Assembly (NCBI GenBank): GCA_000092065.1
Contig: CP000586.1
Strand: one strand, 5' to 3'
Length of the DNA stretch: 64,000 bases
DNA from: Ostreococcus lucimarinus
Lineage: Eukaryota
Shown: one piece after another, positions 1 through 64,000 of the stretch
How the letters are laid out: each line of letters begins with the position of its first letter
Numbering within the stretch: the first letter of the stretch is position 1
Program-made: the position numbers and the translations under genes
The notes under the pieces: generated by a model
Databases searched by the model: none
The model's input: only the letters and a program-made list of their open reading frames with translations
What the model was told of the DNA's origin: nothing

Positions 1-434
1 CGAGGCCGTCTCGACGTCCGTCGCGCCGCGCCCGCGTCGCGCGCGCCGTCATTCCGCGCCGTCGAACGCCTCGCGCGCGCGCGCGAGTGCCACCGCGCGC
101 GCGAACGGTGGCGCGACGACGCGCGAACGACGACACACGGACCACACCCGACGCCGCGTCGCGGATCGGATAAGGGCAAAATGACTTTTTCGTCGCGCGC
201 TTTGAAGCGCTCGCGAACGCCATCAAATCCACGGTCGATGCCTCGATACGCGTAGATACGCCGCACTTTTCCGACGTGGCGCGACGTCGATTTCGGCGCG
301 AAAACCGAGCGCGCGGCGCCGGGGGGGGGTCGCGGCAGAGCGCGACGACGACGCGCGCGCGATCGATCGACGCGACGCGCCGAGGGTGATCGAACGAAAA
401 ACGTAGACGCGCGGCGACGCGCTCGACCGCCGCG

Positions 435-1777
435 ATGCTGATGAAACCCGCGCCGACGGTGGGGAACGCACCGCGCGCGGGCGATGGTGCCGCGCGCGGG
501 AATTCACCGGCGAACGCGCGACAGGAGCGGAAGAAGGGTGCGCGCGCGCGATGCGAAGCGAAAGCGCGCGAGGGGATTATGTCGCGGCGTTCGCGCGACG
601 CGCGGGCGACGCGCGGGCGTCGCGCGCGCGTCGCGGGCGCGCGGGATACGGGATACGTCGGCGCGCGCCGCGTCGGCGCGCCGCGTTGACTTAGCTTTTT
701 GGATTTTTTTGGTGAAATTGAGATATTTCGCGTATTCGGGGTGCATTCGGGGGAATCGCGCCAGGGTGGCACCGCCCCGGATCGCGCGCGGAGATATTTT
801 ATCCTGGAGACCCGGAGCGAGACTGACGACGAACGCGCTCGCGATGTCTAGGCGTGGCGTGGACGGAGGAGGAACATAAAAACTTTTTGATTGGGTTGCA
901 AAAGCTCGGGAAAGGAGATTGGCGCGGGATCTCGCGACATTTCGTGACGACGAGGACGCCGACGCAGGTGGCGTCGCACGCGCAAAAATACTTCATCAGA
1001 CAAACCAACGTGAGCAAGCGTAAGCGACGCTCGAGCTTGTTTGACATCATCTCCACGCCGACGGATGATGGAGAAGGGATGACGATCGTGCACAGACCGG
1101 CGGCGAATAATAACGGAGTGGCGAGCAAGGCGACGACTGGCTCCAGCAAGGCGTCGAACGGCGTGCACAGGACGCACGGCGGCGTGCACAAGATGTCGCA
1201 AGTGTCCAGTCGAGCGTCCGCTCAAACGAACGTGTCGGTGGATCACAGTGCACATTATCATCACAACGCGGCGAACGGTAGCGCTTTGACGGCTTCGTTA
1301 TCGAACTTGGCGGATATGGCGGCGCGCGAGGCGCACTACGTGGCGTCGATTCCGCAGCACCAGAGCACGAGCACGAGCACGAGTCAGGCGATTAAGATCG
1401 ATGAGGAATCTCACAGATCGTTCCCTATGATGACTGCTGCATATCCAGGTCACTTCGCTGCACCCATGGCGGCGACACAGGCGCCAGTGTTTGATGCGTA
1501 CAACCAAGCCATGGCGCAATACATGTTGCAGTTGCAGTCGCTCGCAGCGCAACAAGGGGACGGAATGAGTCACATCAACCAAATCAATCAGATGAATCAA
1601 ATGGCGTGGATGGCGCAGCAAAATTTGGCTTACCAAATGGCGGCGCAAAACTACGCCGCAACTCCACTCTCGCCGCAGCAAAACGCCAACTTTTGCCGTC
1701 CGACGGCAATTTACGCGGCCAAGTCTATTGATGACAACGTCGGCGAGCAGCGTAATGCGGCCAGCGGAGGGGCCTAG
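435..1777 (+). CDS. MYB-related transcription factor (SHAQKYF class), two-exon model: exon1 435..537, intron 538..851, exon2 852..1777
   Basis: Exon2 ORF encodes [47 protein letters not shown], the plant SHAQKYF Myb repeat. The ORF has no in-frame ATG and begins in mid-motif. Upstream ORF 435.. encodes [35 protein letters not shown] and ends at a GTGCGC donor. Splicing 537 to 852 reconstitutes the canonical KKG-V-[AP]-WTEEEH motif in phase. CTGAC branch-like motif sits at 822..826 and the AG acceptor at 850..851. Confidence 0.55.
538..851 (+). other. GC-rich spliceosomal intron (GT..AG, 314 nt) of the MYB gene
   Basis: Donor gtgcgcgc immediately after aag aag g. CTGAC 25 nt upstream of the AG. 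The spliced junction restores the conserved [11 protein letters not shown] motif. Confidence 0.5.
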
Positions 1778-1876
1778 ACGCTCATCAAGAAACTCAACAA
1801 GACAAGCATTCGAATGGATGCCCAGTGTACAACAGGCTCGCAGAACACAACCAGCAGAATAAAATAATGTACTGTA

Positions 1877-1904
1877 CTTTCAGCTTTCAGCTTTCAGCTT
1901 TCAG
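1877..1904. repeat. (CTTTCAG)x4 microsatellite in the MYB 3' UTR
   Basis: Direct reading: ctttcag ctttcag ctttcag ctttcag. Confidence 0.9.
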
Positions 1905-1976
1905 CAGTCGGGTGACTTTTTCCCTCCATCTTTATCACCACCGGAATTACACGCGAGGATAATTCCATCGGTTTGT

Positions 1977-1981
1977 TGTAA
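1977..1981 (+). promoter_or_regulatory. TGTAA, candidate green-algal poly(A) signal for the MYB gene
   Basis: TGTAA about 200 nt downstream of the stop. UGUAA is the usual poly(A) signal in green algae. Confidence 0.3.
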
Positions 1982-2176
1982 GCTTAACCGCACAACGCCC
2001 GACTCCTAAACCGTACTTTTAATAAACATGTGTATCAGGTTGACATGACTCTGTGTACTAAAGTACTTGACTCGACATCCGATGTCGTCGAGACGAGGCG
2101 CGCGCGCGCAGCAGAAGTACAGAACGCGGCGTGTCTTTGCCACCGATACGAACGATAATAGCACGTAACAGTAGGT

Positions 2177-2782
2177 ATGACTCCAACATCTCTCGACGTG
2201 CGGCTACTCGTTCGCGAGTTCAAGTCGTTGAAGCGACGCGAAGCCGACGACCTGATACGCAACCTCAAGATGGTGGGTGACGACGTAACCAAATGGACGT
2301 TTGAGCTGCATACGTTTGACACGACGTGTCCTGGTGGCAAAATGCTTATGAAGGACTTGGGAAGACTCCAGAAACGTGGTTTGGATCACATCCTCATGGA
2401 GGCGAACATGACTGCGCACGGTGGGTCTTGGCCAACCGACCCACCCCTCTTGCGCGTCGTGAAGCCTCGGATGAAGCTCTATACCGGCCACGTGACAGCG
2501 GGCGGCTCGATTTGCAGCGAAATGCTGGTAAATACTGGAGGTTCGAACGGTTGGAATCCTCGGTTGTCGATGGAAGCGATCATCGAGACAATCAAGCTGA
2601 ACATGGTGGATTGCGAAGTCGTCGAGATCGAAACTCCGTACAATGGCAGGCAGCGTGCGGGGCCGCTCCGAATAGATTTGAAGGGCGAGTATTCGTACGA
2701 CTGCATGAATGAATACTCTGAATTCGCTGCAATGGCTGCTTTTGATCGCGCAGTTGCGCACCATCGTCGTCATGGCTGGTAA
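2177..2782 (+). CDS. Ubiquitin-conjugating enzyme E2, UBE2Q-like, with atypical HPN region
   Basis: 201-aa ORF with a UBC-fold signature: N-terminal RLLVREFKSLK and active-site region TGHVTAGGSICSEMLV...GWNPRLSMEAIIETIKLNMV. This resembles UBE2Q H-V-IGG-x-C-MELL...GWS..YSIESVI. The catalytic Cys is present. Confidence 0.55.
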   Translation: MTPTSLDVRLLVREFKSLKRREADDLIRNLKMVGDDVTKWTFELHTFDTTCPGGKMLMKDLGRLQKRGLDHILMEANMTAHGGSWPTDPPLLRVVKPRMKLYTGHVTAGGSICSEMLVNTGGSNGWNPRLSMEAIIETIKLNMVDCEVVEIETPYNGRQRAGPLRIDLKGEYSYDCMNEYSEFAAMAAFDRAVAHHRRHGW

Positions 2783-3585
2783 CGATTGATTTCACTCCAG
2801 GCATCATTGATCGCTTGAGACACTCCCCGCACGCGTTCTTGGACTTGATCCGCATCCTTGGGATCGAGATATTTTCCAAACTTTGCTGCAAATTTGTCTG
2901 GATGCCAACGCAGTGAAGCTTTCCTAAACGCCCTCTTGTACGCCGCCAGTGCGGTTGTTTTGGTATCATTCCACTGCTCCATCGCAGCCATCTGCGCGAG
3001 CATCGATTCCTCATCCGGAGGCCAAGGAATGTCGTGCGCGTGAATGAACATCGTCTCATCGCATCGATTAGTGAGTGTTTCAGCGATGCGCTTCTCCAAA
3101 GTCAACCAAGACGACTCATACTCTGACCACAGATGCAATAAGACGTACGCTTTGTCGTCGTCTCCGATTTGCGCGTCCAAAGCATCAGCCATCGCTGCAG
3201 CCGCACGCTCGGCGATTTCTTCCGCCTCGAGCTGACGAGAGCTATACGCGTTATCAATCGTGTCCATTTCGGTCAGGCGACGCTTGATCTCTTCCATCTC
3301 AGCTTCCATCGTCGCTCTCGCCTCGCGTTCTTCTCTCACCGAGCGCAAGCGACGCATCTGTTCCTCCGCTTCTCTTTGAATCCCTCGATTCCGAACGAAT
3401 CGCCCTCGAATCACCGCTCGCTCATTCGCCGCAAACTCGGCCGCTTTCGTTTCCTCATCATCCGTGTCACTTTCGCTCGACGACGACGAAGCGCGCGAGA
3501 GTCGACGACGAAGCGGATTGATGTACCGCCCCATGCGCTCCGACTCAACCGACCCCGCGCGCGTCCACGATCGGCGCGCGTTCAC
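2770..3585 (-). CDS. J-domain (DnaJ-like) protein with C-terminal J domain and acidic/coiled-coil N-terminus
   Basis: C-terminus AAYKRAFRKASLRWHPDKF...VQERVRGVSQAINDAWSEI matches the J-domain helix II-HPD-helix III. The N-terminal half is rich in E/R heptads. Confidence 0.5.
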   Translation of the reverse strand: MNARRSWTRAGSVESERMGRYINPLRRRLSRASSSSSESDTDDEETKAAEFAANERAVIRGRFVRNRGIQREAEEQMRRLRSVREEREARATMEAEMEEIKRRLTEMDTIDNAYSSRQLEAEEIAERAAAAMADALDAQIGDDDKAYVLLHLWSEYESSWLTLEKRIAETLTNRCDETMFIHAHDIPWPPDEESMLAQMAAMEQWNDTKTTALAAYKRAFRKASLRWHPDKFAAKFGKYLDPKDADQVQERVRGVSQAINDAWSEINRYQP

Positions 3586-3734
3586 GAATGATTTTTTCCT
3601 GTCGTCTCGCTCGTCTTCACGCGCGCGCGCTCGACCGCGCGCGCGTCGCGGTGTGCGTTATTGACTTCTTTTCAATCCGTAACGCCTTCGAGCGGAAGCG
3701 TCGCTCGCGCGTCACTCTCGCGCTCGACGACGCG

Positions 3735-4325
3735 ATGAACGGCGCGTACGAGGTGCGCCCGAACGCGCGCGCCGCGCGCATCGATGGCGAACGCTTGCCC
3801 GATCCTCCCGGCTACGTCCCGCGCGCGCTCGGCGCGAGCGACGGCGCGAGCGATCACGCCGCGCGCGCATCCTCCTCCTCCCGCGCGGCGTCGAGCGCGC
3901 CGACGACGACGATGGACGGCGCGGCGGTCGAGCTCGAACGAAGCAAACTCAGAGTGCGACGCGCGTACGCGTTCGCGCAGTCCAGCGTGTCGTCGATCGC
4001 GATGATGACGTTCATGATGTGGATGAGCGGCAACTCGGTGCAAGTCTTTAGCATCATGGTCGTCTTCGGCGGCGTCGCGCAGACGACGCGAGCGATCCTG
4101 AGCTCGCGAGCGACGTTCGATAGATTCGTCGATGGTGATGCGAGCGTGGACGTCACGGTGCCGAGGTTGATGTTTTGCGCGGTGCAGCTCGTGGGATTGT
4201 GCCTGGCGTTGCGCAAGCTCAACGTCATGGGTCTGTTGCCCACGCACGCGAGCGACTGGGCGAGCGGGATGAAGCCTCCGAGAGCGTTGGAGCGCGCGTT
4301 CGGCGACGTCGAGCTCGACCTTTAA
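3735..4325 (+). CDS. EMC4: ER membrane protein complex subunit 4 (EMC4/TMEM85)
   Basis: MMTFMMWMSGNSVQVFSIMVV and the C-terminal MGLLPTHASDW motif are highly characteristic of EMC4. Start taken at ATG 3735. The ORF opens at 3588 but the upstream part is low-complexity. Confidence 0.7.
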   Translation: MNGAYEVRPNARAARIDGERLPDPPGYVPRALGASDGASDHAARASSSSRAASSAPTTTMDGAAVELERSKLRVRRAYAFAQSSVSSIAMMTFMMWMSGNSVQVFSIMVVFGGVAQTTRAILSSRATFDRFVDGDASVDVTVPRLMFCAVQLVGLCLALRKLNVMGLLPTHASDWASGMKPPRALERAFGDVELDL

Positions 4326-4332
4326 CGTCAAA

Positions 4333-4337
4333 TGTAA
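4333..4337 (+). promoter_or_regulatory. TGTAA poly(A)-like signal 8 nt after the EMC4 stop
   Basis: taacgtcaaaTGTAAtag directly downstream of the stop codon. Confidence 0.35.
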
Positions 4338-4527
4338 TAGATATTGTACTAGTCTCTATCGATAGAGCATTCGCGCGCGCGTCGCGCGTTCTCAATCGTC
4401 CGTCGTCGTCGCGCTTTCAAAAGTCGTTCCACGACACGACCGCATTCCTCGACGCGTTCGTACGCGAATCACACGAACGGGCGTCGCGCCGCTCGAACGA
4501 ACGCGATCTATAGCGCGCGCGCGCGCG

Positions 4528-5049
4528 ATGTCCTCCCTCATCACCGCGCGTCTAGCGCAAGAGCGCAAAGATTGGCGCAAAGACCACCCGCACGGCTTCA
4601 TCGCGAAACCGTCGACGAAGAAGGATAAAAACGGTGACACCACCACCGATCTCACGGTGTGGAACTGCGCGATCCCTGGAAAGGCTGATACGCCCTGGGC
4701 GGGGGGATCGTACCCGCTGCGGTTGGAGTTTGGTAACGATTATCCGGCGAAGCCACCTCGAGTGGCGTTCCCAGCTGGATTCTTTCACCCAAACGTGTAC
4801 CCGACGGGTAAGGTGTGCCTGTCGATTTTGAACGAGGATAAGGGATGGAAACCGTCGGTGTCGATCAAACAAATCTTGATCGGGGTGCAGGACTTGCTAG
4901 ATTCGCCGAATATGAGCGATCCGGCGCAGCAAGAGGCGTACGATCAACTGCGAAGATCAAAGGCGACGTACCTGAAGAGAATCAAAGAGCAGGCGAAAAA
5001 GTTTGGAAGCGCATCTGGGGGGGCTGGGGATGAGATCATCGTGCTTTGA
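4528..5049 (+). CDS. UBC9: SUMO-conjugating enzyme UBC9 (SCE1)
   Basis: MSSLITARLAQERKDWRKDHPHGFIAKP...WNCAIPGK...HPNVYPTGKVCLSIL...KPSVSIKQILIGVQDLL is near-identical in pattern to UBC9. ATG verified at 4528. Confidence 0.9.
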   Translation: MSSLITARLAQERKDWRKDHPHGFIAKPSTKKDKNGDTTTDLTVWNCAIPGKADTPWAGGSYPLRLEFGNDYPAKPPRVAFPAGFFHPNVYPTGKVCLSILNEDKGWKPSVSIKQILIGVQDLLDSPNMSDPAQQEAYDQLRRSKATYLKRIKEQAKKFGSASGGAGDEIIVL

Positions 5050-5234
5050 TGCCCGAAACGAGAGAGGACGCCGAACTCTAAAAGTGCACGCGTTTACGTG
5101 AGCGATAGCGCCGATTTGCGAGAGCGAGAGGCTAATCAATAGACATAGAAGCGCCACGTGGGCACGCGCGTCGTCACAACGTATCTTCCTAATTTCGTTC
5201 GTCCGTTCGTTCGTTAATTCGTGCGTTCATTGTA

Positions 5235-6419
5235 TCATTCGTTCGTCTCATCGTGTAGTCGTTTCAGAAACTGCATGATGTCCACGTACTGGGCAGTTTT
5301 AAAGGTCTCTTTGTGAGCCTCAAACAGCTGTAGAATCACGTGAAGACGAGCGCGATCGGCTTCTGGCGACCAACCTTTCTTTGAGCGCAGATACTGTCTC
5401 AAATCACGATATCGGCGCTCTAAGCCGATCGGGTCCTCGTATCGACGATCAGCCATCGCATCACTATGCTCCCAGGCATCGCGCAAACTCGTCAGGAGAT
5501 CATCGATATCGTAAACCAGAGCCGCCTCATCTATGAGGTATTTTGTCATTGGGATGTCAAGATTTTCGCAAGCTTGAGAGACAAAGTACGGTTGTAACAC
5601 GAGACCCATTTCATCGCGAAAGATCTTCAGTAAAGTGACGTTCGATCGAAGAACCGCGCACTCCATATGCGACGCGTCTGGCTGCACACCACCTTCGTTC
5701 TTCAACCAGCGAAGCAAATCAGCGCTTCGCGATTCGCGATCCGCCGATCCCCAAGAGTTGATAATAGTGTTCACATTCCTTAGCTCAGGCTTCGCGCCTT
5801 GATCTTTCAAAACCTTCAAGAAATCTATCACAGAGTGCTTGTGATATGATCCGTTCGAGATGATGTCGTTGAAAAAGTCGTTGAGAATGAAAGGTGAAGA
5901 TTCTGGAAATGATTTCGCTGCACATTCCTCAAAAATGCATCGGAACGTTTCCAGCCGATTTAAGCGCACCGCCACTCGCATCGCTTGTTTTCCATCGTAC
6001 GACACCGCGTGCTCGCGCATAAACTTCAGCAAATCTCGAAGCTTTTCCGCGTCGCTCTCATCTTCAAACAATCTAGATAGCAACGATTCATAAAAGTTGC
6101 GCTGCCAGTGCGTGTTTACCGATACACAGTGTCCGCATTTGACTCTTACGGCGTCGTAGAGGCACTTGCACGAGGGCAGCGGCGGTGGCGGCGCGGTGGT
6201 GTTCGTCGCGACTTCCTGTGCCGTACACGTCGTCGCGTTCGCCTTCGACGCGCTCTCCTCCGTCGTCGCTCGCACGCATCGGCTCTCGACAGCTTTCGCT
6301 TTCGGTGCCGGTGCCGGCTTCTTGGAACTGCTCGTCTTCGCTTTTTTACGCGACGCCGTCGTCTTCGCGCCGGCGGCGCCACCGGCGCGTCGCCATCGTC
6401 GAACCGGTGGCGTCGCCAT
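5235..6419 (-). CDS. Hypothetical protein, paralogue A of an unknown family (basic N-terminus, CxCx9CxxC motif, conserved C-terminal EAHKETFKTAQYVDIMQFLKRLHDE)
   Basis: 394-aa ORF with no recognisable domain. Shares CxC..CxxC, ETFRCI and C-terminal E-H-K-x-x-x-x-x-x-YVxIMxFLxRxHDE motifs with the adjacent gene 6600..8284. Confidence 0.4.
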   Translation of the reverse strand: MATPPVRRWRRAGGAAGAKTTASRKKAKTSSSKKPAPAPKAKAVESRCVRATTEESASKANATTCTAQEVATNTTAPPPPLPSCKCLYDAVRVKCGHCVSVNTHWQRNFYESLLSRLFEDESDAEKLRDLLKFMREHAVSYDGKQAMRVAVRLNRLETFRCIFEECAAKSFPESSPFILNDFFNDIISNGSYHKHSVIDFLKVLKDQGAKPELRNVNTIINSWGSADRESRSADLLRWLKNEGGVQPDASHMECAVLRSNVTLLKIFRDEMGLVLQPYFVSQACENLDIPMTKYLIDEAALVYDIDDLLTSLRDAWEHSDAMADRRYEDPIGLERRYRDLRQYLRSKKGWSPEADRARLHVILQLFEAHKETFKTAQYVDIMQFLKRLHDETNE

Positions 6420-6599
6420 CGTCGTCGCGCCGAACGTGAGTTTCCTTCGTATGAAGCGAAGAATGGTGAGTTCGAGCGCGCGCGAGCGCGCGTGACGCGT
6501 CGATGTGTGGAGTGCGGCGCGTCGTGCGTGATTTACAAGGCGTGATTCACAGGCAAACAGGCTGTTCGCCGCGGACAGGCTGTTCCGCTGTAGCCGCGG

Positions 6600-8284
6600 C
6601 TACAGGGGACGGAACAAGCCAGCGAATGGCATGTCGGCCATCAACATCGCGTTTCTTTCCGAGAGAATTCCGTCGATTTCGTTGCGCAGGAGGTGGTCTT
6701 TTGCATTCTCCGCAGCTTTGTCATGTTGGCGCTGAAGGTACTTCATGACGCCGATGAACACACCTTCGCTCAAAGATGTTTTGTGCTCTTCGACGATTTC
6801 GTACAGAGCGTTAATGTGTTTTTTGTCTTCGTTTGCGACGGTATCAAGAGTTTCAAAGTAAATGATGAACTTCTCAACCTCGGTAAATGCGTTCTCTTCG
6901 TCGTTCTCAAGCATCTCCATAATCATTTCACCGTTGTCAACGGCTTCGATTAATTGTTCCTTCATCAAGCGAACAATGTCTGGATACTCTTTATAACCAT
7001 GCTCGACGACGTACTTGAGCATGTCCAGATTCAAATGATCTATGCAGCGATAGACGGTTTCCGGATAACCGGCGGGGGCGGCGGGGGTGAAAAACAAAAG
7101 ACCCCAATCCTCGTGGAGGGGTTGCACGAAAAGTGATTCAGGCAAGTCAAGCTCGAGCGAGAGCTCGACTGCAGTGCTCATTACTGCAGTTCTCATCTTT
7201 GGATCCGGGTGGTTAAGTCCCAGCCTGTCTCTATGAAGATGAAGATAGCGAAACATGAACCATCTTTCGAGGATGTCGCGATCGAGATCATCGTAACTTT
7301 GTTTGTTAATGTAGATTGAATCGTGCAGTGCGCGCATCGATTCAAACAAATGAAACAGAAAGGCGTCACCATGAGTCGCCACTGGAGAGTCGACTCGTCC
7401 CCAATGCGTTCGTTCGCGCAACCAATCCAGAAATTTGATGCGCGGGTCTATCTTCATAAGTTGTGCAAACTTCTCCGCGAGATACGTCGGACTTCCTTCG
7501 AGTTTTAGAGCCCCTTCGAAAACAATGTTTCGTCGTTTGTTCATCGCTTGCATATTTGGTCGTGTGAGCACCATCATGAACAAAAGTTCCGCGTCGGCCC
7601 GCCGATATTGAGGTGCATGGTTCACAAGTTCATCATACAACACCTTGAACAACTCGAACCTATCGTACCAATACGCGAGCCAACACGCCTCGAGGCGCGT
7701 TACGTAACCAGGTGCAAAACTCTTAAGTCCATGTTCTTTGATGGATGCTTCCAACCAAACAGGACGCCGCATATCTGCCTTGTTCTCGCCAACCCATGCC
7801 ACTATTTTTCTCATCGTTTCATCGTCGACGTGACGTTTCTCATACATCAATCGCCGCAACGCACTAGCCCACATCTCTCGTTTCGTTAGCAACGGTTTGC
7901 CCTTCAACTTACGCTTCACACATGACGCGCACTCCGCGACCAGCGCCGCCGCGAGCGTCTTACATTTCGTCTTGCCCAACTTATCCGCGCCTTCCTTTGT
8001 CAGCCGCGTGCACGGCGGCCGCTGCTCCGTCGACGACGACGCTCCAGTCTGCTTTACACCCTTGGACGCAGACGTCGACGCTTTAGTCGTCTTCGCCGCG
8101 TCTTCACCTCGTCGTGCGTTCGATTTCTTCGGCGGCGGCACATTTAAGATCGGATCGTGGTCTACGCTGAGCCCGTTGAGTCCTCTTCGCGCCATCAAGG
8201 CTTGGATGACACGAAGCGTGCACTCCCTGCAGTCGCACATCGGCTGATACATGCCCTCGCCCGCGCCAGGTCGTCCGGACATCG
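6600..8284 (-). CDS. Hypothetical protein, paralogue B of the same unknown family (start at ATG 8284; ORF is open to 8693)
   Basis: MSGRPGAGEGMYQPMCDCRECTLRV... then KCKTLAAALVAECASCVKRK. C-terminal IVEEHKTSLSEGVFIGVMKYLQRQHDK parallels the neighbour. About 560 aa, largely helical, W/Y/F-rich middle. Confidence 0.4.
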
Positions 8285-8533
8285 ACCTTGTTCGTTGCCA
8301 CGAGCCACGGCGCGCGAGGCGCGAGACGCGAGGCGCGACGTGACGGGGGGGTGCACGAGCGTTTCTGAGGAGTTGGCGACGAGACTGGACGGCGTCGCCG
8401 CGGCGCGGCGACCTTTCGTGCGTCGTGCGATCGGTAGATTGGTGTTGGCTAATGAAATAATCTATATTTACATGTGCTACAGTGCTACAGGGTGATGACG
8501 AAGATCCGTCGAACGCGCACGCAGGGCGCGCGC

Positions 8534-11500
8534 TCAAGACGTCTTCGGACGCAGGGGCATCGCGCTGCCATCCGACGTTCGAGTAAACTCGAACAGCACG
8601 GCTGGAGAACGGTAGATACGGATGAGAAGCCAATAAAGACGCTCCTCGAGAACAAAATCTCTCACTTGACGCGCGCTGTAAATATCGCTGCACAGCGAGA
8701 TGAGACGGTGCGTTGATGGCAAATCGACGTGCTGGATGCTGCCGACGAGATTGTTGGTGAAGCCTCGAACGATGGACGCCAAAGTTAAGATGTAGACGAC
8801 GTACACGCCCGTCAGACCACCAACAAATTGACTGAACGTCGCAAAAACGCCGGTCGGTACTTCGGATGAGATCAACACGATCTCAGGACCGTTCTCAAAC
8901 GCACTGCAGGGTCGCCACCAATCCAAACTCTGTCGATTCTCTTCCGAGGCTGCGAGGGGAACGACGTATGTTCCGCAATCGACGGACCACCACGGTGAGG
9001 TCGTGTTGTACCCATTCAGGGCAAGCGTGCAACTTATACTTTGTTGACTCGAATAATTCGGCACGGGCGAACCTTTGCCGTGCAAGTGCCAAACTCGCGG
9101 GTAAATGTTTTCCAAGAAGACATTGTTTTGTTCGCCGTTGAGCACTCTGATAAGCGCGGCGGCTTCGTCTTCTGCAAAGGTGTAGTCGACGCCTTCTGAA
9201 TATAAAATAGGATTATCCAGCGGTAAATGACGTTTAAACATCCAACCCGTGGTTAGTTTTGCACCACTTGAGAGAGACTTCTTCAAAGCCTCGATAGAAG
9301 GTGGAGGGGGCGACCAGACGGTGTCGCTGTCTTTCGCCAAACACGCCTCCTGTATTTGTCCAGGCTTGTTTATCATTGGTATCGGTCCATCCGTGCGAAG
9401 AGTCGACCACGGCATCGTTTCAATCGTTTTTCTGAATCCGCCTTCAAAGATTGGATACTTGAAGGTGTTTTCTGCTCCAATCAAGCTCATGTTGAACCGA
9501 ATATCGTAGACTGGATTGATGTCGACTTGTGGGTTTGATGTGCTGAATACGAAGAACGGCACGACCAACAGACTGAAAATGATCGTAAAAAGACCACCAC
9601 CCTCGAGGAAAACTTTTTTCCACCATGGTTGGGGTTGACCGAACGGATGATACTTTCTATAAGTGTTATTCCGGACGTTGATTCTGAACAAGTCACGCGA
9701 GATGTTCTCAAGCTTCAACCAGTCGTAAAGATCCAGGGCGCTGTCCGTGCAAGCATATTCGAGCAACACGCGTAATTCGTACATGAACGGAATCGAAAAG
9801 TACGCCATGAAAGCTCCAAAAGAAATAATATCAGAACGCTGGAAGATCAAGCTGTTCGTGAATACTTCAGCTGGGAACCCACAGCGTATTTGTCGCGCTC
9901 CGAGAGTGAACGACAACGACTTAAGGAGGAAAAAGAATTGCAAATACGAGTGACGTGCCGTCGTGTTCTGGTGGAAAATCATCAACAAAAATCCAACAAA
10001 TCCAGCATACGTCAAGTAGTGGTAGAAAACTTTGGCAATCTTTGCTTTTTTCATGTAAATCACTCCATCAACGACGATGAGTACCAAGCAAATGAAGACG
10101 GATACGACGTAGTCAATTTTGAACAAACCTTGATAGTATGTCTCCACCAATGCCTCTGCATCTGAGTCCACCGTGTTTTGATAGCAAATCGCCACGAAGA
10201 ATGTTGCGAGGATGTCGAAACAAAGCGTCGCGGTGTAAAAGTCCTGACCTTCTTGGTGGAAACCACGAACAGACGTGAGGCCAAGCGGGGCTACATCTGA
10301 GCCGCCAGCAGCTTCTCTGAGTTGCATCGCCTCAAGCGCTTTACTCGCCTCCGCACTAGGACGAAGGACGGAAACTGGGGCTATAACGCGGAATATTGCG
10401 GCACGATGTCCCGGGCTCGTTCGTAGACTATCGGTGTCTACTTGCACAAACTCGAGCGTGTAGTACGAAAGCGGTAGTTTTGAGCCACCTTCAGAAATCG
10501 TCTGGTGATTAATGAGTGCGTCGTTCACTCGGGCGACAATTTCATCCCAATCTGGCTCTGCATCTTCCTGTGCGAGGACTGAAAGCGCTACGAATGACGG
10601 ACCATACTCAGCTTCCGGAGTTAAGATTCGTTGGAAGAAATTATCCATTTCTGCTAGCAATCCTCGAGAGACTTCGATGTGGAAAGGTGAAGACTCAGAA
10701 TCGTCTTGGCGCGCGAAATTCATTTCAAATTCCGCAAAATGGACATTTTTAAACCTGGAAAACAGGGCGTTCGCGGCGAACAAGTCGCCGTTATTGCCCT
10801 CGTCACGCTCTTCGCGACGATGAATTTCATCTCTTGGTGTTTGCTGAGCGCTGTGGTGCACCGTGATGGCGATGTATGCCATGAACGCACCAATCATGGA
10901 AGGGACAAACGCACTACTGGCATCCTGGATACCGAACACGACTCCCGTATGAGCGCAGGCGGTCATACCCGAGCATTGCAAAGAACAAGGAATAGTAACA
11001 ACGTACGCAACGGCGAGCGATAATTCGGCGTACAAGAGAATCAATCGCCAAAATCCGGCAGGCACCACTGGATACGTCATCAGTCCGTATGCGATGATTG
11101 ACGTGGGAAAGACGAGAGCAGCGATGGAGAAATCGATGGCAAAAGCCAGTATCATGAAAAAATAGCACATTGAATACCGGGGTGCTGTCAACCACGGCCA
11201 TGCTTTCAAAAAGGCGCCAAATAATAAGCCAATTGTGGAGCTGCGATCACCAAGCCAGGTATGAAGTAAGGCTGTCAAATCCTTCTTCGGGTCATCCACA
11301 CTCGTGCGCATCTTCAGCTCGTGATCACGGAGTTGCGCTGCTCGCAAGTCCTGCCTTTCGGCGTTGTCTTCGTCTTCTCTGATCCATTCTTCATTGTTCT
11401 CATCGTCATCGCTGTCTCTGACGCCACGCCGACGGCGGATTGTATCACTTGGTGGCTTGCGGTCGCCCGTCGGTTTGCGACGAGTGCCTCGACTTTCCAC

Positions 11501-14500
11501 AGCGAGAATCTCTCGAGACAGACTTGTGATTTCGTTCCTGATGTCCTCTACTCTTTGACGACGATTTTCTTTCTCGCTCACCTTGGTCAAACAAGTTGCC
11601 AAACTTTCATGAATCCATCCCCGCTTCAACGCATCGTCGACAATGCGCTCCGCTTCAATGGACTGGCGACGCATAATCATCGCGGCTTTGTATGTGGGCT
11701 GAGTGATGATGCTTCTCAACAAGTGAACGATGGCAAAAATGACCAAATCCGGTGAAAGTTGACCAGACTGCCATCCGAGCACCGTGGGAAGCTTGTAAAA
11801 TCCAAAGCCTTGAAGTAGCGAACATTCAGACTCAACAGATACGTACCAGTCACCTAGTAAGCCTTCAAGCGGAGCTTGGTAAAGGAGAATCGCGCCGATG
11901 ACGGATACGTTGTACAGTTGCAAAATTCTCAAGCCCATCAGACTGTCCATACTCAAAGAATCGCGCGTACGGAGAAAATAGAATGGCAAAATCAAATAGC
12001 CAACGTGCATGAGATCTCGCGAAAAAGTGCCAAAGAAAATCACCATGACCAATGCCCAGTCAACTGCGTATCGCAAGTAAAAGTATCGCATCCATTCAAG
12101 GATGGTCCAATTTGTACTTGCTTCCCAGGTAAGCGGTGCGAATAAGATGTCAAAGTACGACGTCTCCTGCGTTTCCGGCGGGAGCAAAGCAACTTGTGTC
12201 GGTGTTTGCCTCGGTACCATCGTGGCGATCAACTCTGAAATCATAGCTTCATCTAACTCCGCGCCTTCTGCTTGCGTCGCCTCTATCGTCATTCGCGCGC
12301 GCTCTTCCAGAGCTGCTAAAATGGCATCCATCCTCAGTTGGCAAGCGGCGATAAAGAAAGCGCTAAAATAGCCAAACAGCATCATTTTGCTGCATGGGTA
12401 AACGGCAAGCCACTGTCTAGTCTCTCGTGAAAGCCGCATTTGTTCGCTCGCAGTGGAGAGGAGTGCCCGTGCAAACGACGGCGATGGTGGAGGAGACGGC
12501 GGAACGTCATCCACGCGGTTTTGCACGATATCAATCGAGACAACGTACTGCCATAGGACTATCAAGGCGCAGATCGCCGTAGTAAAGCGCCATAAGAGCA
12601 AGCGGTCACGCGGCGTGGACCCAAGCTTACTGTTAATCAACTTGAAAGTTACCCCTAAGTAGACGAGAGACAGCATGTTTGTAGACGCGATTCCGACAAT
12701 CGCAAAGACTACGTACAACAAACCTGGCATGAGATTCGCCATCATGCCTTCAATCATTTCAGGAACGATGGAAAGGAGCATAATCATCTGTCCCAGATTC
12801 GTTTGTGCATTTTCTCTCACTCGCTTAGTGAATTCGCGACGTGCCTCATCGCTCGCCGCACTTTCGCCTTCATCCGCGATGTCGGACGTGCTCTCCGAGA
12901 TTTCAGACATTGCTTTGTCATCTAAGTCGTCCATTTCCTTGCTTGCATCGGTGTTTTCCGTTTTTCGTTGAACAAGCATCGCTCGTGCGTCGCGTTGCGG
13001 CCAGAAGAGGTGACAAGGTTCAGGAGAACATCCAGATTTCAACGCCGGTGGTAGTTTCCTCAACCAGAAGCGTGTCGCCTTGGTCAACTCAACGGAAAGT
13101 ATCACCAGCACCGGATAGCGAAGCATGGATTCATTCTCTGGTATGAAATCACTCGGCGATTCTGGCCACTTATGCGCACCCAAGAGAGTCAAAATACCCC
13201 AATGTTGTCCCGCTTGAGTGTATTGAATCTTATAGGCGTAATCGATGATGGCAGAAATGAGTGCAACTGTACCAACCAGTTCGGTGGGACCATCGCTCGT
13301 TTTCATCGACAACGTCGCTGCGATGAGTGCTGCGAGCATCAATAATCCGAGCAAATCTCGGCGCTCGAGACTAAACAAGATTGCACAGAGGGTAACGATT
13401 TTATTTGTGTGCAAAATGATGGCTCGCTTCACAAGTGGCAGAAAGCCAAGCTCGGTTGCGGCCAACGGCAGACTTCGTCTCGCATCCACTGCATTGCTCA
13501 TCGTGAGCAATCCAATCTCGTGGAAATATGTTACGACGAGGAGAGTGCTCGGTCCGATCAATTCAGCCATGAGCTTGCCTGGCTCGACATTTTGCGCCAA
13601 CCCTACCGCGTTTGAGAGGAACGCCTTGAACTCGGTGGAGAATCCAAAAATTTCGTCGAGCGGGAAAGCGCCAAAGGCGTAACGACTCGCGAGATTGAAT
13701 AAACAGAACAACAGAACAGCGCGCCATCGACCGGACTCGGTTTCTTCTGAGTGCCGTTTAGCGATGCAATTCAATCCAAGGAGTACGAGAAGTGTCAAGT
13801 TTATCAGCGAACACTGCGACGTTTCGAGCGTCACCAGACCAACCAAGAGCACTAAATAAGCGCCAAAGCGCGTCATCAACTTCATGAGCACCAACGAGCA
13901 CTCGTACACTACGGCTTTACCCAAAGACACCAATGAGTTCAAGGTTCCCTGGCCAGGCGCACTATCTTCCTCAGTTTCCGGCGTCAGCGCGTTAAGGACC
14001 TTCTGCAGGTACAGCACGATGCAAATTACCACCAAAACGCAGGCGAAAGGTCCAGTCGTGTGAATCATGTTTGATTGCTCAAGGCCTAAAACACGCAATG
14101 TCGTCGCCCACTTCGTGTGGTACACATTGAATATATTAACGTGTTCATTCATCGCCCACAGATACAACGCCGCAACAAAGCCAGCGAGTGTTTGTGCCGT
14201 CAGATGCAATACCGTCCGGTCTCCCGGTTTGAGGATATTGAACAAGAATGCCAATAGCAATGCGGCGTGGAGTAAATCGGCTCGCGATAGAGCCACAATC
14301 CACAGTGCGAAGGGCACCAAGAGGTGTGAGATCAACTGAACTAAAGGCAAATCCCACATCAAGCGACTGTCGTCGACGGCCGGGTTATGCTCAATCTCAA
14401 GGTCATCTAATGGTACAAAATCCACAATGACACCATCCTGCACTCTTTGTTCCAGAACGTCATCCGTCGGGGTACTCTTGGCGTTCTTTGTGAGCCAACC

Positions 14501-15742
14501 GACAAAGGTGAGCGTGGCTACTAAACTGCCCATATAACACGCGTTAATGCCCGATTGCTCGCCGTTGTGCGCTGGCGATGCACCGAATATTTGTAGCAAA
14601 ACTCTTACTTTGCCGTTCATGGATGACATCATCACTGGTGGAATGCAAAGCAGGGCGTACTCTCCAACGCTCCAAAGCGCGACGTAGGCGAAAATCACCG
14701 GACCGTGCACGTTCGCAAACGTCGTGTGACGCGTTGGGTTCACGACGAGAATCAATCCTAGCAAAAGCATGGGGTACGCAATTACGTTAACGACGAGTAA
14801 TGACGTCGCGAGTAACGTAAAGCCAGCCAAGACGCCGCCAAATCGAGCCAGCAAGCGGGCGACTGTTCCCGCGTCATCGTAGGTGTCCACGACGTCTGCA
14901 TCTGAAGCTGACTCCCCCTCCATCAAAGGCGCTCTAATACCTTCACCGTCTGCGGTATCGTAATCGCTGTCGTGTGACTCCACCGCACACAGCGCCATGA
15001 ATAGCCCGCCGATAGCGATGATTTGCGTCAAACGCAACAATCGCGCCACCGGCCCTTCCGTCCTATCCATCGAATACAACCCAAGCAACTGCGCCGAAGA
15101 CTCTCGCGCCGCGTCTTGCAACTCCGGTAACTGATACATGTAAATTGCCATGAAATGAATCGCGGTGTAGCACAAGCACGCCACCGTGGCCCTTCGCGGA
15201 AGATTTAATAAACTCTCGCGCGCACCTTGAAATTTGCCACCGACGCCGCGCCGCATCTCAGTTGCGAAATACGACACCACGAATAATAAATACATCATCG
15301 ACGACAGTGAAGGCACTGTCACCGCCGCTAACGCCGCCGTACACACCGTCACGCGCATCACCGTCTCCTTATCGCTCACTGTCGTCGCAAACGCCCCTTC
15401 CGCGTCGCCGCCGTCGAGCGCGCTCGCGCGCTCGCTCGCCCCATCCACGTACAGCTTACTTCCTCCCGCGAGCGCGATCCCGAAATAAGGCACAAAGAAC
15501 AGCACGTAGTCTATGATGCCATCCAATCTTCCGAACCCTAAATACCGCAGCGCGTCCGCTTGCCATGGATTCCTCGGCCACGCCGCTCCGAAACCGACGT
15601 AACACGCCTGCGTCGCGCAATTCCCCAACAGCACGAACGCACACAGCCCCATCACCCCCCACCACACGTCTCTCTGCACCCGCGTCAGCGCGTGCGTATT
15701 CTTTCGTCCCTCGTGCACGCGTTCGATCGCGAACGCCGTCAA
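8534..15742 (-). CDS. PIEZO: Piezo-type mechanosensitive cation channel
   Basis: 2402-aa ORF with dozens of predicted TM helices. The C-terminal region contains the Piezo pore-module signature ...FGAFMAYFSIPFMYELRVLLEYACTDSALDLYDWLKLE (PF(x2)E(x6)W motif). Confidence 0.8.
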   Translation of the reverse strand: MTAFAIERVHEGRKNTHALTRVQRDVWWGVMGLCAFVLLGNCATQACYVGFGAAWPRNPWQADALRYLGFGRLDGIIDYVLFFVPYFGIALAGGSKLYVDGASERASALDGGDAEGAFATTVSDKETVMRVTVCTAALAAVTVPSLSSMMYLLFVVSYFATEMRRGVGGKFQGARESLLNLPRRATVACLCYTAIHFMAIYMYQLPELQDAARESSAQLLGLYSMDRTEGPVARLLRLTQIIAIGGLFMALCAVESHDSDYDTADGEGIRAPLMEGESASDADVVDTYDDAGTVARLLARFGGVLAGFTLLATSLLVVNVIAYPMLLLGLILVVNPTRHTTFANVHGPVIFAYVALWSVGEYALLCIPPVMMSSMNGKVRVLLQIFGASPAHNGEQSGINACYMGSLVATLTFVGWLTKNAKSTPTDDVLEQRVQDGVIVDFVPLDDLEIEHNPAVDDSRLMWDLPLVQLISHLLVPFALWIVALSRADLLHAALLLAFLFNILKPGDRTVLHLTAQTLAGFVAALYLWAMNEHVNIFNVYHTKWATTLRVLGLEQSNMIHTTGPFACVLVVICIVLYLQKVLNALTPETEEDSAPGQGTLNSLVSLGKAVVYECSLVLMKLMTRFGAYLVLLVGLVTLETSQCSLINLTLLVLLGLNCIAKRHSEETESGRWRAVLLFCLFNLASRYAFGAFPLDEIFGFSTEFKAFLSNAVGLAQNVEPGKLMAELIGPSTLLVVTYFHEIGLLTMSNAVDARRSLPLAATELGFLPLVKRAIILHTNKIVTLCAILFSLERRDLLGLLMLAALIAATLSMKTSDGPTELVGTVALISAIIDYAYKIQYTQAGQHWGILTLLGAHKWPESPSDFIPENESMLRYPVLVILSVELTKATRFWLRKLPPALKSGCSPEPCHLFWPQRDARAMLVQRKTENTDASKEMDDLDDKAMSEISESTSDIADEGESAASDEARREFTKRVRENAQTNLGQMIMLLSIVPEMIEGMMANLMPGLLYVVFAIVGIASTNMLSLVYLGVTFKLINSKLGSTPRDRLLLWRFTTAICALIVLWQYVVSIDIVQNRVDDVPPSPPPSPSFARALLSTASEQMRLSRETRQWLAVYPCSKMMLFGYFSAFFIAACQLRMDAILAALEERARMTIEATQAEGAELDEAMISELIATMVPRQTPTQVALLPPETQETSYFDILFAPLTWEASTNWTILEWMRYFYLRYAVDWALVMVIFFGTFSRDLMHVGYLILPFYFLRTRDSLSMDSLMGLRILQLYNVSVIGAILLYQAPLEGLLGDWYVSVESECSLLQGFGFYKLPTVLGWQSGQLSPDLVIFAIVHLLRSIITQPTYKAAMIMRRQSIEAERIVDDALKRGWIHESLATCLTKVSEKENRRQRVEDIRNEITSLSREILAVESRGTRRKPTGDRKPPSDTIRRRRGVRDSDDDENNEEWIREDEDNAERQDLRAAQLRDHELKMRTSVDDPKKDLTALLHTWLGDRSSTIGLLFGAFLKAWPWLTAPRYSMCYFFMILAFAIDFSIAALVFPTSIIAYGLMTYPVVPAGFWRLILLYAELSLAVAYVVTIPCSLQCSGMTACAHTGVVFGIQDASSAFVPSMIGAFMAYIAITVHHSAQQTPRDEIHRREERDEGNNGDLFAANALFSRFKNVHFAEFEMNFARQDDSESSPFHIEVSRGLLAEMDNFFQRILTPEAEYGPSFVALSVLAQEDAEPDWDEIVARVNDALINHQTISEGGSKLPLSYYTLEFVQVDTDSLRTSPGHRAAIFRVIAPVSVLRPSAEASKALEAMQLREAAGGSDVAPLGLTSVRGFHQEGQDFYTATLCFDILATFFVAICYQNTVDSDAEALVETYYQGLFKIDYVVSVFICLVLIVVDGVIYMKKAKIAKVFYHYLTYAGFVGFLLMIFHQNTTARHSYLQFFFLLKSLSFTLGARQIRCGFPAEVFTNSLIFQRSDIISFGAFMAYFSIPFMYELRVLLEYACTDSALDLYDWLKLENISRDLFRINVRNNTYRKYHPFGQPQPWWKKVFLEGGGLFTIIFSLLVVPFFVFSTSNPQVDINPVYDIRFNMSLIGAENTFKYPIFEGGFRKTIETMPWSTLRTDGPIPMINKPGQIQEACLAKDSDTVWSPPPPSIEALKKSLSSGAKLTTGWMFKRHLPLDNPILYSEGVDYTFAEDEAAALIRVLNGEQNNVFLENIYPRVWHLHGKGSPVPNYSSQQSISCTLALNGYNTTSPWWSVDCGTYVVPLAASEENRQSLDWWRPCSAFENGPEIVLISSEVPTGVFATFSQFVGGLTGVYVVYILTLASIVRGFTNNLVGSIQHVDLPSTHRLISLCSDIYSARQVRDFVLEERLYWLLIRIYRSPAVLFEFTRTSDGSAMPLRPKTS

Positions 15743-15862
15743 GAATCCAAAACTCTGTAATCGACATGGTGTTCACGATGATGGATTCGTCAGTCCGTCG
15801 TTTCGTCCGGTTTTCTCTCTCGCGCGCGCGTCGATTCGCGTCGGCGCGTCCACGCGCGCACC

Positions 15863-17329
15863 ATGATCGACGGTCGCTGTTCCGCGGCGTGTATGCTCAC
15901 GGCGACGACGAGCATGACGCTCGACATCGCCGCCATCGGGTCGACGCCCATGGCGCGTTGTGACGCGCTCGGCGCACACGCGCGCGCGCTCGACGGACAC
16001 GCGCCGTTCGCGCGCGGCGAAGCGGTCGACGCGAGGCGCGCGCCGATGCGCGCGTCGGCGTCGGCGGCGACGGCGGCGACGGCGCCGCGCGCGACCGCGA
16101 GGCGCGCGCGAATCGCGAACGCAAAGGCGCGCGGGACGACGACGACGACGCGCGCGTGCGTGAACTCGCCCGAGGGCGTGTTGGCGGCGCTGGTGTGCGT
16201 GGGGACGTGCGCGGGAGTGTTGGAGAAGCGCACGCGCGTCGGGGCGCGCGTGTCGGGGCCGGTGCTGGCGATGGCGAGCGCGAGCGCGCTGGCGAGCGCG
16301 AACGCGCTGCCGGGCGCGAGCGCGGCGTACGAGGCGGTGTGGACGACCGTCATGCCGAGTGGGGTGGTCTTAGCGTTGTTAGCGAGTGGGAAGGCGCTCG
16401 TGGGGAAGGGATGGACGGGGGCGGGTGAGGACGTGGCGAAGGCGTTCGTCGTCGGCGCGTGCGGCACCGTCGTCGGCACCGCGGCGGCGTTCGCGGCGTG
16501 CGGACGCGCACTCGGTACGCACGGAGCGAAGATCGCGGGGTGTTTGTGCGCGAGCTACATCGGTGGCAGCTTGAATTTTGCGGCGACGGCGCAGGCGTTG
16601 GACGTGGTGAACGCGGGAGGGAAGGCACTGTTGACTGGCGCGATGGCGGCGGACAATCTCGCGATGTGCGCGTATCTTGCGGCGCTCTTCGCAATTAAGA
16701 CTTCGGGGCCGAGTGAGGAAGAAAGATCGAGGGAGGTTGAGAGCGGCGAACGAGTTTTGAGTGGTGTCACGGCGGCGTCCGCATGCGCATCGCTCGCGAT
16801 GGCGTTGATTGTTTTGGAATTGTCGCGTCTCGTCGCCGCCGGATTCGGCGCGCCCAGTTTATCGCTGGGCGTCGCGTGCGTTTTGGCGCCCATCGTCTCG
16901 ATTTCGGCGAGCACGATCGCTCGGACGTCAAAATCTGAATCAAGGAATTTATCCAGTATTTTGGCGTTTTCTGGATCGCAACCGATGAGCGAGGCGCTCA
17001 TGCTCTTGTTTTTCGCTACGCTCGGCGCCATGGTGGATTTGCGCACAATTTTTGCGACGCTCTCGGGCGGCGCTATGTTGCCATTCATCGCGATTCTTCT
17101 CACAACACAACTTGTGTTCACTCTGCTTGTCGGTCACAAGTTATTGAAGATCCCATTGTGGGCCGTGCTCGTCGCGGCGAACGCGAATGTGGGCGGACCA
17201 GCGACCGCCGCAGCGATGGCCGCAGCGCGCGGATGGCGTCAAGCCTTTGCACCGGCGGTGGCCACGGGGATATTCGGTTATTCGATCGCGACTTTGATCG
17301 GCGTCGCGATAGGAATTTTTTTAGCGTAG
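15863..17329 (+). CDS. DUF819-family polytopic membrane protein with Ala/Arg/Ser/Thr-rich (transit-peptide-like) N-terminus
   Basis: C-terminal ...ANANVGGPATAAAMAAARGWRQAFAPAVATGIFGYSIATLIGVAIG matches the DUF819 (YjcL-like) C-terminal signature. About 10 hydrophobic segments. Confidence 0.5.
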   Translation: MIDGRCSAACMLTATTSMTLDIAAIGSTPMARCDALGAHARALDGHAPFARGEAVDARRAPMRASASAATAATAPRATARRARIANAKARGTTTTTRACVNSPEGVLAALVCVGTCAGVLEKRTRVGARVSGPVLAMASASALASANALPGASAAYEAVWTTVMPSGVVLALLASGKALVGKGWTGAGEDVAKAFVVGACGTVVGTAAAFAACGRALGTHGAKIAGCLCASYIGGSLNFAATAQALDVVNAGGKALLTGAMAADNLAMCAYLAALFAIKTSGPSEEERSREVESGERVLSGVTAASACASLAMALIVLELSRLVAAGFGAPSLSLGVACVLAPIVSISASTIARTSKSESRNLSSILAFSGSQPMSEALMLLFFATLGAMVDLRTIFATLSGGAMLPFIAILLTTQLVFTLLVGHKLLKIPLWAVLVAANANVGGPATAAAMAAARGWRQAFAPAVATGIFGYSIATLIGVAIGIFLA

Positions 17330-17339
17330 TAGTGGGGCG

Positions 17340-17344
17340 TGTAA
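17340..17344 (+). promoter_or_regulatory. TGTAA poly(A)-like signal 11 nt after the DUF819 stop
   Basis: tagtagtggggcgTGTAAtag. Confidence 0.3.
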
Positions 17345-17401
17345 TAGTTAGCATTAGTGTTCGTTCGTATTCAAACGGGATCTACTATACAGAGGATTAA
17401 T

Positions 17402-20400
17402 TTACGCCGTCAGCGCGGCGCGCTCCGCCTCGACTGCGGCATTACTCTCTTGCTGTTGAAGCTGCGCGAGTTGGTTGGCGCCAACCTTGAATGCGCCCGG
17501 ATTGATCGCCACTGTCTTCGTGGTGTTGTTGGTCTTGTAAATACCGACCAATCTATCCGCGAGCTCGAACATGTTATTGCGCAGAGAAATGATCACAAAC
17601 TGAGCGTTTTTCGTTCGCTCCTTGATGTAATGTCCGACGATGGAAACGTTCTTGAAATCCAACGCAGCGTCAATTTCGTCCATGACATACAACGGTGTGG
17701 GCTTGTAGTGATGCAAAGCAAACACCAATGCGAGCGATGAGAGCGTCTTCTCACCACCGGATAAATTGGCGATGTTCTTCCAGCTCTTCTTCGGCGGGCG
17801 CACGCTGAAAACAATGCCCTCGGAGAAGGGATCGAGCGAATCTACCAGCTCAAGTTCGGCATCACCACCGAGAGTGATCATTTGATACATCTCTTTGAGT
17901 TTGAGCGAGATAATATTGAAACCATCCATGAACTCGTTGAGTCGTTTTTGTCGTAGCTTGTCGTACGCTTCACGAGTGTTATCACGCTCCTCCGTCGCCG
18001 CGCTCAACTCAGCGGCGCGCTCTTCGTACTCCTCCGCTTTCTTCGCGTACGCTTCGATAGATGACATGTCAGGCTTTGCAGCCGCGAGTTCTTCTTCTAA
18101 AATCACCGCCTTTTCTTGCATCTCGTCCGTCGTATGTTGCTCGAGCTCTTCGTCGTTCAAGAGTTCAGGCACTTCACCCTCCGCGTAAAGCGACGTGCGC
18201 TCCTTCGTCACCTTGTTGATTTCTTTATTCCAGTGCTTTTCCTTGTCTTTATTCTCCTTCTGGACGACGCTGAGGTCGTCTAATTTCGCTTGAATATCAA
18301 CTTCAACGCCTCGGATGGTGCCGACAATTTTCATTATTTCATCGAACGCTTTCTGTGCCTCGGAGAACTCGCCACTCTTCACTTCAAGGAGCTGCTTAAG
18401 TTCGCCTTGCGATTCGAGTACGGCGGCGGCGCCGTCTTCAAGTGCCTTGAATTCAGCCTCGTGATTCTGCATATTAGCCTTAATTTGCTCAACTTCGGCT
18501 TGATTGGCTTCGATTCCCTTGGAGAGACGAGCGGTCGTCCCTTCGTGAGACTTGGCCTTGGCGCGCTTCTCGGTGACGGCGTCAGACGCTGCAGCGATGC
18601 CGGCGGTGAGATCCTTGACTAACGCTCGCTGCCTTTTCAAGCCATCACCGCCAACGTTATCCATCTTTTGTTGCAACTTGGCTTCCTTCTGTTTAAGAGC
18701 GGCTGCACCCGCCGTGACTTCATCCAACACAACCTTGGCCTTTTCAACTTCTTTGTCGAGTCTCTTGAGCTCGTCCGCGTCGTTCTTACTCGCGTCATGC
18801 GCCGCTTCGAGTTCAACCAAACGAGTGGACAAATCAGCAGCCTTGGCTTCGGCTGCGTCAAATTCAGCCTTCAACTTGGGAATCATGCGTTCGATTTTGT
18901 TGACGATCGCCTCTGCATCGCGAGCCTCCTGGAGAGATTTGAGCGCCACCTGACGCGAGCGTTCGTAGAGTTTTCCAGCTTGTTCAAGCTCCACCTCTGC
19001 CATTTTAATCTCTTTCGCCACTTCGGCGGCATCGGTAATCACTGGTGCTTGATTTCCAACGCGCATTCTACCGGTACGCGGCTTGGAACCGCCACCACTC
19101 AACGTACCGCTGGTCTCAAACAGTTGACCCTGAATGGTAACCACTCGACGGCGCTTCTCGCCGTGAGCCAGGCGCGAAGCTTGTTCGAGATCTTGAGCCA
19201 CTAAAGTATCACGAACTCCGAAGTAGAAAGCGACCGCAAAGCGTTCTTCCGCGGGTTTGATCAAATCGATCAGGCGCGGCGCGTTGTCCGGGTTGGAAAC
19301 CTTTTCGTTCATCTTAGAAAGAAGATGCTTCTGTCTGTCGAGGGCAAGAAAGTTGCCCCGACCGAGGTTGTGCTTCCGAAGGTACGACACACAAAGCTGC
19401 GCATCGGACGTGGTTTCAACCAAGATGTGATCAAGAGGTCCACATGCAGTCGACACCGCGACATCATATTCTTTGTCAATAGCCCCAAGATCACCGAGAC
19501 GACCGAGAACACCCTTGAGCGCGCCAGCGGCTTGAGCGTCAAGCAACGCTTGCACCATCGCATTCTGACTCTTCTCCGTCTCGGCCGTCGAACGACGTTG
19601 TTCGAGCTTACCACGAATCTCACGAGTCTCAGCTTGCGCAGCGGCTTCTTTTTCTTTCGCATCGGCTTCCATTACTCGAGCCTTATCGGCGCGCGCGCGC
19701 TCTGTCTCCAACGTCGCTTCCTCTTCGCCGATGGTTTTCTTCAACTCGATAGCCTTCACGCGTGCCTCCTTTTGACCCTCACGTGCCGCGTTCAAAGACT
19801 TTTCTGCATCAGCGTGTTTTTCAAGGAGAAGGGCTCGCTCAGACGTAGCGACGTTGAACGCCCCCTGAGCCGCGGCGAGCTTACCTTCCCACGGCGCCAA
19901 ATCCTTTTGCGCTTGGTCGAGTTCGCGGCCCACCGCTGCGAACTCATCTTGCAAGCTAGCGACGAGAGCATCCAAAGCAGCCTCTTCTTTGTCGATTCTT
20001 GCCTCGAGATCTGCCTTTTTTGCTTCCAAAACGGGCACTTCTTTCTCAATCGCCGCGCATTCCGCCGCCATTTTCTGCTGCTTTTCCGTGTCCGTGGCAA
20101 TTTTCGTGTTGAGTTTCTTCACCGACGCCTTCATGTTTTTCAACTCCTCTCGATACTTGGCATCCTTCAGCTCGAAGTCGGCAAAGTCTTTCACACTCTT
20201 GTCGAAATCAGCTTGAATCTTGGACAATTCGTCAGCAATTTCGCCCTTACGGCCCTCTGCAGCCTTCAACGCGTCCTCGTGCTCGGAGTGTTTCGCGCGC
20301 TCTTCTTCGAGCTTTTGCGTGAGCGCATCCTTGTTTTCTTGAATCTTGACCAAGTTGGTTTGCGTCTCTTTGATGAATAGTTGGTACATCGTCGATCGCG

Positions 20401-21384
20401 TAGACAAGAGCTCTTTTTCTTTCTCTAAGAACGCCTCCGCCTCCGCCTTGACGATGGCGAGCGCATCCTTCTCACCCTCGACTAACTTCAATCGGTTTAC
20501 CATGACATCGCGCTGCTCGTTCAACTCCTCCAACTTCTTGCTCGCCTCTTCGATGGGCTCGACGTATTGCAAAGTACCGATGATGTCTTCCAAGTATTCC
20601 AATAAGCCTTCATCGCCCGGCGCCGCCCCTTTCGGCTTCATCATGGAAATTTGTTCAACTTCCCCTTGCAAGATGAGGAAACGGTTGTTGTTTAAATCCA
20701 CATCCTTCGACTTTAACAACTTTGTCACCTCTGTGAACGAGCTCGTCTTATCGTTCACGAAGTATTTGCTCGAGTTATTCCTGTACGCCTCGCGAGAGAT
20801 GACGAAATCCGAGTTCGGCACGATATCGTATCCTTCTTCGTCGTCCACGTGATCGATGATTTCGTGAAAGTGCACCTCCACACGCGCGTGCTCCAAATTT
20901 CTGAAATCTGTAGAGTTGTGAATCAACTCGCTCACCTTATTCAATCGCAACTGTTTCGCTCGTTTACCGAACACAAACATCATCGCGTCGATCACGTTCG
21001 ACTTCCCGCTCCCATTCGGGCCGACGACGGATGAAAAACTCTGCTCGAGCGAGTCGCGCGCGGCGCGTCAGTCCCCCGTCGTCGCGACGCGCGAACCAGT
21101 CAAATCGAACTCGAGCGCGTCGACATCCGCGCCCTCGCGCGCGTCCGAGCGCGCACCTTATGAAACGGTCCCACGTGTTGCGCCCCCGCGTAGGATTTAA
21201 AATTCTCCAGCACCATCTTCTTGATCGCCAATCGCGGTTTCCGCGCTCGTCGCTTCGCGTCCTCGTCGTCCTCGCGATGTCGTTCCCGTTCGTCCGTCTC
21301 CGTCGCCGTCGCGTCCTCGCGCGCGCGCGCGTCGCTCGCGGGCGCGTCATCGTCGCATTCGCGCGCGCCGTCTTCCGCCGTCAT
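17402..21384 (-). CDS. SMC4: Condensin subunit SMC4, two exons: 21384..21157 and 21050..17402, intron 21156..21051
   Basis: C-terminal LSGGEKTLSSLALVFALHHYKPTPLYVMDEIDAALDFKNVSIVGHYIKERTKNAQFVIISLRNNMFELADRLVGIYKT is diagnostic of SMC4. The N-terminal exon PRLAIKKMVLENFKSYAGAQHVGPFHK joins via a 106-nt GT..AG intron to SFSSVVGPNGSGKSNVIDAMMFVFGKRA (Walker A). Long coiled coils and the hinge lie between. Confidence 0.85.
21051..21156 (-). other. GC-rich 106-nt GT..AG intron of SMC4 (donor GTGCGC, CTGAC branch-like motif, acceptor CAG)
   Basis: Removing it joins GPFHK to SFSSVVGPNGSGKS in phase, restoring the canonical SMC N-terminus. Confidence 0.75.
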
Positions 21385-21389
21385 CGCGC

Positions 21390-21395
<6 letters not shown>

Positions 21396-21429
<34 letters not shown>
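21396..21429. repeat. (CGT)x11 trinucleotide repeat in the SMC4/MT-A70 intergenic region
   Basis: cgtcgtcgtcgtcgtcgtcgtcgtcgtcgtcgtcg. Confidence 0.9.
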
Positions 21430-21430
<1 letters not shown>

Positions 21431-21516
21431 GGTGTGTCATCCGTCGCCCGACCAACGACCGTTCCGTTCCCCTCTGTCGATGGCGCACGTGTCGCGCGGA
21501 ATACGGGGTTTCGTAC

Positions 21517-21526
21517 TTTTTTTTTT
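21517..21526. repeat. T10 homopolymer in the divergent promoter
   Basis: gtacTTTTTTTTTTgaaaattc. This is the only AT-rich patch between SMC4 and MT-A70. Confidence 0.85.
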
Positions 21527-21728
21527 GAAAATTCAAACGCCGTCGACAGGTGCGTCGATCGCGCGGCGCGCGCACTTGGACGCGCGCGCGCGCGGACGAG
21601 GCGACGGACGAGCGACGCGCGGTGCGGTGCGCGAGACGGACGCGCGCGCGAGCGAACGAACGCGGCGGGAACCGCGCTCGAAGACGCGGGAAGACGCGCC
21701 AGCGGTCGAGGCGTCGACAGCGCGCGAC

Positions 21729-23070
21729 GATGGCGAACGAGGACGGCGATGTCGCCGCGGGGAGCCGGCCGAAGCGCAAGGCGAGCGCATCGTTGCGAGC
21801 GCGGACGTCGCGAGGGAAACAAGCGCCGTCGAGCGCGCACTACGTGGGATACGTGCAAGACGACGAGACGCCAGAGATGATTATGAAAAAGTTTGAAGAG
21901 ATGGAACGGATTCGACAAGCCACCAAGGCGCAAGTCGGTGAGGATGGTGATAAGGAGAACAAGGAAGGCGCGACAAACGGTGCGGGTGGAGACGCGGTCG
22001 GGACCAACGGCGACGAGCACGAAGGGTTGGACGAGGAACAGTTGAAGGAGTTGTTCAAAAATACGTCTACGTTTACGGTGAAGGAGGCCGTGATGGATTC
22101 TAACGCGCTTTTCGGTGATATGAGGATCGCGAACGAAGATGGGATGTATTTCTCGGACGATGAAGAGTTGCAAGATGAATTCTGGGAGGCGCTGACCGGT
22201 AAGAAGCGTAGAGGTAAGAAATCCAAGGGGCCGAGAGTGCCGAGAGCGCCGAGAGCGCCGCGCGAACCAAAGGCGGCGCAGTCACACATGATCACCGCGT
22301 ACAATAGCGACCAAGGCTTGTTCTTGCGCAAGAAGAAGTTTGTTGATCCTTTCGAGCCTGTCATCATCAAGGTCCCGGCGCACCCGATTCCAGTGAGCTA
22401 TGGACGAGTAATTCAGCCGTACGAACCAAAATCGGTGCGAGAGGCGAAACTGAAACAAGTTCCCGATTGCGTGCACATGCAAACGAACATCAAGAAGATG
22501 GAATATGAATCGCTCGGTAAGGACTATTTAGGTGTGCTCATGAACCCGCCGTGGGATATTGAAGATTCCCCAGATCGCGGCGACGTGACGTTGGAGGACA
22601 TCGAAGCCATTCCGCTTGAAAAACTCACGCCACTCGGTTTCATCTTTATTTGGGTTGAGAAGGAAAATTTGTCCAAGGTTTGCGACATCATGGACCGAAA
22701 GAACTTTGTCTACGTAGAGAACTTGACGTGGGTACAACTCAAGCCGAACAACACGATCGTTGAGTCCTCTGCGCGCTATCTTGGTCGCTCGCACAGAACA
22801 ATGCTCATCTTCAGACGAGACGTTCGCGACAAGCGCTTCATTGAAGGGAAGAAGATTGAGTTGCGACACCAACGTAACTCGGATGTGACTCTCGATATTG
22901 TGCAGACCACGAAAACTGGTCGACGTGTTGTCCCTGAGCACGTGTACAAGTCCATCGAAACTCTTTTACCGACGGCGTACGAACCTGGAACGCCTGGTAA
23001 GCTCCTCGAATTGTGGGCCGAACCGGGCGCGCGACGCGCGGGTTGGACTTCCGTGGCGGATACTCCTTAG
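21729..23070 (+). CDS. MT-A70 family N6-adenine methyltransferase (NPPW motif IV)
   Basis: ...LGKDYLGVLMNPPWDIEDSPDRGDVTLEDIEAIPLEKLTPLGFIFIWVEKENLSKVCDIMDRKNFVYVENLTWVQLK aligns motif-by-motif with the METTL3/MTA catalytic core ADPPWDI...FLFLWV...IIWVKTN. The N-terminal about 250 aa is acidic/basic low complexity. Confidence 0.7.
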
Positions 23071-23091
23071 TCTCTAGATCTTTGTTGTTAT

Positions 23092-23988
23092 TCAATCCCT
23101 TTGGATACGTCTAATTTTTCTTCCGCTACTGCTAATCGTCGGTTTGGACAGAACTAATTCCTCTTGAGCTCTGGAGTGATTTACGTCGCCCCGCTGCCGT
23201 CTCTTCCGCCTATTTGTGGTGATGTTGCGTGGCTTTGACTCTTCTTTCGCCATCGCACGCTTTGTCTGTGCCTTCAGGGACGCACGATACATCAAACTTT
23301 CCTCTGTTTGCACAATAGTTCGCTTCGACGGCCCTCTGCAAATACTTCGCGAGTCGCGCAAAAACGTCTCCAACTGCTGCTTGCCGGCGCCGAGTCGCTT
23401 TGCCTCGCGCACTTTTTCATCCTCATCCACCGATTTTCTAGACAACCCTTTGGCCCAAGATGGAAGTTTTGGATTGAACCACATATTTTTACACTCTCGA
23501 ATCACGCTCAACGATCGCGGAACCTCGTTTGCGTTGCGATTGACGCGAATAATATCGCGCATTCGAGTCTTCAAATCCGTTCCAATAAAATGGTGCTCGC
23601 TCGCGTACATATACGCGACTGCAGTGTCCTCCAATCCTTCGGCGAATTGCTTCCAGCCTTTCAACGTCGTTCTAAAATTCTCACCCACATTTAAGCACCA
23701 AATACGTTTCCGTCGCAACACGTCGAGGAGCAGCATCAACTGCTCGTCGTACACCCCGTCTTCGAAGTTTTGCAAGTACAGCGCTTCGATTTTCGTGTTT
23801 TCCTTCAGCGCCTCGAGCACCGCATCGATCACTACCGGCTTAGCCGTGCTAGGGACGTATCGCTTCAACCTCAAGACCTTACCTCCGGCGTCACACGCGA
23901 GTGTGTTGTCGCGTAGGCGCGCGATGAAGTCGACGAAGGCGGGCGACTCGAGAACGTTCGAGCCAGATTCTCGCCGCTTCGCGCGCAT
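23092..23988 (-). CDS. Hypothetical protein (298 aa), leucine-rich N-terminal half, basic C-terminal tail
   Basis: Long ORF with coding-like composition and no motif I recognise. The stop lies only 21 bp from the MT-A70 stop. Confidence 0.35.
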   Translation of the reverse strand: MRAKRRESGSNVLESPAFVDFIARLRDNTLACDAGGKVLRLKRYVPSTAKPVVIDAVLEALKENTKIEALYLQNFEDGVYDEQLMLLLDVLRRKRIWCLNVGENFRTTLKGWKQFAEGLEDTAVAYMYASEHHFIGTDLKTRMRDIIRVNRNANEVPRSLSVIRECKNMWFNPKLPSWAKGLSRKSVDEDEKVREAKRLGAGKQQLETFLRDSRSICRGPSKRTIVQTEESLMYRASLKAQTKRAMAKEESKPRNITTNRRKRRQRGDVNHSRAQEELVLSKPTISSSGRKIRRIQRD

Positions 23989-24161
23989 CGCTGGGCGATG
24001 TCGGCGAACCGCGTGACGCTGTGTCTGTTTAGCTCACCCGCGGTCGTCGGATCGCGAGCGATGCCGTCGAAGAATGAGGCAGAGGCGGTGATACTCGCGG
24101 CGAAGAATCCAAGCCGTCTGGGCGACACGCGCCTCCAATGGATGGTGTAGTTTTCTTTTAA

Positions 24162-24166
24162 TTACA
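24162..24166 (-). promoter_or_regulatory. TGTAA (TTACA on the + strand) 7 nt after the stop of the Cys-repeat gene
   Basis: attTTACAtctcgtcta. Confidence 0.3.
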
Positions 24167-24172
24167 TCTCGT

Positions 24173-25726
24173 CTAGCGCTCGCACGCGAATTGTGGAGAA
24201 AATTTTCTATCTGTGCACCCAGTCACGTGCGCCTTATCATCCCAACGTCCGGCGAACGGGACGATAGTGTCGTAAAACAGACACGTCTCGCGCATGTCCT
24301 CCTCGTCCGAGTCGTTGGAGATCCAAGCCCAAGCTCTGAACGCGTGGCTAGGTTCGAGGGCGTATTTTCTACAATCTACCGGCGACTTGGCGGTACCAGT
24401 ACCGAGCGGGGTCGCAAAATCTGCCTGGTCCAGTCCGATTAAGCCGTGCACGATGTTGGGGTTGGATGAGCTCTCGTCAGGGACGAGCACCTCGTCGGAT
24501 TCCTGATGCGCCACGGGTTCTGGGTTGGTCGGTACTGGCGACCGCACATCCGAGGGCTGATTAACAGGTTCTTGTACCGGCTCAGCCACCTTGGCCGGTG
24601 TCGTTGAGACCTCTGGTTCTGGGGCGGGGATTGCGCTCGTCGCGTTTTCGTCCGCGCACGCATGCAACGGCGAGACATCGGAAGCGGTGCACCCAGTGAT
24701 GAGCGTCGGCTCCTCGTAGCCAGCAAATGGCACGATTTCTTTGTAGAACAAGCATGTCGATCGCAATGAGAGATCATTCGCTTCCGAGTTAGCGTAAGCG
24801 AAAGCCACATAATTGTGCTCAGCGGCGAAATCTCTGCATTCGCCCGGACCGCTCGTCGATTGCCCTCTACCGAGCGGCGTTTCGTAAGCAACATTCAAAC
24901 CAAGCATACCGCGAACGATGTTCGGGCGAGTCTTCCGCACTTGCGGTGCGGGCTCAACTACAGCTTCCACCTCCTCCGTCTTCGGCACCCCCGGCTCGGA
25001 CACTGCGGTAGCTACCTCGTGCTTGGCCGCGGGCTCACCCGTCGCCGCCATCGCCGTGCTCTCAAGCTTGCATCCGTTCGCTGGAGATACATCGAAGCTC
25101 GTGCAGCCCATGATGTGCGCGTGATCTCCCGGGTACCCCTCAAAGGGCACTACTTCGCGATACATCAGACACGAGTTTCGCAACCGCTCGATGTCCGAGT
25201 ACGAATTCACCCACGCCCACGCCACGTAGTGTTCCTTTGCGTTGTCCGCGTACTCTCGGCACGCTCCGGGGGAATCAGCGTTACCGACCCCAGCCGGCGT
25301 TTCAAACGCGCTCATTTTCGGGTCAATGAAACCATTCACTATATTCGGATGATTACCGCGCACTTTCGCGTACGCCGCGGCTTCTTCCGCCGTCAGCGGC
25401 GGTTTGATTTGCTTCAACATCTTCACTTTGGTGTTGGATTCCGGGGCGACGACGTCGATCTTGCCCGACGTTGCCGGAGCGTGACGGTGTTGTGGCACCG
25501 ACACCACAGTACTCGTCGCGCTCTGTTCCGCGCACACGCACTTCGGCCCGTCGTCGCATCCCAAGTCCACGACCGCGCCATCGCCATCGCCGCGACCGAG
25601 GGCGAGACCCACGCCGACGCCGACGACTAACGCGGTCACGCCGACGACCACGGGGCGCTTGTACCACGGCACCGCAGTTGATTTGTGGGGGCGAGACAGT
25701 ATGAACGCTTTCTCTTCGTCCGACAT
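24173..25726 (-). CDS. Type-II membrane protein with three tandem ~95-aa four-cysteine repeat domains (unknown family)
   Basis: N-terminus MSDEEKAFILSRPHKSTAVPWYKRPVVVGVTALVVGVGVGLALG is a signal anchor. Three repeats follow: NIVxG..(x)TPxGxG..SPxxCRxYA...HYVAWAWVNS...LRxxCLxYxxIVPFxGY......GCTxxxVSPxxxC. Pro/Glu/Val-rich linkers separate them. Confidence 0.5.
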   Translation of the reverse strand: MSDEEKAFILSRPHKSTAVPWYKRPVVVGVTALVVGVGVGLALGRGDGDGAVVDLGCDDGPKCVCAEQSATSTVVSVPQHRHAPATSGKIDVVAPESNTKVKMLKQIKPPLTAEEAAAYAKVRGNHPNIVNGFIDPKMSAFETPAGVGNADSPGACREYADNAKEHYVAWAWVNSYSDIERLRNSCLMYREVVPFEGYPGDHAHIMGCTSFDVSPANGCKLESTAMAATGEPAAKHEVATAVSEPGVPKTEEVEAVVEPAPQVRKTRPNIVRGMLGLNVAYETPLGRGQSTSGPGECRDFAAEHNYVAFAYANSEANDLSLRSTCLFYKEIVPFAGYEEPTLITGCTASDVSPLHACADENATSAIPAPEPEVSTTPAKVAEPVQEPVNQPSDVRSPVPTNPEPVAHQESDEVLVPDESSSNPNIVHGLIGLDQADFATPLGTGTAKSPVDCRKYALEPSHAFRAWAWISNDSDEEDMRETCLFYDTIVPFAGRWDDKAHVTGCTDRKFSPQFACER

Positions 25727-25880
25727 CTCGCGGACGTGAACGCGACGCGCGCGAGTGTGCAGCCAGGCAGATCCAAATTTTTAGTGTTGAGGCGATTCGA
25801 AGGAAGGACGGAAGCGAGGAGGGAAGGACGCTACTGGGATATATTATTGAGTGCGGCTACGACGCGAAGAATGACGTTAA

Positions 25881-27122
25881 TCAAATCCACGGGAACAAAA
25901 AGTACTCGGAATAGAACAACGCCCAGATATCGCGGTAGTACTGTAGAATGGCATCGCGCGAAAACTTGGCGTTTTCGAGCGCCTTGGTCTTGACGATGAG
26001 GAAGGAGGCGAAGAGGGCGTGGCCGCCGATCATCAAAGGTTGGATGAACCACGTAGGATTCTTCACCGAAAGCGCGATAGCGAAGATGTAGTTTGCGAGC
26101 AACAACCCTGATCCAATGTAAGACACCTTCTTCACCCCGAGACGCGTGGAAAACGTTTCAATCTTGTACTTTAAGTCACCCTCGATGTCCGGCAAGTCCT
26201 TGGTGATGGCGATGACGGTGGCGAAAGTCGTGACGAAGATGGTGATGAACGTAATCGCAGGACTCCACACAAAGGGTAAACCAATCGCAGCTCGAGTGGC
26301 GTGGTACACGCCAAAGTTGAGCAAAAACCCACGCACGCAGGCGATGATGAGGAAAGCGGGAAGCGCGTACTGCTTCAAGCGCAACGGCGGCACGGAGTAA
26401 ATCGTGCCGAGGAACAAGCCAAAGCAGTACAATTTGGTGATCAAAGCTCCAAAGTTCGTGGCGACGATCGCCGCTCCGCCGAGCGCGGTGACGGCGCAGA
26501 ACGCCCACGCGGCGAACACGGAGAGTTCACCAGAAGCCACGGGCAAAAACGGCTTGTTCACCTTGTCGATGTCGATGTCATAAATTTGATTGATTCCGAC
26601 GATGTATCCATTCCCCATCAGCAGCGCCAACAGCCCTAACAACGCGCGAGGAACCAAATGCATGGAAATCATTTCCGGGTTCCCCATCAAAATCTTCGAC
26701 ACGATCGCCGTCGTACCGAGCAAAGTCCCTCGAATCGTGTGCGGACGCACGAATTTCCATATCGCCGCGCCGAGCGCGTTCAGTTTTCCAGTCTCCCCAT
26801 CCACGGTCGTCGACCGCGCGATGACGCGTCGTCGACGCATCGTCGCCGTCGCCGTCGTCGTCGCCGCCGCGTCGACCCCTCGCGCATCGATCGCGCATTC
26901 GAACCCACGCGCCGTGGACGACGCGCGCACCGTCACCGTCGCGCGTCGCGTCGCCCCGACGTCCACGCGTCGACGCGTCGCCGTCCGCCGCGCGCTCGAC
27001 CTCGCGGCGTCGCGCGTCGTCGTCGTCGTCGTGGTCGTCGTCGTGGCCGTCGTCGCGCGCATCGTCGCTCGAATCGTCGCGCGCGGCGCGGTGTGCGACG
27101 CCCGTCGCGGGCGACACGTCAC
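25881..27122 (-). CDS. Homogentisate prenyltransferase (HPT/VTE2- or HST-like UbiA family) with poly-Thr transit peptide
   Basis: [24 protein letters not shown] is the homogentisate prenyltransferase signature (NQxxDxxIDKVNKPxLPLASGE). Multiple TM helices. The N-terminus is Thr/Arg/Ala-rich and plastid-transit-like. Confidence 0.7.
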
Positions 27123-27192
27123 CCGCCCGACCGCGGCGTTATCTAAACCCTAGTGAGTCCGCGAAATCTGAGGATAGCGCGGGCGTCCGACG

Positions 27193-28107
27193 GTGCGACG
27201 CCGCACATCGCGCCCCGGACCGTCGAAGCGCGCGAACGACATGAGTGTCATCGCGCACGCGCACGCGAGAGCGCGCGTCGATCGCACGCCCGCGGCGAGC
27301 GCGTCGCGGAACGCACGACCACGCGGGAAGACGATAAAGATGCGAGGGACGGACGAGAAGCGCGACGGCGCGGGCGGCGGTGGGTTGTTCTCGAGGGTGG
27401 AAAAGCTCGCGGAGAAGGTGGGAGTGTCGCTTGGACCGATCGGGATGACGTTGCAGGAGGGAGAGGTGAAGAAGAAGACGACGACGGAAGGCTCGAAGGA
27501 GGAGTCGTACGAACGACCGCCGAGCATCGCGAGCATGAACTCGGCGCAGTGGAGAGAAAAGTACGTCAAGACGGACGGCACGGTGGATTTATGGCTCGAA
27601 GACGATTTCAATATCGCCAGTCGCAAGGCGGGAGCGTGCGATGCGGACTCCTTGGTGAATATTGAAAACTACGCGTGGTCGGGGATGAAGACGACGGACG
27701 TCAACGCGCCCATTCGCAGCGTCAAAGTCACGGATCACGAGACTGGAGAAATGCTGGAGTTAGATGTGCCCGAAGGGCGGTACATTTTGTTCGAAGCTGA
27801 GCAGCAAGGATGGGTACTTCCGAACGCGTGTCGCATGGGCGGGTGCACAAAGTGCGCGGTGAAAATTAGCAAAGGCTCGTTGGAGCAACCCGAATCTTTG
27901 GGCCTATCCAAAGAACTCAAGGACCAAGGCTACGCGTTGCTGTGTGTCGCTACCGCGACGGAAGACGTCGAGTGCGTGACTCAGGACGAAGAGGAGGTGT
28001 ACATGAAGCAGTTTGGCAAATCTTTCGCCGAGATGGCGTTGGATAAAAACGCGAGCTCCGTGCTTCGCGACGATTTTGCGCTCGAAATCGCAGACATGGA
28101 CGAATAA
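27193..28107 (+). CDS. Plant-type [2Fe-2S] ferredoxin-domain protein with long N-terminal extension
   Basis: The C-terminal about 100 aa, RYILFEAEQQGWVLPNACRMGGCTKCAVKISKGS...GYALLCVATATEDVECVTQDEE, has Cx4CxxC...C ferredoxin spacing. The start may instead be the downstream ATG near 27241. Confidence 0.55.
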   Translation: MRRRTSRPGPSKRANDMSVIAHAHARARVDRTPAASASRNARPRGKTIKMRGTDEKRDGAGGGGLFSRVEKLAEKVGVSLGPIGMTLQEGEVKKKTTTEGSKEESYERPPSIASMNSAQWREKYVKTDGTVDLWLEDDFNIASRKAGACDADSLVNIENYAWSGMKTTDVNAPIRSVKVTDHETGEMLELDVPEGRYILFEAEQQGWVLPNACRMGGCTKCAVKISKGSLEQPESLGLSKELKDQGYALLCVATATEDVECVTQDEEEVYMKQFGKSFAEMALDKNASSVLRDDFALEIADMDE

Positions 28108-28162
28108 TTTTTGCATTAGCGGCTACAATTTTTTACACACATTCAATCTATATGTTTTGTTT

Positions 28163-31100
28163 CTAATTTTTCTCTTCGTCTCCTTCCCCAAAGTCGTCTT
28201 CAAGCTTCTTCCTTGGGCTCGTTTTCTCTGTCTCGCCTCTCTGCGCCAAGAACCGCGCGCGCGGCGACACCGCGGTGGGATCGCTCGGTGAAGGTTCTCT
28301 CTTCCCAGTAGGCGATCGAATCGGTGAAGCTTTCTTCGTTTTACTGATGAGCTCGGCGTGCATGGCATCGACGGTATCGAATACGCGCACTGGCTTAGGC
28401 TTTGGACTGAGCTTTTTCTTCAGCACCTTTTGCTCCTCGCGCGCCTTTTCAAGACGAAGTTTCAAAGCATCTGCGGCTTCTTCTGCCTTGATCGAATCGC
28501 GCACGTTATCGAAAATGGTCAAGAAATCGCTCACAACTCGAAGGATGTGAGTGGGATTATCTGGCTTGTACGGCTCGCCGTAAAATTCAGTCACCCGCTT
28601 CGCCGACTCGACTGCGCCGAGCGACAGTTCAGAAGCTTCCTTGAGTTTCTCATCCATGGTCTCCGCGAACGGTGCCATCTTCGCATGAAACGCTTTATGA
28701 ACCTCTTCGCCGAGAACACCCGCGGCATGTAGTATTTCATCCTTGACTTTTGTCAAACCGTCTTGTAACTTACCCAAATTCGCGGATGTCGTTTCGATTG
28801 AAAGCGCCGCCGCCTTCTTGACGACGGCGAGATCGGTGGAAAGATTACCGATTCCAGGCTCTGTCTTTACCAGTTCTTTGTAAACAAAGTGCAACAAAGA
28901 TGTCTTTCTATCCACAGCTTTGAAATCTTTCAGCCGAAGGAGCATGTCGAGTCTAAAACCAGACGCAGATCCACGGTACGAGCCAGTGTTCAAATGATTG
29001 CCGACAACTAAAACACCCCTCAAGACTTTTACGAAAAGAGTGCTTTCTCGCAAGCAATCCGACGCTTCGGAAAGTAATCTGTACTCACTAGTCACCTTCA
29101 ACAACGCGTCTGACGCGAGCGATTTGTACAGCAGAGAGTTTACCCGACCTTCGAGTCGTGGGATTTGCATGACGTGCATGAAATATTGCTCGACCGTCGC
29201 CAACTCTTCCTTTGCGCCCTTGTAATCCATTATGAGTGTGATCTCTTTTGACGTCGGCACGGTCGAAGATATGACTTCAAGTTGCTCAGACTGCAAAACT
29301 TCGTCATCCATGGCGAGTAAAGCATCCTTAATCCGATCGAAAGGCATTCTCAAACCAGCGAGCTGAATGCTGATGTTGAGTGAGCGCTTTTGATCAATCA
29401 AAGTGACGCTCTTCTGCTTCTTCGCCGCCGCCTTGGCCTTAGCTTTCGCTTCTTCGATAGCAAATAACTGATCGAGGCTTTCAAGATTCAATGACAATTC
29501 GTCCTTGTTGGCATTCTCCCACACAGTGCCTCCGATGGCGCCTCCTTGAAGTTTCTCCCAGTGTAACATTTTCACCTTCTTGCGAGCCTTTTGAGCCCAC
29601 GCGTGCGCGTTTGCGATGGCAGCAATGCCCATCTTTGGCGGTACTGGTGGTGCTGCAGGAACACTGGATTTGAAACCTGGAGGAGGTGGAGGAGGCGGAG
29701 GCGCGGGTGCGCTTACACTCGAAGATTTGAACCCAGGAGGAGCCGGTGGCGGCGGAGGCGCAGGAGGCGCGACGCCTGTCGCACGTTTGAAACCAGGAGG
29801 CGCTGGCGGAGGTGGAGGTGCCGGTGGAACTGTCGCTTTTGAAACTGACGATTTGAAGCCAGGTGGAGGTGGTGGGGGTGGCGGAGGCGGTGCGACTTTC
29901 CCAGAAGCCTTCGGTGGAGGAGGAGGAGGAGGAGGAGGAGGAGGAGGAGGAGGAGGAGGAGCCACCAACGGCGATGTCTTTGATGAAGGAGCAGGAGGAG
30001 CAGGAGGAGCAGGAGGAGCGTCTAGCGCTTTAAGAACAACTGCTTTGGCTCCTCTTCCTAAGTGATCAAGATCCAACTTTGCCTTTGTCTCTGACAGCTT
30101 TGATGGCGGTGGCGGCGGCGGCGGCGGCGGCGCGTCAGAAGCTTGCTCTTGAAGAGACTCCATTTGCGCGGCAAAACCGCTGACCGGACTAACATCGCCA
30201 AGCAATGCTTTTGCAAGCTTACTATCAGCTTTCAAGACAGTCCCTGGATCCACTTCGTCCGCGATTTCTATGTCCTTCATCAATTTGATGAGCTCTTGCG
30301 TAAAGTTATTCCGCGACGCAACCTCTTCCAGTCCGCGAATTTGATTCAATTTCTTCGTCTTGACTAATGTGGCAAACTTCAGAAGTGTCTCTATTTCTTC
30401 ATTAACCGACACGGAACCCTCTGTGCTCTCATCACGCGCATCGGACTTTCCGGTGACTTGCACCAAATTATTCAGCGCTTCGCGCAGCGCACCGTCATTA
30501 TACAACGCAAGCAGATACGCCTCCTGCTCAGGCGTCAAGTCTACTCTCGGTACCGCCACTGGTGTTGCTATTGGTAAATTGACGGTAACTAGCGGAGAAT
30601 CGCCGCCAGAAAAACCGTCACCGCCAGAAAAACCGTCACCGCCAGAAAAACCGTCACCGTGCGCGACTTGCACCACCTCTTGAGGCGTGAACGCCGCATG
30701 TTCTTGCTCCGATTCCTCATCAAAATAAGCATCATCGTCGTTCTCGCTCAAGTAGTCATCTTGTCCGTACTCATCGTCGACGTAGTCGTCATCATCGCGA
30801 TATTTGTCTCCGAGGAGCGCCTGATGACTTAATTGAGCCGAGGTGCTTTCGGCGAGCCTCGTCCGAATTTTTTGCAGCGTTGAAGAAGATGCTGGCGAGC
30901 GAGCCTTACCCCCAGCTTTAAGAGTGGAGTGTATGAGAGGAATGACATCGTGAATTTGATCGTTCGCCACATGCACTGCAGAAGCGAGTACGGTAGGTAC
31001 ATCCGCTCGCGACGCTGTGCGCCTGTGAACGCGCCCACGTATCGCGCCACGCTCACCCCTGCTCGCCGCTGGTTTCCTTCTAATAATCACTGGCACTTCA

Positions 31101-32329
31101 TCCTGATCCGATTCATCCACTGGCACGTCATCCTGGCCCACGTAAGCTTCACTCTCATCGAGTTCGGACGCAGATTCGTCACTCGGCTGCTCATCGCTCT
31201 CGAAGTCTTCCAAGTCCTCGCCCGACTCCGAAATCGCCGCGCCCGCATTGTCTGAGAGATTCTTGACAGCTCGTCTCGTTCCAATCCTTCCACCCTTAGC
31301 TCGCTTGCGTAACTTTTTCCTGTGTGAAGGTTCCATTTCGGCTTTTTCTCGTTCGACTGGATCCCACTGAAACATCGGTGGAAAAACAGACGGCTGCCAA
31401 AAATCGGTGCTGTGCTCCTGGAGCCAGGGCGGAAGTTTTGTTTCGCTGAGTAAAATCCGCGACTTTGGTTTGCGCTCGATCTTAGACGCCGCAACACTGC
31501 GCAAAATATCAGTTGGATTGAAGCGAGACGCTGAGGACGTCGTCTCCCTGACATGATCGAATGTCGATTGTCCTCGCGTTGAACTTGAAAATGAAATCGT
31601 TTCGTCCGCGTCCTCGTCTTCACCCGGCATCTGAACCTTAAGTCGCGCCTTCGGATCGACGAACACTGTTTGCTTCTCGTATAGGATCAAGTAACGAAAT
31701 TCTCGCAGCAGAGTTCCAACCAGGCGAACCGCGTACTCGTTGTGTTCCCTCGACGTGTTGTTTCGCGCCGTCCGAAACACTCTCGGCGCAAACATCTCAG
31801 ACAACGTACATAACGGTTCATCTTCCTCTATGCTCGCCGTGCATCCACGAGTGACGACGAATCCAAACAGCGTCCGGTGTAAGAGCTCCGTTAACTCCGT
31901 CAAGACCTCCATTCGAGGCTTTGGCACCCGTTCAAGAAGAACTCTGAGAATGTACAGCCTCGACTCGTAGTGCTCCGTCTTGATCGCCTGCACGAACGCC
32001 TCGACGAGCTTCGAGGGCACTAACCCATCTGATAACGCGTCTAAATGTTTGAGCATGATTCGCAACACCAGCGCTGGCTTCGGTCGCCGTCCTCGCGTGT
32101 TCCCTACCGCGAGATACGTCTCCCCCTCGCTCACCGCCTTGTCGCTCAACGCGTCCGCCTCGCTCGCGCGCGTGAACAGCTCCGCCCCGAGCTCCATGCC
32201 GCGATGCTTCAACGATCCCACGCACGCTTTCACCATTCGCAATCGCTCGCCGTCTCGAACCAACGCCGATTCCCTCGCGTCTAACATCTTTTCCCGAGTC
32301 GGTTGGTTTCGGTTTCTCGCGCTCGCCAT
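28163..32329 (-). CDS. Formin (FH1 polyproline + FH2 domain)
   Basis: Long polyproline runs (PPPPPPPPPGFKSS repeated; APPAPPAPPAP). Downstream is FH2-like sequence (...LHWEKL...GTVWEN...LDQLFA...). Start taken at ATG 32329. The ORF is open to 32638 through an Arg-rich low-complexity leader. Confidence 0.8.
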   Translation of the reverse strand: MASARNRNQPTREKMLDARESALVRDGERLRMVKACVGSLKHRGMELGAELFTRASEADALSDKAVSEGETYLAVGNTRGRRPKPALVLRIMLKHLDALSDGLVPSKLVEAFVQAIKTEHYESRLYILRVLLERVPKPRMEVLTELTELLHRTLFGFVVTRGCTASIEEDEPLCTLSEMFAPRVFRTARNNTSREHNEYAVRLVGTLLREFRYLILYEKQTVFVDPKARLKVQMPGEDEDADETISFSSSTRGQSTFDHVRETTSSASRFNPTDILRSVAASKIERKPKSRILLSETKLPPWLQEHSTDFWQPSVFPPMFQWDPVEREKAEMEPSHRKKLRKRAKGGRIGTRRAVKNLSDNAGAAISESGEDLEDFESDEQPSDESASELDESEAYVGQDDVPVDESDQDEVPVIIRRKPAASRGERGAIRGRVHRRTASRADVPTVLASAVHVANDQIHDVIPLIHSTLKAGGKARSPASSSTLQKIRTRLAESTSAQLSHQALLGDKYRDDDDYVDDEYGQDDYLSENDDDAYFDEESEQEHAAFTPQEVVQVAHGDGFSGGDGFSGGDGFSGGDSPLVTVNLPIATPVAVPRVDLTPEQEAYLLALYNDGALREALNNLVQVTGKSDARDESTEGSVSVNEEIETLLKFATLVKTKKLNQIRGLEEVASRNNFTQELIKLMKDIEIADEVDPGTVLKADSKLAKALLGDVSPVSGFAAQMESLQEQASDAPPPPPPPPPSKLSETKAKLDLDHLGRGAKAVVLKALDAPPAPPAPPAPSSKTSPLVAPPPPPPPPPPPPPPPPKASGKVAPPPPPPPPPPGFKSSVSKATVPPAPPPPPAPPGFKRATGVAPPAPPPPPAPPGFKSSSVSAPAPPPPPPPPGFKSSVPAAPPVPPKMGIAAIANAHAWAQKARKKVKMLHWEKLQGGAIGGTVWENANKDELSLNLESLDQLFAIEEAKAKAKAAAKKQKSVTLIDQKRSLNISIQLAGLRMPFDRIKDALLAMDDEVLQSEQLEVISSTVPTSKEITLIMDYKGAKEELATVEQYFMHVMQIPRLEGRVNSLLYKSLASDALLKVTSEYRLLSEASDCLRESTLFVKVLRGVLVVGNHLNTGSYRGSASGFRLDMLLRLKDFKAVDRKTSLLHFVYKELVKTEPGIGNLSTDLAVVKKAAALSIETTSANLGKLQDGLTKVKDEILHAAGVLGEEVHKAFHAKMAPFAETMDEKLKEASELSLGAVESAKRVTEFYGEPYKPDNPTHILRVVSDFLTIFDNVRDSIKAEEAADALKLRLEKAREEQKVLKKKLSPKPKPVRVFDTVDAMHAELISKTKKASPIRSPTGKREPSPSDPTAVSPRARFLAQRGETEKTSPRKKLEDDFGEGDEEKN
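29926..29961. repeat. (GGA)n / (TCC)n repeat encoding the FH1 polyproline tract
   Basis: ggaggaggagga... about 12 units. Confidence 0.85.
30604..30659. repeat. Near-perfect 3 x 21-bp tandem repeat inside the formin CDS (encodes the GGDGFSGGDGFSGGDGFS repeat)
   Basis: ccagaaaaaccgtcaccg repeated three times. Confidence 0.85.
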
Positions 32330-32640
32330 CGCCGGTGATTCCGAGTCGTCGCGTATCGTCGCGCGATCACGTCCGCGACGACGCGCGTCGTCGTCGTCGT
32401 CGTGGTTGTCGCGCCATCGTCGTCGTCGTCGCGCGTCGTCGCGATTCGGTCGCGACGTCCGCGCGCGCGTCTCCCGTCTCCACCTCGCGCGGGCGCGGGT
32501 TCGAGTTGTTCGAGTTCCCCTAGCGATTTCAGCGATTTCGCCCGCGAACCCGCGAACCCGCGCGCACCCGCGAGGCGGACGCCGCGAGGGTCGTTGGCGC
32601 CCCGCCCGACAGGGCGCCGCGCGCGCGACCGAGCGCATCG

Positions 32641-35600
32641 ATGTTCTCGTCGTTCAGCATCACCGGTGCGGCGGCGGAGGTGTACGACGTCGAACTCGCG
32701 TACGAAGACGCGCGTCGCGGGCGACGCGACGGCGAAAAGGCGTCGACGACGACGACGACGACCGAGGTGACGTTCGACTCCAAGGAGGATCCCGAGGAGG
32801 TGATTGATAAACTCGTGAAACAGCGACGAGATCTGCCGTACGAGACGGGATACGAATGCGTCGTCATCCGAGCGCTTTGCTCGGCGTCGAAAGTCGCGAT
32901 ACAGCTCGGGGTGGAGAAGTATCAACCGAGACCGGTGGCGTTGAAGGTGACTTCGAATGGAAAGATGAACGCGGGACAGTCGCACTCGAGCTTGGCGTCG
33001 GTGCTCAAGCACTGTCAGCTCGGCTCGCTGCGGAAGCTGAGCGTGCAAGATGGATTGTTGTCCACGGTTTTGTCTTTACGAGATAAATGGACCTCGGTTC
33101 GAGAGTTGGACATTTCGAACAACGCGTTGGAAACGCTGCCGAAAGAGCTGTTCGCGCGTTTCCCGTACCTGGAGGTTCTTCGTTTGGACGGGAATAAACT
33201 CGCGACTTTGCCCAACTTGAACGCGTTCACGCTTCTCAAAGAGTTGCATGCGAACGGCAACGCGTTGTCAACGCTGCCAATCGACATGGTGGAAGATTTG
33301 GATTTGGAAGTTTTGTCCGTCGAGTTCAACCGCTTGAGCAAGCTGCACGTCAAGTTGAAGGATTTGTCCAAACTGCGCGTGTTGCGGTTACTTGAGAATC
33401 CCATAGAGACGCTGCCCCGGTTGAATAAGACCGCCAATCAAGAGTGCTTATCGCTCGCAAACGTGAATGTTTCGAGGAATGGAGCAACAGGCGGTGTCTC
33501 CGTACAGGTTCGCGAAACGAGCTCGTCTTACTTTTCCAGCATAGTAGGCGGCAAGACAACGTCCAAGGAAAAAGCGTACAACGCTTTCCTGAGCTTGATC
33601 TTTCGTAGCAGTGAATGTCAAAACGCATTACTCGTCGCCGCCGTCGCGGTGATCGCGTCGAAGAGCCGAGAAAACTGCGAAGCCATAGTGCTGACCGAAG
33701 GTGCGAGCGTTCGACCGCTTCTTCACTCTGGGGAAAATTTACATGTGAAACTGACCGTACGTCCGTCCGCACCACAGGAGCCGTGAATCATCTCATAAAT
33801 ATCGTCCATTCGTCGAATAAATCGCTGGTGTACGAGGCATCGCGCGCGTTGGCGCATATTTGCGGCGCACCGAACCTGGCGCGCGCGCTCAATGAAATGC
33901 ACGTCACGGAAGCAGTCGTTAATTTAATTCAGGTGAGTATCCGAATTAATTCCGATATGAATAATTTCGTTCGAATTTCGCGTTAAAAGTTCATATACTA
34001 ATTTACTGACTCTATACGTGCATAGGACTCGAGCGAACTGCGAAATAGATGTGGATTGATTATTTTGAACGGTCTCGTCGGTTCTTCACACGACGTATCC
34101 CGGGTAAGCGTGTTTCACATCGGTTGACGCAAGAATCTAACTGATCCTTTCGTAACGCAGGCATGTTATTCCGACAAATTAATCGGACGCTTGACAGAGT
34201 TCGTGGCGGTGCGTACTTGCGTAAATAATTGCATCGTGAAAGTCTGAATTAATTAAATAATTTCCCTCAGGCGATTGATGAGCATATGCGGCTATTAGCG
34301 CTGAGAACTTTGGGTACTTTCGCTTTCGACGAAACTAATAAACGTGCGATGCTCAAACTGCGCGATCTCCACTCGATTCTCGTCGTATTCGCGCTCCGCC
34401 CGGAATTAAAGGCGGCGAGCGTTGCGGTGAAGAAGGAATCGATCCGAGTATTGGCTATTTTGGGCGAGAACGAGCTCGTGCGCCAGGCCACTGGTGCGCC
34501 TCCCATCACTGGTCGTGGTATACGCATTCTTGCGCTAGATGGTGGTGGTATACGCGGTAGAGCGACGTTGAAGATGTTGAAAAGAATTGAGGTGAGGAAT
34601 TATTTCATTTATTTATTTAGAGCTTGAATTCACGAATTTTTTGTTTCGTCGCGATCAGGAAGGAACTGGTCGTCCGATTCACGAATCATTCGATTTGGTG
34701 TGCGGAACGTCTACTGGTGGCATATTGGTACGAAAACGCCCGTCTAGAGCGCACGAATTAATTATTTCGCCGTGAACAATTATTTTTTACTAACCAACAC
34801 ATTTTGCTCGTAGGCCACGGCGACGTCCATCAAAAAGCTCTCATTGGAGCACTGCGATAAGATTTATGTAAATCTTGGCAGCAAAATCTTCAGTCAAACA
34901 ACGCACAACGAAGAGACCTCTGGATCGAACTCTTGGCTCGGCAGTGTTGGTTCCATGTACACGAGTGGAAAGCAACAACTTCTCGCGACGACGCTCTATA
35001 GCAGCAAGCACAACACCTCGACCTTTGAAACCCTCGTTAGACAAGAGTGCAACCCTGAAGCAGAAGAGCCAACGTGGATAGACACCGCTGCGTCGGGCGG
35101 TCCGAAAGTTTTCTGCGTTTCTACCCAAACGAGTCAAAATCCGGCGCAGCCGTACTTGTTCAGAAATTACACGTATCCGGCTGGCAGTACGAGTGCGTAT
35201 TCCCAGGCAGGTAGTTGCGAATATCTATTGTGGCAGGGTGTCTGTGCATCCGCCGCTGCACCATACTACTTGTATGTTGACGCCTTTGCGATAGAAAACG
35301 AGCGCTGGGTTGATGGAGCCATGACTTGCAACAATCCGGCGATGATGGGTGTCCAGGAAGCTCGACGACTTTGGCCAGACAAGAAAATTGACTGTGTCGT
35401 GTCCCTCGGAAGTGGTAACTTCATCCCCCACGAGAGAGATCCACCCATTTCTCTCGTCGCTTTGGCCAAAGATGTCTTGTTTGACAGCGCTTGCGACACT
35501 GAACGCGTTCATGAAAGCTTGAGTACGCTTTTGCCACTCATACCCGGGGCGCAATATTTCAGGTTCAACCCGGTTGACGAGCGTTGCAAGATAGAAGTCG

Positions 35601-36583
35601 ATGAAACGGATGTTGGTGCACTCCAAGGCTTATTTGACGCTACTGAAGAGTACATTGTGGCAGAGAAGGAGATGTTCGACAAGGTATGCCATTTATTGAG
35701 AGACGTCGACGACACAGATGAGGTCACCGCCAAACTTCTCGACACGGAAATTAGCGGAACGCGCAGTGGTGTTCTAGTTTTGGAAGCGCCCCGTTACGAA
35801 GAGGAACTTTCTGAATGTACTTCTGCCTTGAAGAATTTTTGTGCTTTAAGATCGATATCGATACAGTGCGCAGATTACTCCGCCAATAGACCCATGAATC
35901 CGGGCGAAGCACTGAGCCATCTGAACACGGTGGCGGAGACGTCGACTGCAGCAGTGATTCATTTCAACTGCCACGCCGATTCTGACGGATTGATTCTCAC
36001 TTGGCAGAAAGATGTCACTGCTATTGCTGAGCCTAGCTCGGTCGCTGAACTATTTCTCAGTAGGTCTGGTAGCCCGTATGCGTCAGTCAGCGAACACTGT
36101 GAAGCTGAGGCCCACATTGAGGTGCATGGAATATTGCATACTTTCTCAGGCAAGCACGTGCAAGTGAACGATGTCGGCGAGCGCACGTCGTCATACTTGT
36201 TTAAGCGTACTGTCCCAATGGACTACCTGGACGGATCGACGAGTCGAGAGTTATTTGGTTTATGGCGTGGGAAGATCATCGTTTCTCAAAGTTCACTTCC
36301 ATCCTCACTCGTTGCGGCGTGGCTTGAAGCCGGGGCGAAATGTGTGGTCGCACCGTGCAAGGAAGGCGGCGTCGTTAACGTTGAAAGCGAACAGACAGAC
36401 TTTATGGCTGCATTCTATCACGCACTTTTTGTTGTGGGCGCGGATGCTACTGCGGCGATGAGCGCAGCTGCCATCGTGCAGCCGGCGTGCTCGTATTACC
36501 GTTGTCACGTTCTTGTTCAAGGTGGAATCGTGGCACTTCGTCCTGACGAAGAGTTTGACTATGATTTGGATGCGCACGTATAG
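32641..36583 (+). CDS. Patatin-like phospholipase A, PLA-I-type (LRR + armadillo + patatin). Seven-exon model: 32641..33700, 33778..33932, 34026..34103, 34161..34208, 34271..34591, 34659..34727, 34814..36583
   Basis: Exon1 carries LRRs (LDISNNALETLPKELF...LRLDGNKLATLPNL...LHANGNALSTLP). Middle exons are armadillo-like (AVNHLINIVHSSNKSLVYEASRALAHI...). The patatin signatures ILALDGGGIRG and DLVCGTSTGGIL are split across exons. The catalytic WVDGAMTCNNP lies in the last exon. All introns are GT..AG and phase-consistent. Confidence 0.75.
33933..34813 (+). other. Cluster of five short AT-rich introns (33933..34025, 34104..34160, 34209..34270, 34592..34658, 34728..34813) in a low-GC patch of the PLA-I gene
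   Basis: Each begins GTGAG/GTAAG/GTGCG/GTACG and ends YAG. Removal gives continuous ARM/patatin translation (DSSELRNRCGLIILNG...; ACYSDKLIGRLTEFVA; AIDEHMRLLALRTLG...KRIE; EGTGRPIHESFDLVCGTSTGGIL; ATSIKKLSLEHCDK...). Confidence 0.7.
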
Positions 36584-36616
36584 AAATACTAGACAATAGT
36601 TTTAAAAACTTATAGA

Positions 36617-39433
36617 CTATTCTACTTCGATGTCCCCCAAACTTTCAGCGTACTTTTTCAACTCCTTCTCATTGATGACTTCGACGGACTCGACCCAACC
36701 AACGTACTGAAGAATACTGTAAGTCAACACCTTACCGGCATCTTGGATGATCGCCCAGATGATGACGTAAAGCCAACAATATCCGGACAGCTGCCAGGAA
36801 ATTCCTACCATGCCGTTTCCGAAAGGCCAGTACACCGCTAAAAGAGTCGACGCTCCAGTGGCGATGATGAAGGCGCCGACCAAGATGACACTTGGAGCGC
36901 GCGACCAGAACCAGCCCTTGGTTCTCGAGTTAAATACTGAGAAGTAATCAGAAAGACTGATTTTCAAGTAAATAAGCGTCTGGATCTCTCCGTATGACAT
37001 CGCTGGGAGACCAAGTTGAGACCAAGTGCTCGTTGGATCAACCGATGATAACGCTGAGCTCAGCAGAAGTACGGATGATGCCAAGGCTGTCAAGCCTATA
37101 GCGGAAGATACGATGTACAGGATATTCAAATCCCATTTTTCTGGTTGCATGGAAGCGTGCACGTTATCGTACGCCACAGAAATAATGGTTCCATCGTTCA
37201 ATATCGTAATCGTAACAAGTGCGATGACCGGAATAGCAAAGTGCTGCGGCCAAGACTCATTGAACTGACTAGGATGATAGAATATACACGAGATGAAGAA
37301 AAAGAACAACAACTGCTCTGTACACGCCACCCGATAAATCACAAAGTTTTTCATTCTTTGGAAGATTTTGCGGCTCGTGACAATCGCCGTAACGATGGTG
37401 GACAGACCGGGTTCGGTGAGAACAATATCAGCCGCAGCTTGCGCCGCGCTCGTAGCACCTTGTACAGCAATTCCGACATCCGCCCGCTTTAACGCAGGCG
37501 CATCATTCACACCGTCTCCAGTCATGCCGACGAGCATCCCTTGCTGTCGCAAAGCTTCTACAATCAGATATTTGTGCTCTGGGAATACTTGTGCGAATCC
37601 GTCCGCCTTTCGACACAGTTCACCATAATCTCGTCCTAGCGTGGTCGCCTTCTCTAGTTCCTCCGCTTTCATGAGAGGAAGTTTTTCAGTGCCAAGCACG
37701 TTTGTGCCCATACCCAACGTTCTGCAAGTTTCAACCGCAATGGCGCGGTGATCACCGGTGATCATTTTCACACTGACACCAAATTCGTTGGCGCAGTCAA
37801 TGGTATGCTTTGTGTCCGGGCGAGGAGGATCCAAAAAGGTCAAAATACCCAAAAATTCGAACTCGTTGCTATTGTTCTTTGTTTTCGCCACCGCGAGCGA
37901 ACGAATACCGCGATGAGCTAACTCGAGAACGTGCTTCTCGACCTCTTGACCGATCGTGGACTTGTTTGCACTCAACTCTAAAACCACGTGCGGGGCACCT
38001 TTCGTCACCTTGAACACGTTACCGTTCTTCTCCTTGATCGTGCTTTCTGTGCGCTTGATGGCTGGATCAAACGGAGTGTGATCGGTCTGTTCGTAATCGT
38101 TCAATGCGCTGATGTTAACAGCGTTTAATACCAAAGTATCGAGGGCGTCCTTTGGCGGCTCCCACCATTTCGCCGCCAACGCCGCGAGTTTGAGGACTTC
38201 TTCACGCGAAACACCCGGAACAAAGATTGGTAAATCCTTCTGAAGAACCATCTTGTTCAGAGTGAGCGTTCCTGTCTTGTCTGAGCACAAGATTGTCATA
38301 CCCGCCAACTCTTCAACAGAAGAAAGCCGCGCTACGATGGCCTTCTCCGCCGCAAGTTCATGACAACCTAAAGCCAACGTCGTCGTACAAACCACTCGCA
38401 AAGCGATAGGAATAGATGCAACAAGAAGGACTACGTTGAACGCTAAGACCTCCCAGAAATCAACCCCGATAGAAAGTAAATAAATGAACACCAGAGTACA
38501 GATGAAGAAACCGACAGCGACCAAGATGTATGTAATCTCTCTGAGTACTTTTTCAAAGTGCCCGAGCTCATCGACTCCTTGAACTAAGTCCGCGGTTTTC
38601 CCAAAGAACGTCTGGCTACCCGTCGCTGTGACGGTAGCTTCGATTTCTCCGCGCGTCACGGTGGAACCCATTTTTGCTTCCGCACCTGGAAACATTGCGA
38701 CCGGCAACGATTCCCCCGTGAGCGCGGATTGATCCACTTGAATAGGTTTTCCATCTCTAATCGTGCAATCCGCCGGGATCGCACCCCCCGCGCCGAGGAC
38801 GACGATGTCCCCGGGTACTAACTTTGTGGCGTTGATGATGTACACGCGTCCTTCGCGTTTCACCGTCGCCTCCGGTTTCAGCGACTCTCTCAACGCCGCG
38901 ATGGCGTCACCGGCCTTCATTTCCTCTATAAACCCCACGAGCACGTTCAACAATTGCAGCACCACCAACACGATGACGTCCACGAGACCATCCATGGACT
39001 GATGAATGTACGTCTCGATGGATTCGATGAGGATGGCTGCCCAGATCATCATCGGCATCGGTTGTACGAACTCCAACGCGAGTTTCAACCACATGCTATC
39101 CTCCTTCACCTTGAGCTGATTAGGTCCGAATAACTCCAACCTACGCGCCGCCTCGTCCTCGTTCAAACCGCTCTCGCCGGTGTTGAGCAAACTCTCGCGC
39201 TCGACGCCCATGTAGAAGCGCGCGTCGTCCGTCGTCTCCGTCCCATACGCCGCGCTGTCCTCCTTTCCTCGCCCGAGAAGCGGTGTCGAGCGAAGATCAG
39301 CGTCTTCATCTTCGCCTCCGCCGCGCGACATCGTCGCGTCGTCGCCGATCGACGCGCGACGCCCTCGCCTTCGGCGCCCTAGAATGGGGTGTTGGCGCTC
39401 GCGTCGGGCGTCGTCGATGTTAGCTTTATTCAA
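36617..39433 (-). CDS. P3A-type plasma-membrane H+-ATPase
   Basis: TGESLPV, CSDKTGTLTLNKM, MITGD, GDGVNDAPALKRADVGIAV and TM topology typical of PMA/AHA proton pumps. Alternative start at ATG 39331. Confidence 0.85.
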   Translation of the reverse strand: MNKANIDDARRERQHPILGRRRRGRRASIGDDATMSRGGGEDEDADLRSTPLLGRGKEDSAAYGTETTDDARFYMGVERESLLNTGESGLNEDEAARRLELFGPNQLKVKEDSMWLKLALEFVQPMPMMIWAAILIESIETYIHQSMDGLVDVIVLVVLQLLNVLVGFIEEMKAGDAIAALRESLKPEATVKREGRVYIINATKLVPGDIVVLGAGGAIPADCTIRDGKPIQVDQSALTGESLPVAMFPGAEAKMGSTVTRGEIEATVTATGSQTFFGKTADLVQGVDELGHFEKVLREITYILVAVGFFICTLVFIYLLSIGVDFWEVLAFNVVLLVASIPIALRVVCTTTLALGCHELAAEKAIVARLSSVEELAGMTILCSDKTGTLTLNKMVLQKDLPIFVPGVSREEVLKLAALAAKWWEPPKDALDTLVLNAVNISALNDYEQTDHTPFDPAIKRTESTIKEKNGNVFKVTKGAPHVVLELSANKSTIGQEVEKHVLELAHRGIRSLAVAKTKNNSNEFEFLGILTFLDPPRPDTKHTIDCANEFGVSVKMITGDHRAIAVETCRTLGMGTNVLGTEKLPLMKAEELEKATTLGRDYGELCRKADGFAQVFPEHKYLIVEALRQQGMLVGMTGDGVNDAPALKRADVGIAVQGATSAAQAAADIVLTEPGLSTIVTAIVTSRKIFQRMKNFVIYRVACTEQLLFFFFISCIFYHPSQFNESWPQHFAIPVIALVTITILNDGTIISVAYDNVHASMQPEKWDLNILYIVSSAIGLTALASSVLLLSSALSSVDPTSTWSQLGLPAMSYGEIQTLIYLKISLSDYFSVFNSRTKGWFWSRAPSVILVGAFIIATGASTLLAVYWPFGNGMVGISWQLSGYCWLYVIIWAIIQDAGKVLTYSILQYVGWVESVEVINEKELKKYAESLGDIEVE

Positions 39434-39570
39434 CTTTATTAGTCATCGCAACGCGTCGAATACGCGTTTATCGATTTATCGCGCGCGGCGACGGTGCGTC
39501 TTTCAACACTAAAGGCGAGCGAGCGGCGCGCGGCGAGCCGCAGACGCGCGCGCGCGACGTCGAGCGCGGC

Positions 39571-40659
39571 ATGAGCGCGGACGTCGAGCGCATCGGATTG
39601 GTGCGCGGCGAACGGGTGCGGCGAACGGACGCGGAAAACCACGGATGGCGCGCGACCAAGCTCGCGTTGGGCGCGATCGCCGTCCTCGCGGCGGTGTGCG
39701 TCGGCGTTGGAGGACGCCGTGGACGCGCGATCGGGGCCGCGTTCGGGGGACTGGCGCGCTTGGGAGTGGGGGCGGATAGCGCGGATAGCGCGGAAAGCTG
39801 GACGCACGAGGACTGGCGCGTGGTGAGCTTCGTGGACGCAGAGTACGAGGACATTGGCAAGCGCTGGTATCACCGGTTGTCAAACTTGGGGTACAAAACG
39901 CATTATCTCGTGGCTTTGGACGATGAGGTGTACGACAAACTAGAAAAGGCAAAGCTCAGGGTGTTGCGCGCGCCCGGCTTTACGTTAGAAAAGGGAGGGG
40001 ATCTGTCTGACTTTTGGCGGTTCCGGTTGACGTACTTGGCGGATGAAATCAAACGCGGGCACAACGTGCTGTTGTCGGATGTGGATGTCATATTCGCGCA
40101 TCACTACGATCCTGTCGTGATTTTCAACAAAGCTGGAGACGAGGAAGTAGATATTTATCACTCACTTGGCGCTGGTTGGCCGCATTCGGCAAAGAAGCAG
40201 TGGGGATTCTCCATCTGCATGGGCTTTTCAGCCTTCAGAGCGACTCGCGCAACTGAGCAAATTCTGGAAGCCGCGGTGAAGGTCTGCGACCACGAAGCAC
40301 ACTGTGACGACCAGGTGGTGATGAATGAACTGTACATGAAATATCTCCAAATGTCTTGGACGACGAATTTAGCGCACGGCGAGCGTAAGGGCATATCTCG
40401 CAATACGATGATTCCGCTCGTCGTTAAGACGTTGTCGAATCTCGTCCCTAGAATTGATCTTAAGGATATGACTCCTATCAAGCCGTCGTCCAAGAATGTG
40501 CAGTGCTTCGGGCACACCCATCATGTCGATGGTGGTCACTGGGCCGTGGCGCCGATCATCGAAAAAGACGGTAGAGCCAAGGTTGACGTGTGGGACCAGT
40601 TGCACGACGAATGTTTCCCGGCAACGATTAGCGCTCTAGGCGCGCAGTGGACGCATTGA
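39571..40659 (+). CDS. Type-II membrane glycosyltransferase, nucleotide-diphospho-sugar transferase (GT77-like) family
   Basis: N-terminal signal anchor LALGAIAVLAAVCVGVG. Then YLVALDDEVYDKL...LTYLADEIKRGHNVLLSDVDVIF with a DxD-type motif. Confidence 0.45.
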   Translation: MSADVERIGLVRGERVRRTDAENHGWRATKLALGAIAVLAAVCVGVGGRRGRAIGAAFGGLARLGVGADSADSAESWTHEDWRVVSFVDAEYEDIGKRWYHRLSNLGYKTHYLVALDDEVYDKLEKAKLRVLRAPGFTLEKGGDLSDFWRFRLTYLADEIKRGHNVLLSDVDVIFAHHYDPVVIFNKAGDEEVDIYHSLGAGWPHSAKKQWGFSICMGFSAFRATRATEQILEAAVKVCDHEAHCDDQVVMNELYMKYLQMSWTTNLAHGERKGISRNTMIPLVVKTLSNLVPRIDLKDMTPIKPSSKNVQCFGHTHHVDGGHWAVAPIIEKDGRAKVDVWDQLHDECFPATISALGAQWTH

Positions 40660-40833
40660 TGATGCGTATAGTAATTGAATCGTCATTGGCTGTAATCAAG
40701 TAAGTAGACATCGCATACTTTGAAACAATGCGCGCGCGAACGCCGTGGTCGATTTCGTACGTCGCGTGAAAGACAGCTCAGGGCAGAAGACGTCACTCGA
40801 CGACGGATCTCGCGCGCGTAAATTGACAGTCGC

Positions 40834-42102
40834 ATGCTTTCCACCGTTCGAAGTCGCGGTACGCGCGCGATCCCGGGCACTCATTCGCTCTGGAACGTCC
40901 TCGTGCGCGACGACGGTGTGGAAGATGGCAGCGCGAGCGGGGGTATGATGGGGAAGTCGTTCGGTGATAAAAGGCGCGCATACAGCGCGCAAACGCGCGT
41001 TGCGAGCGCGTACGCCGGTGGTTTCGATGTATACGGTAAGCTGGGTTTCGTTCGCTCACCGTCATTGCTACCGTTCGCGGCGAGTGCGCACGGAGTGGGA
41101 AGGCGCCGCGCACCCGGGGCGATGACCTCTCAGACGAGAAATTTGTTTGGGTTCGGAAGGAAGAAAGGTGGTGAAGCAGTGGCGGAAATGACGACTGCAG
41201 GTGGCGCCGCGGAAACGTTGACGAGCGCGAGCGATCTCGCACCGGTCGTCGGATCGCTGGCGAGCGAAGTAGTACCGGTGGCGTCGCAGAGTTGGCCCAC
41301 GACGGCGGCGCTCATGTACGCGATGGAGTATTTCCACGTCGCGCACGGGCTTGAGTGGTGGTTGGCCATCGTTGGGGCGACGGTATTTATGAGGACTATC
41401 ACGTTTCCGTTGATCGTGATGCAAATGAGGAACACGGCGAAGATGCAGTTGTGTAAGCCAGAACTTGAGGCACTGCAAGCGAAGATGAAGTCGAACCCTC
41501 AACAAGACCCGGAATTGGCGAATGCGTATTACAAAGAGATGCAGAAGGTGTGGAAAAAGTACGACGTAAATCCAGTGAAGAGTTTCGCGCCGATACTCAT
41601 CAACGCGCCGGTGTTTATCTCTTTTTTCTTTGCCATTTCTAAAATGGCTCAAGGTGTTCCATCTTTTGAAAGCGGCGGACCTTCGATGTATCCCGATCTT
41701 TCCATGGCTGATCCAACGTACTCGTTACCTATTCTGTCTTCGCTGACTTTCTTAGCTTCAGTCGAGCTCGGGGCGGTGGAGGGTATGCAAACCAGTCAGA
41801 GCGCTCAGATGAAATGGTTTCTTCGCGCGTTAGCCGTGGCCATGGTTCCGCTCACCGCGAGTTTCCCCCAAGGCGTCTTCGTGTACTGGATCACGTCCAA
41901 CATATTCTCCGGATTTCAAACTTCCATCACGCGCACGAAGGCTTTCAAATCTACGATGGGCATCCCCGACGTCTCCGCCGTCGCCGAGGCGCCCGCCGAA
42001 GCCGCGCTCGGTCGCGTCCAACTCGACCGTTTCCAAAAGAAGTACGGCGCCACGCCCACGTTGCACAAGCGTCCACCGACGCAAAAGCAGCGCAAGAAAT
42101 AG
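40834..42102 (+). CDS. Oxa1/Alb3/YidC-family membrane insertase
   Basis: ITFPLIVMQMRNTAKMQLCKPELEALQAKMK...YYKEMQKVWKKYDVNPVKSFAPILINAPVFISFF is the conserved insertase core. A presequence-like N-terminus precedes it. Confidence 0.7.
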   Translation: MLSTVRSRGTRAIPGTHSLWNVLVRDDGVEDGSASGGMMGKSFGDKRRAYSAQTRVASAYAGGFDVYGKLGFVRSPSLLPFAASAHGVGRRRAPGAMTSQTRNLFGFGRKKGGEAVAEMTTAGGAAETLTSASDLAPVVGSLASEVVPVASQSWPTTAALMYAMEYFHVAHGLEWWLAIVGATVFMRTITFPLIVMQMRNTAKMQLCKPELEALQAKMKSNPQQDPELANAYYKEMQKVWKKYDVNPVKSFAPILINAPVFISFFFAISKMAQGVPSFESGGPSMYPDLSMADPTYSLPILSSLTFLASVELGAVEGMQTSQSAQMKWFLRALAVAMVPLTASFPQGVFVYWITSNIFSGFQTSITRTKAFKSTMGIPDVSAVAEAPAEAALGRVQLDRFQKKYGATPTLHKRPPTQKQRKK

Positions 42103-42320
42103 ACGTTCGACTTTCCTAGTCTAGCTTTACATGTCATAGAAACGTCATCTATAGCGACTCGCGTCCCGCGCGCGCGCGCGCGCATCCACATCGCTCCGAT
42201 TTGTCACTGTTTGCGCATACGAATCGTAAACCCCAGACATTCCGATTTTTCCCTCGCCGCTCGCGTCGCCCCGTCCCGCGCGGGTCGGTCGCGCGACGCG
42301 AGTGCTCGACCCGCGCGCGC

Positions 42321-43752
42321 GATGTTGGCCGCGCGCGCGTCGTCACCGCTCGCGGTGACGCGCGCGAGCGATGCGCGCGTCGTCGTGCGCGCGCGATCGA
42401 CGGCGACGGCGACGAGCGCGTCGGCGTTCGCGTCGACGCGTTCGCGCGCGCGCATCAACGGATACGGTGGAATCGTCGCGCGAACGCGCGCCGTGACGAA
42501 GACGCGCGCGAGCGATGAAGCGCGCGCGAGGGCGTGGGGACGAACGCGCGAAGTCGGCGTCGCGGGCGAGCGCGCGAGCGGCGCGGACGCGGACGCGGGC
42601 GCGCGGAATCGGGCGGCGCGACGAGCGACGGCGCGAGACGCGCGCGCGGGGGGCGCGGCGGGAGGAAATCTCGGCAACATCGTCACGGGGGACGAACGCG
42701 CGTGGTGGCGAGACGTTCGAGCGAATGCGTCGGCGAACGCGAGCGGGAGCGAGGATTCTGGGAGCGAAGACGAGGGCGCGGACGCGCCGCAGAAGAATAC
42801 GTTGGTGAGTTTGTTGTCGGGCTTTGTGAGTCGCTTGGTGAAGCCTTTGCAAGATTTCGGCTTTGGGCGCACGCGCTTGTGGGAAGGAGGCGTTGGGTTA
42901 TTTATGATAACTGGTGTCGCGCTTTCCTTCGTGATTTGGGGATGGATCCAAGGCTTGCTGAGCTTTGCGCGCAAAAACTCGTATCAGGCATTTATCGAGT
43001 TTCCGGTGGCGTGCGGGATCCAAGTCGGCACGAATGTTCGAATTCGTGGCGTCAAGGCTGGTTCCGTGCTGAGCGTGCAACCGAGCTTGGAGAAGGTCGA
43101 AGTGCTTGTGGAGATGGACGACAAGAACGTTCCCATACCTCGCAACTCTCTCATAGAGGCAAACCAAAGCGGTTTGATCGCAGAAACAATCATTGACATC
43201 ACTCCCGCCATCCCGATTCCAGTGGCTCAGTGGGGGCCTTTGGATTCTGGATGTGAAGGTGAGGGCGTGATCGTGTGTGATCGGGGTAAGATTAAGGGTC
43301 TGCCGGGGGTGAGCATGGACGAACTCGTCGGTATTTGTACGAAGCTCGCGAGAGAGATGGAAAGGCAAGACGGCATGAACAAGATGTTCGATACGACCGA
43401 CACGGCTAGACGACTGATGACGACTTTGCAACCGCTTCTTCGTGAGGCGGCGCAAATCGCCCAAGAGCTCCGACCGATGATGCAAGGAGTGAACGAACAA
43501 GGCACTTTGGACACGCTCGAATCGCTCGCCGGTCAGACATCAGCCACCGTGGAAGACATCAGAAAGCTCAAGGATGCAATTTTGACCGAGGAGAATCAAG
43601 AACTTCTTCGACAATCCATTTCGACGCTCACGAAGACGCTGCAACACGTCGAAAAGGTGAGCGGGGATATTAGTAGTGTGTCCGGTGATCCGAGCACTCG
43701 CGCAAACTTGCGACACTTGATTCAATCGCTGTCGCGATTGGTTGACGCATAG
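42321..43752 (+). CDS. TGD2: TGD2-like MCE/MlaD-domain lipid-binding protein (plastid)
   Basis: TM segment then FIEFPVACGIQVGTNVRIRGVKAGSVLSVQPSLEKVEVLVEMDDKNVPIPRNSLIEANQSGLIAETIIDITP is the MlaD/MCE fold. Transit-peptide-like N-terminus. The ORF opens at 42211. Confidence 0.65.
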
Positions 43753-43810
43753 ACTACTCTTAATTCTAACCGCTAATTAGCATGTTCTATTTGCGACGCA
43801 CGCTCTGCGA

Positions 43811-44155
43811 TCACGCCGTCGAGCTACTCCCCTCGGGGTACTTGCGCAGAACCACTCCGGTCGACTCAACCGCCGTCTGCACCGCAGACAGCGCGTTCGT
43901 AAAATCACGAACCTCGTCATCTAGCGATTCCGCATGCGCAGCTTTCAGCGCTCGAACCGTCGTGGTTTTCGTGAAATACTCTTCGCTGTCCTTGATCGTC
44001 GCGGCCCACGTTTCGGACCCACTCACTCGTCCACCGAAGATGCGTAACGCGCGCGCCGCGCCCTTCAACTGCCCATACGCGAACCCAGCCTTGCCACCGT
44101 CGAGGAAACCTTCGTTAAACCCGCTCTGAATAGTTTCTGCTTTCCCCTCTTCCAA
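43811..44155 (-). CDS. Yae1/Lto1-like protein (deca-GX3 motif)
   Basis: G-FNE-G-FLD-G-GKA-G-FAY-G-QLK-G is a perfect run of GX3 repeats, as in the Yae1_N domain. 114 aa. Confidence 0.5.
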   Translation of the reverse strand: MEEGKAETIQSGFNEGFLDGGKAGFAYGQLKGAARALRIFGGRVSGSETWAATIKDSEEYFTKTTTVRALKAAHAESLDDEVRDFTNALSAVQTAVESTGVVLRKYPEGSSSTA

Positions 44156-44522
44156 GCCTTCGAGGTATCCGGCGTTGTGATGCTGCGCGCGACGATAAAG
44201 TCATCGGGACGGTCAGTCTTTGCTCGGCTGCGCGCGCGCGACTTTCGACGGCTCGCGGCATCAGCGCACCTTGCGTCGCTCGACGTCGGCGTCGGAAACG
44301 TGCTGCACGCAGTCGTCTTCGCGTGAGTCGTCGCCCGCATCGTCGTCGTCAGACGCCGCCCACGCGTCCACGCACGGCATGGCGCGAGGCGACGTCTGGG
44401 GACCCGCGGCGAGAGTGCGCGAGAGCGCGCAGCGCGTTTTGATTTTACGCGCGGGCGCGAATAGGACGTGAAACGACCGATTAAACGCTCGAAATGTTTT
44501 GCAAAAAATACGCTCTAATAAA

Positions 44523-46004
44523 CTAAACGAGAAGAGGAGAGTCTAAGACGGCGTACCCCGCCGCGACGCCGCCTTCGTCGGAAGTCGCCGCCTTCGTCCG
44601 GAGCAAACTCCCACCGTGTTTATTGATCACGATCTCGTCGCCTACGCGGAGATAACTACCGTAAATACCTAACTCGGACAGTGTTTCGATTTCGAGCACC
44701 TTACCGGCGCGAACGGTGAGCGTTTGATGAGATGGAGGGAGAATGCGTTGCATGAGAATGAACGCGCCCAAGTCTCCGCCGAGTTCAAGTCGTTTGCGCA
44801 AATCGTCCGAATACAAATTATTTCCACCACCCTCACGCTGAGGCTTTAAGACGTAGCCCGCTGGATTCGCGAGTGCGAGTTTAATCGCCTCGGTGCCTTC
44901 GTCGCCGTCTAAGGAATACAAATCTGCAAAGACACGTCGCATGTCCGCGGCGCGTTCCGGCATGAACGATTCGAGCACGCCCGCTTCTGCGAGCTTTTGT
45001 TGCACCTTCTTCGATCCCGCCAAGTGCATTGCCACCGAAGGGCTCTTCAAAGCGTTCGATTGTTCGATTAACAACCGTGCTGACCATTCGCCACTGGTCG
45101 GATAGTCCGACGGGGTGTATCCGGCTCGAAAGTACACCAAGCCGATGTCGTCGCCTCGAAACGTGAGCGTTCCGTCGCGCAACGCGCCCTCGGCGTTTAC
45201 TTCGGCTAAAGTCGCTCTGACGGTGTGAATTCCGTGCGTTTCGAATATATAATGCGAGATGTGCCGCTGATCGAACATATTACGCTCGTTCGGCTGAACC
45301 ACCATCATGATTTTCCCTTTACTCCCCATCGCTTTCCATCCCGCCGCGAGGACGTCGCCCGCGCTCGAGAGCGCGTCGTTCTGTGGCATCGCGTCGAAAT
45401 CCACCACTTCTCCAGGTTTCGCCGACCACGCCGCTAAGTGTCTATGCATCGCGCTCACCTTCGATCCGAGCGCCATGAACGACGTGCTCACCGTGTTCAC
45501 CTCGACTTGCAAAGGCAACCCGCTCGGCGCGTCGAGCATGTAATCGCTTCGCAACACGCCAACCTCCGCCTTCTGTCTCCCCTCTTGCCCGCCGCTCCGT
45601 TCGTACACGTCCCACAGCGCGGCCGTGAATGCATCGTTCTTAATCGCCCCCCGCAGCGTTTCCCTCAGGAATCCATCGTCCCTCGACACTCCGTCGTACA
45701 GCTCCGCGAACGCCGGCGACGTCGCCTCGGCGAGCTCGTACGCGCTCCTCGGAAACGTCGTCGGCGCGCACGACACCGGCGCGTGCGTGAACGTCCCCGC
45801 TTCGTCTCCTCCGATCATCAATCCGTGTTCGACGCAGTACGCCACCGCTTCCACCGCGCGCGCGCTCGTCGCGCCCTCGCGCACGAGCCCGCGGTTTCCC
45901 GCCCCGGTCGTCGTCGCCGTCGCTCGCGTCGTCGTCGTCCCGCGTCGTCGTCCCATCGTCGCGCGCGTCGTCGCTCGCGTCGTCGTCGCGCGCGTCGTCG
46001 CCAT
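44523..46004 (-). CDS. GSH2: Eukaryotic glutathione synthetase
   Basis: ...GYVLKPQREGGGNNLYSDD... (the VLKPQREGGGNN motif), ILMQRILP, RSDYMLD. Confidence 0.85.
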   Translation of the reverse strand: MATTRATTTRATTRATMGRRRGTTTTRATATTTGAGNRGLVREGATSARAVEAVAYCVEHGLMIGGDEAGTFTHAPVSCAPTTFPRSAYELAEATSPAFAELYDGVSRDDGFLRETLRGAIKNDAFTAALWDVYERSGGQEGRQKAEVGVLRSDYMLDAPSGLPLQVEVNTVSTSFMALGSKVSAMHRHLAAWSAKPGEVVDFDAMPQNDALSSAGDVLAAGWKAMGSKGKIMMVVQPNERNMFDQRHISHYIFETHGIHTVRATLAEVNAEGALRDGTLTFRGDDIGLVYFRAGYTPSDYPTSGEWSARLLIEQSNALKSPSVAMHLAGSKKVQQKLAEAGVLESFMPERAADMRRVFADLYSLDGDEGTEAIKLALANPAGYVLKPQREGGGNNLYSDDLRKRLELGGDLGAFILMQRILPPSHQTLTVRAGKVLEIETLSELGIYGSYLRVGDEIVINKHGGSLLRTKAATSDEGGVAAGYAVLDSPLLV

Positions 46005-46137
46005 CCGCGTCCACCGCGCGCGCCGTCGCGCGTCGACGTGCGTCGCCGGGAGTCTTCGACGCGGTCGAGGACGCCGAACGCGAAAACACGCGCGCGGAGA
46101 CTCGCCGGTTCGGAAAAATTGGATCCGTTATAGTGCT

Positions 46138-46193
46138 ATCTTGGGTCCGCCCTCAGTGGTCGTCCATCTTGGGTCCGCCCTCAGTGGTCGTCC
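46138..46193. repeat. 2 x 28-bp perfect tandem repeat in the GSH2/CPAP intergenic region
   Basis: atcttgggtccgccctcagtggtcgtcc occurs twice in direct succession. Confidence 0.9.
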
Positions 46194-46245
46194 GCCGGTT
46201 CGGCGACGCGTTTGAACGCGCGCCACATCGCGCGCGACGACGGCC

Positions 46246-47871
46246 ATGAGCCTGGACGACGTCCCGATCAACGGCGATCGAACGAGGACGTGGGAGGAGA
46301 TCATCGCGAGCGCGCTGGAGGGGGACGGCGGGACGACGACGACGACGACGACGACGCGCGACGACGACGATGCGGATTGTTTAAAGTCAACGCCGACGAG
46401 GAGTTACTTGAAAAAGGGGACGCGAGCGATGCGGACGTCGCCGTTGACGCCGAAAACGGCGGGAACGACGCCGAATGTGACGAACGCGCGATCGAAGGTG
46501 GGGCGCGCGCGAGGGATGAGCCCGAGGGGGGGGGGGGAAAGAGGAACGGGGACGACGACGGCGGAACGACGAAGAGGAACGACGACGACGACGAGTCCGA
46601 GTCCGAAAATCGCGTTCGGGAGGCGCGAAGAGTCGCGCTCACCGCGACGAGCAGGTGGTGGGTTGTTTGACCACGACGTGAACGTTCAACCGTCGACGAT
46701 GGAGGCGTGGAGAGAACATAAAGCGAGGAGCGCGAGGGAGACGAAGGAATTCGAGGCGCTCGAGTCGCGGTTGTGGAGCGAGACGAAGGCAAAGGAAGAG
46801 GCCGAGAGGCGATCGTTCGATGACGTGAGATCGGGTACGGTCGTTCGTGACTTTGTCTCTTCGTCGACTGCGGAGGAAGAGGAAGCGCGCGCTGCCTTTG
46901 AGCGCGCCAAGGCGAGTCTGGCGAGCGAAAGACAACGATTCGCCGACGAACGGGCGGCGTGGGAAGCGAAAAGAGACGACGCCGAGGAAGCGTTCAAGGC
47001 TGAGTGTGAGGACGTGCGCAGACAGTTCAAGCGCGAAAAGGCGGCGTTGATGCGCGAGGCGGAGGCACACTTAGCACTACCCACGAAACAGGAGCGCAAT
47101 GAAGCCAAGTTTCTTCGCGAACAGCTCGAGCGCAACGAGGCTGAATTCAAAGCCGAGCAACAACGAGCCAAGCTCACGGTGGATCGCCTGCGGCAACAAA
47201 TCGTCGATCTGACGAACGAAATTTCGGAACTTCGCATGGAGAAAAGGTTGCTGGAAGAGAAGTGCGAGGTATCGAATCGTTTGCAAGCGAAGGCTTTGTC
47301 GACGACGCCGCCTCGTCGAGTCGAGCCGGTCGTCGAGATCGCTTCGCCCGCGAGTTCGCGGCCTGGGATGACGATTTCGTCGGAACCGAGTCCATCTAGG
47401 CGTGTATATGCGGATGATACGACGTACTTTGCACCTCGTGCGCTCAGTGTGCGCGATCCGCTCCCGAGCGTGAGCGATAAAGTTCGATTACGAAGCACCG
47501 CGGGTCTCGAACGCGAGATTCCGCACGAGGATGGTCGGGTCGAGCGCGTCTTTGCTGACGGTCGTCGCGTCGTATTTTTCGCAAACGGCACGATTAAGGA
47601 AATCGATGGTCATGAAACGACTATTTTCTTCACCAACGGTGATATCAAACGCACTCACCAAAACGGTATCATCGAGTATTACTACTTCGACGTCGAGACG
47701 TGGCACACCACGCACCCAACCGGCGTTGAGCTCTACCATTTCGTTCAAACCAATCAAGTCGAACTTCACGCCGCGGGCGACGAGCCCAAGGATAAGGAAA
47801 TCTTATTTCCAGACGGAACCCTTCGTCGCGTTTACTCGAACGGCTTCGAGGAAGACGTGGCCGGATTGTAA
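46246..47871 (+). CDS. CPAP/SAS-4 (CENPJ)-like protein: coiled-coil plus C-terminal TCP10/G-box domain
   Basis: C-terminus VFADGRRVVFFANGTIKEIDGHETTIFFTNGDIKRTHQNGIIEYYYF...ILFPDGTLRRVYSNG shows the repeated F-x-NG-x-K/R-x(5)-DG G-box pattern. The middle is E/R/K-rich coiled coil. Confidence 0.6.
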   Translation: MSLDDVPINGDRTRTWEEIIASALEGDGGTTTTTTTTRDDDDADCLKSTPTRSYLKKGTRAMRTSPLTPKTAGTTPNVTNARSKVGRARGMSPRGGGERGTGTTTAERRRGTTTTTSPSPKIAFGRREESRSPRRAGGGLFDHDVNVQPSTMEAWREHKARSARETKEFEALESRLWSETKAKEEAERRSFDDVRSGTVVRDFVSSSTAEEEEARAAFERAKASLASERQRFADERAAWEAKRDDAEEAFKAECEDVRRQFKREKAALMREAEAHLALPTKQERNEAKFLREQLERNEAEFKAEQQRAKLTVDRLRQQIVDLTNEISELRMEKRLLEEKCEVSNRLQAKALSTTPPRRVEPVVEIASPASSRPGMTISSEPSPSRRVYADDTTYFAPRALSVRDPLPSVSDKVRLRSTAGLEREIPHEDGRVERVFADGRRVVFFANGTIKEIDGHETTIFFTNGDIKRTHQNGIIEYYYFDVETWHTTHPTGVELYHFVQTNQVELHAAGDEPKDKEILFPDGTLRRVYSNGFEEDVAGL

Positions 47872-48006
47872 TAATTTAAAAAAGTCAACGCGCGCGCGAA
47901 GCCAACTCAACCCAAAAAGCCGCAGATCGCACCATTCGTTGACGCGTGTCACGCGTCTACGCGAGCAGACTTCGTCGAGCCTGTTCCCGTCAAACGCACA
48001 CGCACG

Positions 48007-48456
48007 ATGACGTCTTTAGATTTACGCACCGCCACGCTCGAGCAGCTCAAAGTCGCCGACGAACAGCTCCGCGAGGAAGTCACGTCGTACTCGGAATCTT
48101 TGCAGATGTTGAGCAAAGCGGTGAGTCGATACCACTCCTCGGGATCGGCGATCGAAGAGCTGTCGAAAGAAACTGTGGGTAAGGACATGCTCGTCCCACT
48201 CACGGAGTCGTTGTACGTGCCGGGTAAGATTGCGGCGGTCGATAAAGTCTTGCTCGACGTCGGCACGGGGTACTTCATCGAGCACGACACCGAGAAAGGG
48301 ATCGATTACTGTAAGCGCAAGGTGAACTTTATTCGAGATAACATGGAAAAGTTGATGGAGCTCGTGGGTAAGAAACGCAAGCAATTGTTGCTGGTGCAGG
48401 ACTTTCTGCGAGCGCGCACGCAAGAGGCGGCGCAGGCGCAGGCAGGGGCGAAATAG
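48007..48456 (+). CDS. PFD5: Prefoldin subunit 5 (alpha type)
   Basis: LVPLTESLYVPGKIAAVDKVLLDVGTGYFIEHD plus flanking coiled coils match PFD5. Confidence 0.8.
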   Translation: MTSLDLRTATLEQLKVADEQLREEVTSYSESLQMLSKAVSRYHSSGSAIEELSKETVGKDMLVPLTESLYVPGKIAAVDKVLLDVGTGYFIEHDTEKGIDYCKRKVNFIRDNMEKLMELVGKKRKQLLLVQDFLRARTQEAAQAQAGAK

Positions 48457-48468
48457 GCTAAGTATTAA

Positions 48469-48473
48469 TTACA
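48469..48473 (-). promoter_or_regulatory. TGTAA (TTACA on +) in the 42-bp gap between the convergent PFD5 and TlyA stops
   Basis: aattTTACAacttt. Confidence 0.3.
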
Positions 48474-48498
48474 ACTTTAGACACTTTAGACCGACTCG

Positions 48499-49515
48499 TC
48501 ATTCATCCTCCTCAACCTCGACTGTGTTCTGGAGTATTTCCGGAGGTGGACCATCGAGAGACATGGTAAAATGCGCTAGAAACTCCGTGTTGCCCTCTTT
48601 CGCGCCTTTAATCGGCGAAGTGGTGTGATCGATGTACTCGAATCCGTACAGTTTGGCGCCTTGAATGACGTTTTCAATCACCTCCTTGTGAACGTTTGCG
48701 TCTCGAACCACGCCTTTGGAGCCGATTTGACTTCGCTTGGCCTCAAATTGAGGCTTGATCAGCACTAACATCGTCCCCCCTGGCTTTAATATTCTACAAA
48801 TCGCTGGTAACACCTTTAGGACGGAGATGAATGACAGATCCAACGTCACGACGTCGACGATGTCTGGAAGGTCCGTGACGTATCGTAAATTTGTGCGCTC
48901 CATGATGATGACTCTCTCGTCTTGCCTAATCTTCTCAGCCACTTGACCGTACCCCACATCAACCCCGTACACCTTCTTCGCTCCGCTCTGGAGTAAACAA
49001 TCGGTGAAACCGCCCGTGCTAAGCCCAGAGTCGAGCGCCGTACATCCCGAGACGTCCACGCCAAAGTGCGCGAGCGCCTTTTCCAACTTCAATCCCGCTC
49101 GACACACAAACTTCGGCTGCTCCGCGATGACTTCAATCTTCACGCTCGGCTTGAGTTTCGTTCCAGCCTTCGTCACGGGCTGTCCATCGACCAATACCTT
49201 CCCCTGCGCGATCCAACTCTGCGCCACGTTGCGCGACAACTCGGGATTACGCGCGACGGTGAGTTCATCCAACCTTTGTTTCGCCCCCGTCACCGGCGCC
49301 GCGACGCGTCCGCTCGTCTCCGCTCGCGCGTTCTCGCTTCTCTCGTCCCCACTCGCGCTCGCGCTCCATCGTCGCGCGCGTTCGCGTCGTCCCGCGCCCG
49401 CCGCGCGCGTCCCGCTCGCCGCCTCGCCTTGGCACCGCCGCCACCGTTCTCTCGCGCACGCGCGCGTCACCGCCCCTCGCGCGCGCGTCGCCGCGCGCGC
49501 GAGCATCGCGCGCAT
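48499..49515 (-). CDS. tlyA: TlyA-family S4-domain/FtsJ-like rRNA 2'-O-methyltransferase (organellar-type)
   Basis: RLDELTVARNPELSRNVAQSWIAQGKVLVDGQPVTKAG is the S4 domain. ...VDVSGCTALDSGLSTGGFTDCLLQSGAKKVYGVDVGYGQ...VVTLDLSFISV is the FtsJ fold. Start at ATG 49515. The upstream part of the 603-aa ORF is antisense to the next gene. Confidence 0.75.
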   Translation of the reverse strand: MRAMLARAATRARGAVTRACARERWRRCQGEAASGTRAAGAGRRERARRWSASASGDERSENARAETSGRVAAPVTGAKQRLDELTVARNPELSRNVAQSWIAQGKVLVDGQPVTKAGTKLKPSVKIEVIAEQPKFVCRAGLKLEKALAHFGVDVSGCTALDSGLSTGGFTDCLLQSGAKKVYGVDVGYGQVAEKIRQDERVIIMERTNLRYVTDLPDIVDVVTLDLSFISVLKVLPAICRILKPGGTMLVLIKPQFEAKRSQIGSKGVVRDANVHKEVIENVIQGAKLYGFEYIDHTTSPIKGAKEGNTEFLAHFTMSLDGPPPEILQNTVEVEEDE

Positions 49516-49693
49516 CTCGCGCGTCGCCTCGCGCGTCGGCGCCCCTCTCGCGGTCCCCGCGTCCCGCCGTTTCGCCGTCTCGGCGTCGCGGTGTCCCGGT
49601 CCAACGACCGCGACCGACCAAACCCTCGCGGCGACGGCGGCGACGGCGCACTCGCGGACGCGCGACGACGACGTCGACGCGCGCGGCGAACGA

Positions 49694-50643
49694 TGACGAT
49701 GCCGATGACGACGCTCGCGAGCGCGTCGCGATCGCGACCCGGAACGACGACGACGACGACGACGACGACGGCGCGCGGTGGACGAATGCGCGCCTCGAGC
49801 CGCCACTCGAGTCGTCGAGGCGACCGCGTCGTCGGACGCGTCGCCGAGGGTGGGAAGAGCGAACGCGGACGCATGAAAGATGAAGAAGAGTACGCGAAAT
49901 TCGTCGAAGAGGCGCGAACGTGGACGGCGTACGATCCGGAAGCCGTGGGTGGGGAGAACGCGACGCCGCCGTGGGAAAAGGAATTGCAAGACGCCATGCG
50001 CGAGGGACCGTGGCCGTGCTGGGACGCGGACATTCCCGAGAGTGATTTCGTGGATGAACCTCGATTCATGTCGTTCACGAAACCTCCGGAGAAGTACGAC
50101 CCGTTCAAGGAGAAGATCGTGAATTACAAGGCCAAGGTGAAGGAGGAACAAAAGAGGGCGGTGGCGAAGACGCGGGAGGAGGTGAAGTCGCAGCGCTTCA
50201 TGTCCATGGCGGGTGACATACGGTTGAAGAATAAGTACGAAGACGACGAATCGGCGTGGGATCACGAGAAAATCGTGGAACTGATTAATTTTCCCGATGA
50301 CATCAGACACAAGATGATGAGCGTGAGCGTGGAGGTGTACGACCCTCGGTTTCCGTACGACTTCACGGGGATGGGCGCGCCTCCTTTGACGACGGAGGAG
50401 TTTTTAGAATCCATCGGTCGCTTGCAACCGGATGGTGAGTCCGATCTCGACCGCGTCGCGAAGTTGGCGGAAAAATACGGCTCAAAGGTACCGGAACTCG
50501 CCGAGGAAGATCCCGCTGCCATCTTGCAGACGCGCTCGACGTTTGAATTACAGAACGCGATGGACATCGGGGATGAAGGCGGCGTCGAAATCAGTAAAAC
50601 GGAGATTTCAGACCTCGTGGACAGCGATGACGAACTTCCTTAG
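49694..50643 (+). CDS. Hypothetical acidic protein with Ser/Thr/Arg-rich presequence-like N-terminus
   Basis: Coding-like ORF ...MKDEEEYAKFVEEARTWTAYDPE...ending DSDDELP. No motif recognised. Start chosen at 49694 ([26 protein letters not shown]). The ORF is open from 49066. Confidence 0.35.
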
Positions 50644-50711
50644 ACTATTAGCCTACCAATGTGATTCGATTCAAATTCCTAGATTTTCTAAAGCTGCTTT
50701 GCGCGTTACGA

Positions 50712-51836
50712 TCACTTTGACGCCGTCATTGCTTTTCGTCTCGCCTCGGCGTACGTTTTCGCAAGTTCGCCATCGGGAGAGTAGAAGACGGCATCGACGA
50801 TAGAAGAACCCTCGCGCGCGCGTAATTCTACCTCCCACCCCAGTTGGTACTTGTCTAGATCCGCGAAACGCTCCTTGCGGCTCGCGTGTTCCTCTGGAAG
50901 GTCCGCGATCGGCCCTCTGGGCACTAAGATGTTCGCGTCGCTCGCGCTGAGCGTCTCTAACTGCGTCGCCCTCGTTTGCGTTGGAGCCATCGGTTGGACG
51001 ACGGGGCGGCTGATCTCAATCTTTGACAACGCCTCCTCCGCTTTCTCCATCGCTGTCTGCTTCGCCGCGGTCGCCTTCATCGTATCTTGGTCAAACGTAC
51101 CCGACGTCGTCGTCTCGTCCGTCACCGCGAGCGTGACGACTTCCAATCGACCTTTACACTCCTTGACGAGTTTGTCCAACGCTCGGTACGTCGACGGATC
51201 CATGGTAAACGTCACGCTCGCCTCGCTCGCGCTCAAGTCGTTGGTTTCTACTTTCCCGCTATTTTCTCGCACGAACGCCATCAAACTTTCCTCCTTTGCG
51301 CTCGGCACGACGGCGGCGAAGCGCATCTCCGCGCGCTTTATTGGAAATATTTCTTGCAGCTTTGGCAGCGCTTCCAACGCTTGTTGCTTGGCGCTTCGCT
51401 TGGGATCGACCGAAAAGTGTATGTCTCTCAGCGCACTTTCGATCATTCCCGGTGGATACGGTCTGTTCGTCCCCGGATTCACGCACTTTTCCACCAGCGT
51501 CGTCACCGCGTCCCGAAACGCGCTCTCGCTCTCCGCTTTCCTCTCCCTTTCGCTCACCTGCAGCTCTCCCTTGGCGAGGATGATCTCGCATATCTTCCCC
51601 CGATCCGTCGTCCCGTACGCCCTGACCAGCTCCTCGTCCCTCGCCACGACGCCCTTGCTCACGTTCACGTACACCTCGCTCGACTGCAGGACGTTGTCCA
51701 AATCCTTCTCGTGCCCTCGTCGGTAGCTCAGGACGGTGTTTTTGTAACACGCGATCTCGAACCGCGAGCCGTGAGTTTTGTGTCGCACCACGGCGACGTT
51801 GGTGAGTTTCTTGATTCCCACCGGTTGGAACATCGC
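50712..51836 (-). CDS. SBDS: SBDS (Shwachman-Bodian-Diamond) ribosome-maturation protein with C-terminal MBD-like extension
   Basis: [40 protein letters not shown] is the canonical SBDS N-terminus. The extreme C-terminus [36 protein letters not shown] resembles a methyl-CpG-binding-domain core (GW-x-R-x-x-G...D-x-x-Y/F-x-SP-x-G-x-x-x-R/K-S/T). Confidence 0.75.
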
Positions 51837-51912
51837 GCCGCGCGCGCGGGAATGCGGCGCGGCGGGACGAATTCCCGCATTCCCGGGCGCGCGCGGGACG
51901 TCGGCCGAACGA

Positions 51913-52262
51913 ACATGCTTCCGTTGACGCTGCTCAAGACGTCGTGCGGGCACCCCATGCTGGTGGAGCTGAAGAATGGAGAGACGTACAACGGCACGCT
52001 GGCGTCGTGCGACACGTGGATGAACGTGCACCTGAAGGAGGTGATTTGCACCTCCAAGGATGGCGATCGGTTTTGGCGAATGGCGGAGTGTTACGTGCGC
52101 GGGAACACGATCAAGTACGTGTGCGTGCCGGACGAGGTGCTGGACGTGGTGAAGGAAGAGATGAAGAATCGTCCGCAGGGCGGCGGTCGAGGCGAGGGCG
52201 GTCGAGGCGGTCGCGGCGGTCGCGGCGGGCGCGGTCGCGGAGGCAGGGGACGAGGCGAGTGA
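51913..52262 (+). CDS. LSM4: U6 snRNA-associated Sm-like protein LSm4 with RGG tail
   Basis: [69 protein letters not shown] then (RGG/GRG)n. Confidence 0.85.
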
Positions 52263-52454
52263 GCGCGCGCGGTTCGCCGCGGGACGACGCGGCGACGCGT
52301 CGGAATAGCACACGTAGTTTGTCACACGAGTTACTTAGTCACGCGTTCGGCGCGGTTTTCCGCGCGTTTTCCGCCGTCTCGTCCCTCGCGCGTTCGCGCC
52401 GGTTCGAACCGGCGCGCGCGCGCGCGTTTCGCGCGCGCGTCGAGGGTTTAGGCT

Positions 52455-55400
52455 GTGCCGCGTCGATGGTTTCGGATGGGTCGGCGTCACACGCGCGCCG
52501 TTCGCGCGCGCGGTCGTCGCTCGATCGCGCGGTCGCGCGGTCGCGCTGAGATGGAGCTTTTGCTCGAGTTCGACGACGACGCGCACTACCTCGACGACGA
52601 CGCCCGCGCGCGACGCCGCTCGACGTCGTCGTCCGCGGTCGTTGGGCGCTGGGCGCGGGACGACGACGACGACGACGACGACGAGACGTACGTCGCGGCG
52701 ACGCTGCGCCGAGCGGTGCGGCGATGCGCGCCCGGAAACGATGGAAGCGATGACGACGCGAACGATGCGTTCGAGGCGCTGACGCGATTCGTGAGCGATG
52801 GGGACGAGGACGCGCTCGCGCTGACGGTCATCAAGTTGTTGGAACTCGTGGGCGGGGACGCGGCGGTGATGATGGCGCGAGGAGACGATGAAGACGACGA
52901 TGGGAACGAAAATGTGGGAGAAAATGATGAACACGGACACGGGATGGACGTGGCGATCGCGAGATGCGACGCGGGGTACGTGAAATTGGGCGTGGAACTG
53001 GCGAGGACGATGCCGGAGACCAAGTACGGGCCGAGTCATCGAGGAGCGTTGTTGCGAGGCGTGCGGCACGTGTTGCGGTCGTACATGGGGAATTGTCACG
53101 CGGTGTGCGAACAAGGCGTGGTACAGGAGCTGCTGCGCTCGCTCGACGCGCTTTTGAGATCGAATGAAAACGGCAAAGCCGACGGTGATGTGAAAATCGT
53201 CGCCGAGTGCGCTCGACGCGCGGCGGGATTTTCCATGTCGGCGCTGGATTTGAAAGTGTGGCTAGAGTTAGCCGCGGCGAGCACGCCCGAATCTAGAGGG
53301 TTCCTGCTAGATCAACTCAACATGACGCTGCAGACGAGGTTTAGCACCGGTCCAGCGGAATTGTTCCTGTTGGATGGGGAAAGTAGCGGGATATTAGGCT
53401 CGGCGCAACCCAAGTGGCCGTTTACGGAAGGTTTGGCTTTTGTGACTTGGGTGTACTTGGAAAGCGTTTCTGCGTCAGAGACTACCGCTGCGTCAGCAGC
53501 ATCGTACGCTGCTGCCGCTTCAGCATCGCAGGTCGTGGATGCATCTCCACTCGCCGCCGCTGCAGTTGCCGCCGCCGCCGCGGGCGAAGACGAAGTGCAC
53601 ATGCCGCGGCTGTTTAGTTTTTTATCCGCCGAAGGACAAGGGGTTGAATGTTACTTTCACGATGGTTTCTTGATTTTAGAGACAAATGGTGTTAAAGAAT
53701 CCAGAATGACGCTCCCGTTCTCTCACAAATTCCCTCTCAAGCGATGGTTTTGCTTGGGAATTGAGCATAAACCAGCGAGCGTTCGAACCGGCGGAGCCGA
53801 AACCCGGCTGTACGTGAATGGTATATGTGTCGAAACCCACAAGTTTGATCTACCGAAAATAAGCAAGCCACTTGGGTTCTGTTGTATAGGTACAAATCCT
53901 CCAGCAGCTATGGCCGGGCTACAACGTAAGCGGCGTCAATGCGCACTGTTTGCAAGTCTCGGACCAGTGTACATTTTCAAACAGGCGCTTGGCGGTCATG
54001 CGATGAAGGCACTTTCAGCGCGTGGTGGATCTTATGTTCCGCGATTTTCATCGAACGATGACAAAGGAGGCGATGTCAACGTCGAAGATGTCTTAGATAA
54101 GGTATTAGCACCGACTATACTTCAGGTTCTCCATCCTCGAATGGCGAGCAAGAACTACGTCTTGGATATTTCTCCTGCAGGAGTGTCCATCGAGTCCAAA
54201 GCGGCCCTGTTGGGCGGCACAACTGTAGCGAGGCGCAACTTGATGCGAGACTCTATTTGGGCATCGTGTGAAAGTGGACCAGCCATCATGCTACCGTTCG
54301 CGTGTCCGTTGGTTAGCTCAAGGAATTTAGCACCGGAGATTTCAGATGCTCATGACGATTTCGCCAGTGCGGGTTTATCCATACGTTCAGTTATCGGAAT
54401 AATAGCCGGTGCGTGCGAAAACCATCCTCCAAACTTGAAAGTCATGGAAGACAAAAACGTCCCAAGTCTCTTGGCGCACGCTTTACCGTTCGCTATGGAT
54501 GCTCTACGTCGACAGTTTTCTGGCGACATTCTCGACGACGAGGAGGAAGCCATTCTTGACGCCATTGAGCATCTCTTATCCGTGTGTAAGAGCGAGAAAG
54601 TGTTATCAAAGCAGCTTCTTTCTACGCTTGTGTTGGACTTCAAACCTTGGAACGGCTCCGGAGCACGCGTAGTTCGGCGTCGCTTGAACATATGTTCTTC
54701 GCTCTGTAACACGAGCCCAGATTTGATGCAAGAAATTTCAGCGCTGCAACTTCTGTTTGATAATGGACGTCGTTGGCTTTCACCAGCGACGTCTCTAATG
54801 GGAGGAATACTGCATAGTAGTTCTACGAAGTCAGTTATGGATGATAGAGGAGAATTACGGGTATCAGAGAAGGAGTTGCTGGGATTGATAGACGACTTGT
54901 TGGTGTCCGTGAATTTACTCGTCAACACCAGTGAACACATGGACGCAAAAGTTGAAATCATAATCGGCTTTCTTGCAGAGTGCCCGTGCCCTCACATGCT
55001 CTCAGCTACCATAAAGCTAGTCCATTCAATGATTGTCTCACCTAAGGCTGATAGAGCGAACGAATTTTTATTTGCCTTTGTGTCCAAAGGAGGTGTCGAG
55101 GTCTGCATGGGTCTCATGCGCGCACTTGCTCTCCGAGGAAAATTTGATCATCAACTTCAGGGTGTGCAGGGCTTGTTTGCCGAATGTGTGAGATTATTTG
55201 GCTATATGTTAGAAACCGGGTGCGTGAGCGCAAATAAAACGACCGAAGTAGGCGGTAGCAAGAAGGTCACCAAGGGAAGCATAGAAAGAGCTGTTCGGTA
55301 TGCTTTCATCAAAGGCTCAGCTGAACTGCTAACAGTTGACGTGTACGAGGCGATCATTCAGTCCTCTATCTCAATCAATCTCGCAAGCATAAACATGACT

Positions 55401-58400
55401 GAGCCGGCTCGGCTCATCAGCGGTGGTATGCTTGGATCTATGCTCTCAACTCTACCGAAGTGCGAAGAGAGTGTGTCTAGTCGAGCGCTGAACGACGTCA
55501 TGTTGATTGCGTGCGCATACGCAGACAATCGCAACTTATTACTTTCTTTGCCCGAATTCCCAGAGTGGTTAGTGGAGATACTCGTGCAGTCCACAATCTC
55601 TAGCGCGTTGAGTGCTGCAAACGACCTGCTAATGATCCTGTTGCAACATTCAATGCGATTGCCGGATGGTTGGCGCGTTCTTGAGACAGTGATTGAATCG
55701 ATCAAGATGGTCACCAAAGATGATGTAAAAAAGCGAGCCGAAGTCCAGCAGCTAGTATTGCAAAGCTTGGCGACGTTTATGATCAGTGAGTTGAAAGGCA
55801 TAAGCGTTTCAGATGATAATCGAACAAAGAAGTCGAGAGAAAACCTGAGCGCAAACAGCAACGCAACGTTTGAAAACATCATCGCTTTGTTAGACATGAT
55901 TGAAGATCATTTGAGGTTACTTAGCGCTGAGTCACTATCGCCAATTCATTCATACGATATTGGTAAGATCTCGAACGCCCTAGTCTGCTACGGGGCATAC
56001 GCTACGGACTCAGCAAATGGATGGGTCAACCGTTGTCGCTTGATTGAAGGTCTCGTCGCGACGCCAAGCGCAGGTTCAACAGCAATGGGCGGTCAATCTC
56101 TCGAACTGCTACGTCTCACGCAGCAAATGATAAATTTTATGGTCGGTATGCAATGCACTGGTGCAGATTCATACTCACTGTTGCTGAAGGATGATGAGTT
56201 GGTCCTCTTATTTCTCAGACTCACTCTCGCGTATTTTCGCGAAGAAGATCTTCCAATAGATGACGATTCGTATGATAGCGCCCTACCGCTGATGCCGGCA
56301 CATATCGTGAATACACTGCCGTCGCTAACCTCCGGTAGTTCTTCGATTTCCGATGCGATTGTATTTGAGGCAAAGCATCTGTGGGGCACGACACAGTCGA
56401 GCGAGGCTGGTAAGAAGTTGGCAGTGTTGCACAACCTGCTTGTACCTCTGTTGCAAGCGGCATCGGTGCGTAAAACGGCTCGTCTCGCACCAGGAGCCAT
56501 AGCGCTTCTGTTAGACGAAGTTTGGCGGTACTCAAAACTCAAGGGACGAAAAGTGGTGTATATCAAGGCGATCACCACTTACTTGATCGCCTTGGTTGCT
56601 CGCTGGCGGGAAGTCATCGTTGCGGGCGAGAAGGATGATATCTCTCCAAAGCTGCGTTCGCTTGCATCAGGATCGTTGAGCTCAGCAATAATATCTCTAT
56701 GTTCAGCTGAGTGGACCAAGATACTCATGTCGTCAACAATCAAGGAAACGCTCATATGTGTAGTCAAATCAACGCCTATGGGTGAAACGCGAAACAGCGT
56801 CGTAGCCGCCCGAGGCCCAGATGCGACAGAGTCGAGACTGAGTGCGCAGAGAGCTGTTCATCACACAAGGACAGATACTTTCAAAAAGTTTGTGACGACT
56901 TGGGAAGGTGAATACGTGCACATCTCTATGTCGTCGAAATGGCTCGCAGCGCTCTCAAAGGAAGCTTCTAGACGTACTCTATCCATCGCCGCCGAAGGCG
57001 AAAAGAAAAGCGAAGTTATCGTCGCTTGGGAAGGTTACATGAGAGCCTTGCAAGCGAGTAATTCTCTGGTGACGAAAATTAAGGATGATGGCGATGTCGC
57101 ACGTTTAGGAATCGACCCATCAGAGAGCGGTAGACGACGTCGTTACTCTCTTTCTCGCATGGCGATGCGACAGCGTTTAACGCATTTGGCACCAGTCGAC
57201 TCAAAGGCGATGGAAATTAAGCTCCCTGTCCGACAACAGCATGACGCATCGGACGACGAAGATGACCTTCCTCTGAGTCCACAGCGATCGATGAACAACG
57301 AAGAGTTAAACGAGGTGATGGCTGCCACTGCCGCACTGGCAGTCGCGGCAAATCGTAGCGAAGTAAAGAAGTCCAATTATGAGTGTTCTGCGACAATGGT
57401 CACTCCTCTGGACATCTACAGTGGCAAATTCACAATCTCTGACAAGGAAATGATATTTTACACCGAAGACAACTCGCACGTCTGGTCTTGGCCCCTGGAG
57501 CATCTTCATCAAGTTCAAAGTCGAAGATATTTGCTTCGTCGAAGCGCTCTGGAATTTTTCATGCTAGACCGCATGACTTACTTTATTGATTTCGGTACTG
57601 CTGAACAAAGGCGGCAAGTTTTCCGCGTGTTGATCAAGCTGAAGCCCAAAAATTTCGTTCCACTCTATCTTGAGACCAGTAAGCCGGAAGCTTTGCTCCG
57701 CAAAAGTGATATCACGTCACGGTGGATTCGTCGTGAAATTTCAAATTTTGACTATATCATGGCGCTGAATACACTTGCCGGAAGAAGTTACCAAGACATA
57801 ACGCAGTATCCAGTGTTCCCGTGGGTTCTCACGGATTACACCTCGGAAACTCTAGATTTGAGCAATCCAGACGTGTATCGTGATTTGCGGAAGCCTATCG
57901 GAGCGCTGAACCCAGATCGACTTGCGAGAATCAAGGAGCGCTACGACTTTTTTGACGACCCTGAAATCCCGAAGTTTCATTACGGGAGTCATTATAGCTC
58001 ATCTGGAACGGTCTTATTCTATCTCTTGCGTGTCGATCCATTCACGACGCTCGCATATGAGCTGCAAGGTGGTAAATTTGATCATGCAGATAGACTTTTC
58101 CACGACATTGCTTCGACGTGGAAGAGTTGCTACAATGACATGAGTGACGTCAAAGAGCTTGTACCTGAATTCTTCTACCTTCCAGAAATGTTCAAAAATG
58201 TCAACAATATTGACTTCGGAGTCACTCAATCTGGTGAGAAAGTCGACGCCGTCATACTTCCTCCGTGGGCAAAATCACCGGAAGACTTCGTCGCAAAGCA
58301 GCGCGAGGCTCTTGAGAGTGACTACGTCAGTAAGAACCTTCACCACTGGGTCGATCTCATTTTTGGCTACAAGCAAAGAGGCAAAGCTGCAGAGTCTGCG

Positions 58401-59846
58401 TGTAATGTTTTCTACTATATGACCTATGAAGGTGCAGTTGACGTCGAAGCTATTCAAGATCCAATCCTGCTGAAGGCAACGCAGGATCAAATTGCTTGCT
58501 TCGGGCAAACTCCCTCGCAGCTTCTGACCATACCACATCCTGGTAGGCAACGCGCGGCTGATTCAGTTATCGGGTGCCATTGGTTATTTGATAACGGCGA
58601 CAAAGTGAACGACTACCTTCTCAATACACCAAGTTACGCTGACAACCGTGTCGCCTTCATGGACATTCTCTCCACCGGTCAACTAGTCGTAATATCCACA
58701 GCTTTGGAGATGAAGACGCATCGCTTCATGCCAAGTGTGCCAAGTGGTGCGGGGTTACCATTTACTTTTGAGCCTGCGAAAGAACAAAGCACGCTCGGTT
58801 CGTTCATGGGTTCGATTCGTCGACGAGCTGGATTTACTGATGTCACAGAAGCTGTGAAATTTAACGCCAAACTTGATCCAAAGCTGATCAAGCCTGGTCG
58901 AAAGCTTCCGTGCGCCATGCTTCCCGGCGGACGTCACGTGGTTATTGGTGGTCACGCCGATAACTCATTGAAGGTATTCAACTGCGAGAACGGGTCGATA
59001 GAGAGTAATGAAACGGGCCACCGCGCGCCTGTAATTTCGATTTCAATCTCCGCCGACGGGAGAGTTCTTGCGACTGGATCTGTCGACGGTACGATTGGAA
59101 TCTGGCTTATCAGAATACCAACGGAGAAAGTTACACTAGGTGAGAATCTACGAGAAACAATCGCTCCAATCATTCGAGTCGACGTCAACTCCATTTTCAA
59201 CGAAGGATCAACCGTTGCAAACGTCATTGATCGTTTGACAACTGACGATGCTCCGACGACAAAGATGACGCTAAATGGGCCCATTAGCTTACTGAAAGGG
59301 CATGGTGAGTCAATTACATCGCTCGCCATAAACACGAACTTGGATTTAATTTTGGCGGTGACTCCAGCTGCTGGGGCTTCTCTTTATTCCGTGATGAAAG
59401 GCGCCGCCATGGTCACATTTCCCAACCTTCGAGGTTCCCTTTGCGCTATTTCTGACGAAGCCTTTTTGGTTGTTTGGAACGAGTTGCAACGCACACTCAC
59501 TGTGGTATCATTGAATGGAAACATCATCTCAACAATTTCTTTGGTGGATACGTGTTCCACTTTAACCACGTTACTTGTTTCGAAGGACGGTTATCATCTC
59601 GTGGCTGGCACGGCATCCAGTGAGGGAAAAGTGGCTGTAGTTGCTTTTGACTTACCCTCGTTACGTTTGCGCCATCGCTGGGAGTTCGAATCGAATTCCG
59701 ACATCAGTCAAGTCGTCATGACGGCTGACAATACGAATATACTCGTCTCGACGCACGAAGGAGCCGTGAGGGTACTGGTAGATCCAAGTCTCGCGGCGCG
59801 AGTACTTGAGTCCGCTTTGCAAGCTGGCTGGTCGTCAGTCGTTTGA
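52455..59846 (+). CDS. BEACH-domain protein (LYST/neurobeachin-like: ConA-like, PH-like, BEACH, WD40)
   Basis: BEACH core ...REISNFDYIMALNTLAGRSYQDITQYPVFPWVLTDYTSETLDLSNPDVYRDLRKPIGALNPDRLARIKERY...FHYGSHYSS...WVDLIFGYKQRG. PH-like WSWPLEHLHQVQSRRYLLRRSALEFF. The C-terminus has WD-like repeats. Start at ATG 52455 or 52551. Confidence 0.85.
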   Translation: MPRRWFRMGRRHTRAVRARGRRSIARSRGRAEMELLLEFDDDAHYLDDDARARRRSTSSSAVVGRWARDDDDDDDDETYVAATLRRAVRRCAPGNDGSDDDANDAFEALTRFVSDGDEDALALTVIKLLELVGGDAAVMMARGDDEDDDGNENVGENDEHGHGMDVAIARCDAGYVKLGVELARTMPETKYGPSHRGALLRGVRHVLRSYMGNCHAVCEQGVVQELLRSLDALLRSNENGKADGDVKIVAECARRAAGFSMSALDLKVWLELAAASTPESRGFLLDQLNMTLQTRFSTGPAELFLLDGESSGILGSAQPKWPFTEGLAFVTWVYLESVSASETTAASAASYAAAASASQVVDASPLAAAAVAAAAAGEDEVHMPRLFSFLSAEGQGVECYFHDGFLILETNGVKESRMTLPFSHKFPLKRWFCLGIEHKPASVRTGGAETRLYVNGICVETHKFDLPKISKPLGFCCIGTNPPAAMAGLQRKRRQCALFASLGPVYIFKQALGGHAMKALSARGGSYVPRFSSNDDKGGDVNVEDVLDKVLAPTILQVLHPRMASKNYVLDISPAGVSIESKAALLGGTTVARRNLMRDSIWASCESGPAIMLPFACPLVSSRNLAPEISDAHDDFASAGLSIRSVIGIIAGACENHPPNLKVMEDKNVPSLLAHALPFAMDALRRQFSGDILDDEEEAILDAIEHLLSVCKSEKVLSKQLLSTLVLDFKPWNGSGARVVRRRLNICSSLCNTSPDLMQEISALQLLFDNGRRWLSPATSLMGGILHSSSTKSVMDDRGELRVSEKELLGLIDDLLVSVNLLVNTSEHMDAKVEIIIGFLAECPCPHMLSATIKLVHSMIVSPKADRANEFLFAFVSKGGVEVCMGLMRALALRGKFDHQLQGVQGLFAECVRLFGYMLETGCVSANKTTEVGGSKKVTKGSIERAVRYAFIKGSAELLTVDVYEAIIQSSISINLASINMTEPARLISGGMLGSMLSTLPKCEESVSSRALNDVMLIACAYADNRNLLLSLPEFPEWLVEILVQSTISSALSAANDLLMILLQHSMRLPDGWRVLETVIESIKMVTKDDVKKRAEVQQLVLQSLATFMISELKGISVSDDNRTKKSRENLSANSNATFENIIALLDMIEDHLRLLSAESLSPIHSYDIGKISNALVCYGAYATDSANGWVNRCRLIEGLVATPSAGSTAMGGQSLELLRLTQQMINFMVGMQCTGADSYSLLLKDDELVLLFLRLTLAYFREEDLPIDDDSYDSALPLMPAHIVNTLPSLTSGSSSISDAIVFEAKHLWGTTQSSEAGKKLAVLHNLLVPLLQAASVRKTARLAPGAIALLLDEVWRYSKLKGRKVVYIKAITTYLIALVARWREVIVAGEKDDISPKLRSLASGSLSSAIISLCSAEWTKILMSSTIKETLICVVKSTPMGETRNSVVAARGPDATESRLSAQRAVHHTRTDTFKKFVTTWEGEYVHISMSSKWLAALSKEASRRTLSIAAEGEKKSEVIVAWEGYMRALQASNSLVTKIKDDGDVARLGIDPSESGRRRRYSLSRMAMRQRLTHLAPVDSKAMEIKLPVRQQHDASDDEDDLPLSPQRSMNNEELNEVMAATAALAVAANRSEVKKSNYECSATMVTPLDIYSGKFTISDKEMIFYTEDNSHVWSWPLEHLHQVQSRRYLLRRSALEFFMLDRMTYFIDFGTAEQRRQVFRVLIKLKPKNFVPLYLETSKPEALLRKSDITSRWIRREISNFDYIMALNTLAGRSYQDITQYPVFPWVLTDYTSETLDLSNPDVYRDLRKPIGALNPDRLARIKERYDFFDDPEIPKFHYGSHYSSSGTVLFYLLRVDPFTTLAYELQGGKFDHADRLFHDIASTWKSCYNDMSDVKELVPEFFYLPEMFKNVNNIDFGVTQSGEKVDAVILPPWAKSPEDFVAKQREALESDYVSKNLHHWVDLIFGYKQRGKAAESACNVFYYMTYEGAVDVEAIQDPILLKATQDQIACFGQTPSQLLTIPHPGRQRAADSVIGCHWLFDNGDKVNDYLLNTPSYADNRVAFMDILSTGQLVVISTALEMKTHRFMPSVPSGAGLPFTFEPAKEQSTLGSFMGSIRRRAGFTDVTEAVKFNAKLDPKLIKPGRKLPCAMLPGGRHVVIGGHADNSLKVFNCENGSIESNETGHRAPVISISISADGRVLATGSVDGTIGIWLIRIPTEKVTLGENLRETIAPIIRVDVNSIFNEGSTVANVIDRLTTDDAPTTKMTLNGPISLLKGHGESITSLAINTNLDLILAVTPAAGASLYSVMKGAAMVTFPNLRGSLCAISDEAFLVVWNELQRTLTVVSLNGNIISTISLVDTCSTLTTLLVSKDGYHLVAGTASSEGKVAVVAFDLPSLRLRHRWEFESNSDISQVVMTADNTNILVSTHEGAVRVLVDPSLAARVLESALQAGWSSVV

Positions 59847-59911
59847 GATTTTTAGCACAAAAATAGCATTCATGGTAATGAAACAGTTATTAGCACTTAG
59901 TTTTACAATTT

Positions 59912-62163
59912 TCACGCGGCATGCGACCCAAAACCTTTATGGCCGGGCAACACTACGCTTTCATGGATCGCGAGAGCATAATCTTGCGCGATGCTCGGGT
60001 TCGAATGTTCCAGTTCACGGAAGCTGTCTGTGTGGCTCACTTCATTCCATTGCTGCTGACCAATCTTCACGGCGGCTTTCCATAGAGGCGCGTTCCGGGA
60101 CAAAGACGCGATTTTAGCGGCAGCAGCCGCGTTTTTCACGTTCAACTCCTTCCTCATACGATCTATGCAGTAGCCCGGTAAGCCGTCGATTTTCAAACGT
60201 TTGGCGAGCTCATACAGTTCAAGCAACATGTCCGCCTGCGGATGCACGGGGATTTGGTAAATCCAGCGTAAAGCGGCCAAAACGACGGGTACACTGGAGT
60301 CCGTGATGACTATACGCTTCATAGAATCCTTTTCGGGTGAAACCATGCGACGAACGGTGAAGGAAACGACGACAAAAAAGCAATAGAGAGCCCTCACGAG
60401 AAGAGCCATGATGGTTCCGAGATAGCGATAGTAGTGCTGCGTGATTTTCATCGCGTCAGGCTTACGTTCGAGCGCAGCAGTCATCGGAGACTTTTCCATG
60501 AGCTCTGCGAGATATTTTGAACCCTCTCTCACGACTTCTGTGTGAGCGAAAATCTTGCAATCACCGACGATGAACTCCAAGTCACCCGTGTCGTGCGAAC
60601 CTTTGATGGGCACGTGAAGTGACCCCCCAAGCAAACCTCCTTTCGAGCCGTATACACCCCTTTCATTCAGCTGCGTGAGAATATTTTGCTCAAGATTAGA
60701 CTCAATTTCGGTCTCTTGAACAGCTTCGTCCAGTTCTTTGCCTTCGCCTCTCGTCGCCACAGCGCCGCCCTCTTCGTCGCCCTCGTCGTACTGAGGGATT
60801 TTGCCCGTGTACGTCATATTCAACTCACTTTCTTCTTCTCCCGTGGGGAATGGAAGATAAGCTTCAAGATTAATCGCTATACACACACCAGCTTCCTCTG
60901 GAGAAGCTCTGATACTCGGATCACGGGAACCGTGCAAGATGACAAGGGCGCCGTCGACGCACGCCCCGGCGTGGCTAAATCGCGGGTCGGTGTCGGATTC
61001 CGGGTTGAGTCGCGCCCACTCCGCGGTAGGAAAGTGAAAGACGTACGTGTCACCAAGCACATCGTCTTGCAACAATACTCGGCCGCCATGGACGATCCAA
61101 TTCGCACCATACACGCAAGATAAGAAGGAAGTTCTCGGACTCGGCACTTGCCCGGCTCGCGCCACCATCGTCCAACGCGGCGTACCCGCCGCAGAAAGCT
61201 GAAGGACCCAAACAACCATTTCGATGGAAGTTTCGTTTGGACTTAAGATATAAAGCGTCGAATTTCGTGCCGCCATCGCGCACGCGTCACCACCAACCGG
61301 ATGCTTCCACTGCGTGTCGATGGTGAGCCATTCCGATTCCGCCAAGTCGAACCCATACAGATCATTATATATGACAACATCCTGTCCCGGCTGCACATCC
61401 TTCCCCGCGAAAACGAACAAGACGTTATCGGATATGCACATGCAATGTCCCGTGCGCGACGGCGGGGGGTCACCGATGACGTCCACCAGCGTCCACGTGC
61501 ACGCCACAAAGTCGAACACCCACAAATCGTTCAAGCATCCGAATTGCCCTTGACCACCGAAAACGTACAGCAAATCCCCGTGCACGACCGCGCCGTGTCC
61601 ATATCGACCCGGGGGCACGCCAACTTCGCCATCCGCCGCCGTGGCGGCGACTTCGTAACACGCCCCTCGTCCGCTCCACCTGTACACGCTCGTCACGAAT
61701 TCTCCCTCGTGCGCCAATCCTCCGTACGTGTACACCTCGTCCTCCCACACGAACGCCGCGGTTCCGACGAAGTAACCTTCTTCATCTTCGTACCCATCCT
61801 CATCCTCGTCATCGTCCCCATCGAACGCGTTCGCGCCGTCGACGGCGTCCTCTTCTTCGCCGAACTCGTTTACGCGTCCCGCGCGCGTCGTCGTCGTCGT
61901 CGTCGTCGCCCCGCCCCGTCCGATCGTCACCTCCGTCGTCCGACGCGCGACGCGCGCGCGTTCGATCGTCGTCTCGCCCTCGCGCGCGATCCCGCGCGCG
62001 TCGTCTCCGAGTCCTTCGTCGTCGTCTCGCGTCAGCGCGTCCGCGAGCGCGTTCAAAAACGCCGCGCGCGATTGCTGCGGCGCGACGCCCTTCGCCCTGG
62101 CCAGCGCGCTGAGCTGCTTCGTCGTCATCGACGTCAGCGGCACGCCGTCGTGTTCGAGCGCCA
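59912..62163 (-). CDS. Kelch-repeat beta-propeller protein with C-terminal BTB/POZ domain and N-terminal SAP-like motif (LZTR1-like architecture)
   Basis: Kelch-like blades (..GRYGHGAVVHGDLLYVFGG..; ..RTGHCMCISDNVLFVFAG..). C-terminal BTB (DLEFIVGDCKIFAHTEVVREGSKYLAELM...VVLAALRWIYQ). N-terminal MTTKQLSALARAKGVAPQQSRAAFLNALADAL is SAP-like. Start set at ATG 62163. The ORF is open to 62719 through an Arg/Ser/Pro-rich leader. Confidence 0.5.
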
Positions 62164-62354
62164 TGTCGAGCGCGTCGACGTGTGCGGCGCCGATCGCGTC
62201 GCATCGCGCCGATCGTCCCGACGCGCAACACCCAGCCAGACGCGCGCGAGACGTCGACGCGGCGCCGGCGAGGACGCGAAGGGAGCGACGGGAGCGACGC
62301 GAGCGACGCGAGCGCGCGAACGCGCGAACGCGACGACGGGACGACGCGCGCGGG

Positions 62355-64000
62355 ATGGACGAGCGCGCGCCGCTCGTCGGTGGACGCGAGCGCCAACACC
62401 CAGGCCGGGCGACCGATGGGGACGGAAGCGCGCGCGCGGGACGACGGACGGACGTGGAGAGCGGGAAGGCTGAGCGAGGACGCGCGCGAGGAGTGAGTGG
62501 ACGGACGGTGACGTACGCGGGCGCGTTCGTGGTGTTGTCGGCGTGCGCGTGCGCGCTGCTCGGAGGCGGACGGTTTCCCGTGGACGCGCTGCCGAGAGCG
62601 GCGCGGGGGTTTCTATTTAGACGCTTGCGAGCGAAAGATGAGGCGATGACGGCGCAGTTGAGCGCACCGGCGGTGTTTGATGATTTCTGCCGGGCGATCG
62701 GGAGGGACGGCGCGTGCAAAGATGTCGTCGCCGCGCGCGCGGGACTCGGCGCGGTGGGCGAGGAGACGTTTGAAGCTTTGGTGGATCGGGCGAGAGCGAT
62801 GAAACGTGATGAGAGCGACGATAGCGTCGGGTTCTTAGGAGCTTACGATGGGATGATGTCGGGGATGTTGGATCAACCTCGGACTTTCGTGAAGCTTGTC
62901 CCGGAGTGGGCCACGGCTGGGCTGGGTTTTGAAGGCGGCGCCGACTCCAGCGACGGTGCGGAGGCGAAGAAGTTGAGCCTCTTCGTCGCGGACGTCTTTC
63001 CATTGCTGCGTAAGTATCCAGACTGGGATATGTCTGATACGAACGCCATTCGCTTTCTCACTAGACACATCAATGAAGAAAACTTCAGCGTCGATGACGT
63101 CGAGTTGTCTGATTTCATGCGCGCCTCGAGCTCCACGGCGGCTCTTTCCAAGAGGGAAAAGAGCACCATCCGTGGTGTCTTACCTCCCAAAGACGTCAAT
63201 CGACGCGTGCCACTTTCACCGCACGCTTCATCCGATGAGACGCACGGGGTGCACCATTTCTTGACCAGACTGCCGGCGCTCGGCAAGGTGGAATTACGAG
63301 CGAAAGACAACAGGCTTCCCACGAGCTTTGATGCGCGCGTTGCGTACCCGAAATGCTCTCGACTTTTAGGCGCGGTCAGAGACCAGGGTAGATGTGGGTC
63401 CTGCTGGGCCGTTGCGGCGACGGAAGTCATGAATGATCGTCTCTGCGTCGCCACTGACGGCGAAAACGCGGACGAGCTCTCGCCCCAATACGCCCTCTCG
63501 TGCTTCGACAGCGGCTCAGGTTGTGACGGTGGCGACGTCTTAGACACTTTACGGATCGCATTCACCAAGGGTATACCATACGGTGGTATGTTAGACTCGA
63601 ACGCGTGCTTACCGTATGAGTTTGAGGCGTGCGATCATCCATGCATGGTTGCTGGCACGACGCCGCAGAGCTGTCCAGCGAAGTGCGCGGACGGTTCCGC
63701 CTTGTCCTTTGTTCACCCCACATCCGAGCCATACACGTGCCCAAAAGGAGACGTCACGTGTATTGCGAGAGAGATAATGGAAAACGGTTCCGTGGCTGTG
63801 ACTTTTGGACCCGTCTACGCCGACTTCTACAGGCACACGGGCTCGGGTGTGTACACGGTCCCCAACGACGCTGGCGAGCCACTCGGACAGCACGCGACGA
63901 AGCTCATCGGTTGGGGGGTCTCGGAAGAGGGAGAACATTACTGGTGGATGGTGAACTCGTGGAGAAACTGGGGTGAAAACGGCGTGAGCAAAGTGCGCAT
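62355..64000 (+). CDS. Cathepsin B-like papain-family cysteine protease with long N-terminal extension. Partial: runs off the 3' end of the window
   Basis: LPTSFDARVAYPKCSRLLGAVRDQGRCGSCWAVAATEVMNDRLCVAT is the cathepsin B Cys-active-site region. HATKLIGWGVSEEGEHYWWMVNSWRNWGENG is the His/Asn region. Not in the ORF track because there is no stop in the window. The first in-frame ATG is 62355, with an alternative at 62646. A hydrophobic stretch YAGAFVVLSACACALLGG is encoded at about 62515..62570. Confidence 0.7.
   Translation, partial: MDERAPLVGGRERQHPGRATDGDGSARAGRRTDVESGKAERGRARGVSGRTVTYAGAFVVLSACACALLGGGRFPVDALPRAARGFLFRRLRAKDEAMTAQLSAPAVFDDFCRAIGRDGACKDVVAARAGLGAVGEETFEALVDRARAMKRDESDDSVGFLGAYDGMMSGMLDQPRTFVKLVPEWATAGLGFEGGADSSDGAEAKKLSLFVADVFPLLRKYPDWDMSDTNAIRFLTRHINEENFSVDDVELSDFMRASSSTAALSKREKSTIRGVLPPKDVNRRVPLSPHASSDETHGVHHFLTRLPALGKVELRAKDNRLPTSFDARVAYPKCSRLLGAVRDQGRCGSCWAVAATEVMNDRLCVATDGENADELSPQYALSCFDSGSGCDGGDVLDTLRIAFTKGIPYGGMLDSNACLPYEFEACDHPCMVAGTTPQSCPAKCADGSALSFVHPTSEPYTCPKGDVTCIAREIMENGSVAVTFGPVYADFYRHTGSGVYTVPNDAGEPLGQHATKLIGWGVSEEGEHYWWMVNSWRNWGENGVSKVR

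What the first reader, a model, noticed from the sequence alone, without database searches (positions are those of the whole stretch)
5235..8284. Tandem pair of diverged paralogues of an uncharacterised Cx(8-10)CxxC protein family
Two same-strand neighbours (394 aa and about 560 aa) share three things. First, an N-terminal CxC-x(8-10)-CxxC motif (CKCLYDAVRVKCGHC versus CDCRECTLRV / CKTLAAALVAECASC). Second, an internal ETFRCI / ETVYRCI motif. Third, a C-terminal E-[AE]-HK-x6-[YF]-[VI]-x-[IV]-M-x-[FY]-L-x-R-x-HD-[EK] block. I do not recognise the family. This is a local gene duplication followed by strong divergence, possibly a lineage-specific zinc-binding regulator.
Basis: seen in the sequence. 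Interest (0 to 1): 0.55.

Follow-up and report, generated by a model that had tools for sequence, protein, structure and literature searches.

The report
Ostreococcus ankyrin-like gene pair, one hypervariable
Two neighbouring genes of the tiny marine alga Ostreococcus lucimarinus are old, distant copies of a genus-restricted ankyrin-repeat-like protein family; one copy is conserved, and the other accumulates almost only amino-acid-changing mutations in wild populations, as genes in a molecular arms race do.

Summary
The pair is real. S (window 5235-6419, minus strand, 394 aa) and L (6600-8282, minus strand, 560 aa) are paralogues: BLASTP gives two collinear segments (E 1e-5 and 9e-5) and profile-profile comparison gives E 1e-14.

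The ETFRCI/ETVYRCI match is not collinear.

The window is Ostreococcus lucimarinus. A search of 1.84 billion proteins found about 18 relatives; every named one is Ostreococcus.

No Pfam domain passes threshold. The AlphaFold model of S (residues 81-394, pLDDT about 88) and the profile hits both point to a degenerate ankyrin-type helical repeat. It sits between a basic, disordered, NLS-like tail with a small Cys knuckle and a C-terminal helical domain that has no known relative.

The S/L split is old, not a recent local duplication. The tandem order Piezo-L-S-UBC9 is kept in four Ostreococcus lineages; two others carry only S.

Across nine near-identical wild haplotypes, L has 28 nonsynonymous and 1 synonymous segregating codons, against 2 and 18 for S plus Piezo. 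So L is under diversifying selection.

Zinc binding, nuclear localisation and the biological role remain inferred.

The parts
5235..6419 (-). Gene S, 394 aa plus stop: the conserved, syntenic member of the family.
   Evidence: ORF. Orthologues of 43-93% identity lie between Piezo and UBC9 in six lineages. dN/dS 0.22 against the L003 lineage. 1 nonsynonymous and 8 synonymous segregating codons.
6171..6419 (-). S residues 1-83: disordered, basic N-terminal tail (pI 11.1) with the NLS-like motif KKAKT (residues 25-29, window 6333-6347). A 27-bp in-frame indel polymorphism lies at 6386-6412.
   Evidence: pLDDT below 50 for residues 1-80. KK[AP][KR]T is shared by the S clade, and K[KR]x[KR] is almost absent from the rest of the proteins. 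Indel.
6126..6170 (-). S residues 84-98, CKCLYDAVRVKCGHC: the Cys cluster (C-x10-C-x2-C), modelled as a short helical hairpin before the first repeat.
   Evidence: C84, C95 and C98 are invariant in 9 orthologues. pLDDT 80-88, helices at 87-92 and 96-101. Coordinates.
5520..6098 (-). S residues about 108-300: six or seven ankyrin-type helix-hairpin repeats, including the 'ETFRCI' helix at 5934-5951.
5238..5519 (-). S residues 301-394: the family-specific C-terminal helical domain, with the HK...RLH block at residues 367-391 (window 5247-5321).
   Evidence: hhalign S family against L family, E 1e-14. Regex match. No Pfam or PDB relative; only designed helical hairpins, E 0.003.
6600..8282 (-). 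Gene L, 560 aa plus stop (ABO96701.1 / XP_001418408.1, 'predicted protein'): the fast-evolving paralogue.
   Evidence: ORF. Exact match to the annotated protein. dN/dS 1.21 against the L003 lineage. 28 nonsynonymous and 1 synonymous segregating codons in 9 haplotypes. SNP density 1.96%.
8208..8237 (-). L residues 16-25, CDCRECTLRV: an L-only N-terminal CxCxxC motif. Copy number varies among L orthologues: 3 in O. tauri, 1 here, 0 in the L003 lineage.
7920..7964 (-). L residues 107-121, CKTLAAALVAECASC: the Cys cluster homologous to S residues 84-98.
   Evidence: Second BLASTP segment. MAFFT register. Coordinates.
7065..7919 (-). L residues about 122-406: expanded central helical region carrying most of the nonsynonymous polymorphisms.
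   Evidence: All-helical but low-confidence AF2 model. Variable codons 182-379. dN at or above dS in nearly all 40-codon blocks.
6708..7064 (-). L residues 407-525: C-terminal domain homologous to S residues 277-394, with the HK block at residues 498-522 (window 6717-6791). It includes 'ETVYRCI' at 7041-7061.
   Evidence: BLASTP E 1e-5. hhalign. Block 472-511 is 93% identical between lineages and carries no nonsynonymous SNP.
6603..6707 (-). L residues 526-560: acidic/helical C-terminal extension, shared with L orthologues and with the third O. tauri paralogue but absent from S.
   Evidence: Alignments.

Best explanation
**What is shown.**
- S and L are two anciently separated members of a small family known so far only from Ostreococcus and unnamed close relatives in marine metagenomes.
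- Each protein has four parts:
  - a disordered, lysine-rich N-terminal tail;
  - a short Cys cluster (C-x10-C-x2-C);
  - a degenerate ankyrin-type helical-repeat scaffold;
  - a family-specific C-terminal helical domain (the HK...RxH block).
- S is the ancestral syntenic gene and is kept under purifying selection.
- L keeps the Cys cluster and the C-terminal block but changes its amino acids at or above the neutral rate. This holds between lineages and, more strikingly, within a natural O. lucimarinus-like population.

**What is inferred.**
- The tail acts as a nuclear localisation signal or chromatin-contact tail.
- The cysteines form a small structural zinc knuckle that caps the repeat stack.
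- The repeats are a protein-binding surface.
- The shared C-terminal helical hairpin is a common docking or dimerisation module, possibly pairing S with L.
- On this reading, L is the adaptable binding partner. Its surface is driven to diversify by an antagonist, most plausibly prasinoviruses, or else by mating or self-recognition. S performs the conserved core role.
For: **Paralogy.**

**Family size and taxonomy.**
- 56 hits at E <= 1e-3 among 1.84 billion representatives. About 18 of these are true members; most of the rest are ankyrin proteins.
- The names found are O. lucimarinus, O. tauri and Ostreococcus sp. RCC789-like.

**Fold.**
- AF2 model of S: pLDDT about 88 for residues 81-394, all-helical hairpins.
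- 17 of 19 non-family profile hits scanned are Pfam ankyrin proteins and none is PPR.

**Synteny.** The order Piezo-L-S-UBC9-EMC4 is found in four lineages. Two further lineages have Piezo-S-UBC9.

**Tree.** S clade 100%, L-like supergroup 83%.

**Selection.**
- Window against L003: L has dN 0.235, dS 0.194, omega 1.21. S has omega 0.22, Piezo 0.13, UBC9 0.12.
- dN is at or above dS along L except in the HK block.
- Nine haplotypes: L has 28 nonsynonymous and 1 synonymous segregating codons, binomial p 0.007 against neutral expectation. S has 1 and 8; Piezo has 1 and 10. Fisher p 3e-10.
- The SNPs fall at codon positions 1/2/3 as 17/12/4, and no other reading frame makes them synonymous.
- SNP density in L is 2.3 times the intergenic density.
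- For scale, genome-wide piN/piS in O. tauri is about 0.2 (PMC5498103).

**NLS-like motif.** It is confined to the tail.

**C-terminal domain.** It resembles only designed helical-hairpin bundles.
Against: - No Pfam ankyrin model reaches its threshold. The best is Ank_2 at E 0.011, in one member.
- Foldseek ranks designed PPR proteins first (E 9e-5, but TM only 0.21-0.28). A consensus PPR scores 23 bits against the S profile, where a consensus DARPin scores nothing. The repeat class is therefore not unambiguous.
- The AF2 model of L is poor (pLDDT 48), so its fold is inferred from S.
- Only three cysteines are fixed in spacing, and three members lack the motif.
- The S/L rate asymmetry is weak in another lineage pair: L omega 0.49, S omega 0.43.
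- The population sample is nine metagenomic or assembly consensus haplotypes. The excess over neutrality is significant but moderate (p 0.007).
- No expression, localisation or interaction data were found.
Confidence: 0.5

Rival explanations
1. One reading: both proteins are lineage-specific zinc-finger transcription regulators, in which the Cys motif binds zinc and contacts DNA.
For: The C-x10-C-x2-C motif sits directly after a basic, NLS-like, histone-H1-like K/A/P-rich tail. There is a weak sub-threshold resemblance to the YABBY zinc finger: E 0.0056, 16.7 bits against a cut-off of 28.6.
Against: Only three cysteines have conserved spacing. The motif is altered or missing in P0065, P0066 and P0103. 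It is 15 residues out of 394-655. The large conserved parts are the repeat scaffold and the C-terminal helical domain, and neither resembles a DNA-binding domain.
Confidence: 0.15
2. They are divergent pentatricopeptide-like (PPR) helical-repeat proteins that bind organellar RNA.
For: Foldseek top hits are designed PPRs, E 9e-5 to 1e-3. The S-family profile hits dPPR10 (summed E 8.6e-7) and a consensus PPR (23 bits), through the 'GAKPE..N..I' / 'GGVQPD' segments.
Confidence: 0.1
3. L is a decaying or functionless duplicate drifting neutrally. The excess of amino-acid changes is only relaxed constraint plus sampling noise.
For: dN/dS is about 1.2 between lineages, which is not clearly above 1. 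One haplotype (L006) carries a 1-bp insertion that splits the ORF. L is absent from two lineages. L orthologues of O. tauri and O. lucimarinus are only 22% identical.
Against: An intact ORF of 550-655 aa is kept in four lineages whose synonymous sites are saturated and in 8 of 9 haplotypes. The Cys cluster and HK block stay conserved and free of nonsynonymous SNPs. Neutral drift cannot give 28 nonsynonymous to 1 synonymous changes, where the expected ratio is about 3.6:1 (p 0.007). It also cannot give an SNP density above the intergenic level.
Confidence: 0.1

Closest known systems
Ankyrin-repeat protein-interaction domains, for example the RNase L sensor domain 4g8k, the chloroplast ankyrin proteins 6jd6, and the vaccinia host-range factor K1L 3kea
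   Different: No Pfam ankyrin model passes threshold. Repeat lengths are irregular, about 28-37 residues. The scaffold is flanked by a Cys cluster and by a roughly 95-residue C-terminal helical domain with no known relative.
Pentatricopeptide repeat proteins (designed cPPR/dPPR 5orq and 6een; PRORP1)
   Same: Helical-hairpin repeats of about 35 residues with 'G-x-x-P-D' turns. Foldseek E 9e-5. Weak profile matches.
   Different: Poor global superposition, TM 0.2-0.28. No Pfam PPR hit. No natural PPR protein appears among the exhaustive-search hits.
Host or viral ankyrin-repeat genes that evolve under positive selection in host-pathogen conflicts (general knowledge, not tested here)
   Same: A repeat scaffold whose surface residues diversify while a conserved terminal module is retained. 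L shows 28 nonsynonymous to 1 synonymous polymorphisms with a conserved C-terminal block.
   Different: No link to viruses has been shown. No relative was found in IMG/VR viral contigs. The antagonist is unknown.

Membership tests
Ankyrin repeat superfamily (Pfam Ank, Ank_2-5) | The sequence matches a Pfam ankyrin model above its gathering score. | tested here: not met
   No ankyrin hit for window S or L at E <= 1. Among 9 members, one has Ank_2 at E 0.011 and Ank_3 at E 0.069, both below threshold.
Ankyrin repeat superfamily (Pfam Ank, Ank_2-5) | The three-dimensional fold is a stacked helix-turn-helix repeat that superposes on solved ankyrin domains. | tested here: met
Ankyrin repeat superfamily (Pfam Ank, Ank_2-5) | Profile-level sequence relationship to bona fide ankyrin proteins. 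| tested here: met
   The family HMM hits multi-repeat proteins at E 7e-13 to 1e-3 in 1.84 billion sequences. 17 of the 19 scanned carry Pfam ankyrin domains. Scores are summed over many repeats, so each single match is weak.
Pentatricopeptide repeat (PPR) family | Tandem 35-residue repeats matching Pfam PPR models. | tested here: not met
   No PPR family is listed even at E 10 for 9 members.
Pentatricopeptide repeat (PPR) family | A right-handed PPR superhelix that superposes on solved PPR proteins. | tested here: inconclusive
Zinc-finger or zinc-knuckle domains | Four metal ligands (Cys/His) at conserved spacing. | tested here: inconclusive
   C-x10-C-x2-C is present in 13 of 16 members. A fourth Cys lies upstream at a spacing that varies from 1 to about 35 residues. 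The motif is altered in P0065 and P0066 and absent from the P0103 model.
Zinc-finger or zinc-knuckle domains | Metal actually bound. | not testable with these tools
   This needs metal analysis of purified protein.
RNase L / Ire1 KEN domain (Pfam Ribonuc_2-5A) | A match above the gathering score covering the nuclease domain. | tested here: not met
   22.0 bits against a cut-off of 23.3. Only profile positions 34-77 of 127 are covered, and only 2 of 9 members match. Treated as chance.

The most novel reading that the evidence does not exclude
L is a previously unrecognised determinant of a host-antagonist or self-recognition conflict in Ostreococcus. Under this reading it would be a target or sensor of prasinovirus proteins, or a mating/compatibility factor. 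Its ankyrin-like surface is kept polymorphic by diversifying selection. It signals through the conserved C-terminal module, possibly by pairing with its invariant neighbour S, giving a 'variable sensor plus conserved partner' gene pair.
Probability: 0.15. Interest if true: 0.75.

Novelty: new variant of a known kind. Interest (0 to 1): 0.5.

Why it matters
Ostreococcus is a model for marine picophytoplankton and for alga-virus coexistence. Known resistance-linked variation is mostly placed on the small outlier chromosome.

Here a gene on an ordinary chromosome shows almost only amino-acid-changing polymorphism: 28 nonsynonymous to 1 synonymous, with piN/piS near 5. The genome-wide ratio in O. 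tauri is about 0.2. That makes L a concrete, testable candidate for a locus under conflict-driven selection. It sits beside a conserved paralogue that can serve as an internal control.

The work also gives a fold and a domain map to an orphan family that annotation pipelines label only as 'predicted protein'. It shows too that S has no exact counterpart in the NCBI protein set for O. lucimarinus.

Tried and rejected
- **Pfam scans of both proteins and of 9 and 14 family members.** Only sub-threshold, inconsistent hits: Ribonuc_2-5A, YABBY_N, Cas9_a, Phage_int_SAM_1. Rejected as chance.
- **PDB sequence searches.**
  - The S-family profile gave only a summed weak hit to dPPR10.
  - The L-family profile gave nothing.
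  - The C-terminal domain profile gave only designed helical bundles.
- **Word-indexed protein searches (3 used).** They found only close Ostreococcus relatives. The third, run with the mixed alignment, added nothing.
- **IMG/VR viral contigs.** No relative.
- **Literature.**
  - No paper cites the accessions.
  - A search for Ostreococcus with ankyrin and positive selection gave nothing relevant.
  - The O. tauri phosphoproteome supplements do not contain the UniProt ids or the GWSPER peptide.
- **AF2 model of L.** pLDDT 48, unusable, so no fold search was run on it.
- **afdb50 fold library.** Unavailable.
- **First neighbour-joining attempts.** One timed out. One gave NaN distances because the Kimura correction saturated. 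It was redone with a Poisson correction.
- **Hidden overlapping frame as the cause of the nonsynonymous excess.** Rejected: no other frame makes the SNPs synonymous.
- **Further copies in the window.** Rejected: only S and L match the family HMM in the six-frame ORFs.
Full report
**What is in the window.** Two minus-strand ORFs lie 180 bp apart.
- S is 5235-6419, 394 aa.
- L is 6600-8282, 560 aa.
The longer GTG-started ORF reaching 8693 runs into the 3' end of the upstream 2402-aa Piezo-like ORF (8534-15742).
- The 560-aa form is identical to the annotated O. lucimarinus CCE9901 'predicted protein' ABO96701.1 / XP_001418408.1. This identifies the window.
- The exact 394-aa S sequence is present in gene calls from JGI, ENA and Logan, including an 823,818-bp contig. 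No NCBI accession was returned for it.

**Are S and L related?** Yes.
- BLASTP gives two collinear segments. S 277-394 aligns with L 407-525 at E 1e-5. S 1-159 aligns with L 46-189 at E 9e-5.
- I collected orthologues from syntenic metagenomic contigs and compared the two orthologue alignments profile against profile. The result was probability 98.4% and E 1e-14 over the C-terminal 128 columns.

**The three motifs.**
- *Cys motif.* It is in register, and C84, C95 and C98 (S numbering; C-x10-C-x2-C) are invariant in all nine sequences. The leading CxC is not conserved.
- *C-terminal block.* It is real but has a 7-residue spacer, not 6. With that correction the pattern matches exactly twice in the six-frame translation of the window.
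- *ETFRCI / ETVYRCI.* This match is not collinear. S 157-162 aligns near L 205-215, and L 408-414 aligns with S 277-284.

**How big is the family?**
- The word-indexed searches found only Ostreococcus-level relatives.
- An exhaustive HMMER search of 1.84 billion representatives, using a six-sequence profile, found 56 proteins at E <= 1e-3.
- About 18 are true members or fragments of members. They include a third O. tauri paralogue on another chromosome, next to a Polo kinase gene (P0073 = CEF97441). They also include dispersed genes P0065, P0066, P0078, P0103 and P0106.
- Every name attached to a member or to its neighbours is Ostreococcus: O. lucimarinus, O. tauri, and a locus whose phosphoglucomutase clusters with Ostreococcus sp. 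RCC789.
- No relative was found in IMG/VR viral contigs.
- The window holds only these two copies.

**What is the fold?**
- No Pfam model passes its threshold.
- The AlphaFold2 model of S has a disordered segment at 1-80 and a confident (pLDDT about 88) all-helical body at 81-394. The body is built of helix pairs spaced 28-37 residues apart, followed by a C-terminal bundle of longer helices.
- Independently, the remaining hits of the exhaustive search match profile positions about 250-330 several times each. 17 of the 19 I scanned are bona fide Pfam ankyrin proteins, and none is PPR.
- Against this, Foldseek ranks designed PPR proteins first. However, the TM-scores are only 0.2-0.28. A consensus PPR also scores weakly against S profile positions 208-264.
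- I therefore call the scaffold a degenerate ankyrin-type helical repeat, with PPR as a minority alternative.
- The last 95 or so residues, which are the family signature, have no relative in Pfam or PDB. Only designed helical-hairpin bundles appear, at E 0.003.
- The AF2 model of L is too poor to use (pLDDT 48).

**The N-terminus.**
- The tail before the Cys cluster is basic (pI 9-12 in most members) and disordered.
- In the S clade it carries a conserved KK[AP][KR]T motif that fits the classical monopartite NLS pattern K[KR]x[KR]. That pattern is nearly absent from the much longer remainder of the proteins.
- Nuclear localisation is therefore an inference from sequence, not a result.
- Zinc binding is also only inferred. 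Three cysteines keep their spacing in 13 of 16 members, and a fourth lies upstream at variable distance.

**History of the pair.**
- The order SMC-DUF819-Piezo-L-S-UBC9-EMC4 is conserved in O. lucimarinus, a close sister lineage (L003), O. tauri (L001) and a fourth lineage (L004, L025, L026).
- Two further lineages have the same neighbourhood but only one family gene, of the S type, between Piezo and UBC9 (L007 and L008). By UBC9 identity, L007 is as close to the window as O. tauri is (0.86), while L008 is more distant (0.80).
- In a bootstrapped neighbour-joining tree, the S-type genes form a 100% clade. L groups at 83% with the dispersed paralogues P0073, P0103 and P0078.
- The S/L split is thus old. 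Whether L was added next to S in a subset of lineages or lost from two of them cannot be decided here.

**Selection.** This is the main new result.
- *Between lineages* (window against the sister lineage L003):

| Gene | dN | dS | omega |
|---|---|---|---|
| L | 0.235 | 0.194 | 1.21 |
| S | 0.056 | 0.256 | 0.22 |
| Piezo | | | 0.13 |
| UBC9 | | | 0.12 |

- dN is at or above dS in almost every 40-codon block of L. The exception is residues 472-511, the HK block.
- The O. tauri and O. lucimarinus orthologues are 22% identical for L and 49% for S.
- *Within the population.* A metagenome scan supplied seven more O. lucimarinus-like haplotypes with flanks. Counts of segregating codons among nine haplotypes:

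| Gene | Nonsynonymous | Synonymous |
|---|---|---|
| L | 28 | 1 |
| S | 1 | 8 |
| Piezo 3' part | 1 | 10 |

- For L, the binomial test against the neutral 78% expectation gives p 0.007, and piN/piS is 4.9. Fisher's test of L against S plus Piezo gives p 3e-10.
- More than half of the variant codons (15 of 27) are shared between haplotypes in mosaic combinations.
- The 33 SNP positions fall at codon positions 1/2/3 as 17/12/4. No alternative reading frame makes them synonymous.
- SNP density in L (1.96%) exceeds that of the intergenic DNA (0.86%).
- For scale, genome-wide piS is 0.01 and piN is 0.002 in O. tauri (PMC5498103).
- *Caveats.* The sample is nine consensus haplotypes. One of them (L006) carries a 1-bp insertion that may be a sequencing error or a null allele. 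In another lineage pair the asymmetry is small: L omega 0.49 against S omega 0.43.

**Interpretation.**
- *Shown:* paralogy, restricted distribution, the ankyrin-like model for S, conserved synteny, purifying selection on S, and diversifying selection on L with a protected C-terminal block.
- *Inferred:* a nuclear address, a structural zinc knuckle, the repeats as a binding surface, and the C-terminal helical hairpin as a shared docking or dimerisation module.
- The pattern in L is what a protein surface locked in a conflict would show. Prasinoviruses are the obvious candidate antagonist for this alga, and mating or self-recognition is another. Nothing here links L to either.

**Verdict.** The 'recent local duplication' and 'zinc-binding regulator' readings are not supported as stated. 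The family is best described as a new, genus-restricted variant of ankyrin-type repeat proteins. Interest is moderate, and it rests on the selection signal in L.

Noticed in passing
window 8534-15742 (-): A 2402-aa ORF with Piezo domains in its orthologues (THU_Piezo1, Piezo_THU9_anchor, Piezo_cap), apparently without introns. It lies directly upstream of L and is syntenic in all lineages examined.
   Followed up: partly
window 5235-6419 (-): The exact 394-aa S protein is found in JGI, ENA and Logan gene calls, but no NCBI accession was returned for it. L has one, so S may be missing or modelled differently in the public O. lucimarinus annotation.
   Followed up: partly
window 6386-6412: A 27-bp in-frame indel polymorphism in the N-terminal tail of S. 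The window and L018 read MATPPVRRWRRAGG, while most other haplotypes read MANGG.
   Followed up: partly
L006:10001-11693 (equivalent to window about 7310 and 7537): In a near-identical strain contig, the L gene carries a 9-bp in-frame insertion and a 1-bp insertion that splits it into 328-aa and 193-aa ORFs. This is either a long-read error or a natural null allele.
   Followed up: partly
window 8220-8237; L001:7948-8160: An L-only N-terminal CxCxxC motif (CDC[PRE]EC) varies from 0 to 3 tandem copies between Ostreococcus lineages. O. tauri has MCDCPECEAERAVCDCEECEAERADMCDCPEC.
   Followed up: partly
L013:2-586 and 738-1892: In another, unnamed lineage, a second partial family gene lies directly upstream of P0066 on the same strand. 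Tandem pairs of this family therefore occur at more than one locus.
   Followed up: no
window 3588-4325 (+): The EMC4-like gene shows dN/dS 0.80 against the sister lineage and 3 nonsynonymous to 1 synonymous polymorphisms. The number of changes is too small to interpret.
   Followed up: no
window 4528-5049 (+) and 2770-3585 (-): A SUMO-conjugating enzyme UBC9 (99% identical to the sister lineage) lies convergent with S. Further on is a 271-aa ORF ending in a J-domain-like 'LRWHPDKF' motif.
   Followed up: no
L009:7645-11383: The third O. tauri paralogue (P0073, CEF97441) lies directly downstream of a Polo-box kinase gene. One cluster member (OUS49267.1) carries the UniRef name 'DUF819 domain-containing protein', although DUF819 is the gene next to Piezo at the S/L locus. 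This may be a naming artefact.
   Followed up: no

What the first reader, a model, noticed from the sequence alone, without database searches (positions are those of the whole stretch)
21729..23070. MT-A70 adenine methyltransferase with NPPW motif: candidate DNA 6mA writer rather than the canonical mRNA m6A subunit?
The catalytic core aligns with METTL3/MTA1 (xPPW, FIFIWV, TWVQLK). Motif IV is NPPW rather than DPPW, and the N-terminal half is a long charged low-complexity region without the METTL3 zinc fingers. In ciliates, green algae and early fungi, MT-A70 proteins of this general shape (MTA1/AMT1) deposit N6-methyladenine on DNA near the TSS. The gene shares a 345-bp bidirectional promoter with condensin SMC4, which would fit chromatin-linked function.
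Basis: partly seen in the sequence, partly recalled or inferred. Interest (0 to 1): 0.55.

Follow-up and report, generated by a model that had tools for sequence, protein, structure and literature searches.

The report
Ostreococcus partner subunit of 6mA methylase
This gene from the tiny marine alga Ostreococcus encodes the helper subunit (AMT6/7, also called MTA9) of the enzyme complex that puts N6-methyladenine on DNA. It is most likely not the methyl-transferring enzyme itself, although it keeps an enzyme-like NPPW motif.

Summary
A single-exon gene (21730-23070, +; 446 aa) encodes an MT-A70-fold protein with NPPW, GFIFIWVEKE and LTWVQLK. It lies 345 bp from a divergently transcribed SMC4 gene. 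The window is Ostreococcus lucimarinus.

The protein belongs to the DNA-6mA machinery, not to METTL3/METTL14. But it falls in the AMT6/7 (MTA9) partner clade, not with the catalytic AMT1/MTA1:
- PDB phmmer gives MTA9/AMT7 2.8e-22, AMT1 about 1e-9 and METTL3 1.7e-4.
- In an NJ tree it groups with Tetrahymena MTA9 (89.5% bootstrap).

It keeps the ELRHQR arginines that are essential for DNA binding in AMT7. All seven side-chain SAM contacts of AMT1 are substituted. A canonical DPPW AMT1 occurs in Ostreococcus-like genomes and is published for O. tauri, which has ApT 6mA after the TSS.

So this is most likely the non-catalytic, DNA-binding partner. Two smaller points are new:
- NPPW is invariant across Mamiellophyceae, unlike the eroded ciliate motifs NALW and NIKW.
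- A 2025 survey table scores O. tauri and Micromonas as lacking AMT6/7, probably a false negative, because Pfam's MT-A70 model misses this protein.

The SMC4 adjacency reflects a compact genome and block synteny, not functional linkage.

The parts
21730..23070 (+). Complete CDS (446 aa plus stop) of the AMT6/7 (MTA9)-family MT-A70 protein
   Evidence: ORF and sequence. The exact protein is in public collections. PDB best hits are MTA9/AMT7 at 2.8e-22.
21829..21912 (+). N-terminal conserved block 1 (aa 34-61, SSAHYVGYVQDDETPEMIMKKFEEMERI). It is family-specific and its function is unknown.
   Evidence: Near-invariant in algae, fungi and Amoebozoa. Predicted helix 48-71. No PDB sequence match.
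22027..22089 (+). N-terminal conserved block 2 (aa 100-120, LDEEQLKELFKNTSTFTVKEA)
   Evidence: Conserved columns F109, T112, S113 and F115. Predicted helices 102-124.
22214..22393 (+). 180-nt in-frame GT..AG segment that the NCBI O. lucimarinus model (386 aa) removes as an intron. It encodes conserved residues and is most likely coding.
   Evidence: P0002 lacks exactly these 60 aa. The boundaries are GTAAGA...CCAG. Invariant P216 and P219 and near-invariant D206 lie inside it. The O. tauri protein (439 aa) and the metagenome gene calls retain it.
22282..22422 (+). Conserved block 3 (aa 185-231, SHMITAYNSD...PIPVSYGRVIQPY) preceding the MT-A70 core
   Evidence: Alignment A2. Predicted beta-hairpin 187-202.
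22486..22491 (+). N253-I254, the position of the SAM-adenine-binding Asp/Val of AMT1 (D182/V183) and of METTL3 D377/I378
   Evidence: hhalign mapping and PDB alignment register. This position varies (N/K/P/D) even within Mamiellophyceae.
22543..22554 (+). Motif IV, NPPW (aa 272-275)
   Evidence: Sequence. NPPW in all 28 family sequences that carry it, i.e. nearly all Mamiellophyceae-like members; one otherwise similar sequence, P0027, reads T-RRG in that column. It is variable elsewhere in the clade.
22636..22752 (+). Core strands and helix GFIFIWVEKE ... YVENLTWVQLKPNN (aa 303-341)
   Evidence: Aligned to MTA9, AMT6, MTA1 and METTL3. pLDDT 84-92.
22747..22818 (+). Segment aligned to MTA9 'interface loop 2' (MTA9 348-359), which packs on MTA1
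   Evidence: Gap-free alignment to MTA9 344-367. The interface role comes from PMC9852454.
22810..22887 (+). Basic loop plus the invariant ELRHQRN motif (aa 361-386). R379 and R382 are equivalent to the essential DNA-binding arginines R379/R382 of AMT7, and K374/K375 lie near MTA9 K371/K374.
   Evidence: Invariant E377-R382. Alignment to MTA9. Mutagenesis data are in bioRxiv 10.1101/2025.04.24.650485 and PMC9852454.
23005..23067 (+). C-terminal LELWAEPGARRAGWTSVADTP. It is the counterpart of AMT1 LEIFGRRNNLRxxWxTIGNEL, with the SAM-contact residues replaced.
   Evidence: hhalign and family table.
21385..21729 (.). 345-bp divergent intergenic spacer shared with SMC4. It contains a (CGT)11 repeat at 21395-21427.
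17402..21384 (-). Neighbouring SMC4 gene: exon 1 21384-21157, intron 21156-21041, exon 2 21040-17402. It is not part of the system and is listed as context only.
   Evidence: Pfam SMC_N and hinge. PDB SMC4 at 1e-230. Splice junction GPFHK|SFSSVVGPNGSGKS.

Best explanation
The gene encodes the Ostreococcus lucimarinus orthologue of AMT6/AMT7 (MTA9). This is the MT-A70-fold partner subunit of the AMT1 (MTA1) DNA N6-adenine methyltransferase complex, which maintains symmetric 6mA at ApT dinucleotides just downstream of transcription start sites.

**Inferred mechanism**
- Its C-terminal MT-A70-like domain pairs antiparallel with the catalytic domain of a separately encoded DPPW AMT1.
- It contributes a basic surface, above all R379 and R382 of the invariant ELRHQR motif, that holds duplex DNA next to the AMT1 active site.
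- It does not bind SAM or transfer methyl groups itself, because the AMT1/METTL3 SAM-contact residues are replaced.
- The strictly conserved NPPW loop is then a retained structural or nucleic-acid-contacting element, not a catalytic centre. METTL14's EPPL is the analogy.
- The conserved N-terminal blocks probably mediate recruitment or assembly; how is unknown.

**Shown here:** clade membership, fold, conservation of the DNA-binding arginines and loss of the SAM-pocket residues.

**Inferred:** heterodimerisation with AMT1, lack of catalysis and the role of the N-terminus.
For: 1. PDB phmmer scores: MTA9/AMT7 2.8e-22 (82.6 bits), AMT6-like 8xyl_B 1.4e-18, MTA1/AMT1 about 1e-9, METTL3 1.7e-4. 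No METTL14 or METTL4 chain appears at E<=10.
2. NJ tree of the MT-A70 core: the window protein, 15 homologues and Tetrahymena MTA9 form a clade with 89.5% bootstrap. The clade excludes ten AMT1 sequences, METTL3 and METTL14.
3. The C-terminal half aligns to MTA9 through ELRHQRxSDV, ETLLP and (L/M)EL(W/F)..R.GW, none of which occurs in AMT1.
4. E377-L378-R379-H380-Q381-R382 is invariant in the 12-sequence alignment and near-invariant across the 117-sequence family. These two arginines align to AMT7 R379/R382, whose mutation largely abolishes complex activity.
5. Profile-profile alignment to 51 AMT1 sequences (probability 99.8%) maps the MTA1 SAM contacts onto the window protein (contact list from PMC9852454):
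   - D182 to N253, V183 to I254, D209 to N272, S332 to R399
   - R357 to E431, N360 to A434, N370 to D444, E371 to T445
   Several of these positions vary freely within the family.
6. Canonical DPPW AMT1 genes sit on Ostreococcus-like contigs. Their tetranucleotide signature correlates 0.92-0.95 with window chunks, the same as window chunks with each other at 0.93-0.95. The Nat Genet 2025 survey lists AMT1=1 and METTL3=METTL14=METTL4=0 for O. tauri and reports ApT 6mA after the TSS there.
7. The family's taxon range (green algae, Mucoromycota, Glomeromycota, Basidiobolus, Amoebozoa) mirrors the AMT1/6mA distribution.
Against: - Motif IV is NPPW, which satisfies the [DNSH]PP[YFW] signature that the ciliate papers use as the criterion for catalytic competence. 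It is invariant across Mamiellophyceae despite only about 50% overall identity, so something selects for it.
- I could not identify the AMT1 gene of O. lucimarinus CCE9901 itself, nor p1/p2 orthologues.
- The published survey table scores O. tauri as AMT6/7=0, which conflicts with my placement unless that entry is a false negative.
- No biochemical data exist for any algal AMT6/7 protein.
- Foldseek does not discriminate between MTA9 and MTA1.
- The tree is only NJ with BLOSUM62 distances, and the MTA9 sequence in it was spliced from two PDB-aligned fragments.
Confidence: 0.8

Rival explanations
1. One reading: the NPPW protein is itself a catalytically active DNA 6mA writer. It would act either alone or as a second active subunit beside AMT1, for example allowing both strands of ApT to be methylated by one heterodimer.
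For: - NPPW matches the [DNSH]PP[YFW] signature and is invariant in Mamiellophyceae.
- N-PP-aromatic motifs are used by bona fide N6-adenine methyltransferases (general knowledge, not tested here).
- The fold is intact.
Against: - All seven side-chain SAM contacts of MTA1 are changed, including R357 to E, N360 to A and S332 to R.
- The Asp that reads the SAM adenine is N/K/P/D within Mamiellophyceae alone.
- The protein sits in the clade whose characterised members are inactive: the MTA9 N150A mutation has no effect, and fungal Mta9 is described as inactive.
- A canonical AMT1 is available in the genus.
Confidence: 0.08
2. It is a subunit of an mRNA m6A writer: a METTL3-like catalytic subunit or a METTL14-like partner.
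For: - JGI/IMG's automatic name is 'N6-adenosine-specific RNA methylase IME4'.
- There is weak similarity to the METTL3 core (1.7e-4).
Against: - It lies outside METTL3 and METTL14 in the tree.
- No METTL14 hit appears at E<=10.
- It has no CCCH zinc fingers and no RGG tail.
- The survey finds neither METTL3 nor METTL14 in O. tauri.
- The family is absent from animals and plants, which have the m6A writer.
Confidence: 0.02
3. It is a pseudoenzyme with a function beyond scaffolding. In this reading the retained NPPW pocket binds a flipped adenine or 6mA, for example reading the parental-strand 6mA of a hemimethylated ApT and so giving the complex its maintenance preference.
For: - The N/D...aromatic ends of the motif are kept across the whole clade, even where the prolines are lost (NALW, NIKW, NPGW, NAAW).
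- AMT complexes prefer hemimethylated ApT.
- The subunit lies on the DNA-binding face.
Against: - The MTA9 N150A mutation in NALW had no obvious effect on activity in vitro.
- No structure-based evidence was available to me from the DNA-bound complexes (9u9e, 9u9k, 9vu6).
- This is speculation from conservation alone.
Confidence: 0.1

Closest known systems
Tetrahymena thermophila AMT7 (MTA9) and AMT6 (MTA9-B), partner subunits of the AMT1/MTA1c DNA 6mA methyltransferase complex (PDB 7yi8, 9o6k, 8xyl)
   Same: - MT-A70 fold, and the best sequence match (2.8e-22 and 1.4e-18).
- The shared motifs ELRHQR (the DNA-binding arginines), ETLLP and (L/M)EL(W/F)..R.GW.
- A gap-free match to interface loop 2.
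- Loss of the SAM-contact residues.
- Same clade in the tree.
   Different: - Motif IV is a canonical NPPW instead of the eroded NALW or NIKW.
- There is no large internal insertion. MTA9 has about 100 extra residues between the core strands, and AMT6 carries its PIP box there.
- The N-terminal region carries three blocks conserved in algae, fungi and Amoebozoa. None has a detectable match in the ciliate chains.
Fungal Mta9 (Rhizopus microsporus MTA1c: Mta1/Mta9/P1)
   Same: - Same family. Mucorales, Glomeromycota and Basidiobolus homologues align end to end at 33-36% identity, including the N-terminal blocks.
- Fungal Mta9 binds Mta1 and is essential.
   Different: - The fungal homologues have DPPL or DPPF rather than NPPW.
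- They retain a KP dipeptide where Ostreococcus has VP.
- Many fungi have two Mta9 paralogues. I saw only one gene here, and only 64 kb was visible.
AMT1 / MTA1 (catalytic DNA 6mA methyltransferase)
   Same: MT-A70 fold; a motif IV of the form x-PPW; GF(I/L)F(I/V)W and WV(K/Q) strands. The profile-profile match has 99.8% probability over 176 columns.
   Different: - Only 25% identity.
- It lacks RRGQSQKP, GRxNNLR and IGNEL, which carry the SAM contacts.
- It is not in the AMT1 clade.
METTL14 (non-catalytic partner of METTL3)
   Same: The analogous role: an MT-A70 pseudoenzyme that keeps a motif-IV-like loop (EPPL) and supplies the nucleic-acid-binding surface to a catalytic paralogue.
   Different: - No detectable sequence similarity by phmmer.
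- A different clade.
- The substrate of its complex is RNA, not DNA.

Membership tests
AMT6/7 (MTA9) clade of eukaryotic MT-A70 proteins | MT-A70 (class beta) methyltransferase-like fold in the C-terminal half | tested here: met
   AlphaFold model with a confident core. Foldseek matches MTA1c and METTL3-14 chains at E about 1e-12.
AMT6/7 (MTA9) clade of eukaryotic MT-A70 proteins | Closer in sequence and phylogeny to AMT6/AMT7 than to AMT1, METTL3, METTL14 or METTL4 | tested here: met
   phmmer gives 82.6 bits to MTA9, 41.6 to MTA1 and 24 to METTL3. The NJ clade with MTA9 has 89.5% bootstrap. METTL4 and AMT2/5 reference sequences were not in my tree.
AMT6/7 (MTA9) clade of eukaryotic MT-A70 proteins | Conserved DNA-binding arginines (AMT7 R379/R382) in the ELRHQR motif | tested here: met
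   R379 and R382 are invariant in the 12-sequence alignment and near-invariant across the 117-sequence family. They align to MTA9.
AMT6/7 (MTA9) clade of eukaryotic MT-A70 proteins | Degenerate SAM pocket (no cofactor seen in MTA9) | tested here: met
   By sequence only: 0 of 7 side-chain contacts are identical to MTA1. SAM binding itself cannot be tested here.
AMT6/7 (MTA9) clade of eukaryotic MT-A70 proteins | Absence of the [DNSH]PP[YFW] signature. This is a trait reported for the characterised ciliate members and does not define the clade. | tested here: not met
   NPPW is present. Other clade members also keep DPPW, DPPF or DPPL. The trait is therefore lineage-specific and does not exclude membership.
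AMT6/7 (MTA9) clade of eukaryotic MT-A70 proteins | Co-occurrence with an AMT1 gene in the same genome | tested here: inconclusive
   DPPW AMT1 genes are found on Ostreococcus-like contigs, and AMT1=1 is reported for O. tauri. The CCE9901 copy was not pinned down.
AMT6/7 (MTA9) clade of eukaryotic MT-A70 proteins | Physical heterodimer with AMT1, and a requirement for complex activity | not testable with these tools
   Needs co-IP or reconstitution.
AMT6/7 (MTA9) clade of eukaryotic MT-A70 proteins | Presence of p1/p2 (AMTP1/2) DNA-binding partners | not tested
The only Myb gene in the window (854-1777) is SHAQKYF-class and does not match p1.
AMT1 / MTA1 catalytic clade | DPPW plus the conserved SAM contacts (ADV, GQSQKP, GRxNNLR, IGNEL) | tested here: not met
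   NPPW is present, but all the SAM-contact motifs are absent or replaced.
AMT1 / MTA1 catalytic clade | Phylogenetic placement within AMT1 | tested here: not met
   score ranking.
METTL3 (mRNA m6A catalytic subunit) | CCCH zinc fingers N-terminal to a DPPW MT-A70 domain, and orthology to METTL3 | tested here: not met
   There is only one Cys in aa 1-247. METTL3 matches at only 1.7e-4, and the protein lies outside METTL3 in the tree.
METTL14 | EPPL motif and orthology to METTL14 | tested here: not met
   No METTL14 chain at E<=10. Separate in the tree.

The most novel reading that the evidence does not exclude
In Mamiellophyceae the AMT6/7 partner has not fully become a pseudoenzyme. Its invariant NPPW loop would form a working adenine pocket. 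It could be a second, unconventional catalytic site, making AMT1-AMT6/7 a dual-active heterodimer. Alternatively it could be a reader pocket for the parental-strand 6mA that sets the maintenance specificity. If so, the 'inactive partner' picture taken from ciliates would be a derived state. The ancestral eukaryotic 6mA writer would have had two motif-IV-competent subunits, as suggested by DPPW in Amoebozoa, DPP[LF] in fungi and NPPW in prasinophytes.
Probability: 0.1. Interest if true: 0.6.

Novelty: new member of a known kind. Interest (0 to 1): 0.3.

Why it matters
**Annotation.** The gene carries the JGI label 'RNA methylase IME4', and its NCBI model drops 60 conserved residues. This analysis assigns it to the partner subunit of the DNA 6mA maintenance complex.

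**Published survey.** A 2025 survey scored Ostreococcus and Micromonas as having AMT1 but no AMT6/7. They then look like Trichomonas-type exceptions. Finding a clear AMT6/7 orthologue restores the rule that AMT1 and AMT6/7 co-occur. O. tauri XP_022839183.1 is its annotated counterpart. The finding also warns that Pfam-based screens miss this clade.

**Biology.** The intact, lineage-invariant NPPW together with a degraded SAM pocket is a clean natural test case. It can show what motif IV does in MT-A70 pseudoenzymes. O. tauri is transformable, and 6mA can be read by nanopore sequencing, so the experiment is feasible.

Tried and rejected
1. **Pfam scan.** There was no MT-A70 hit, only N6_N4_Mtase at E=0.008 and below its cut-off. 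Family assignment had to come from PDB phmmer, profiles and fold.
2. **Short AMT1 query.** A 99-aa Tetrahymena MTA1 fragment taken from a PDB alignment returned only short gene fragments of 174 aa or less. Full-length AMT1 sequences were then obtained through a profile search of cluster representatives.
3. **Pinning the O. lucimarinus or O. tauri AMT1.**
   - Cluster look-ups of 20 AMT1 clusters and of five neighbouring genes gave no Ostreococcus-named record.
   - GC alone misleadingly pointed to P0403/L009.
   - Tetranucleotide signatures instead tie L016, L017 and L018 (P0395, P0391) to Ostreococcus-type DNA, and L009 to the organism of L015.
   - The result is genus-level evidence only.
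4. **Nat Genet tree file.** I tried to read where the O. tauri sequences fall, but the stored file is truncated to the taxon list.
5. **Foldseek against the PDB.** It confirms the fold but cannot separate MTA9 from MTA1, METTL3 or METTL14.
6. **N-terminal half against the PDB.** There was no meaningful match, so the conserved N-terminal blocks remain unexplained.
7. **SMC4 co-regulation idea.** Rejected, because the adjacency is block synteny and is lost in one Mamiellales-like lineage.
8. **Myb gene at 854-1777 as a candidate p1.** Rejected, because it is SHAQKYF-class and has no p1 match.
9. **PIP box of the AMT6 type.** By eye I found no Qxx[LIM]xx[FY][FY] or KKITDFF-like motif, and the protein lacks the internal loop that carries the motif in AMT6.
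Full report
**What is there**

On the + strand an ORF runs from ATG 21730 to the stop at 23068-23070. It encodes 446 aa with no interruption. The motifs quoted are present:
- NPPW at aa 272-275 (nt 22543-22554)
- GFIFIWVEKE at aa 303-312
- YVENLTWVQLKPNN at aa 328-341

The minus-strand neighbour is SMC4. It has Pfam SMC_N and hinge domains, and its best PDB matches are SMC4 at 1e-230. Its first exon (21384-21157) is separated from the main ORF by a 116-nt intron. The junction reads GPFHK|SFSSVVGPNGSGKS.

**Organism and gene model**

The NCBI protein 'predicted protein [Ostreococcus lucimarinus CCE9901]' (P0002, 386 aa) is identical to the window protein except that it lacks aa 162-221. Those 60 residues correspond to an in-frame GT..AG segment at 22214-22393. 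Three observations argue that the annotated intron is a mis-prediction:
- The segment contains no stop codon.
- It encodes positions that are invariant or nearly so across the family: D206, P216 and P219.
- The 439-aa O. tauri orthologue and every ORF call on metagenomic contigs retain it. The O. tauri protein is XP_022839183.1 / CEF98283.1, annotated 'MT-A70-like'.

The exact 446-aa sequence is on record from hundreds of marine contigs.

**Which MT-A70 family**

Pfam's MT-A70 model does not reach this protein. Against all PDB sequences the ranking is clear:

| PDB chain | E-value | bits |
|---|---|---|
| Tetrahymena MTA9/AMT7 | 2.8e-22 | 82.6 |
| AMT6-like chain 8xyl_B | 1.4e-18 | 70.4 |
| MTA1/AMT1 | about 1e-9 | 41.6 |
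| human METTL3 | 1.7e-4 | 24 |
| METTL14, METTL4 | none at E<=10 | - |

The extra score against MTA9 comes from the C-terminal half. There the window protein and MTA9 share ELRHQRxSDV, YxxIETLLP and (L/M)EL(W/F)...R.GW. AMT1 sequences read quite differently in this region: RRGQSQKP, LEIFGRxNNLR and TIGNEL.

I recovered reference sequences from PDB alignments: MTA9, an MTA1 fragment, and METTL3 and METTL14. The last two I had recalled from memory and then verified at or near 100% identity against PDB chains: METTL14 matched exactly, and METTL3 differed at two residues from the top-listed chain, whose printed sequence I used in the tree. I built an NJ tree of 161 trimmed core columns. The window protein, 15 homologues and Tetrahymena MTA9 form one clade with 89.5% bootstrap. 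That clade excludes ten AMT1 sequences, two unnamed DPPW clades, METTL3 and METTL14.

A template-free AlphaFold model gives a confident MT-A70 core. Foldseek confirms the fold but does not separate the subfamilies. Identity is 26-28% to MTA9 chains and about 20% to MTA1 and METTL3.

The homologues come from Mamiellophyceae, Chloropicon, Cymbomonas, Trebouxiophyceae, Volvocales, Mucorales, Glomeromycota, Basidiobolus and an amoebozoan. This is the known range of the AMT1/AMT6/7 pair.

**Is it a writer?**

The literature uses [DNSH]PP[YFW] as the catalytic signature and notes that ciliate AMT6 (NIKW) and AMT7 (NALW) lack it. By that test the Ostreococcus protein passes. NPPW is also present in nearly all Mamiellophyceae-like members: all 28 family sequences with NPPW are of that type, and one otherwise similar sequence (P0027) reads T-RRG in that column. 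This holds even though these proteins are only about 50% identical overall.

The motif varies elsewhere in the clade:
- NPGW, NAGW, NQGW and NPDW in other green algae
- DPPL or DPPF in fungi
- DPPW in Planoprotostelium

So erosion is lineage-specific, and the ancestor probably had [DN]PPW.

The cofactor pocket is a different matter. Yan et al. list the MTA1 residues that hold SAM. A profile-profile alignment of 117 family members against 51 AMT1 sequences (probability 99.8%) maps them as follows:

| MTA1 SAM contact | Window residue |
|---|---|
| D182 | N253 |
| V183 | I254 |
| D209 | N272 |
| S332 | R399 |
| R357 | E431 |
| N360 | A434 |
| N370 | D444 |
| E371 | T445 |

No side-chain contact is retained. 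The arginine and asparagine that clamp the ribose and methionine become Glu and Ala. The position of the adenine-reading Asp is N, K, P or D within Mamiellophyceae alone. A conserved SAM site is therefore very unlikely.

The partner-specific functional residues, by contrast, are intact. AMT7 R379 and R382, whose mutation largely abolishes activity and which contact the DNA mimic OCR, are the two arginines of ELRHQR. They align to R379 and R382 here and are invariant in the 12-sequence alignment and near-invariant across the full family. They sit in a very basic stretch, FRRDVRDKRFIEGKKIELRHQRN, next to the equivalents of MTA9 K371/K374. The segment matching MTA9 interface loop 2 aligns without gaps.

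**Is there a separate catalytic subunit?**

A profile of AMT1 cores found canonical DPPW AMT1 proteins. One of them, P0265, then retrieved a dense set of Mamiellales-like orthologues. All lie in a conserved neighbourhood: OBG GTPase, PSS, an unknown gene, AMT1, a small gene, SR140/Surp and a DOT1-like gene.

None carries an Ostreococcus name. However, loci L016, L017 and L018 have tetranucleotide signatures that correlate 0.92-0.95 with 16-kb pieces of the window. This equals the piece-to-piece correlation within the window, 0.93-0.95. Bathycoccus-like and other contigs give 0.80-0.88.

Independently, Romero Charria et al. (Nat Genet 2025) list AMT1=1 and METTL3=METTL14=METTL4=0 for O. tauri. 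They also show ApT 6mA in the first nucleosome linkers downstream of active TSSs in O. tauri and Micromonas.

The same table gives AMT6/7=0 for both species. Given the annotated O. tauri orthologue and the Pfam miss, I read that entry as a false negative. I could not inspect their full tree, which does list three O. tauri sequences.

**Mechanism proposed**

By analogy with the solved Tetrahymena complex, the C-terminal domain would pair antiparallel with AMT1. It would supply the ELRHQR/basic surface that positions duplex DNA. AMT1 would bind SAM and methylate the unmethylated strand of hemimethylated ApT sites.

The N-terminal half has no zinc fingers and is mostly predicted disordered. It nevertheless carries three blocks conserved from algae to fungi and Amoebozoa (aa 34-61, 100-120 and 185-231). 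These have no counterpart detectable in the ciliate chains or elsewhere in the PDB. In ciliates the divergent tails and loops of AMT6 and AMT7 recruit PCNA or BET/H2A.Z-linked factors. A recruitment or assembly role is therefore my inference for these blocks; it is untested. The protein has neither the ciliate internal insertion nor an AMT6-type PIP box.

**SMC4 neighbourhood**

The order DUF819, SMC4(-), this gene(+), UbiA(-), Fer2(+), formin(-) is kept in a Bathycoccus-like contig of GC 0.46 (window genes). That contig lacks the two unannotated genes at 23092-25726. In another Mamiellales-like contig the gene follows UbiA and Fer2, and SMC4 is not adjacent. In genomes this compact, divergent pairs a few hundred bp apart are the norm. 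The adjacency is not evidence of function.

**Verdict**

The pathway is right: DNA 6mA, not mRNA m6A. The subunit is wrong: this is most likely the non-catalytic AMT6/7/MTA9 partner, not the writer.

It is a new, so far mis-annotated, member of a known family, with two modest novelties. A canonical NPPW is retained and invariant in Mamiellophyceae despite a degraded SAM pocket. And a published presence/absence table probably needs correcting.

A reading in which NPPW marks residual catalysis or 6mA reading is not excluded. I put it at about 10%.

Noticed in passing
window 22214-22393: The NCBI O. lucimarinus gene model (386 aa) removes a 180-nt in-frame GT..AG 'intron' that encodes conserved residues (D206, P216, P219). 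It is probably an annotation error, or at most an optional intron.
   Followed up: partly
window 21395-21427: A perfect (CGT)11 trinucleotide repeat lies in the 345-bp spacer, 11 bp upstream of the SMC4 ATG. It could be a length-polymorphic element in the shared promoter or 5'UTR.
   Followed up: no
window 24173-25726 (-) and 23092-23988 (-): Two genes between the methylase-like gene and UbiA have no Pfam hit and are absent from the syntenic Bathycoccus-like locus L013. The 517-aa product contains three repeats of about 95 aa, each Cys-containing (NIVxG...ETPxGxG...C(R/K)xYA...AWAWxNS...CLxYxxIVPFxG...GCT...SP..C), behind a predicted N-terminal membrane anchor.
   Followed up: no
L001 9191-10015; L009 9513-10148; L016 16672-17400: In all the Mamiellales-like AMT1 loci I fetched that extend far enough, the catalytic AMT1 gene lies within about 5-6 kb of a DOT1-like (PF08123) histone-methyltransferase-type gene and next to an SR140/Surp gene. 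This is conserved synteny of two chromatin-mark enzymes; its significance is unknown.
   Followed up: no
window 854-1777 (+): A single-repeat SHAQKYF-class Myb protein (CCA1/RVE-like; PDB 6nvz at 7.5e-07). It is not a p1/AMTP1 homologue.
   Followed up: partly
window 8534-15742 (-): A Piezo-type mechanosensitive channel homologue in a picoalga: a 2402-aa ORF with Piezo cap, THU9-anchor and THU domains. The ORF begins at TTG, so the true start or upstream exons were not defined.
   Followed up: no
PMC12695648, supplementary table of MT-A70 distribution: O. tauri and M. pusilla are scored AMT6/7=0 although O. tauri has XP_022839183.1, an orthologue 81% identical to the window protein. The likely cause is that the PF05063 HMM misses this clade.
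   Followed up: partly
P0745; P0581: Picoeukaryote AMT1 sequences are deposited in NCBI under bacterial MAG names ('Candidatus Dependentiae bacterium', 'Ilumatobacteraceae bacterium'). This indicates eukaryotic contigs mis-binned into bacterial MAGs.
   Followed up: no

Follow-up and report, generated by a model that had tools for sequence, protein, structure and literature searches.

What sort of protein places three tandem, cysteine-bearing modules behind what looks like a single N-terminal membrane segment, and goes by the name "hypothetical protein" in every one of its database homologs? The question is raised by a gene on the minus strand of the window (herein the whole 64,000-nucleotide stretch of DNA analyzed), which a sequence-only reading had described as encoding a type II membrane protein with repeats of an "unknown family," perhaps "PAN/apple- or lectin-like?" Literature searches on PAN/apple domains together with Ostreococcus or giant viruses turned up nothing on the three-module protein. 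We take the gene, its topology, its modules, and their relatives in turn; all features below lie on the minus strand, and positions are those of the window.

The Gene Is Intact and Conserved

The gene (24173..25726) is a complete, intron-less coding sequence; in the ORF list it is one intact frame that opens with ATG and encodes 517 residues plus a stop, which the end coordinate counts. A homolog search with the 517-residue protein returned eight clusters at 35 to 99% identity; six of the eight are full length, and all six have the cytosolic tail, the membrane anchor, and the three modules. Cluster P0003 is fragmentary; the N-terminal extension of P0008 is probably miscalled. Gene order is kept as well: Fer2, a UbiA prenyltransferase, the three-module gene, an MT-A70-like gene, and SMC follow one another on contigs of at least four lineages; in a fifth, too, the gene next upstream is UbiA. 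Pfam bears out both UbiA and Fer2 in the window. A chance ORF was rejected on the basis of the intact frame and the conserved homologs; the three-module gene is real and conserved. A profile search finds just one copy of the four-cysteine domain gene in the window, and Rfam and tRNA scans of the window gave no match.

A Predicted Type II Layout with Disordered Spacers

Residues 25 through 43 (PVVVGVTALVVGVGVGLAL; 25598..25654) are the sole hydrophobic segment of the protein (Kyte–Doolittle hydropathy 2.42 over 19 residues). Windows with a hydropathy above 1.6 start at residues 23 through 28 only, and the AlphaFold model of the full-length chain has a helix at residues 26 through 42. Because the segment is flanked by net charges of +4 before it and −3 after it, it is predicted to be a transmembrane signal anchor with its N terminus inside. 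A lone hydrophobic stretch near the N terminus whose preceding flank is the more positive fits a single-pass type II layout, and the predicted orientation agrees in this respect with the sequence-only reading.

The tail ahead of the anchor (residues 1 through 24; 25655..25726) has a charge of +4 and contains residues that are invariant among orthologs. In an alignment of seven orthologs these include the motif E4-E5-x-x-x-I9-L10 (25697 through 25714) and W21-Y22, which directly precedes the membrane segment; the E-x-x-x-I-L motif is missing from the more distant putative orthologs P0086 and P0093. The motif may be likened to an acidic dileucine-like sorting signal; it is not a canonical [DE]xxxL[LI], since the first position of its pair is Ile rather than Leu.

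After the anchor comes a juxtamembrane stalk (residues 44 through 126; 25349..25597), which is predicted to be disordered (pLDDT <50) and is weakly conserved (21% mean identity). The only cysteines outside the modules (57, 63, and 65) all lie here, shortly after the membrane segment, and the C-x-C formed by C63 and C65 (25532 through 25540) is kept in six of the seven aligned orthologs, the exception being P0008. Two further spacers part the modules: linker 1 (residues 220 through 267; 24926..25069) and linker 2 (residues 358 through 422; 24461..24655), both predicted to be disordered at pLDDT <50. These had been characterized as Pro/Glu/Val-rich, which describes linker 2 (P12, E9, V9, and also rich in Ser), whereas linker 1 is better called Ala/Glu/Val-rich (A9, E8, V7, T5, P5). 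Linker 2 has a single N-x-T site, at residue 361. Among four divergent lineages the linkers and stalk retain an identity of just 15 to 24% (15% for linker 1), compared with 44 to 55% for the modules. In the AlphaFold full-length model (pTM 0.29), residues 1 through 111, 223 through 268, and 359 through 422 fall below a pLDDT of 50, and all three modules show the same secondary-structure pattern at pLDDT 65 to 89. As modeled, the exoplasmic chain is three beads on disordered, fast-evolving strings.

Three Modules from an Old Triplication

Module 1 (residues 127 through 219; 25070..25348) has cysteines at 156, 186, 208, and 219; module 2 (residues 268 through 357; 24656..24925) at 297, 325, 346, and 357; and module 3 (residues 423 through 515; 24182..24460) at 452, 482, 504, and 515. 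The first two are delimited by repeat alignment and BLASTP, with support from AlphaFold for module 2 and a strand/helix/strand order like that of module 3 for module 1; module 3 is defined by its AlphaFold model, its matches to PAN/apple folds, and its conservation. Module 3 is membrane-distal, and the protein stops two residues after it. The three are 90 to 93 residues long and share 44 to 48% pairwise identity with 30 invariant columns, and the BLASTP scores (R1 vs. R3, E = 5e-30; R2 vs. R3, E = 6e-27) show that their likeness is not due to chance. Each repeat has exactly four cysteines, all invariant. Three homologous tandem modules with four conserved cysteines apiece had been read from the sequence, and both points hold. 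The invariant columns read PNIV-G, TP-G-G, SP--CR--A, A-A, R--CL-Y, VPF-G, GCT, SP, and the last C; the motifs listed previously are mostly exact, but the Tyr of "CR-YA" is Phe in repeat 2 and the residue after "PF-G" is Arg in repeat 3.

Tandem Repeats Finder (TRF) detected no DNA-level tandem repeat under the protein repeats, which argues that the triplication is old. A crude neighbor-joining tree unites the algal repeats in one clade, within which each repeat joins its positional counterparts (R1 with R1, and so on), so the triplication would predate the split of these lineages. Mean identity among the four divergent lineages is 44% for module 1, 45% for module 2, and 55% for module 3, the best conserved of the three.

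A Predicted PAN/Apple-Like Fold outside Curated Families

The AlphaFold model of module 3 alone is confident (pLDDT 93, pTM 0.86). In this predicted structure a single α-helix lies on a small antiparallel β-sheet, within the pattern of ∼70 to 90 residues typical of PAN/apple domains, and the structural matches are PAN/apple folds, followed further down by AMA1, Kremen, leech antiplatelet protein, and MANEC. A Foldseek search of the PDB returned the same fold classes weakly: the best match has E = 0.025 (probability 0.98), and all E values exceed 1e-3. The sequence-only reading had called for structure prediction of one repeat, and the outcome favors the PAN/apple half of its suggestion; the lectin-like half fared less well, as a C-type lectin-like domain was rejected with neither a CTLD among the fold matches nor a profile match.

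Sequence profiles tell a different story from the structure. Pfam scans of the whole protein, its three repeats, and 21 orthologous repeats at E ≤10 contained no PAN, WSC, or MANEC domain and yielded noise only (DUF2477 at E = 0.09 to 0.16), so that the module is assigned by profile to none of PAN_1, WSC, or CTLD. Searching PDB sequences with the protein and with two profiles produced either no match or a single chance one (E = 0.11). With hhalign the family profile gave no alignment to the N domain of HGF alone and a weak one (7% probability, P = 0.005) to a small ad hoc PAN alignment, for which the HGF sequence was confirmed against the PDB. The ad hoc profile included among its seeds the L016 C-terminal region, in which Pfam detects no PAN domain; matches to L016- or P0133-type tails are circular and were left unused. 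Because sequence profiles make no link, the case for homology with PAN domains over convergence toward a small fold rests on predicted structure. Judging from the models, the module is most likely a divergent PAN/apple-fold domain that is new to curated sequence families: "unknown family" applies at the level of curated sequence families and not at that of the superfold, nor does it allow for the wide unannotated family of which the module is a branch. The superfold is among the commonest extracellular ones, and no Pfam model covers the module.

The cysteines suggest how the module may have diverged. In canonical PAN domains a CxxxC helix is tied to two strands, in HGF by Cys70-Cys96 and Cys74-Cys84. 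The module helix instead reads C-R-x-x-A, with one cysteine; Ala occupies position i+4 in 144 of 152 domains across the wider family. In the hhalign register (7% probability) C1 aligns with HGF Cys70, the invariant Ala with Cys74, a conserved Tyr with Cys84, and C2 (TCLFY) with Cys96 (QCLWF); by this register one core disulfide would be kept and the other lost. C1-C2, from the helix to the central strand, is thus most likely the one retained core PAN disulfide as far as the alignment indicates, and the second appears to have been replaced by the invariant Ala and the conserved Tyr. C3 and C4 (G-C ... C, ten residues apart) would then form an added, local C-terminal disulfide, a cysteine pair that the N domains of HGF and plasminogen do not have. 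The third, N-to-C terminal disulfide of apple domains is missing: none of the repeats has a cysteine among its first 29 residues.

These features set the module apart from better-known relatives. The apple domains of plasma prekallikrein and coagulation factor XI (PAN_1, SMART APPLE), which have no sequence-profile match to the algal module, carry six cysteines, the N-to-C disulfide, and a CxxxC helix, compared with four cysteines and one helix cysteine here; those of factor XI pack into a disc, whereas the algal modules are parted by long linkers that are disordered in the model. The microneme PAN/apple adhesins and lectins Toxoplasma MIC4, Sarcocystis SML-2, and Eimeria MIC5 share 9 to 15% identity with the module and have another cysteine pattern; they are secreted from micronemes, whereas the algal protein is predicted to be anchored in type II orientation.

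A Wide Four-Cysteine Family Shared with Giant Viruses

An exhaustive HMMER search with a profile of the algal repeats against 1.84 billion representatives recovered 145 cluster representatives at E ≤1e-3 (43 at E ≤1e-10). Two of these, P0104 and P0184, are false positives, which leaves 143 representatives with 214 domain copies. Among 152 well-covered copies each of the four cysteines is invariant in 151 or 152, and 148 have four cysteines; their consensus is t-e-CR--A-----Y-AWG-R---Hp----rNTCFlY----pf-G---D--H-tGC--pG--v--GC. A reverse profile, in which 43 of 46 sequences come from the wider family and the rest are the window's three repeats, scores the window repeats at E = 5e-21 to 3e-24. 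Within this wide family, which lacks annotation and has members in giant viruses, the window module makes up one branch.

In 73 of 118 complete-looking family proteins the only hydrophobic segment is N-terminal. Pfam analysis of 109 members never annotated the four-cysteine domain itself; the domains found beside it include F5/8-C (7 members), ricin-B lectin (6), TSP1 (5), collagen (4), PAN_1 (4), and B-lectin (3). The Pfam PAN matches fall outside the four-cysteine domain, as in P0120, where PAN spans residues 231 through 278 and the domain copies span 136 through 222 and 418 through 498. By annotation, such companions point to a setting outside the cell, in glycan binding or adhesion.

Typical family members are encoded on giant-virus contigs in IMG/VR, several of which are named GVMAG. 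Proteins of such contigs belong to the same four-cysteine family by profile (E of 1e-12 to 1e-14), the whole-library E values with the algal-repeat profile being 7e-14 for P0107, 2e-13 for P0110, and 2.7e-12 for P0116. One family gene adjoins genes for a UDP-glucose dehydrogenase, an alginate-lyase-like protein, and PhoH. Two others stand side by side on contigs L015 and L016, which also encode an acetolactate-synthase-type TPP enzyme, a Pox_A22 resolvase, an F5/8-C protein, and enzymes that modify sugars. According to a review (PMC5371798), prasinoviruses of Ostreococcus and Micromonas are the only viruses known to have acetolactate synthase. The content of the L015/L016-type contig suggests that it is prasinovirus-like. 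A second line comes from structure: the top Foldseek match of the module among viral structure predictions is A0A7S6NYG7 (E = 3e-6, TM 0.72), an uncharacterized protein of Bathycoccus sp. RCC716 virus 2, which a taxonomy look-up places in Prasinovirus; its likeness to the module is structural only. Ranks 2 through 6 are unnamed entries (TM 0.59 to 0.75), and annotated viral "PAN/apple" proteins reach a TM of 0.4 to 0.5 only. Besides A0A7S6NYG7, the matches in this library (BFVD) include C7U035, G4YAF6, E5EQT0, G9E5K2, and A0A6G6XNH1.

The viral homologs and the algal protein alike have an N-terminal hydrophobic anchor, a stalk, and C-terminal modules. They differ in number and detail: in viral proteins the module occurs once or twice, frequently preceded by a coiled coil, and the algal protein has three copies behind disordered spacers; viral and other members read AWG-R---HP----RNTCFLY where the algal repeats have AWAW/AFAY and do without the conserved Arg and His. 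A 2026 paper on OtV describes a coiled-coil, "Rad50-like" protein of a hypervariable region, which could not be tied to the four-cysteine family.

Discussion

The best explanation of the whole, to which we give moderate credence, is a type II protein that crosses the membrane once and carries three PAN/apple-like binding modules. The gene, from what its compact, intron-less surroundings, GC content, and viral relatives suggest is a Mamiellales-like picoalga, would give rise to a protein with a 24-residue cytosolic tail and one signal-anchor helix, the remaining chain being exoplasmic, whether on the surface of the cell or inside the secretory or endosomal system; it is probably a surface or luminal binding protein. 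Flexible, acidic spacers rich in Pro, Glu, Val, and Ala would hold the three globular modules, whose ligand, as for other PAN/apple modules, is most likely a carbohydrate or a protein. Module 3, being both membrane-distal and best conserved, is the likeliest place for the main binding site. Chains may be joined through disulfides of the juxtamembrane C-x-C, and the E-x-x-x-I-L motif of the tail may direct adaptor-dependent sorting. An adhesion or recognition role is suggested by the domains that co-occur in family members.

Where such a protein resides bears on which alternatives deserve weight. Golgi residents classically combine type II topology with a short cytosolic tail, and the protein could, instead of serving as an adhesin in the plasma membrane, reside in or cycle through the Golgi, endosomes, or vacuole, for instance as a luminal receptor for cargo or glycans. 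The tail motif, if it acts like the acidic dileucine signals to endosomes and vacuoles that it resembles, would fit, as would the retention of the gene in lineages at 35 to 42% identity, which implies a conserved rather than a lineage-specific cellular role. However, three binding modules on long, disordered, acidic spacers are more typical of surface-exposed proteins, and the lectin, TSP1, collagen, and F5/8-C domains of other family members are typical of extracellular ones, so we regard an endomembrane residence as unlikely while giving it more weight than the other alternatives. Secretion of the three-module protein after cleavage of its N-terminal hydrophobic segment, the only one in the chain, seems improbable to us: the small residues G-R-G-D-G that follow could permit cleavage, but the hydrophobic core of 19 residues is longer than that of cleaved signal peptides (typically 7 to 15), the flank charges fit a stable N-in anchor, and a 24-residue tail with six residues invariant in seven orthologs would be an unusual n-region. 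A WSC-type surface stress or integrity sensor is highly improbable. The WSC domain has an eight-cysteine pattern, and the module, with no Pfam WSC match, lacks its defining features; the domain was rejected.

The viral relatives call for a further alternative, that the protein serves at a host–virus interface, as an attachment receptor or decoy for prasinoviruses, or that the viral homologs mimic it and compete for its ligand. The top viral structural match is indeed a prasinovirus protein that outscores canonical viral PAN proteins (TM 0.72 vs. 0.4 to 0.5), a profile built solely from algal repeats matches P0107, P0110, and P0116, paired family genes share a contig with an acetolactate-synthase-like gene and a Pox_A22 resolvase, and the prasinovirus receptor is unknown according to a review (PMC5371798). 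A common domain is not evidence of interaction, however. The algal repeats make up a clade of their own in the crude neighbor-joining tree and their triplication is older than the lineage split, which points to an old cellular gene and not to recent exchange, and IMG/VR contains no close viral copy of the 517-residue protein. Known Ostreococcus resistance maps to the glycosyltransferase-rich chromosome 19 (PMC5082852, PMC5371798), and the modules, as far as identities indicate, are under constraint rather than changing rapidly as an arms-race receptor would be expected to. We consider such an interface quite unlikely and any link to virus attachment speculative. Its more specific form, in which prasinoviruses engage or imitate the three-module protein as a surface molecule and viral module proteins bind it like-with-like or compete for a glycan ligand, is more doubtful still.

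With the type II binding protein as the preferred explanation, a conserved "hypothetical protein" of apparent Mamiellales picoalgae gains a fold and a plausible role, and a four-cysteine, PAN-like family without a Pfam model is defined, comprising at least 143 sequence clusters, giant viruses included. The module is displayed on N-terminally anchored proteins of both the algae and viruses infecting that algal group, which makes the gene a concrete candidate for tests of surface recognition and virus attachment. Should the viral reading be true, the gene would be a determinant of viral adsorption and of host range, and this in the most abundant marine picoalgae; pending such tests, the protein ranks as an unremarkable, though unannotated, representative of a very common extracellular fold. 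By functional analogy only, its layout recalls the animal type II membrane lectin receptors DC-SIGN and CD23, in which a short cytosolic tail with a sorting motif, a signal anchor, and an extended neck are likewise followed by C-terminal, disulfide-rich binding domains.

Tail and Juxtamembrane Motifs of the Window Protein

Alignment of the window protein, encoded on the minus strand, with seven orthologs reveals two elements of the cytosolic tail that are invariant in all seven: an E-E-x-x-x-I-L motif (residues 5 through 10; window 25697 through 25714) and a W-Y pair directly preceding the membrane (residues 21 and 22; window 25661 through 25666). From its sequence, the E-E-x-x-x-I-L motif looks like a noncanonical acidic dileucine sorting signal. 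The more distant putative orthologs P0086 and P0093 lack this motif. On the exoplasmic side, the same alignment shows a juxtamembrane C-x-C (residues 63 through 65; window 25532 through 25540) that is kept in six of the seven orthologs and missing from P0008. In P0086 and P0093, CxCxC takes its place. These cysteines may form interchain disulfides. The gene for P0008 (contig L020, 1203 through 2855) has a called start that overlaps the end of the upstream UbiA gene; its product shows the conserved tail motif only from Met64 onward, so the 63 extra N-terminal residues probably reflect a mis-called start.

Neighboring Genes

Directly downstream of the window gene lies a 298-residue open reading frame (ORF; 23092 through 23988, minus strand) with no Pfam match. 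Two close relatives, L013 and L014, have it as well; L019 has no counterpart at the corresponding position, and L001 carries a different, 248-residue gene there. This ORF may be lineage specific. A 506-residue ORF with an "NPPW" motif (21550 through 23070, plus strand) likewise has no Pfam match; its syntenic counterpart in L019 carries a precomputed, weak MT-A70 match, and the 506-residue product may be a divergent adenine methyltransferase. In the UbiA prenyltransferase ORF (25881 through 27122, minus strand), the N-terminal region (26990 through 27040), which presumably serves in targeting, contains ten consecutive threonines preceded by TTA.

Viral Proteins with the Same Domain

The giant-virus contig L016 encodes the domain of the window protein in two adjacent genes, as do L015 and L017. 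The first (8001 through 9206) specifies a protein with an N-terminal anchor; a long Lys/Ala-rich stretch predicted to form a coiled coil is accompanied by a single copy of the domain and by a Cys-rich tail that, on visual inspection, resembles PAN. The second (9602 through 11677) encodes two copies of the domain together with a very long region rich in Ala and Lys; the C-terminal "CFSPDTPV..." stretch of its product, again by eye, looks Hint/intein-like. A Pfam scan of both L016 products gave no match. Two proteins returned by the domain profile search, P0104 and P0184, are false positives; neither contained a domain below 1e-3 on rescoring, and P0104 (1,045 residues) has approximately nine repeats that look, on visual inspection, like acyl-CoA-binding protein.

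Contig and Window Composition

Scans of the whole window (1 through 64000) for tRNAs and Rfam families returned no matches. Its GC content ranges from 0.48 to 0.63 in 2-kb windows, with low-GC blocks at ∼10 through 14 kb, 34 through 38 kb, and 54 through 60 kb. The viral-flagged contig L018, which encodes a two-domain protein of the P0116 type, has a GC content of 0.52; most other viral loci lie about ten points lower. The algal contig L001 (256 kb) bears an ortholog of the window gene; L018 and L001 both come from JGI sample 3300033183.

What the first reader, a model, noticed from the sequence alone, without database searches (positions are those of the whole stretch)
33933..34813. Five short AT-rich introns sharing a GAATTAATT-type motif, confined to a low-GC island inside the PLA-I gene
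Almost every other gene in the window is a single uninterrupted GC-rich ORF. Piezo (7.2 kb) and BEACH (7.4 kb) have no introns at all. This 0.9-kb stretch of the LRR-ARM-patatin gene instead holds five GT..AG introns of 57-93 nt that are strikingly AT-rich. Four carry closely related motifs: ccGAATTAATTccg, ctGAATTAATTaaataatt, cacGAATTttttg and cacGAATTAATTATTTcg. The exons between them are also lower in GC than the flanks. This looks like a local compositional and architectural outlier. Possible explanations are introns of common origin (introner-like gain), a horizontally or recombinationally acquired segment, or a region under different mutational pressure, akin to the low-GC intron-rich outlier regions reported for Mamiellales.
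Basis: seen in the sequence. Interest (0 to 1): 0.6.

Follow-up and report, generated by a model that had tools for sequence, protein, structure and literature searches.

The report
Ancient AT-rich intron cluster with conserved motif
Five short AT-rich introns in one phospholipase gene of the tiny green alga Ostreococcus are real, have kept the same positions across the whole Ostreococcus/Bathycoccus family, and carry a conserved AATTAATT-type element that probably helps the cell recognise these atypical introns.

Summary
The window is Ostreococcus lucimarinus, on a normal chromosome and not the big outlier chromosome. The motif strings are also correct. A sixth, GC-rich canonical intron (33701-33777) lies just upstream.

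These are not recent introner insertions and not an acquired segment. All five sit at identical phase-0 positions in 7 Ostreococcus-like and 4 Bathycoccus-like lineages. They are absent from 7 Micromonas-like and other high-GC lineages, and they match no land-plant PLA-I intron position.

AATTAATT occurs 24 times in 2.6 kb of these introns and twice in about 124 kb of surrounding DNA. Its position relative to the splice sites is conserved, and it changes less than neighbouring intron bases in a population about 5% diverged. Exon composition is normal, so the "low-GC island" is the introns alone.

Best reading: this is an old cluster of introns resembling those of the outlier chromosome's low-GC BOC1 region, lying outside that chromosome. 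Their AU-rich elements likely stand in for the strict GTGCG/ACTGAC signals of ordinary Ostreococcus introns. The splicing role is inferred, not shown.

The parts
32641..36583 (+). PLA-I-like gene (LRR + ARM-like region + patatin phospholipase). It has 7 exons and encodes 1,166 aa.
   Evidence: The spliced CDS is open and 3,501 nt long. Pfam finds LRR_8 and Patatin. It is 66% identical over its full length to O. tauri XP_022839185.1. The start is shared with O. tauri and with the transcript-derived protein P0119.
33701..33777 (+). Intron I0: canonical Ostreococcus-type intron, phase 1, 77 nt, GC 0.545, GTGCGAG ... AACTGACC.
   Evidence: It is present in all 7 Ostreococcus-like lineages and absent from the Bathycoccus-like ones. 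It is spliced out in transcript contig L093 of a sister lineage.
33933..34025 (+). Intron A: 93 nt, phase 0, GC 0.32, 5' splice site GTGAGT. GAATTAATT lies at 33943-33951 inside a 20-nt imperfect palindrome (33938-33957). GAATAATTT lies at 33959-33967 and the branch site TACTGAC at 34004-34010.
   Evidence: The position is conserved in 11 Bathycoccaceae lineages. The orthologous intron is removed in L093.
34104..34160 (+). Intron B: 57 nt, phase 0, GC 0.46, 5' splice site GTAAGC, branch region CTAACTGAT at 34137-34145. It has no AATT motif in the Ostreococcus-like lineages.
   Evidence: The orthologous intron is removed in L093.
34209..34270 (+). Intron C: 62 nt, phase 0, GC 0.34. It has no CTRAC branch site. 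GAATTAATTAAATAATTT lies at 34246-34263, starting 25 nt from the 3' end, and is the likely branch region (TTAAT) plus U-rich tract.
   Evidence: No CTRAC is found in 7 of 7 Ostreococcus-like lineages, while TTAAT lies 9-29 nt from the 3' end in 7 of 7. Interior conservation has mean z 3.3. The intron is retained in transcript contig L093.
34592..34658 (+). Intron D: 67 nt, phase 0, GC 0.31. GTGAG is followed directly by GAATTATTTCATTTATTTATTT (34597-34618). A second element, GAATTCACGAATTTTTTG, lies at 34626-34643. There is no CTRAC branch site.
   Evidence: Alignment z is 7.4 against O. tauri. It shows 0 of 67 changes against a sister population about 5% diverged, compared with 25 of 287 at exon third positions, p=0.004.
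34728..34813 (+). Intron E: 86 nt, phase 0, GC 0.40, 5' splice site GTACGA. GAATTAATTATTT lies at 34755-34767 (+28 from the 5' splice site), CAATTATTTTTT at 34777-34788, and the branch site TACTAAC at 34788-34794.
   Evidence: The motif lies at +27 to +31 in 5 of 7 Ostreococcus-like lineages. Interior conservation has mean z 3.4.

Best explanation
The five introns are ordinary U2-type spliceosomal introns of the AT-rich, weak-signal kind that Mamiellales otherwise concentrate in the low-GC BOC1 region of the big outlier chromosome. Here they sit as a tight, all-phase-0 cluster in the PLA-I orthologue on a normal chromosome. They arose after the split from streptophytes and no later than the common ancestor of Ostreococcus and Bathycoccus, and their positions have been kept ever since.

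They lack the strict GTGCG(TG) 5' splice site of ordinary Ostreococcus introns, and most also lack the ACTGAC branch site (introns C and D have no CTRAC-type site at all). Their recognition is therefore proposed to depend on AU-richness and on linear, unstructured AU-rich elements: GAAUUAAUU, GAAUUAUUU and UUAUUUAUUU. Just downstream of the 5' splice site (introns A, D and E), these would act as U/A-rich splicing enhancers of the kind bound by TIA-1/Nam8/RBP45-type proteins that recruit U1 snRNP. Near the 3' end of intron C, and in the second copy in intron D, UUAAU would supply a degenerate yUnAy branch site followed by a U-rich tract.

Shown here: the introns, their age, the motif enrichment, its conserved positions and its reduced substitution rate. 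Inferred: that the element works at the RNA level and in splicing.
For: Intron reality. The reading frame is restored only by removing all six introns, and each gives an in-frame stop if retained. The annotated O. tauri gene has the same six introns, with internal exon lengths 155, 78, 48, 321 and 69 nt. A transcript-derived contig from a sister lineage (L093, run ERR3587150) has I0, A and B removed.

Age. A-E are at identical positions and phase in 7 Ostreococcus-like and 4 Bathycoccus-like lineages. They are absent from 7 high-GC Micromonas-like or other lineages, where the ORF is uninterrupted. None of the 17 Dendrobium PLA-I intron positions coincides with them.

Intron class. Canonical introns in the same window have GC 0.55-0.73 and GTGCG...ACTGAC signals. 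This matches Irimia & Roy 2008, where 87% of confirmed non-chromosome-2 introns contain ACTGAC and chromosome-2 introns have weak signals. BOC1 introns are described as short and AT-rich, occurring in large numbers per gene.

Motif. AATTAATT gives 24 hits in 2,607 nt of A-E introns from the 7 Ostreococcus-like lineages. The other ~124 kb gives 2 hits, and 24 kb of equally AT-rich flanks gives 2. Each of the five lineages tested by dinucleotide shuffling has p<=0.0005.

Position. The motif lies at +5/+6 in D (5 of 7 lineages), +27 to +31 in E (5 of 7), within about 13-36 nt of the 3' end in C (7 of 7; at 24-26 nt in five) and +5/+11 in A (4 of 7).

Constraint. Interior alignment z is 3.3-3.4 for C, D and E, against 0.6 for canonical I0 and 0.76 for non-orthologous pairs. 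Four-fold degenerate sites are only 0.33-0.40 identical. At about 5% divergence, motif bases changed at 2 of 82 sites against 26 of 238 other interior sites (p=0.011 and 0.007). Intron D changed at 0 of 67 (p=0.004).

RNA-level hints. The extended motifs are biased to the sense strand: GAATTATTT 7:0, TTATTTATTT 8:0, ATTTATTT 11:0. There is no stable fold, with z about 0 to +1. The motif fills the branch-site window exactly in the introns that lack CTRAC.

Known mechanism. RBP45d, a homologue of Nam8 (the TIA-1 family), acts through intronic U-rich elements in 5' splice-site choice in Arabidopsis (PMC9813592 and its preprint 10.1101/2022.08.12.503727; PMC2766253).
Against: There is no functional or binding data, and no RNA-seq from O. 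lucimarinus itself was available. Junctions D and E rest on frame logic, the O. tauri annotation and conservation.

The core AATTAATT (and GAATTAATTC) is a DNA palindrome, so a DNA-level reading is not excluded. Part of the sense-strand bias follows simply from T exceeding A in these introns (0.36 against 0.27).

Published work found no conserved motif in BOC1 introns. The element may therefore be specific to this gene rather than a class-wide splicing signal. I could not sample BOC1 introns to test this.

Intron B has no motif in Ostreococcus-like lineages, and the Bathycoccus-like lineages carry the exact 8-mer only once each. The single transcript contig retains intron C, which could mean inefficient or regulated splicing rather than enhanced splicing.
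Confidence: 0.55

Rival explanations
1. DNA-level element. The palindromic (G)AATTAATT(C) sites form an intragenic cluster of binding sites for a dimeric or AT-hook/homeodomain-type DNA-binding protein. This could be an enhancer, a chromatin boundary or a scaffold-attachment-like region regulating the PLA-I gene or its neighbours. On this view the introns are merely the place where such AT-rich DNA can be tolerated.
For: The core is a perfect palindrome, and in intron A it sits inside a 20-nt imperfect palindrome. The sites are extremely locus-specific, with 24 hits in the cluster against 2 in about 124 kb. A few copies fall in adjacent exon sequence: 5 hits in about 4 kb of internal exons or exon ends.
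Against: Motif positions are fixed relative to the splice sites of each intron, not relative to each other. The extended forms are strongly biased to the sense strand. The exon hits coincide with conserved KLI and NLIQ codons, and exon codon use is otherwise normal. Promoters in this genome are GC-rich, not AT-rich.
Confidence: 0.17
2. Ancient introner-like burst. The five introns descend from one mobile intron-generating element that inserted several times into this gene in the Bathycoccaceae ancestor. The shared motif would be what remains of the element. This concerns origin and is compatible with the best explanation for present function.
For: There are five introns within 520 nt of CDS, all phase 0, all flanked by G|G, and all short and AT-rich. 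They are absent from Micromonas-like orthologues and from land-plant positions. Short similarities link introns A/C and D/E: 19-27 nt at 78-79% identity. Mamiellales are known to host introner elements.
Against: No other copy exists in the 64-kb window or in the flanks of about 90 related loci. Non-orthologous intron pairs are barely more similar than shuffles, with z 0.76. Known Micromonas introner elements are GC-rich, avoid low-GC regions and sit at positions not shared between strains, whereas these positions are shared family-wide. A single cDNA-mediated loss in the Micromonas lineage explains the distribution equally well.
Confidence: 0.15
3. No function. The motif would be a by-product of AT-biased mutation plus replication slippage of an (AATT)n/(ATTT)n microsatellite in introns that merely need to be AT-rich.
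For: Several instances are short tandem arrays, such as (AATT)4 in L005/L022 intron C and (ATTT)3 in intron D. AT-richness alone is the proposed recognition cue for BOC1 introns.
Against: Enrichment is 40- to 100-fold over dinucleotide-preserving shuffles, and the motif is absent from 24 kb of equally AT-rich flanking DNA. The same positions are kept across lineages whose four-fold degenerate sites are near saturation. Motif bases and the whole of intron D have a reduced substitution rate at shallow divergence.
Confidence: 0.08
4. A horizontally or recombinationally acquired segment, or a local BOC-like mutational regime affecting the whole 0.9-kb stretch.
For: The only support is the local dip in GC, 0.39-0.46 in 200-nt windows.
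Against: The exons are colinear and orthologous with O. tauri, Bathycoccus-like, Micromonas-like and plant PLA-I genes. Exon GC3 and codon use are normal. Flanking gene order (formin, PLA-I, P-type ATPase) is conserved out to the Bathycoccus-like lineages. The O. tauri orthologue is on chromosome 6.
Confidence: 0.02

Closest known systems
BOC1 introns of Mamiellales (small AT-rich introns of the low-GC region of the big outlier chromosome: chromosome 2 in Ostreococcus, per Derelle 2006 as cited in later papers; Moreau 2012 PMC3491373; Verhelst 2013 PMC3879977)
   Same: Short and AT-rich relative to the flanking exons, with several to a gene. The 5' splice sites are of the GTRNG type rather than GTGCGTG. 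Two of the five have no recognisable ACTGAC branch site. Positions are more deeply conserved than that of the neighbouring canonical intron. Published work reports 73% against 47% positional conservation for BOC1 versus canonical introns in Micromonas.
   Different: They are not in the BOC1 region. The locus is on O. tauri chromosome 6 and a normal O. lucimarinus chromosome, among intron-poor, colinear genes. Two are longer than the 75-nt limit used to define the class, and one is above 43% GC. Three keep good CTRAC branch sites. They carry a conserved sequence element, whereas BOC1 introns are reported to have none.
Canonical (non-chromosome-2) Ostreococcus introns (Irimia & Roy 2008, PMC2483917)
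   Same: Same spliceosome, GT-AG boundaries, and a branch-to-AG distance of about 15-25 nt where a branch site is visible. Intron I0 of the same gene is a textbook example.
   Different: Canonical introns have GTGCGTG and (G)ACTGAC(G). In this window they are GC-rich, usually single, and near the gene's 5' end. Introns A-E are AT-rich and mid-gene, come five in a row, and mostly lack these signals.
Introner elements of Micromonas (Worden 2009; Verhelst 2013, PMC3879977)
   Same: Lineage-specific introns in a mamiellophycean alga that share sequence with one another.
   Different: Introner elements are repeat families with many near-identical copies. They sit at positions not shared between strains and favour high-GC regions. 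Introns A-E are single-copy, share only a 9-10-nt motif, are AT-rich, and keep positions that are conserved family-wide.
U/A-rich intronic elements of plant introns and TIA-1/Nam8/RBP45-dependent 5' splice-site selection (PMC9813592; PMC2766253)
   Same: U/A-rich sequence immediately downstream of a non-consensus 5' splice site (intron D at +5, intron A at +5/+11). The elements are unstructured, and the extended forms are biased to the sense strand.
   Different: Those elements are loosely U-rich. Here a specific palindromic core, AAUUAAUU, recurs. No binding protein has been tested in Ostreococcus.

Membership tests
U2-type spliceosomal GT-AG intron | GT...AG boundaries whose removal restores a continuous reading frame colinear with homologues | tested here: met
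   All six introns are needed for an open 1,166-aa frame that is colinear with O. tauri and plant PLA-I.
U2-type spliceosomal GT-AG intron | Removal from transcripts | tested here: inconclusive
   Transcript-derived contig L093 from a sister Ostreococcus lineage lacks I0, A and B but retains C. D and E are supported only by the O. tauri annotation and conservation. No O. lucimarinus RNA-seq was available.
U2-type spliceosomal GT-AG intron | Branch site (CTRAY/yUnAy) 10-50 nt upstream of the 3' splice site | tested here: met
   CTRAC is present in A, B and E of the window. C has only TTAAT. D has no CTRAC, CTRAT or TTAAT match in the window, though relatives have TTAAT or CTAAT. The actual branch points were not mapped.
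Canonical Ostreococcus non-chromosome-2 intron | GTGCGTG-type 5' splice site and ACTGAC branch motif (87% of confirmed introns; PMC2483917) | tested here: not met
   The 5' splice sites are GTGAGT, GTAAGC, GTGCGT, GTGAGG and GTACGA. ACTGAC occurs only in A, and C and D have no CTRAC in 7 of 7 lineages. Intron I0 does meet both criteria.
BOC1 intron (Verhelst 2013 definition) | Length below 75 nt | tested here: inconclusive
   B (57), C (62) and D (67) meet it. A (93) and E (86) do not.
BOC1 intron (Verhelst 2013 definition) | GC below 43% | tested here: met
   A 0.32, C 0.34, D 0.31 and E 0.40 meet it. B, at 0.456, is slightly above.
BOC1 intron (Verhelst 2013 definition) | Located in the low-GC BOC1 region of the big outlier chromosome | tested here: not met
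   The orthologue is on O. tauri contig CAID01000006.2 (chromosome 6). The window is O. lucimarinus, on an 823,818-bp record. The neighbours are intron-poor and colinear, and exon GC3 is normal.
Introner element / repeat intron | Many similar copies elsewhere in the genome | tested here: inconclusive
   No second copy was found in the 64-kb window or in the flanks of related loci. The whole genome could not be searched.
Introner element / repeat intron | Novel positions not shared with related strains or species | tested here: not met
   The positions are shared by 11 Bathycoccaceae lineages.
U12-type (minor) intron | /RTATCCTT 5' splice site and TCCTTAAC branch site | tested here: not met
   No intron begins with RTATCCTT. 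The GTATCC at +5 of intron A is out of frame and is not conserved in O. tauri.
Intron-hosted structured RNA (snoRNA and similar) | Match to a known RNA family, or a fold more stable than shuffled sequence | tested here: not met
   No Rfam match at E<=1. MFE z-scores range from -0.8 to +1.8.

The most novel reading that the evidence does not exclude
The GAAUUAAUU/GAAUUAUUU/UUAUUUAUUU elements may be the cis-signal of a second, AU-rich-dependent mode of intron recognition in Mamiellales, the same mode that services the hundreds of weak-signal BOC1 introns. If so, this five-intron cassette on a normal chromosome is a compact, conserved and experimentally tractable example. It would show that the two intron classes are separated by cis-elements and their binding proteins, not by chromosomal location.
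Probability: 0.2. Interest if true: 0.65.

Novelty: new variant of a known kind. Interest (0 to 1): 0.45.

Why it matters
Ostreococcus has long been noted as a natural experiment (Irimia & Roy 2008). One genome and apparently one spliceosome handle two very different intron populations: strict-signal introns genome-wide, and weak-signal AT-rich introns confined to half of chromosome 2. One proposed explanation was regional, invoking locally higher spliceosome concentration.

A cluster of chromosome-2-like introns that has survived across the Ostreococcus/Bathycoccus family on an ordinary chromosome, next to a canonical intron in the same gene, argues that recognition is encoded in cis. It also offers a specific, conserved and selectively constrained element to test, and O. 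tauri can be transformed. On a practical level, gene callers split this gene in metagenomes. My spliced 1,166-aa product is not present as an exact sequence in the public protein collection.

Tried and rejected
(1) A purely ORF-based scan for other introns was too noisy, because GC-rich DNA leaves long open stretches in many frames. I replaced it with a signal-based scan and with orthology to O. tauri.
(2) Known RNA families were searched over 33500-35000, with no hit at E<=1.
(3) Stable RNA structure in the introns: none.
(4) Repeat or introner family: blastn-short of all six introns against the window gave only self-hits and chance matches of 12 nt or less. The repeat finder gave only 19-27-nt partial similarities.
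(5) Low-GC exons or unusual codon use: rejected.
(6) Ancestral introns shared with land plants: none of the six positions matches any of the 17 Dendrobium PLA-I introns.
(7) The low-GC stretch at 1842-2078 was checked as a possible second AT-rich intron region. It is intergenic and carries no motif.
(8) The apparent break in the Piezo ORF at 8534-8693 is simply the stop codon followed by the next gene.
(9) Poly(A)-signal idea: 3' ends in this window carry TGTAA-like signals, and by eye none occurs in introns A-E. I did not pursue this further.
(11) I could not obtain any BOC1 (chromosome 2) sequence, so whether the motif is general to BOC1 introns remains untested.
Full report
IDENTITY AND GENE MODEL

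The window is a compact green-algal nuclear region. The ORF at 39571-40659 is identical to XP_001418187.1 of Ostreococcus lucimarinus CCE9901, and the longest record carrying it is 823,818 bp. Pfam confirms the neighbouring genes as Piezo, BEACH, a formin and a P-type ATPase, all long uninterrupted ORFs.

The gene in question runs from 32641 to 36583 on the plus strand. Removing six GT-AG introns gives one open 3,501-nt CDS encoding a 1,166-aa LRR + patatin protein. This protein is 66% identical over its full length to the annotated O. tauri protein XP_022839185.1, and about 35% identical to land-plant PLA-I proteins.

CHECK OF THE OBSERVATION

- A: 33933-34025, 93 nt, GC 0.32
- B: 34104-34160, 57 nt, GC 0.46
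- C: 34209-34270, 62 nt, GC 0.34
- D: 34592-34658, 67 nt, GC 0.31
- E: 34728-34813, 86 nt, GC 0.40

All are phase 0, and each contains an in-frame stop if retained. The four quoted motif strings are correct.

GAATTAATT occurs nowhere else in the 64 kb, giving 3 sites plus a palindromic overlap against 0.41 expected. Within the introns, AATTAATT is seen 3 times against 0.06 expected from dinucleotide shuffles.

Three details need correcting.
- A sixth intron lies just upstream (I0, 33701-33777, phase 1, GC 0.545, GTGCGAG...AACTGACC).
- The exons between the introns are not low in GC. GC3 is 0.547 there, 0.537 in the 3' exon and 0.712 in the 5' exon, which is a 5'-to-3' gradient. TTA codon use is also normal.
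- Other genes do have candidate introns, but of the GC-rich canonical kind and at their 5' ends: 538-851, 15755-15861, 21041-21156 and 44183-44269.

So the "island" consists of the five introns themselves.

THE INTRONS ARE OLD

The O. tauri orthologue lies on contig CAID01000006.2, chromosome 6. It keeps the same gene order of formin, PLA-I and ATPase. It has six introns at the same positions and phases, with internal exons of 155, 78, 48, 321 and 69 nt and intron lengths of 84, 93, 58, 62, 66 and 96 nt.

I used the last exon as a probe and ran a metagenome scan. Together these recovered loci that cluster into 7 Ostreococcus-like lineages, 4 Bathycoccus-like lineages (GC 0.40-0.46), and 7 high-GC Micromonas-like or other lineages.

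A protein-to-genome spliced aligner that I wrote and validated on the window placed introns A-E at identical phase-0 positions in all 11 Ostreococcus- and Bathycoccus-like lineages. These positions follow query residues 405, 431, 447, 554 and 577. Intron I0 occurs only in the Ostreococcus-like lineages.

In the Micromonas-like and other high-GC lineages, the coding sequence runs straight through all six positions. A land-plant PLA-I gene from Dendrobium has 17 introns, and none coincides with the six.

The introns therefore arose after the split from streptophytes and before the Ostreococcus/Bathycoccus ancestor. The alternative is an earlier gain in Mamiellales followed by a single cDNA-type loss in the Micromonas lineage. 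Either way, recent introner gain, horizontal acquisition and a local mutational regime can all be set aside.

TRANSCRIPT EVIDENCE

One Logan contig provides transcript evidence (L093, run ERR3587150, 1,435 nt, from the lineage represented by L022). It is colinear with exons 1-4. I0, A and B have been removed, and intron C is retained up to the contig end. This shows directly that the orthologous junctions are used. It also hints that C is removed slowly.

WHICH KIND OF INTRON

Published work describes two intron populations in Mamiellales. Canonical introns carry GTGCGTG and (G)ACTGAC(G), and 87% of confirmed non-chromosome-2 introns in O. lucimarinus contain ACTGAC. The low-GC BOC1 region of the outlier chromosome holds numerous short AT-rich introns with weak signals and no reported motif.

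In this window, I0 and the Yae1-gene intron are textbook canonical. Introns A-E resemble the BOC1 kind in composition, size, number per gene and 5' splice site. Introns C and D have no CTRAC in any of the 7 Ostreococcus-like lineages. The five nevertheless lie on a normal chromosome, so they fail the location criterion for BOC1 membership.

THE MOTIF IS REAL, SPECIFIC AND CONSTRAINED

Across the 7 Ostreococcus-like lineages, AATTAATT occurs 24 times in 2,607 nt of A-E introns. It occurs twice in the remaining ~124 kb, and one of those two is in I0 of the same gene. It also occurs twice in 24 kb of equally AT-rich flanking DNA. Each of the five lineages tested by dinucleotide shuffling gave p<=0.0005.

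Related recurrent words are GAATTATTT and TTATTTATTT.

Positions are kept relative to the splice sites:
- +5/+6 in D (5 of 7 Ostreococcus-like lineages, and GAATAATTT at +5 in 2 of 4 Bathycoccus-like)
- +27 to +31 in E (5 of 7)
- within about 13-36 nt of the 3' end in C (7 of 7; at 24-26 nt in five)
- +5/+11 in A (4 of 7)

Orthologous intron interiors align far better than shuffled versions for C, D and E, with mean z of 3.3-3.4 and up to 7.4. The corresponding values are 0.6 for canonical I0, 0.5 for B, and 0.76 for non-orthologous pairs. Four-fold degenerate sites in the same genes are only 0.33-0.40 identical, against 0.27 expected at random.

Constraint also shows at shallow divergence. 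Against a sister population about 95% identical (L043, L017), motif bases changed at 2 of 82 sites and other interior intron bases at 26 of 238 (Fisher p=0.011 and 0.007). Intron D changed at 0 of 67 sites, against 25 of 287 exon third positions (p=0.004).

HOW IT PROBABLY WORKS (INFERENCE)

Several results point to an RNA-level, sense-strand role tied to the splice sites:
- The elements are unstructured.
- They match no known RNA family.
- Their extended forms are biased to the sense strand, at 7:0, 8:0 and 11:0.

In intron C, and in the second copy in D, the element occupies the normal branch-site window of introns that have no CTRAC. TTAAT fits the yUnAy branch consensus. In A, D and E the element follows a non-canonical 5' splice site. 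This is the arrangement used by TIA-1/Nam8/RBP45-type proteins to recruit U1 snRNP through intronic U-rich elements in plants and animals (PMC9813592, PMC2766253).

I therefore favour AU-rich recognition elements that compensate for the missing strict signals. This function has not been demonstrated.

A DNA-level role for the palindromic core remains possible, with a probability of about 0.17. An ancient common origin of the five introns is compatible with the data but cannot be tested with them.

NOVELTY

AT-rich weak-signal introns in Mamiellales are known. What appears to be new is a deeply conserved cluster of them outside the outlier chromosome that carries a specific, selectively constrained sequence element. 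I class this as a new variant of a known kind, of moderate interest.

The main limits are threefold. I had no BOC1 sequence to test whether the element is class-wide. I had no RNA-seq for O. lucimarinus itself. There is no functional assay.

Noticed in passing
window 32300-32800, 39500-39800, 15000-17000, 21000-22000, 45000-47000, 61000-63000 and others: Every gene 5' end or divergent promoter is a sharp 65-73% GC peak. Gene 3' ends are 33-38% GC islands. Within PLA-I, GC3 falls from 0.86 to about 0.5 along the CDS, and the same gradient is seen in O. tauri.
   Followed up: partly
window 538-851 (+), 15755-15861 (-), 21041-21156 (-), 44183-44269 (-): Candidate canonical introns (GTGCG...ACTGAC, GC 0.61-0.73) lie at the 5' ends of four other genes, including one just upstream of the Piezo ORF. 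Only the Yae1-domain gene intron (44183-44269) is supported by an annotated O. tauri orthologue.
   Followed up: partly
window 36581-36619: The PLA-I stop codon and the stop codon of the convergent P-type ATPase gene are only 33 nt apart, so their 3' UTRs must overlap.
   Followed up: no
window 1878-1907: A short tandem heptamer, (CTTTCAG)x4, lies in an intergenic or 3' UTR stretch.
   Followed up: no
L093 1378-1435: A transcript-derived contig from a sister Ostreococcus lineage has introns I0, A and B spliced out but retains intron C. It ends inside the (AATT)n run of that intron. This suggests slow or regulated removal of the intron that has no canonical branch site.
   Followed up: partly
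L071, about 1,900-2,500 (query residue 374): The lowest-GC Bathycoccus-like lineage (GC 0.40) has an extra 69-nt, 20% GC, phase-1 intron that is not seen in the other lineages.
   Followed up: no
protein P0117 (lineage of L005/L022), intron D: In this lineage intron D is 66 nt with no in-frame stop, so a prokaryotic gene caller read straight through it. Retention there would insert 22 residues in frame just before the patatin GTSTG motif.
   Followed up: no
L022, L042, L040, L008/L032, L039: Marine metagenomes contain at least five further Ostreococcus-like PLA-I lineages, 68-75% identical in protein to O. lucimarinus. Their local GC of about 50% is clearly lower than the roughly 56% seen at this locus in O. 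lucimarinus and O. tauri. I did not determine their taxonomic identity.
   Followed up: no
window 32641-36583: The exact 1,166-aa spliced product is not present in the 15-billion-sequence public protein collection. Metagenome gene callers split the gene into fragments of 381, about 100 and 542 aa. The reference model for this O. lucimarinus gene may therefore be missing or different.
   Followed up: partly
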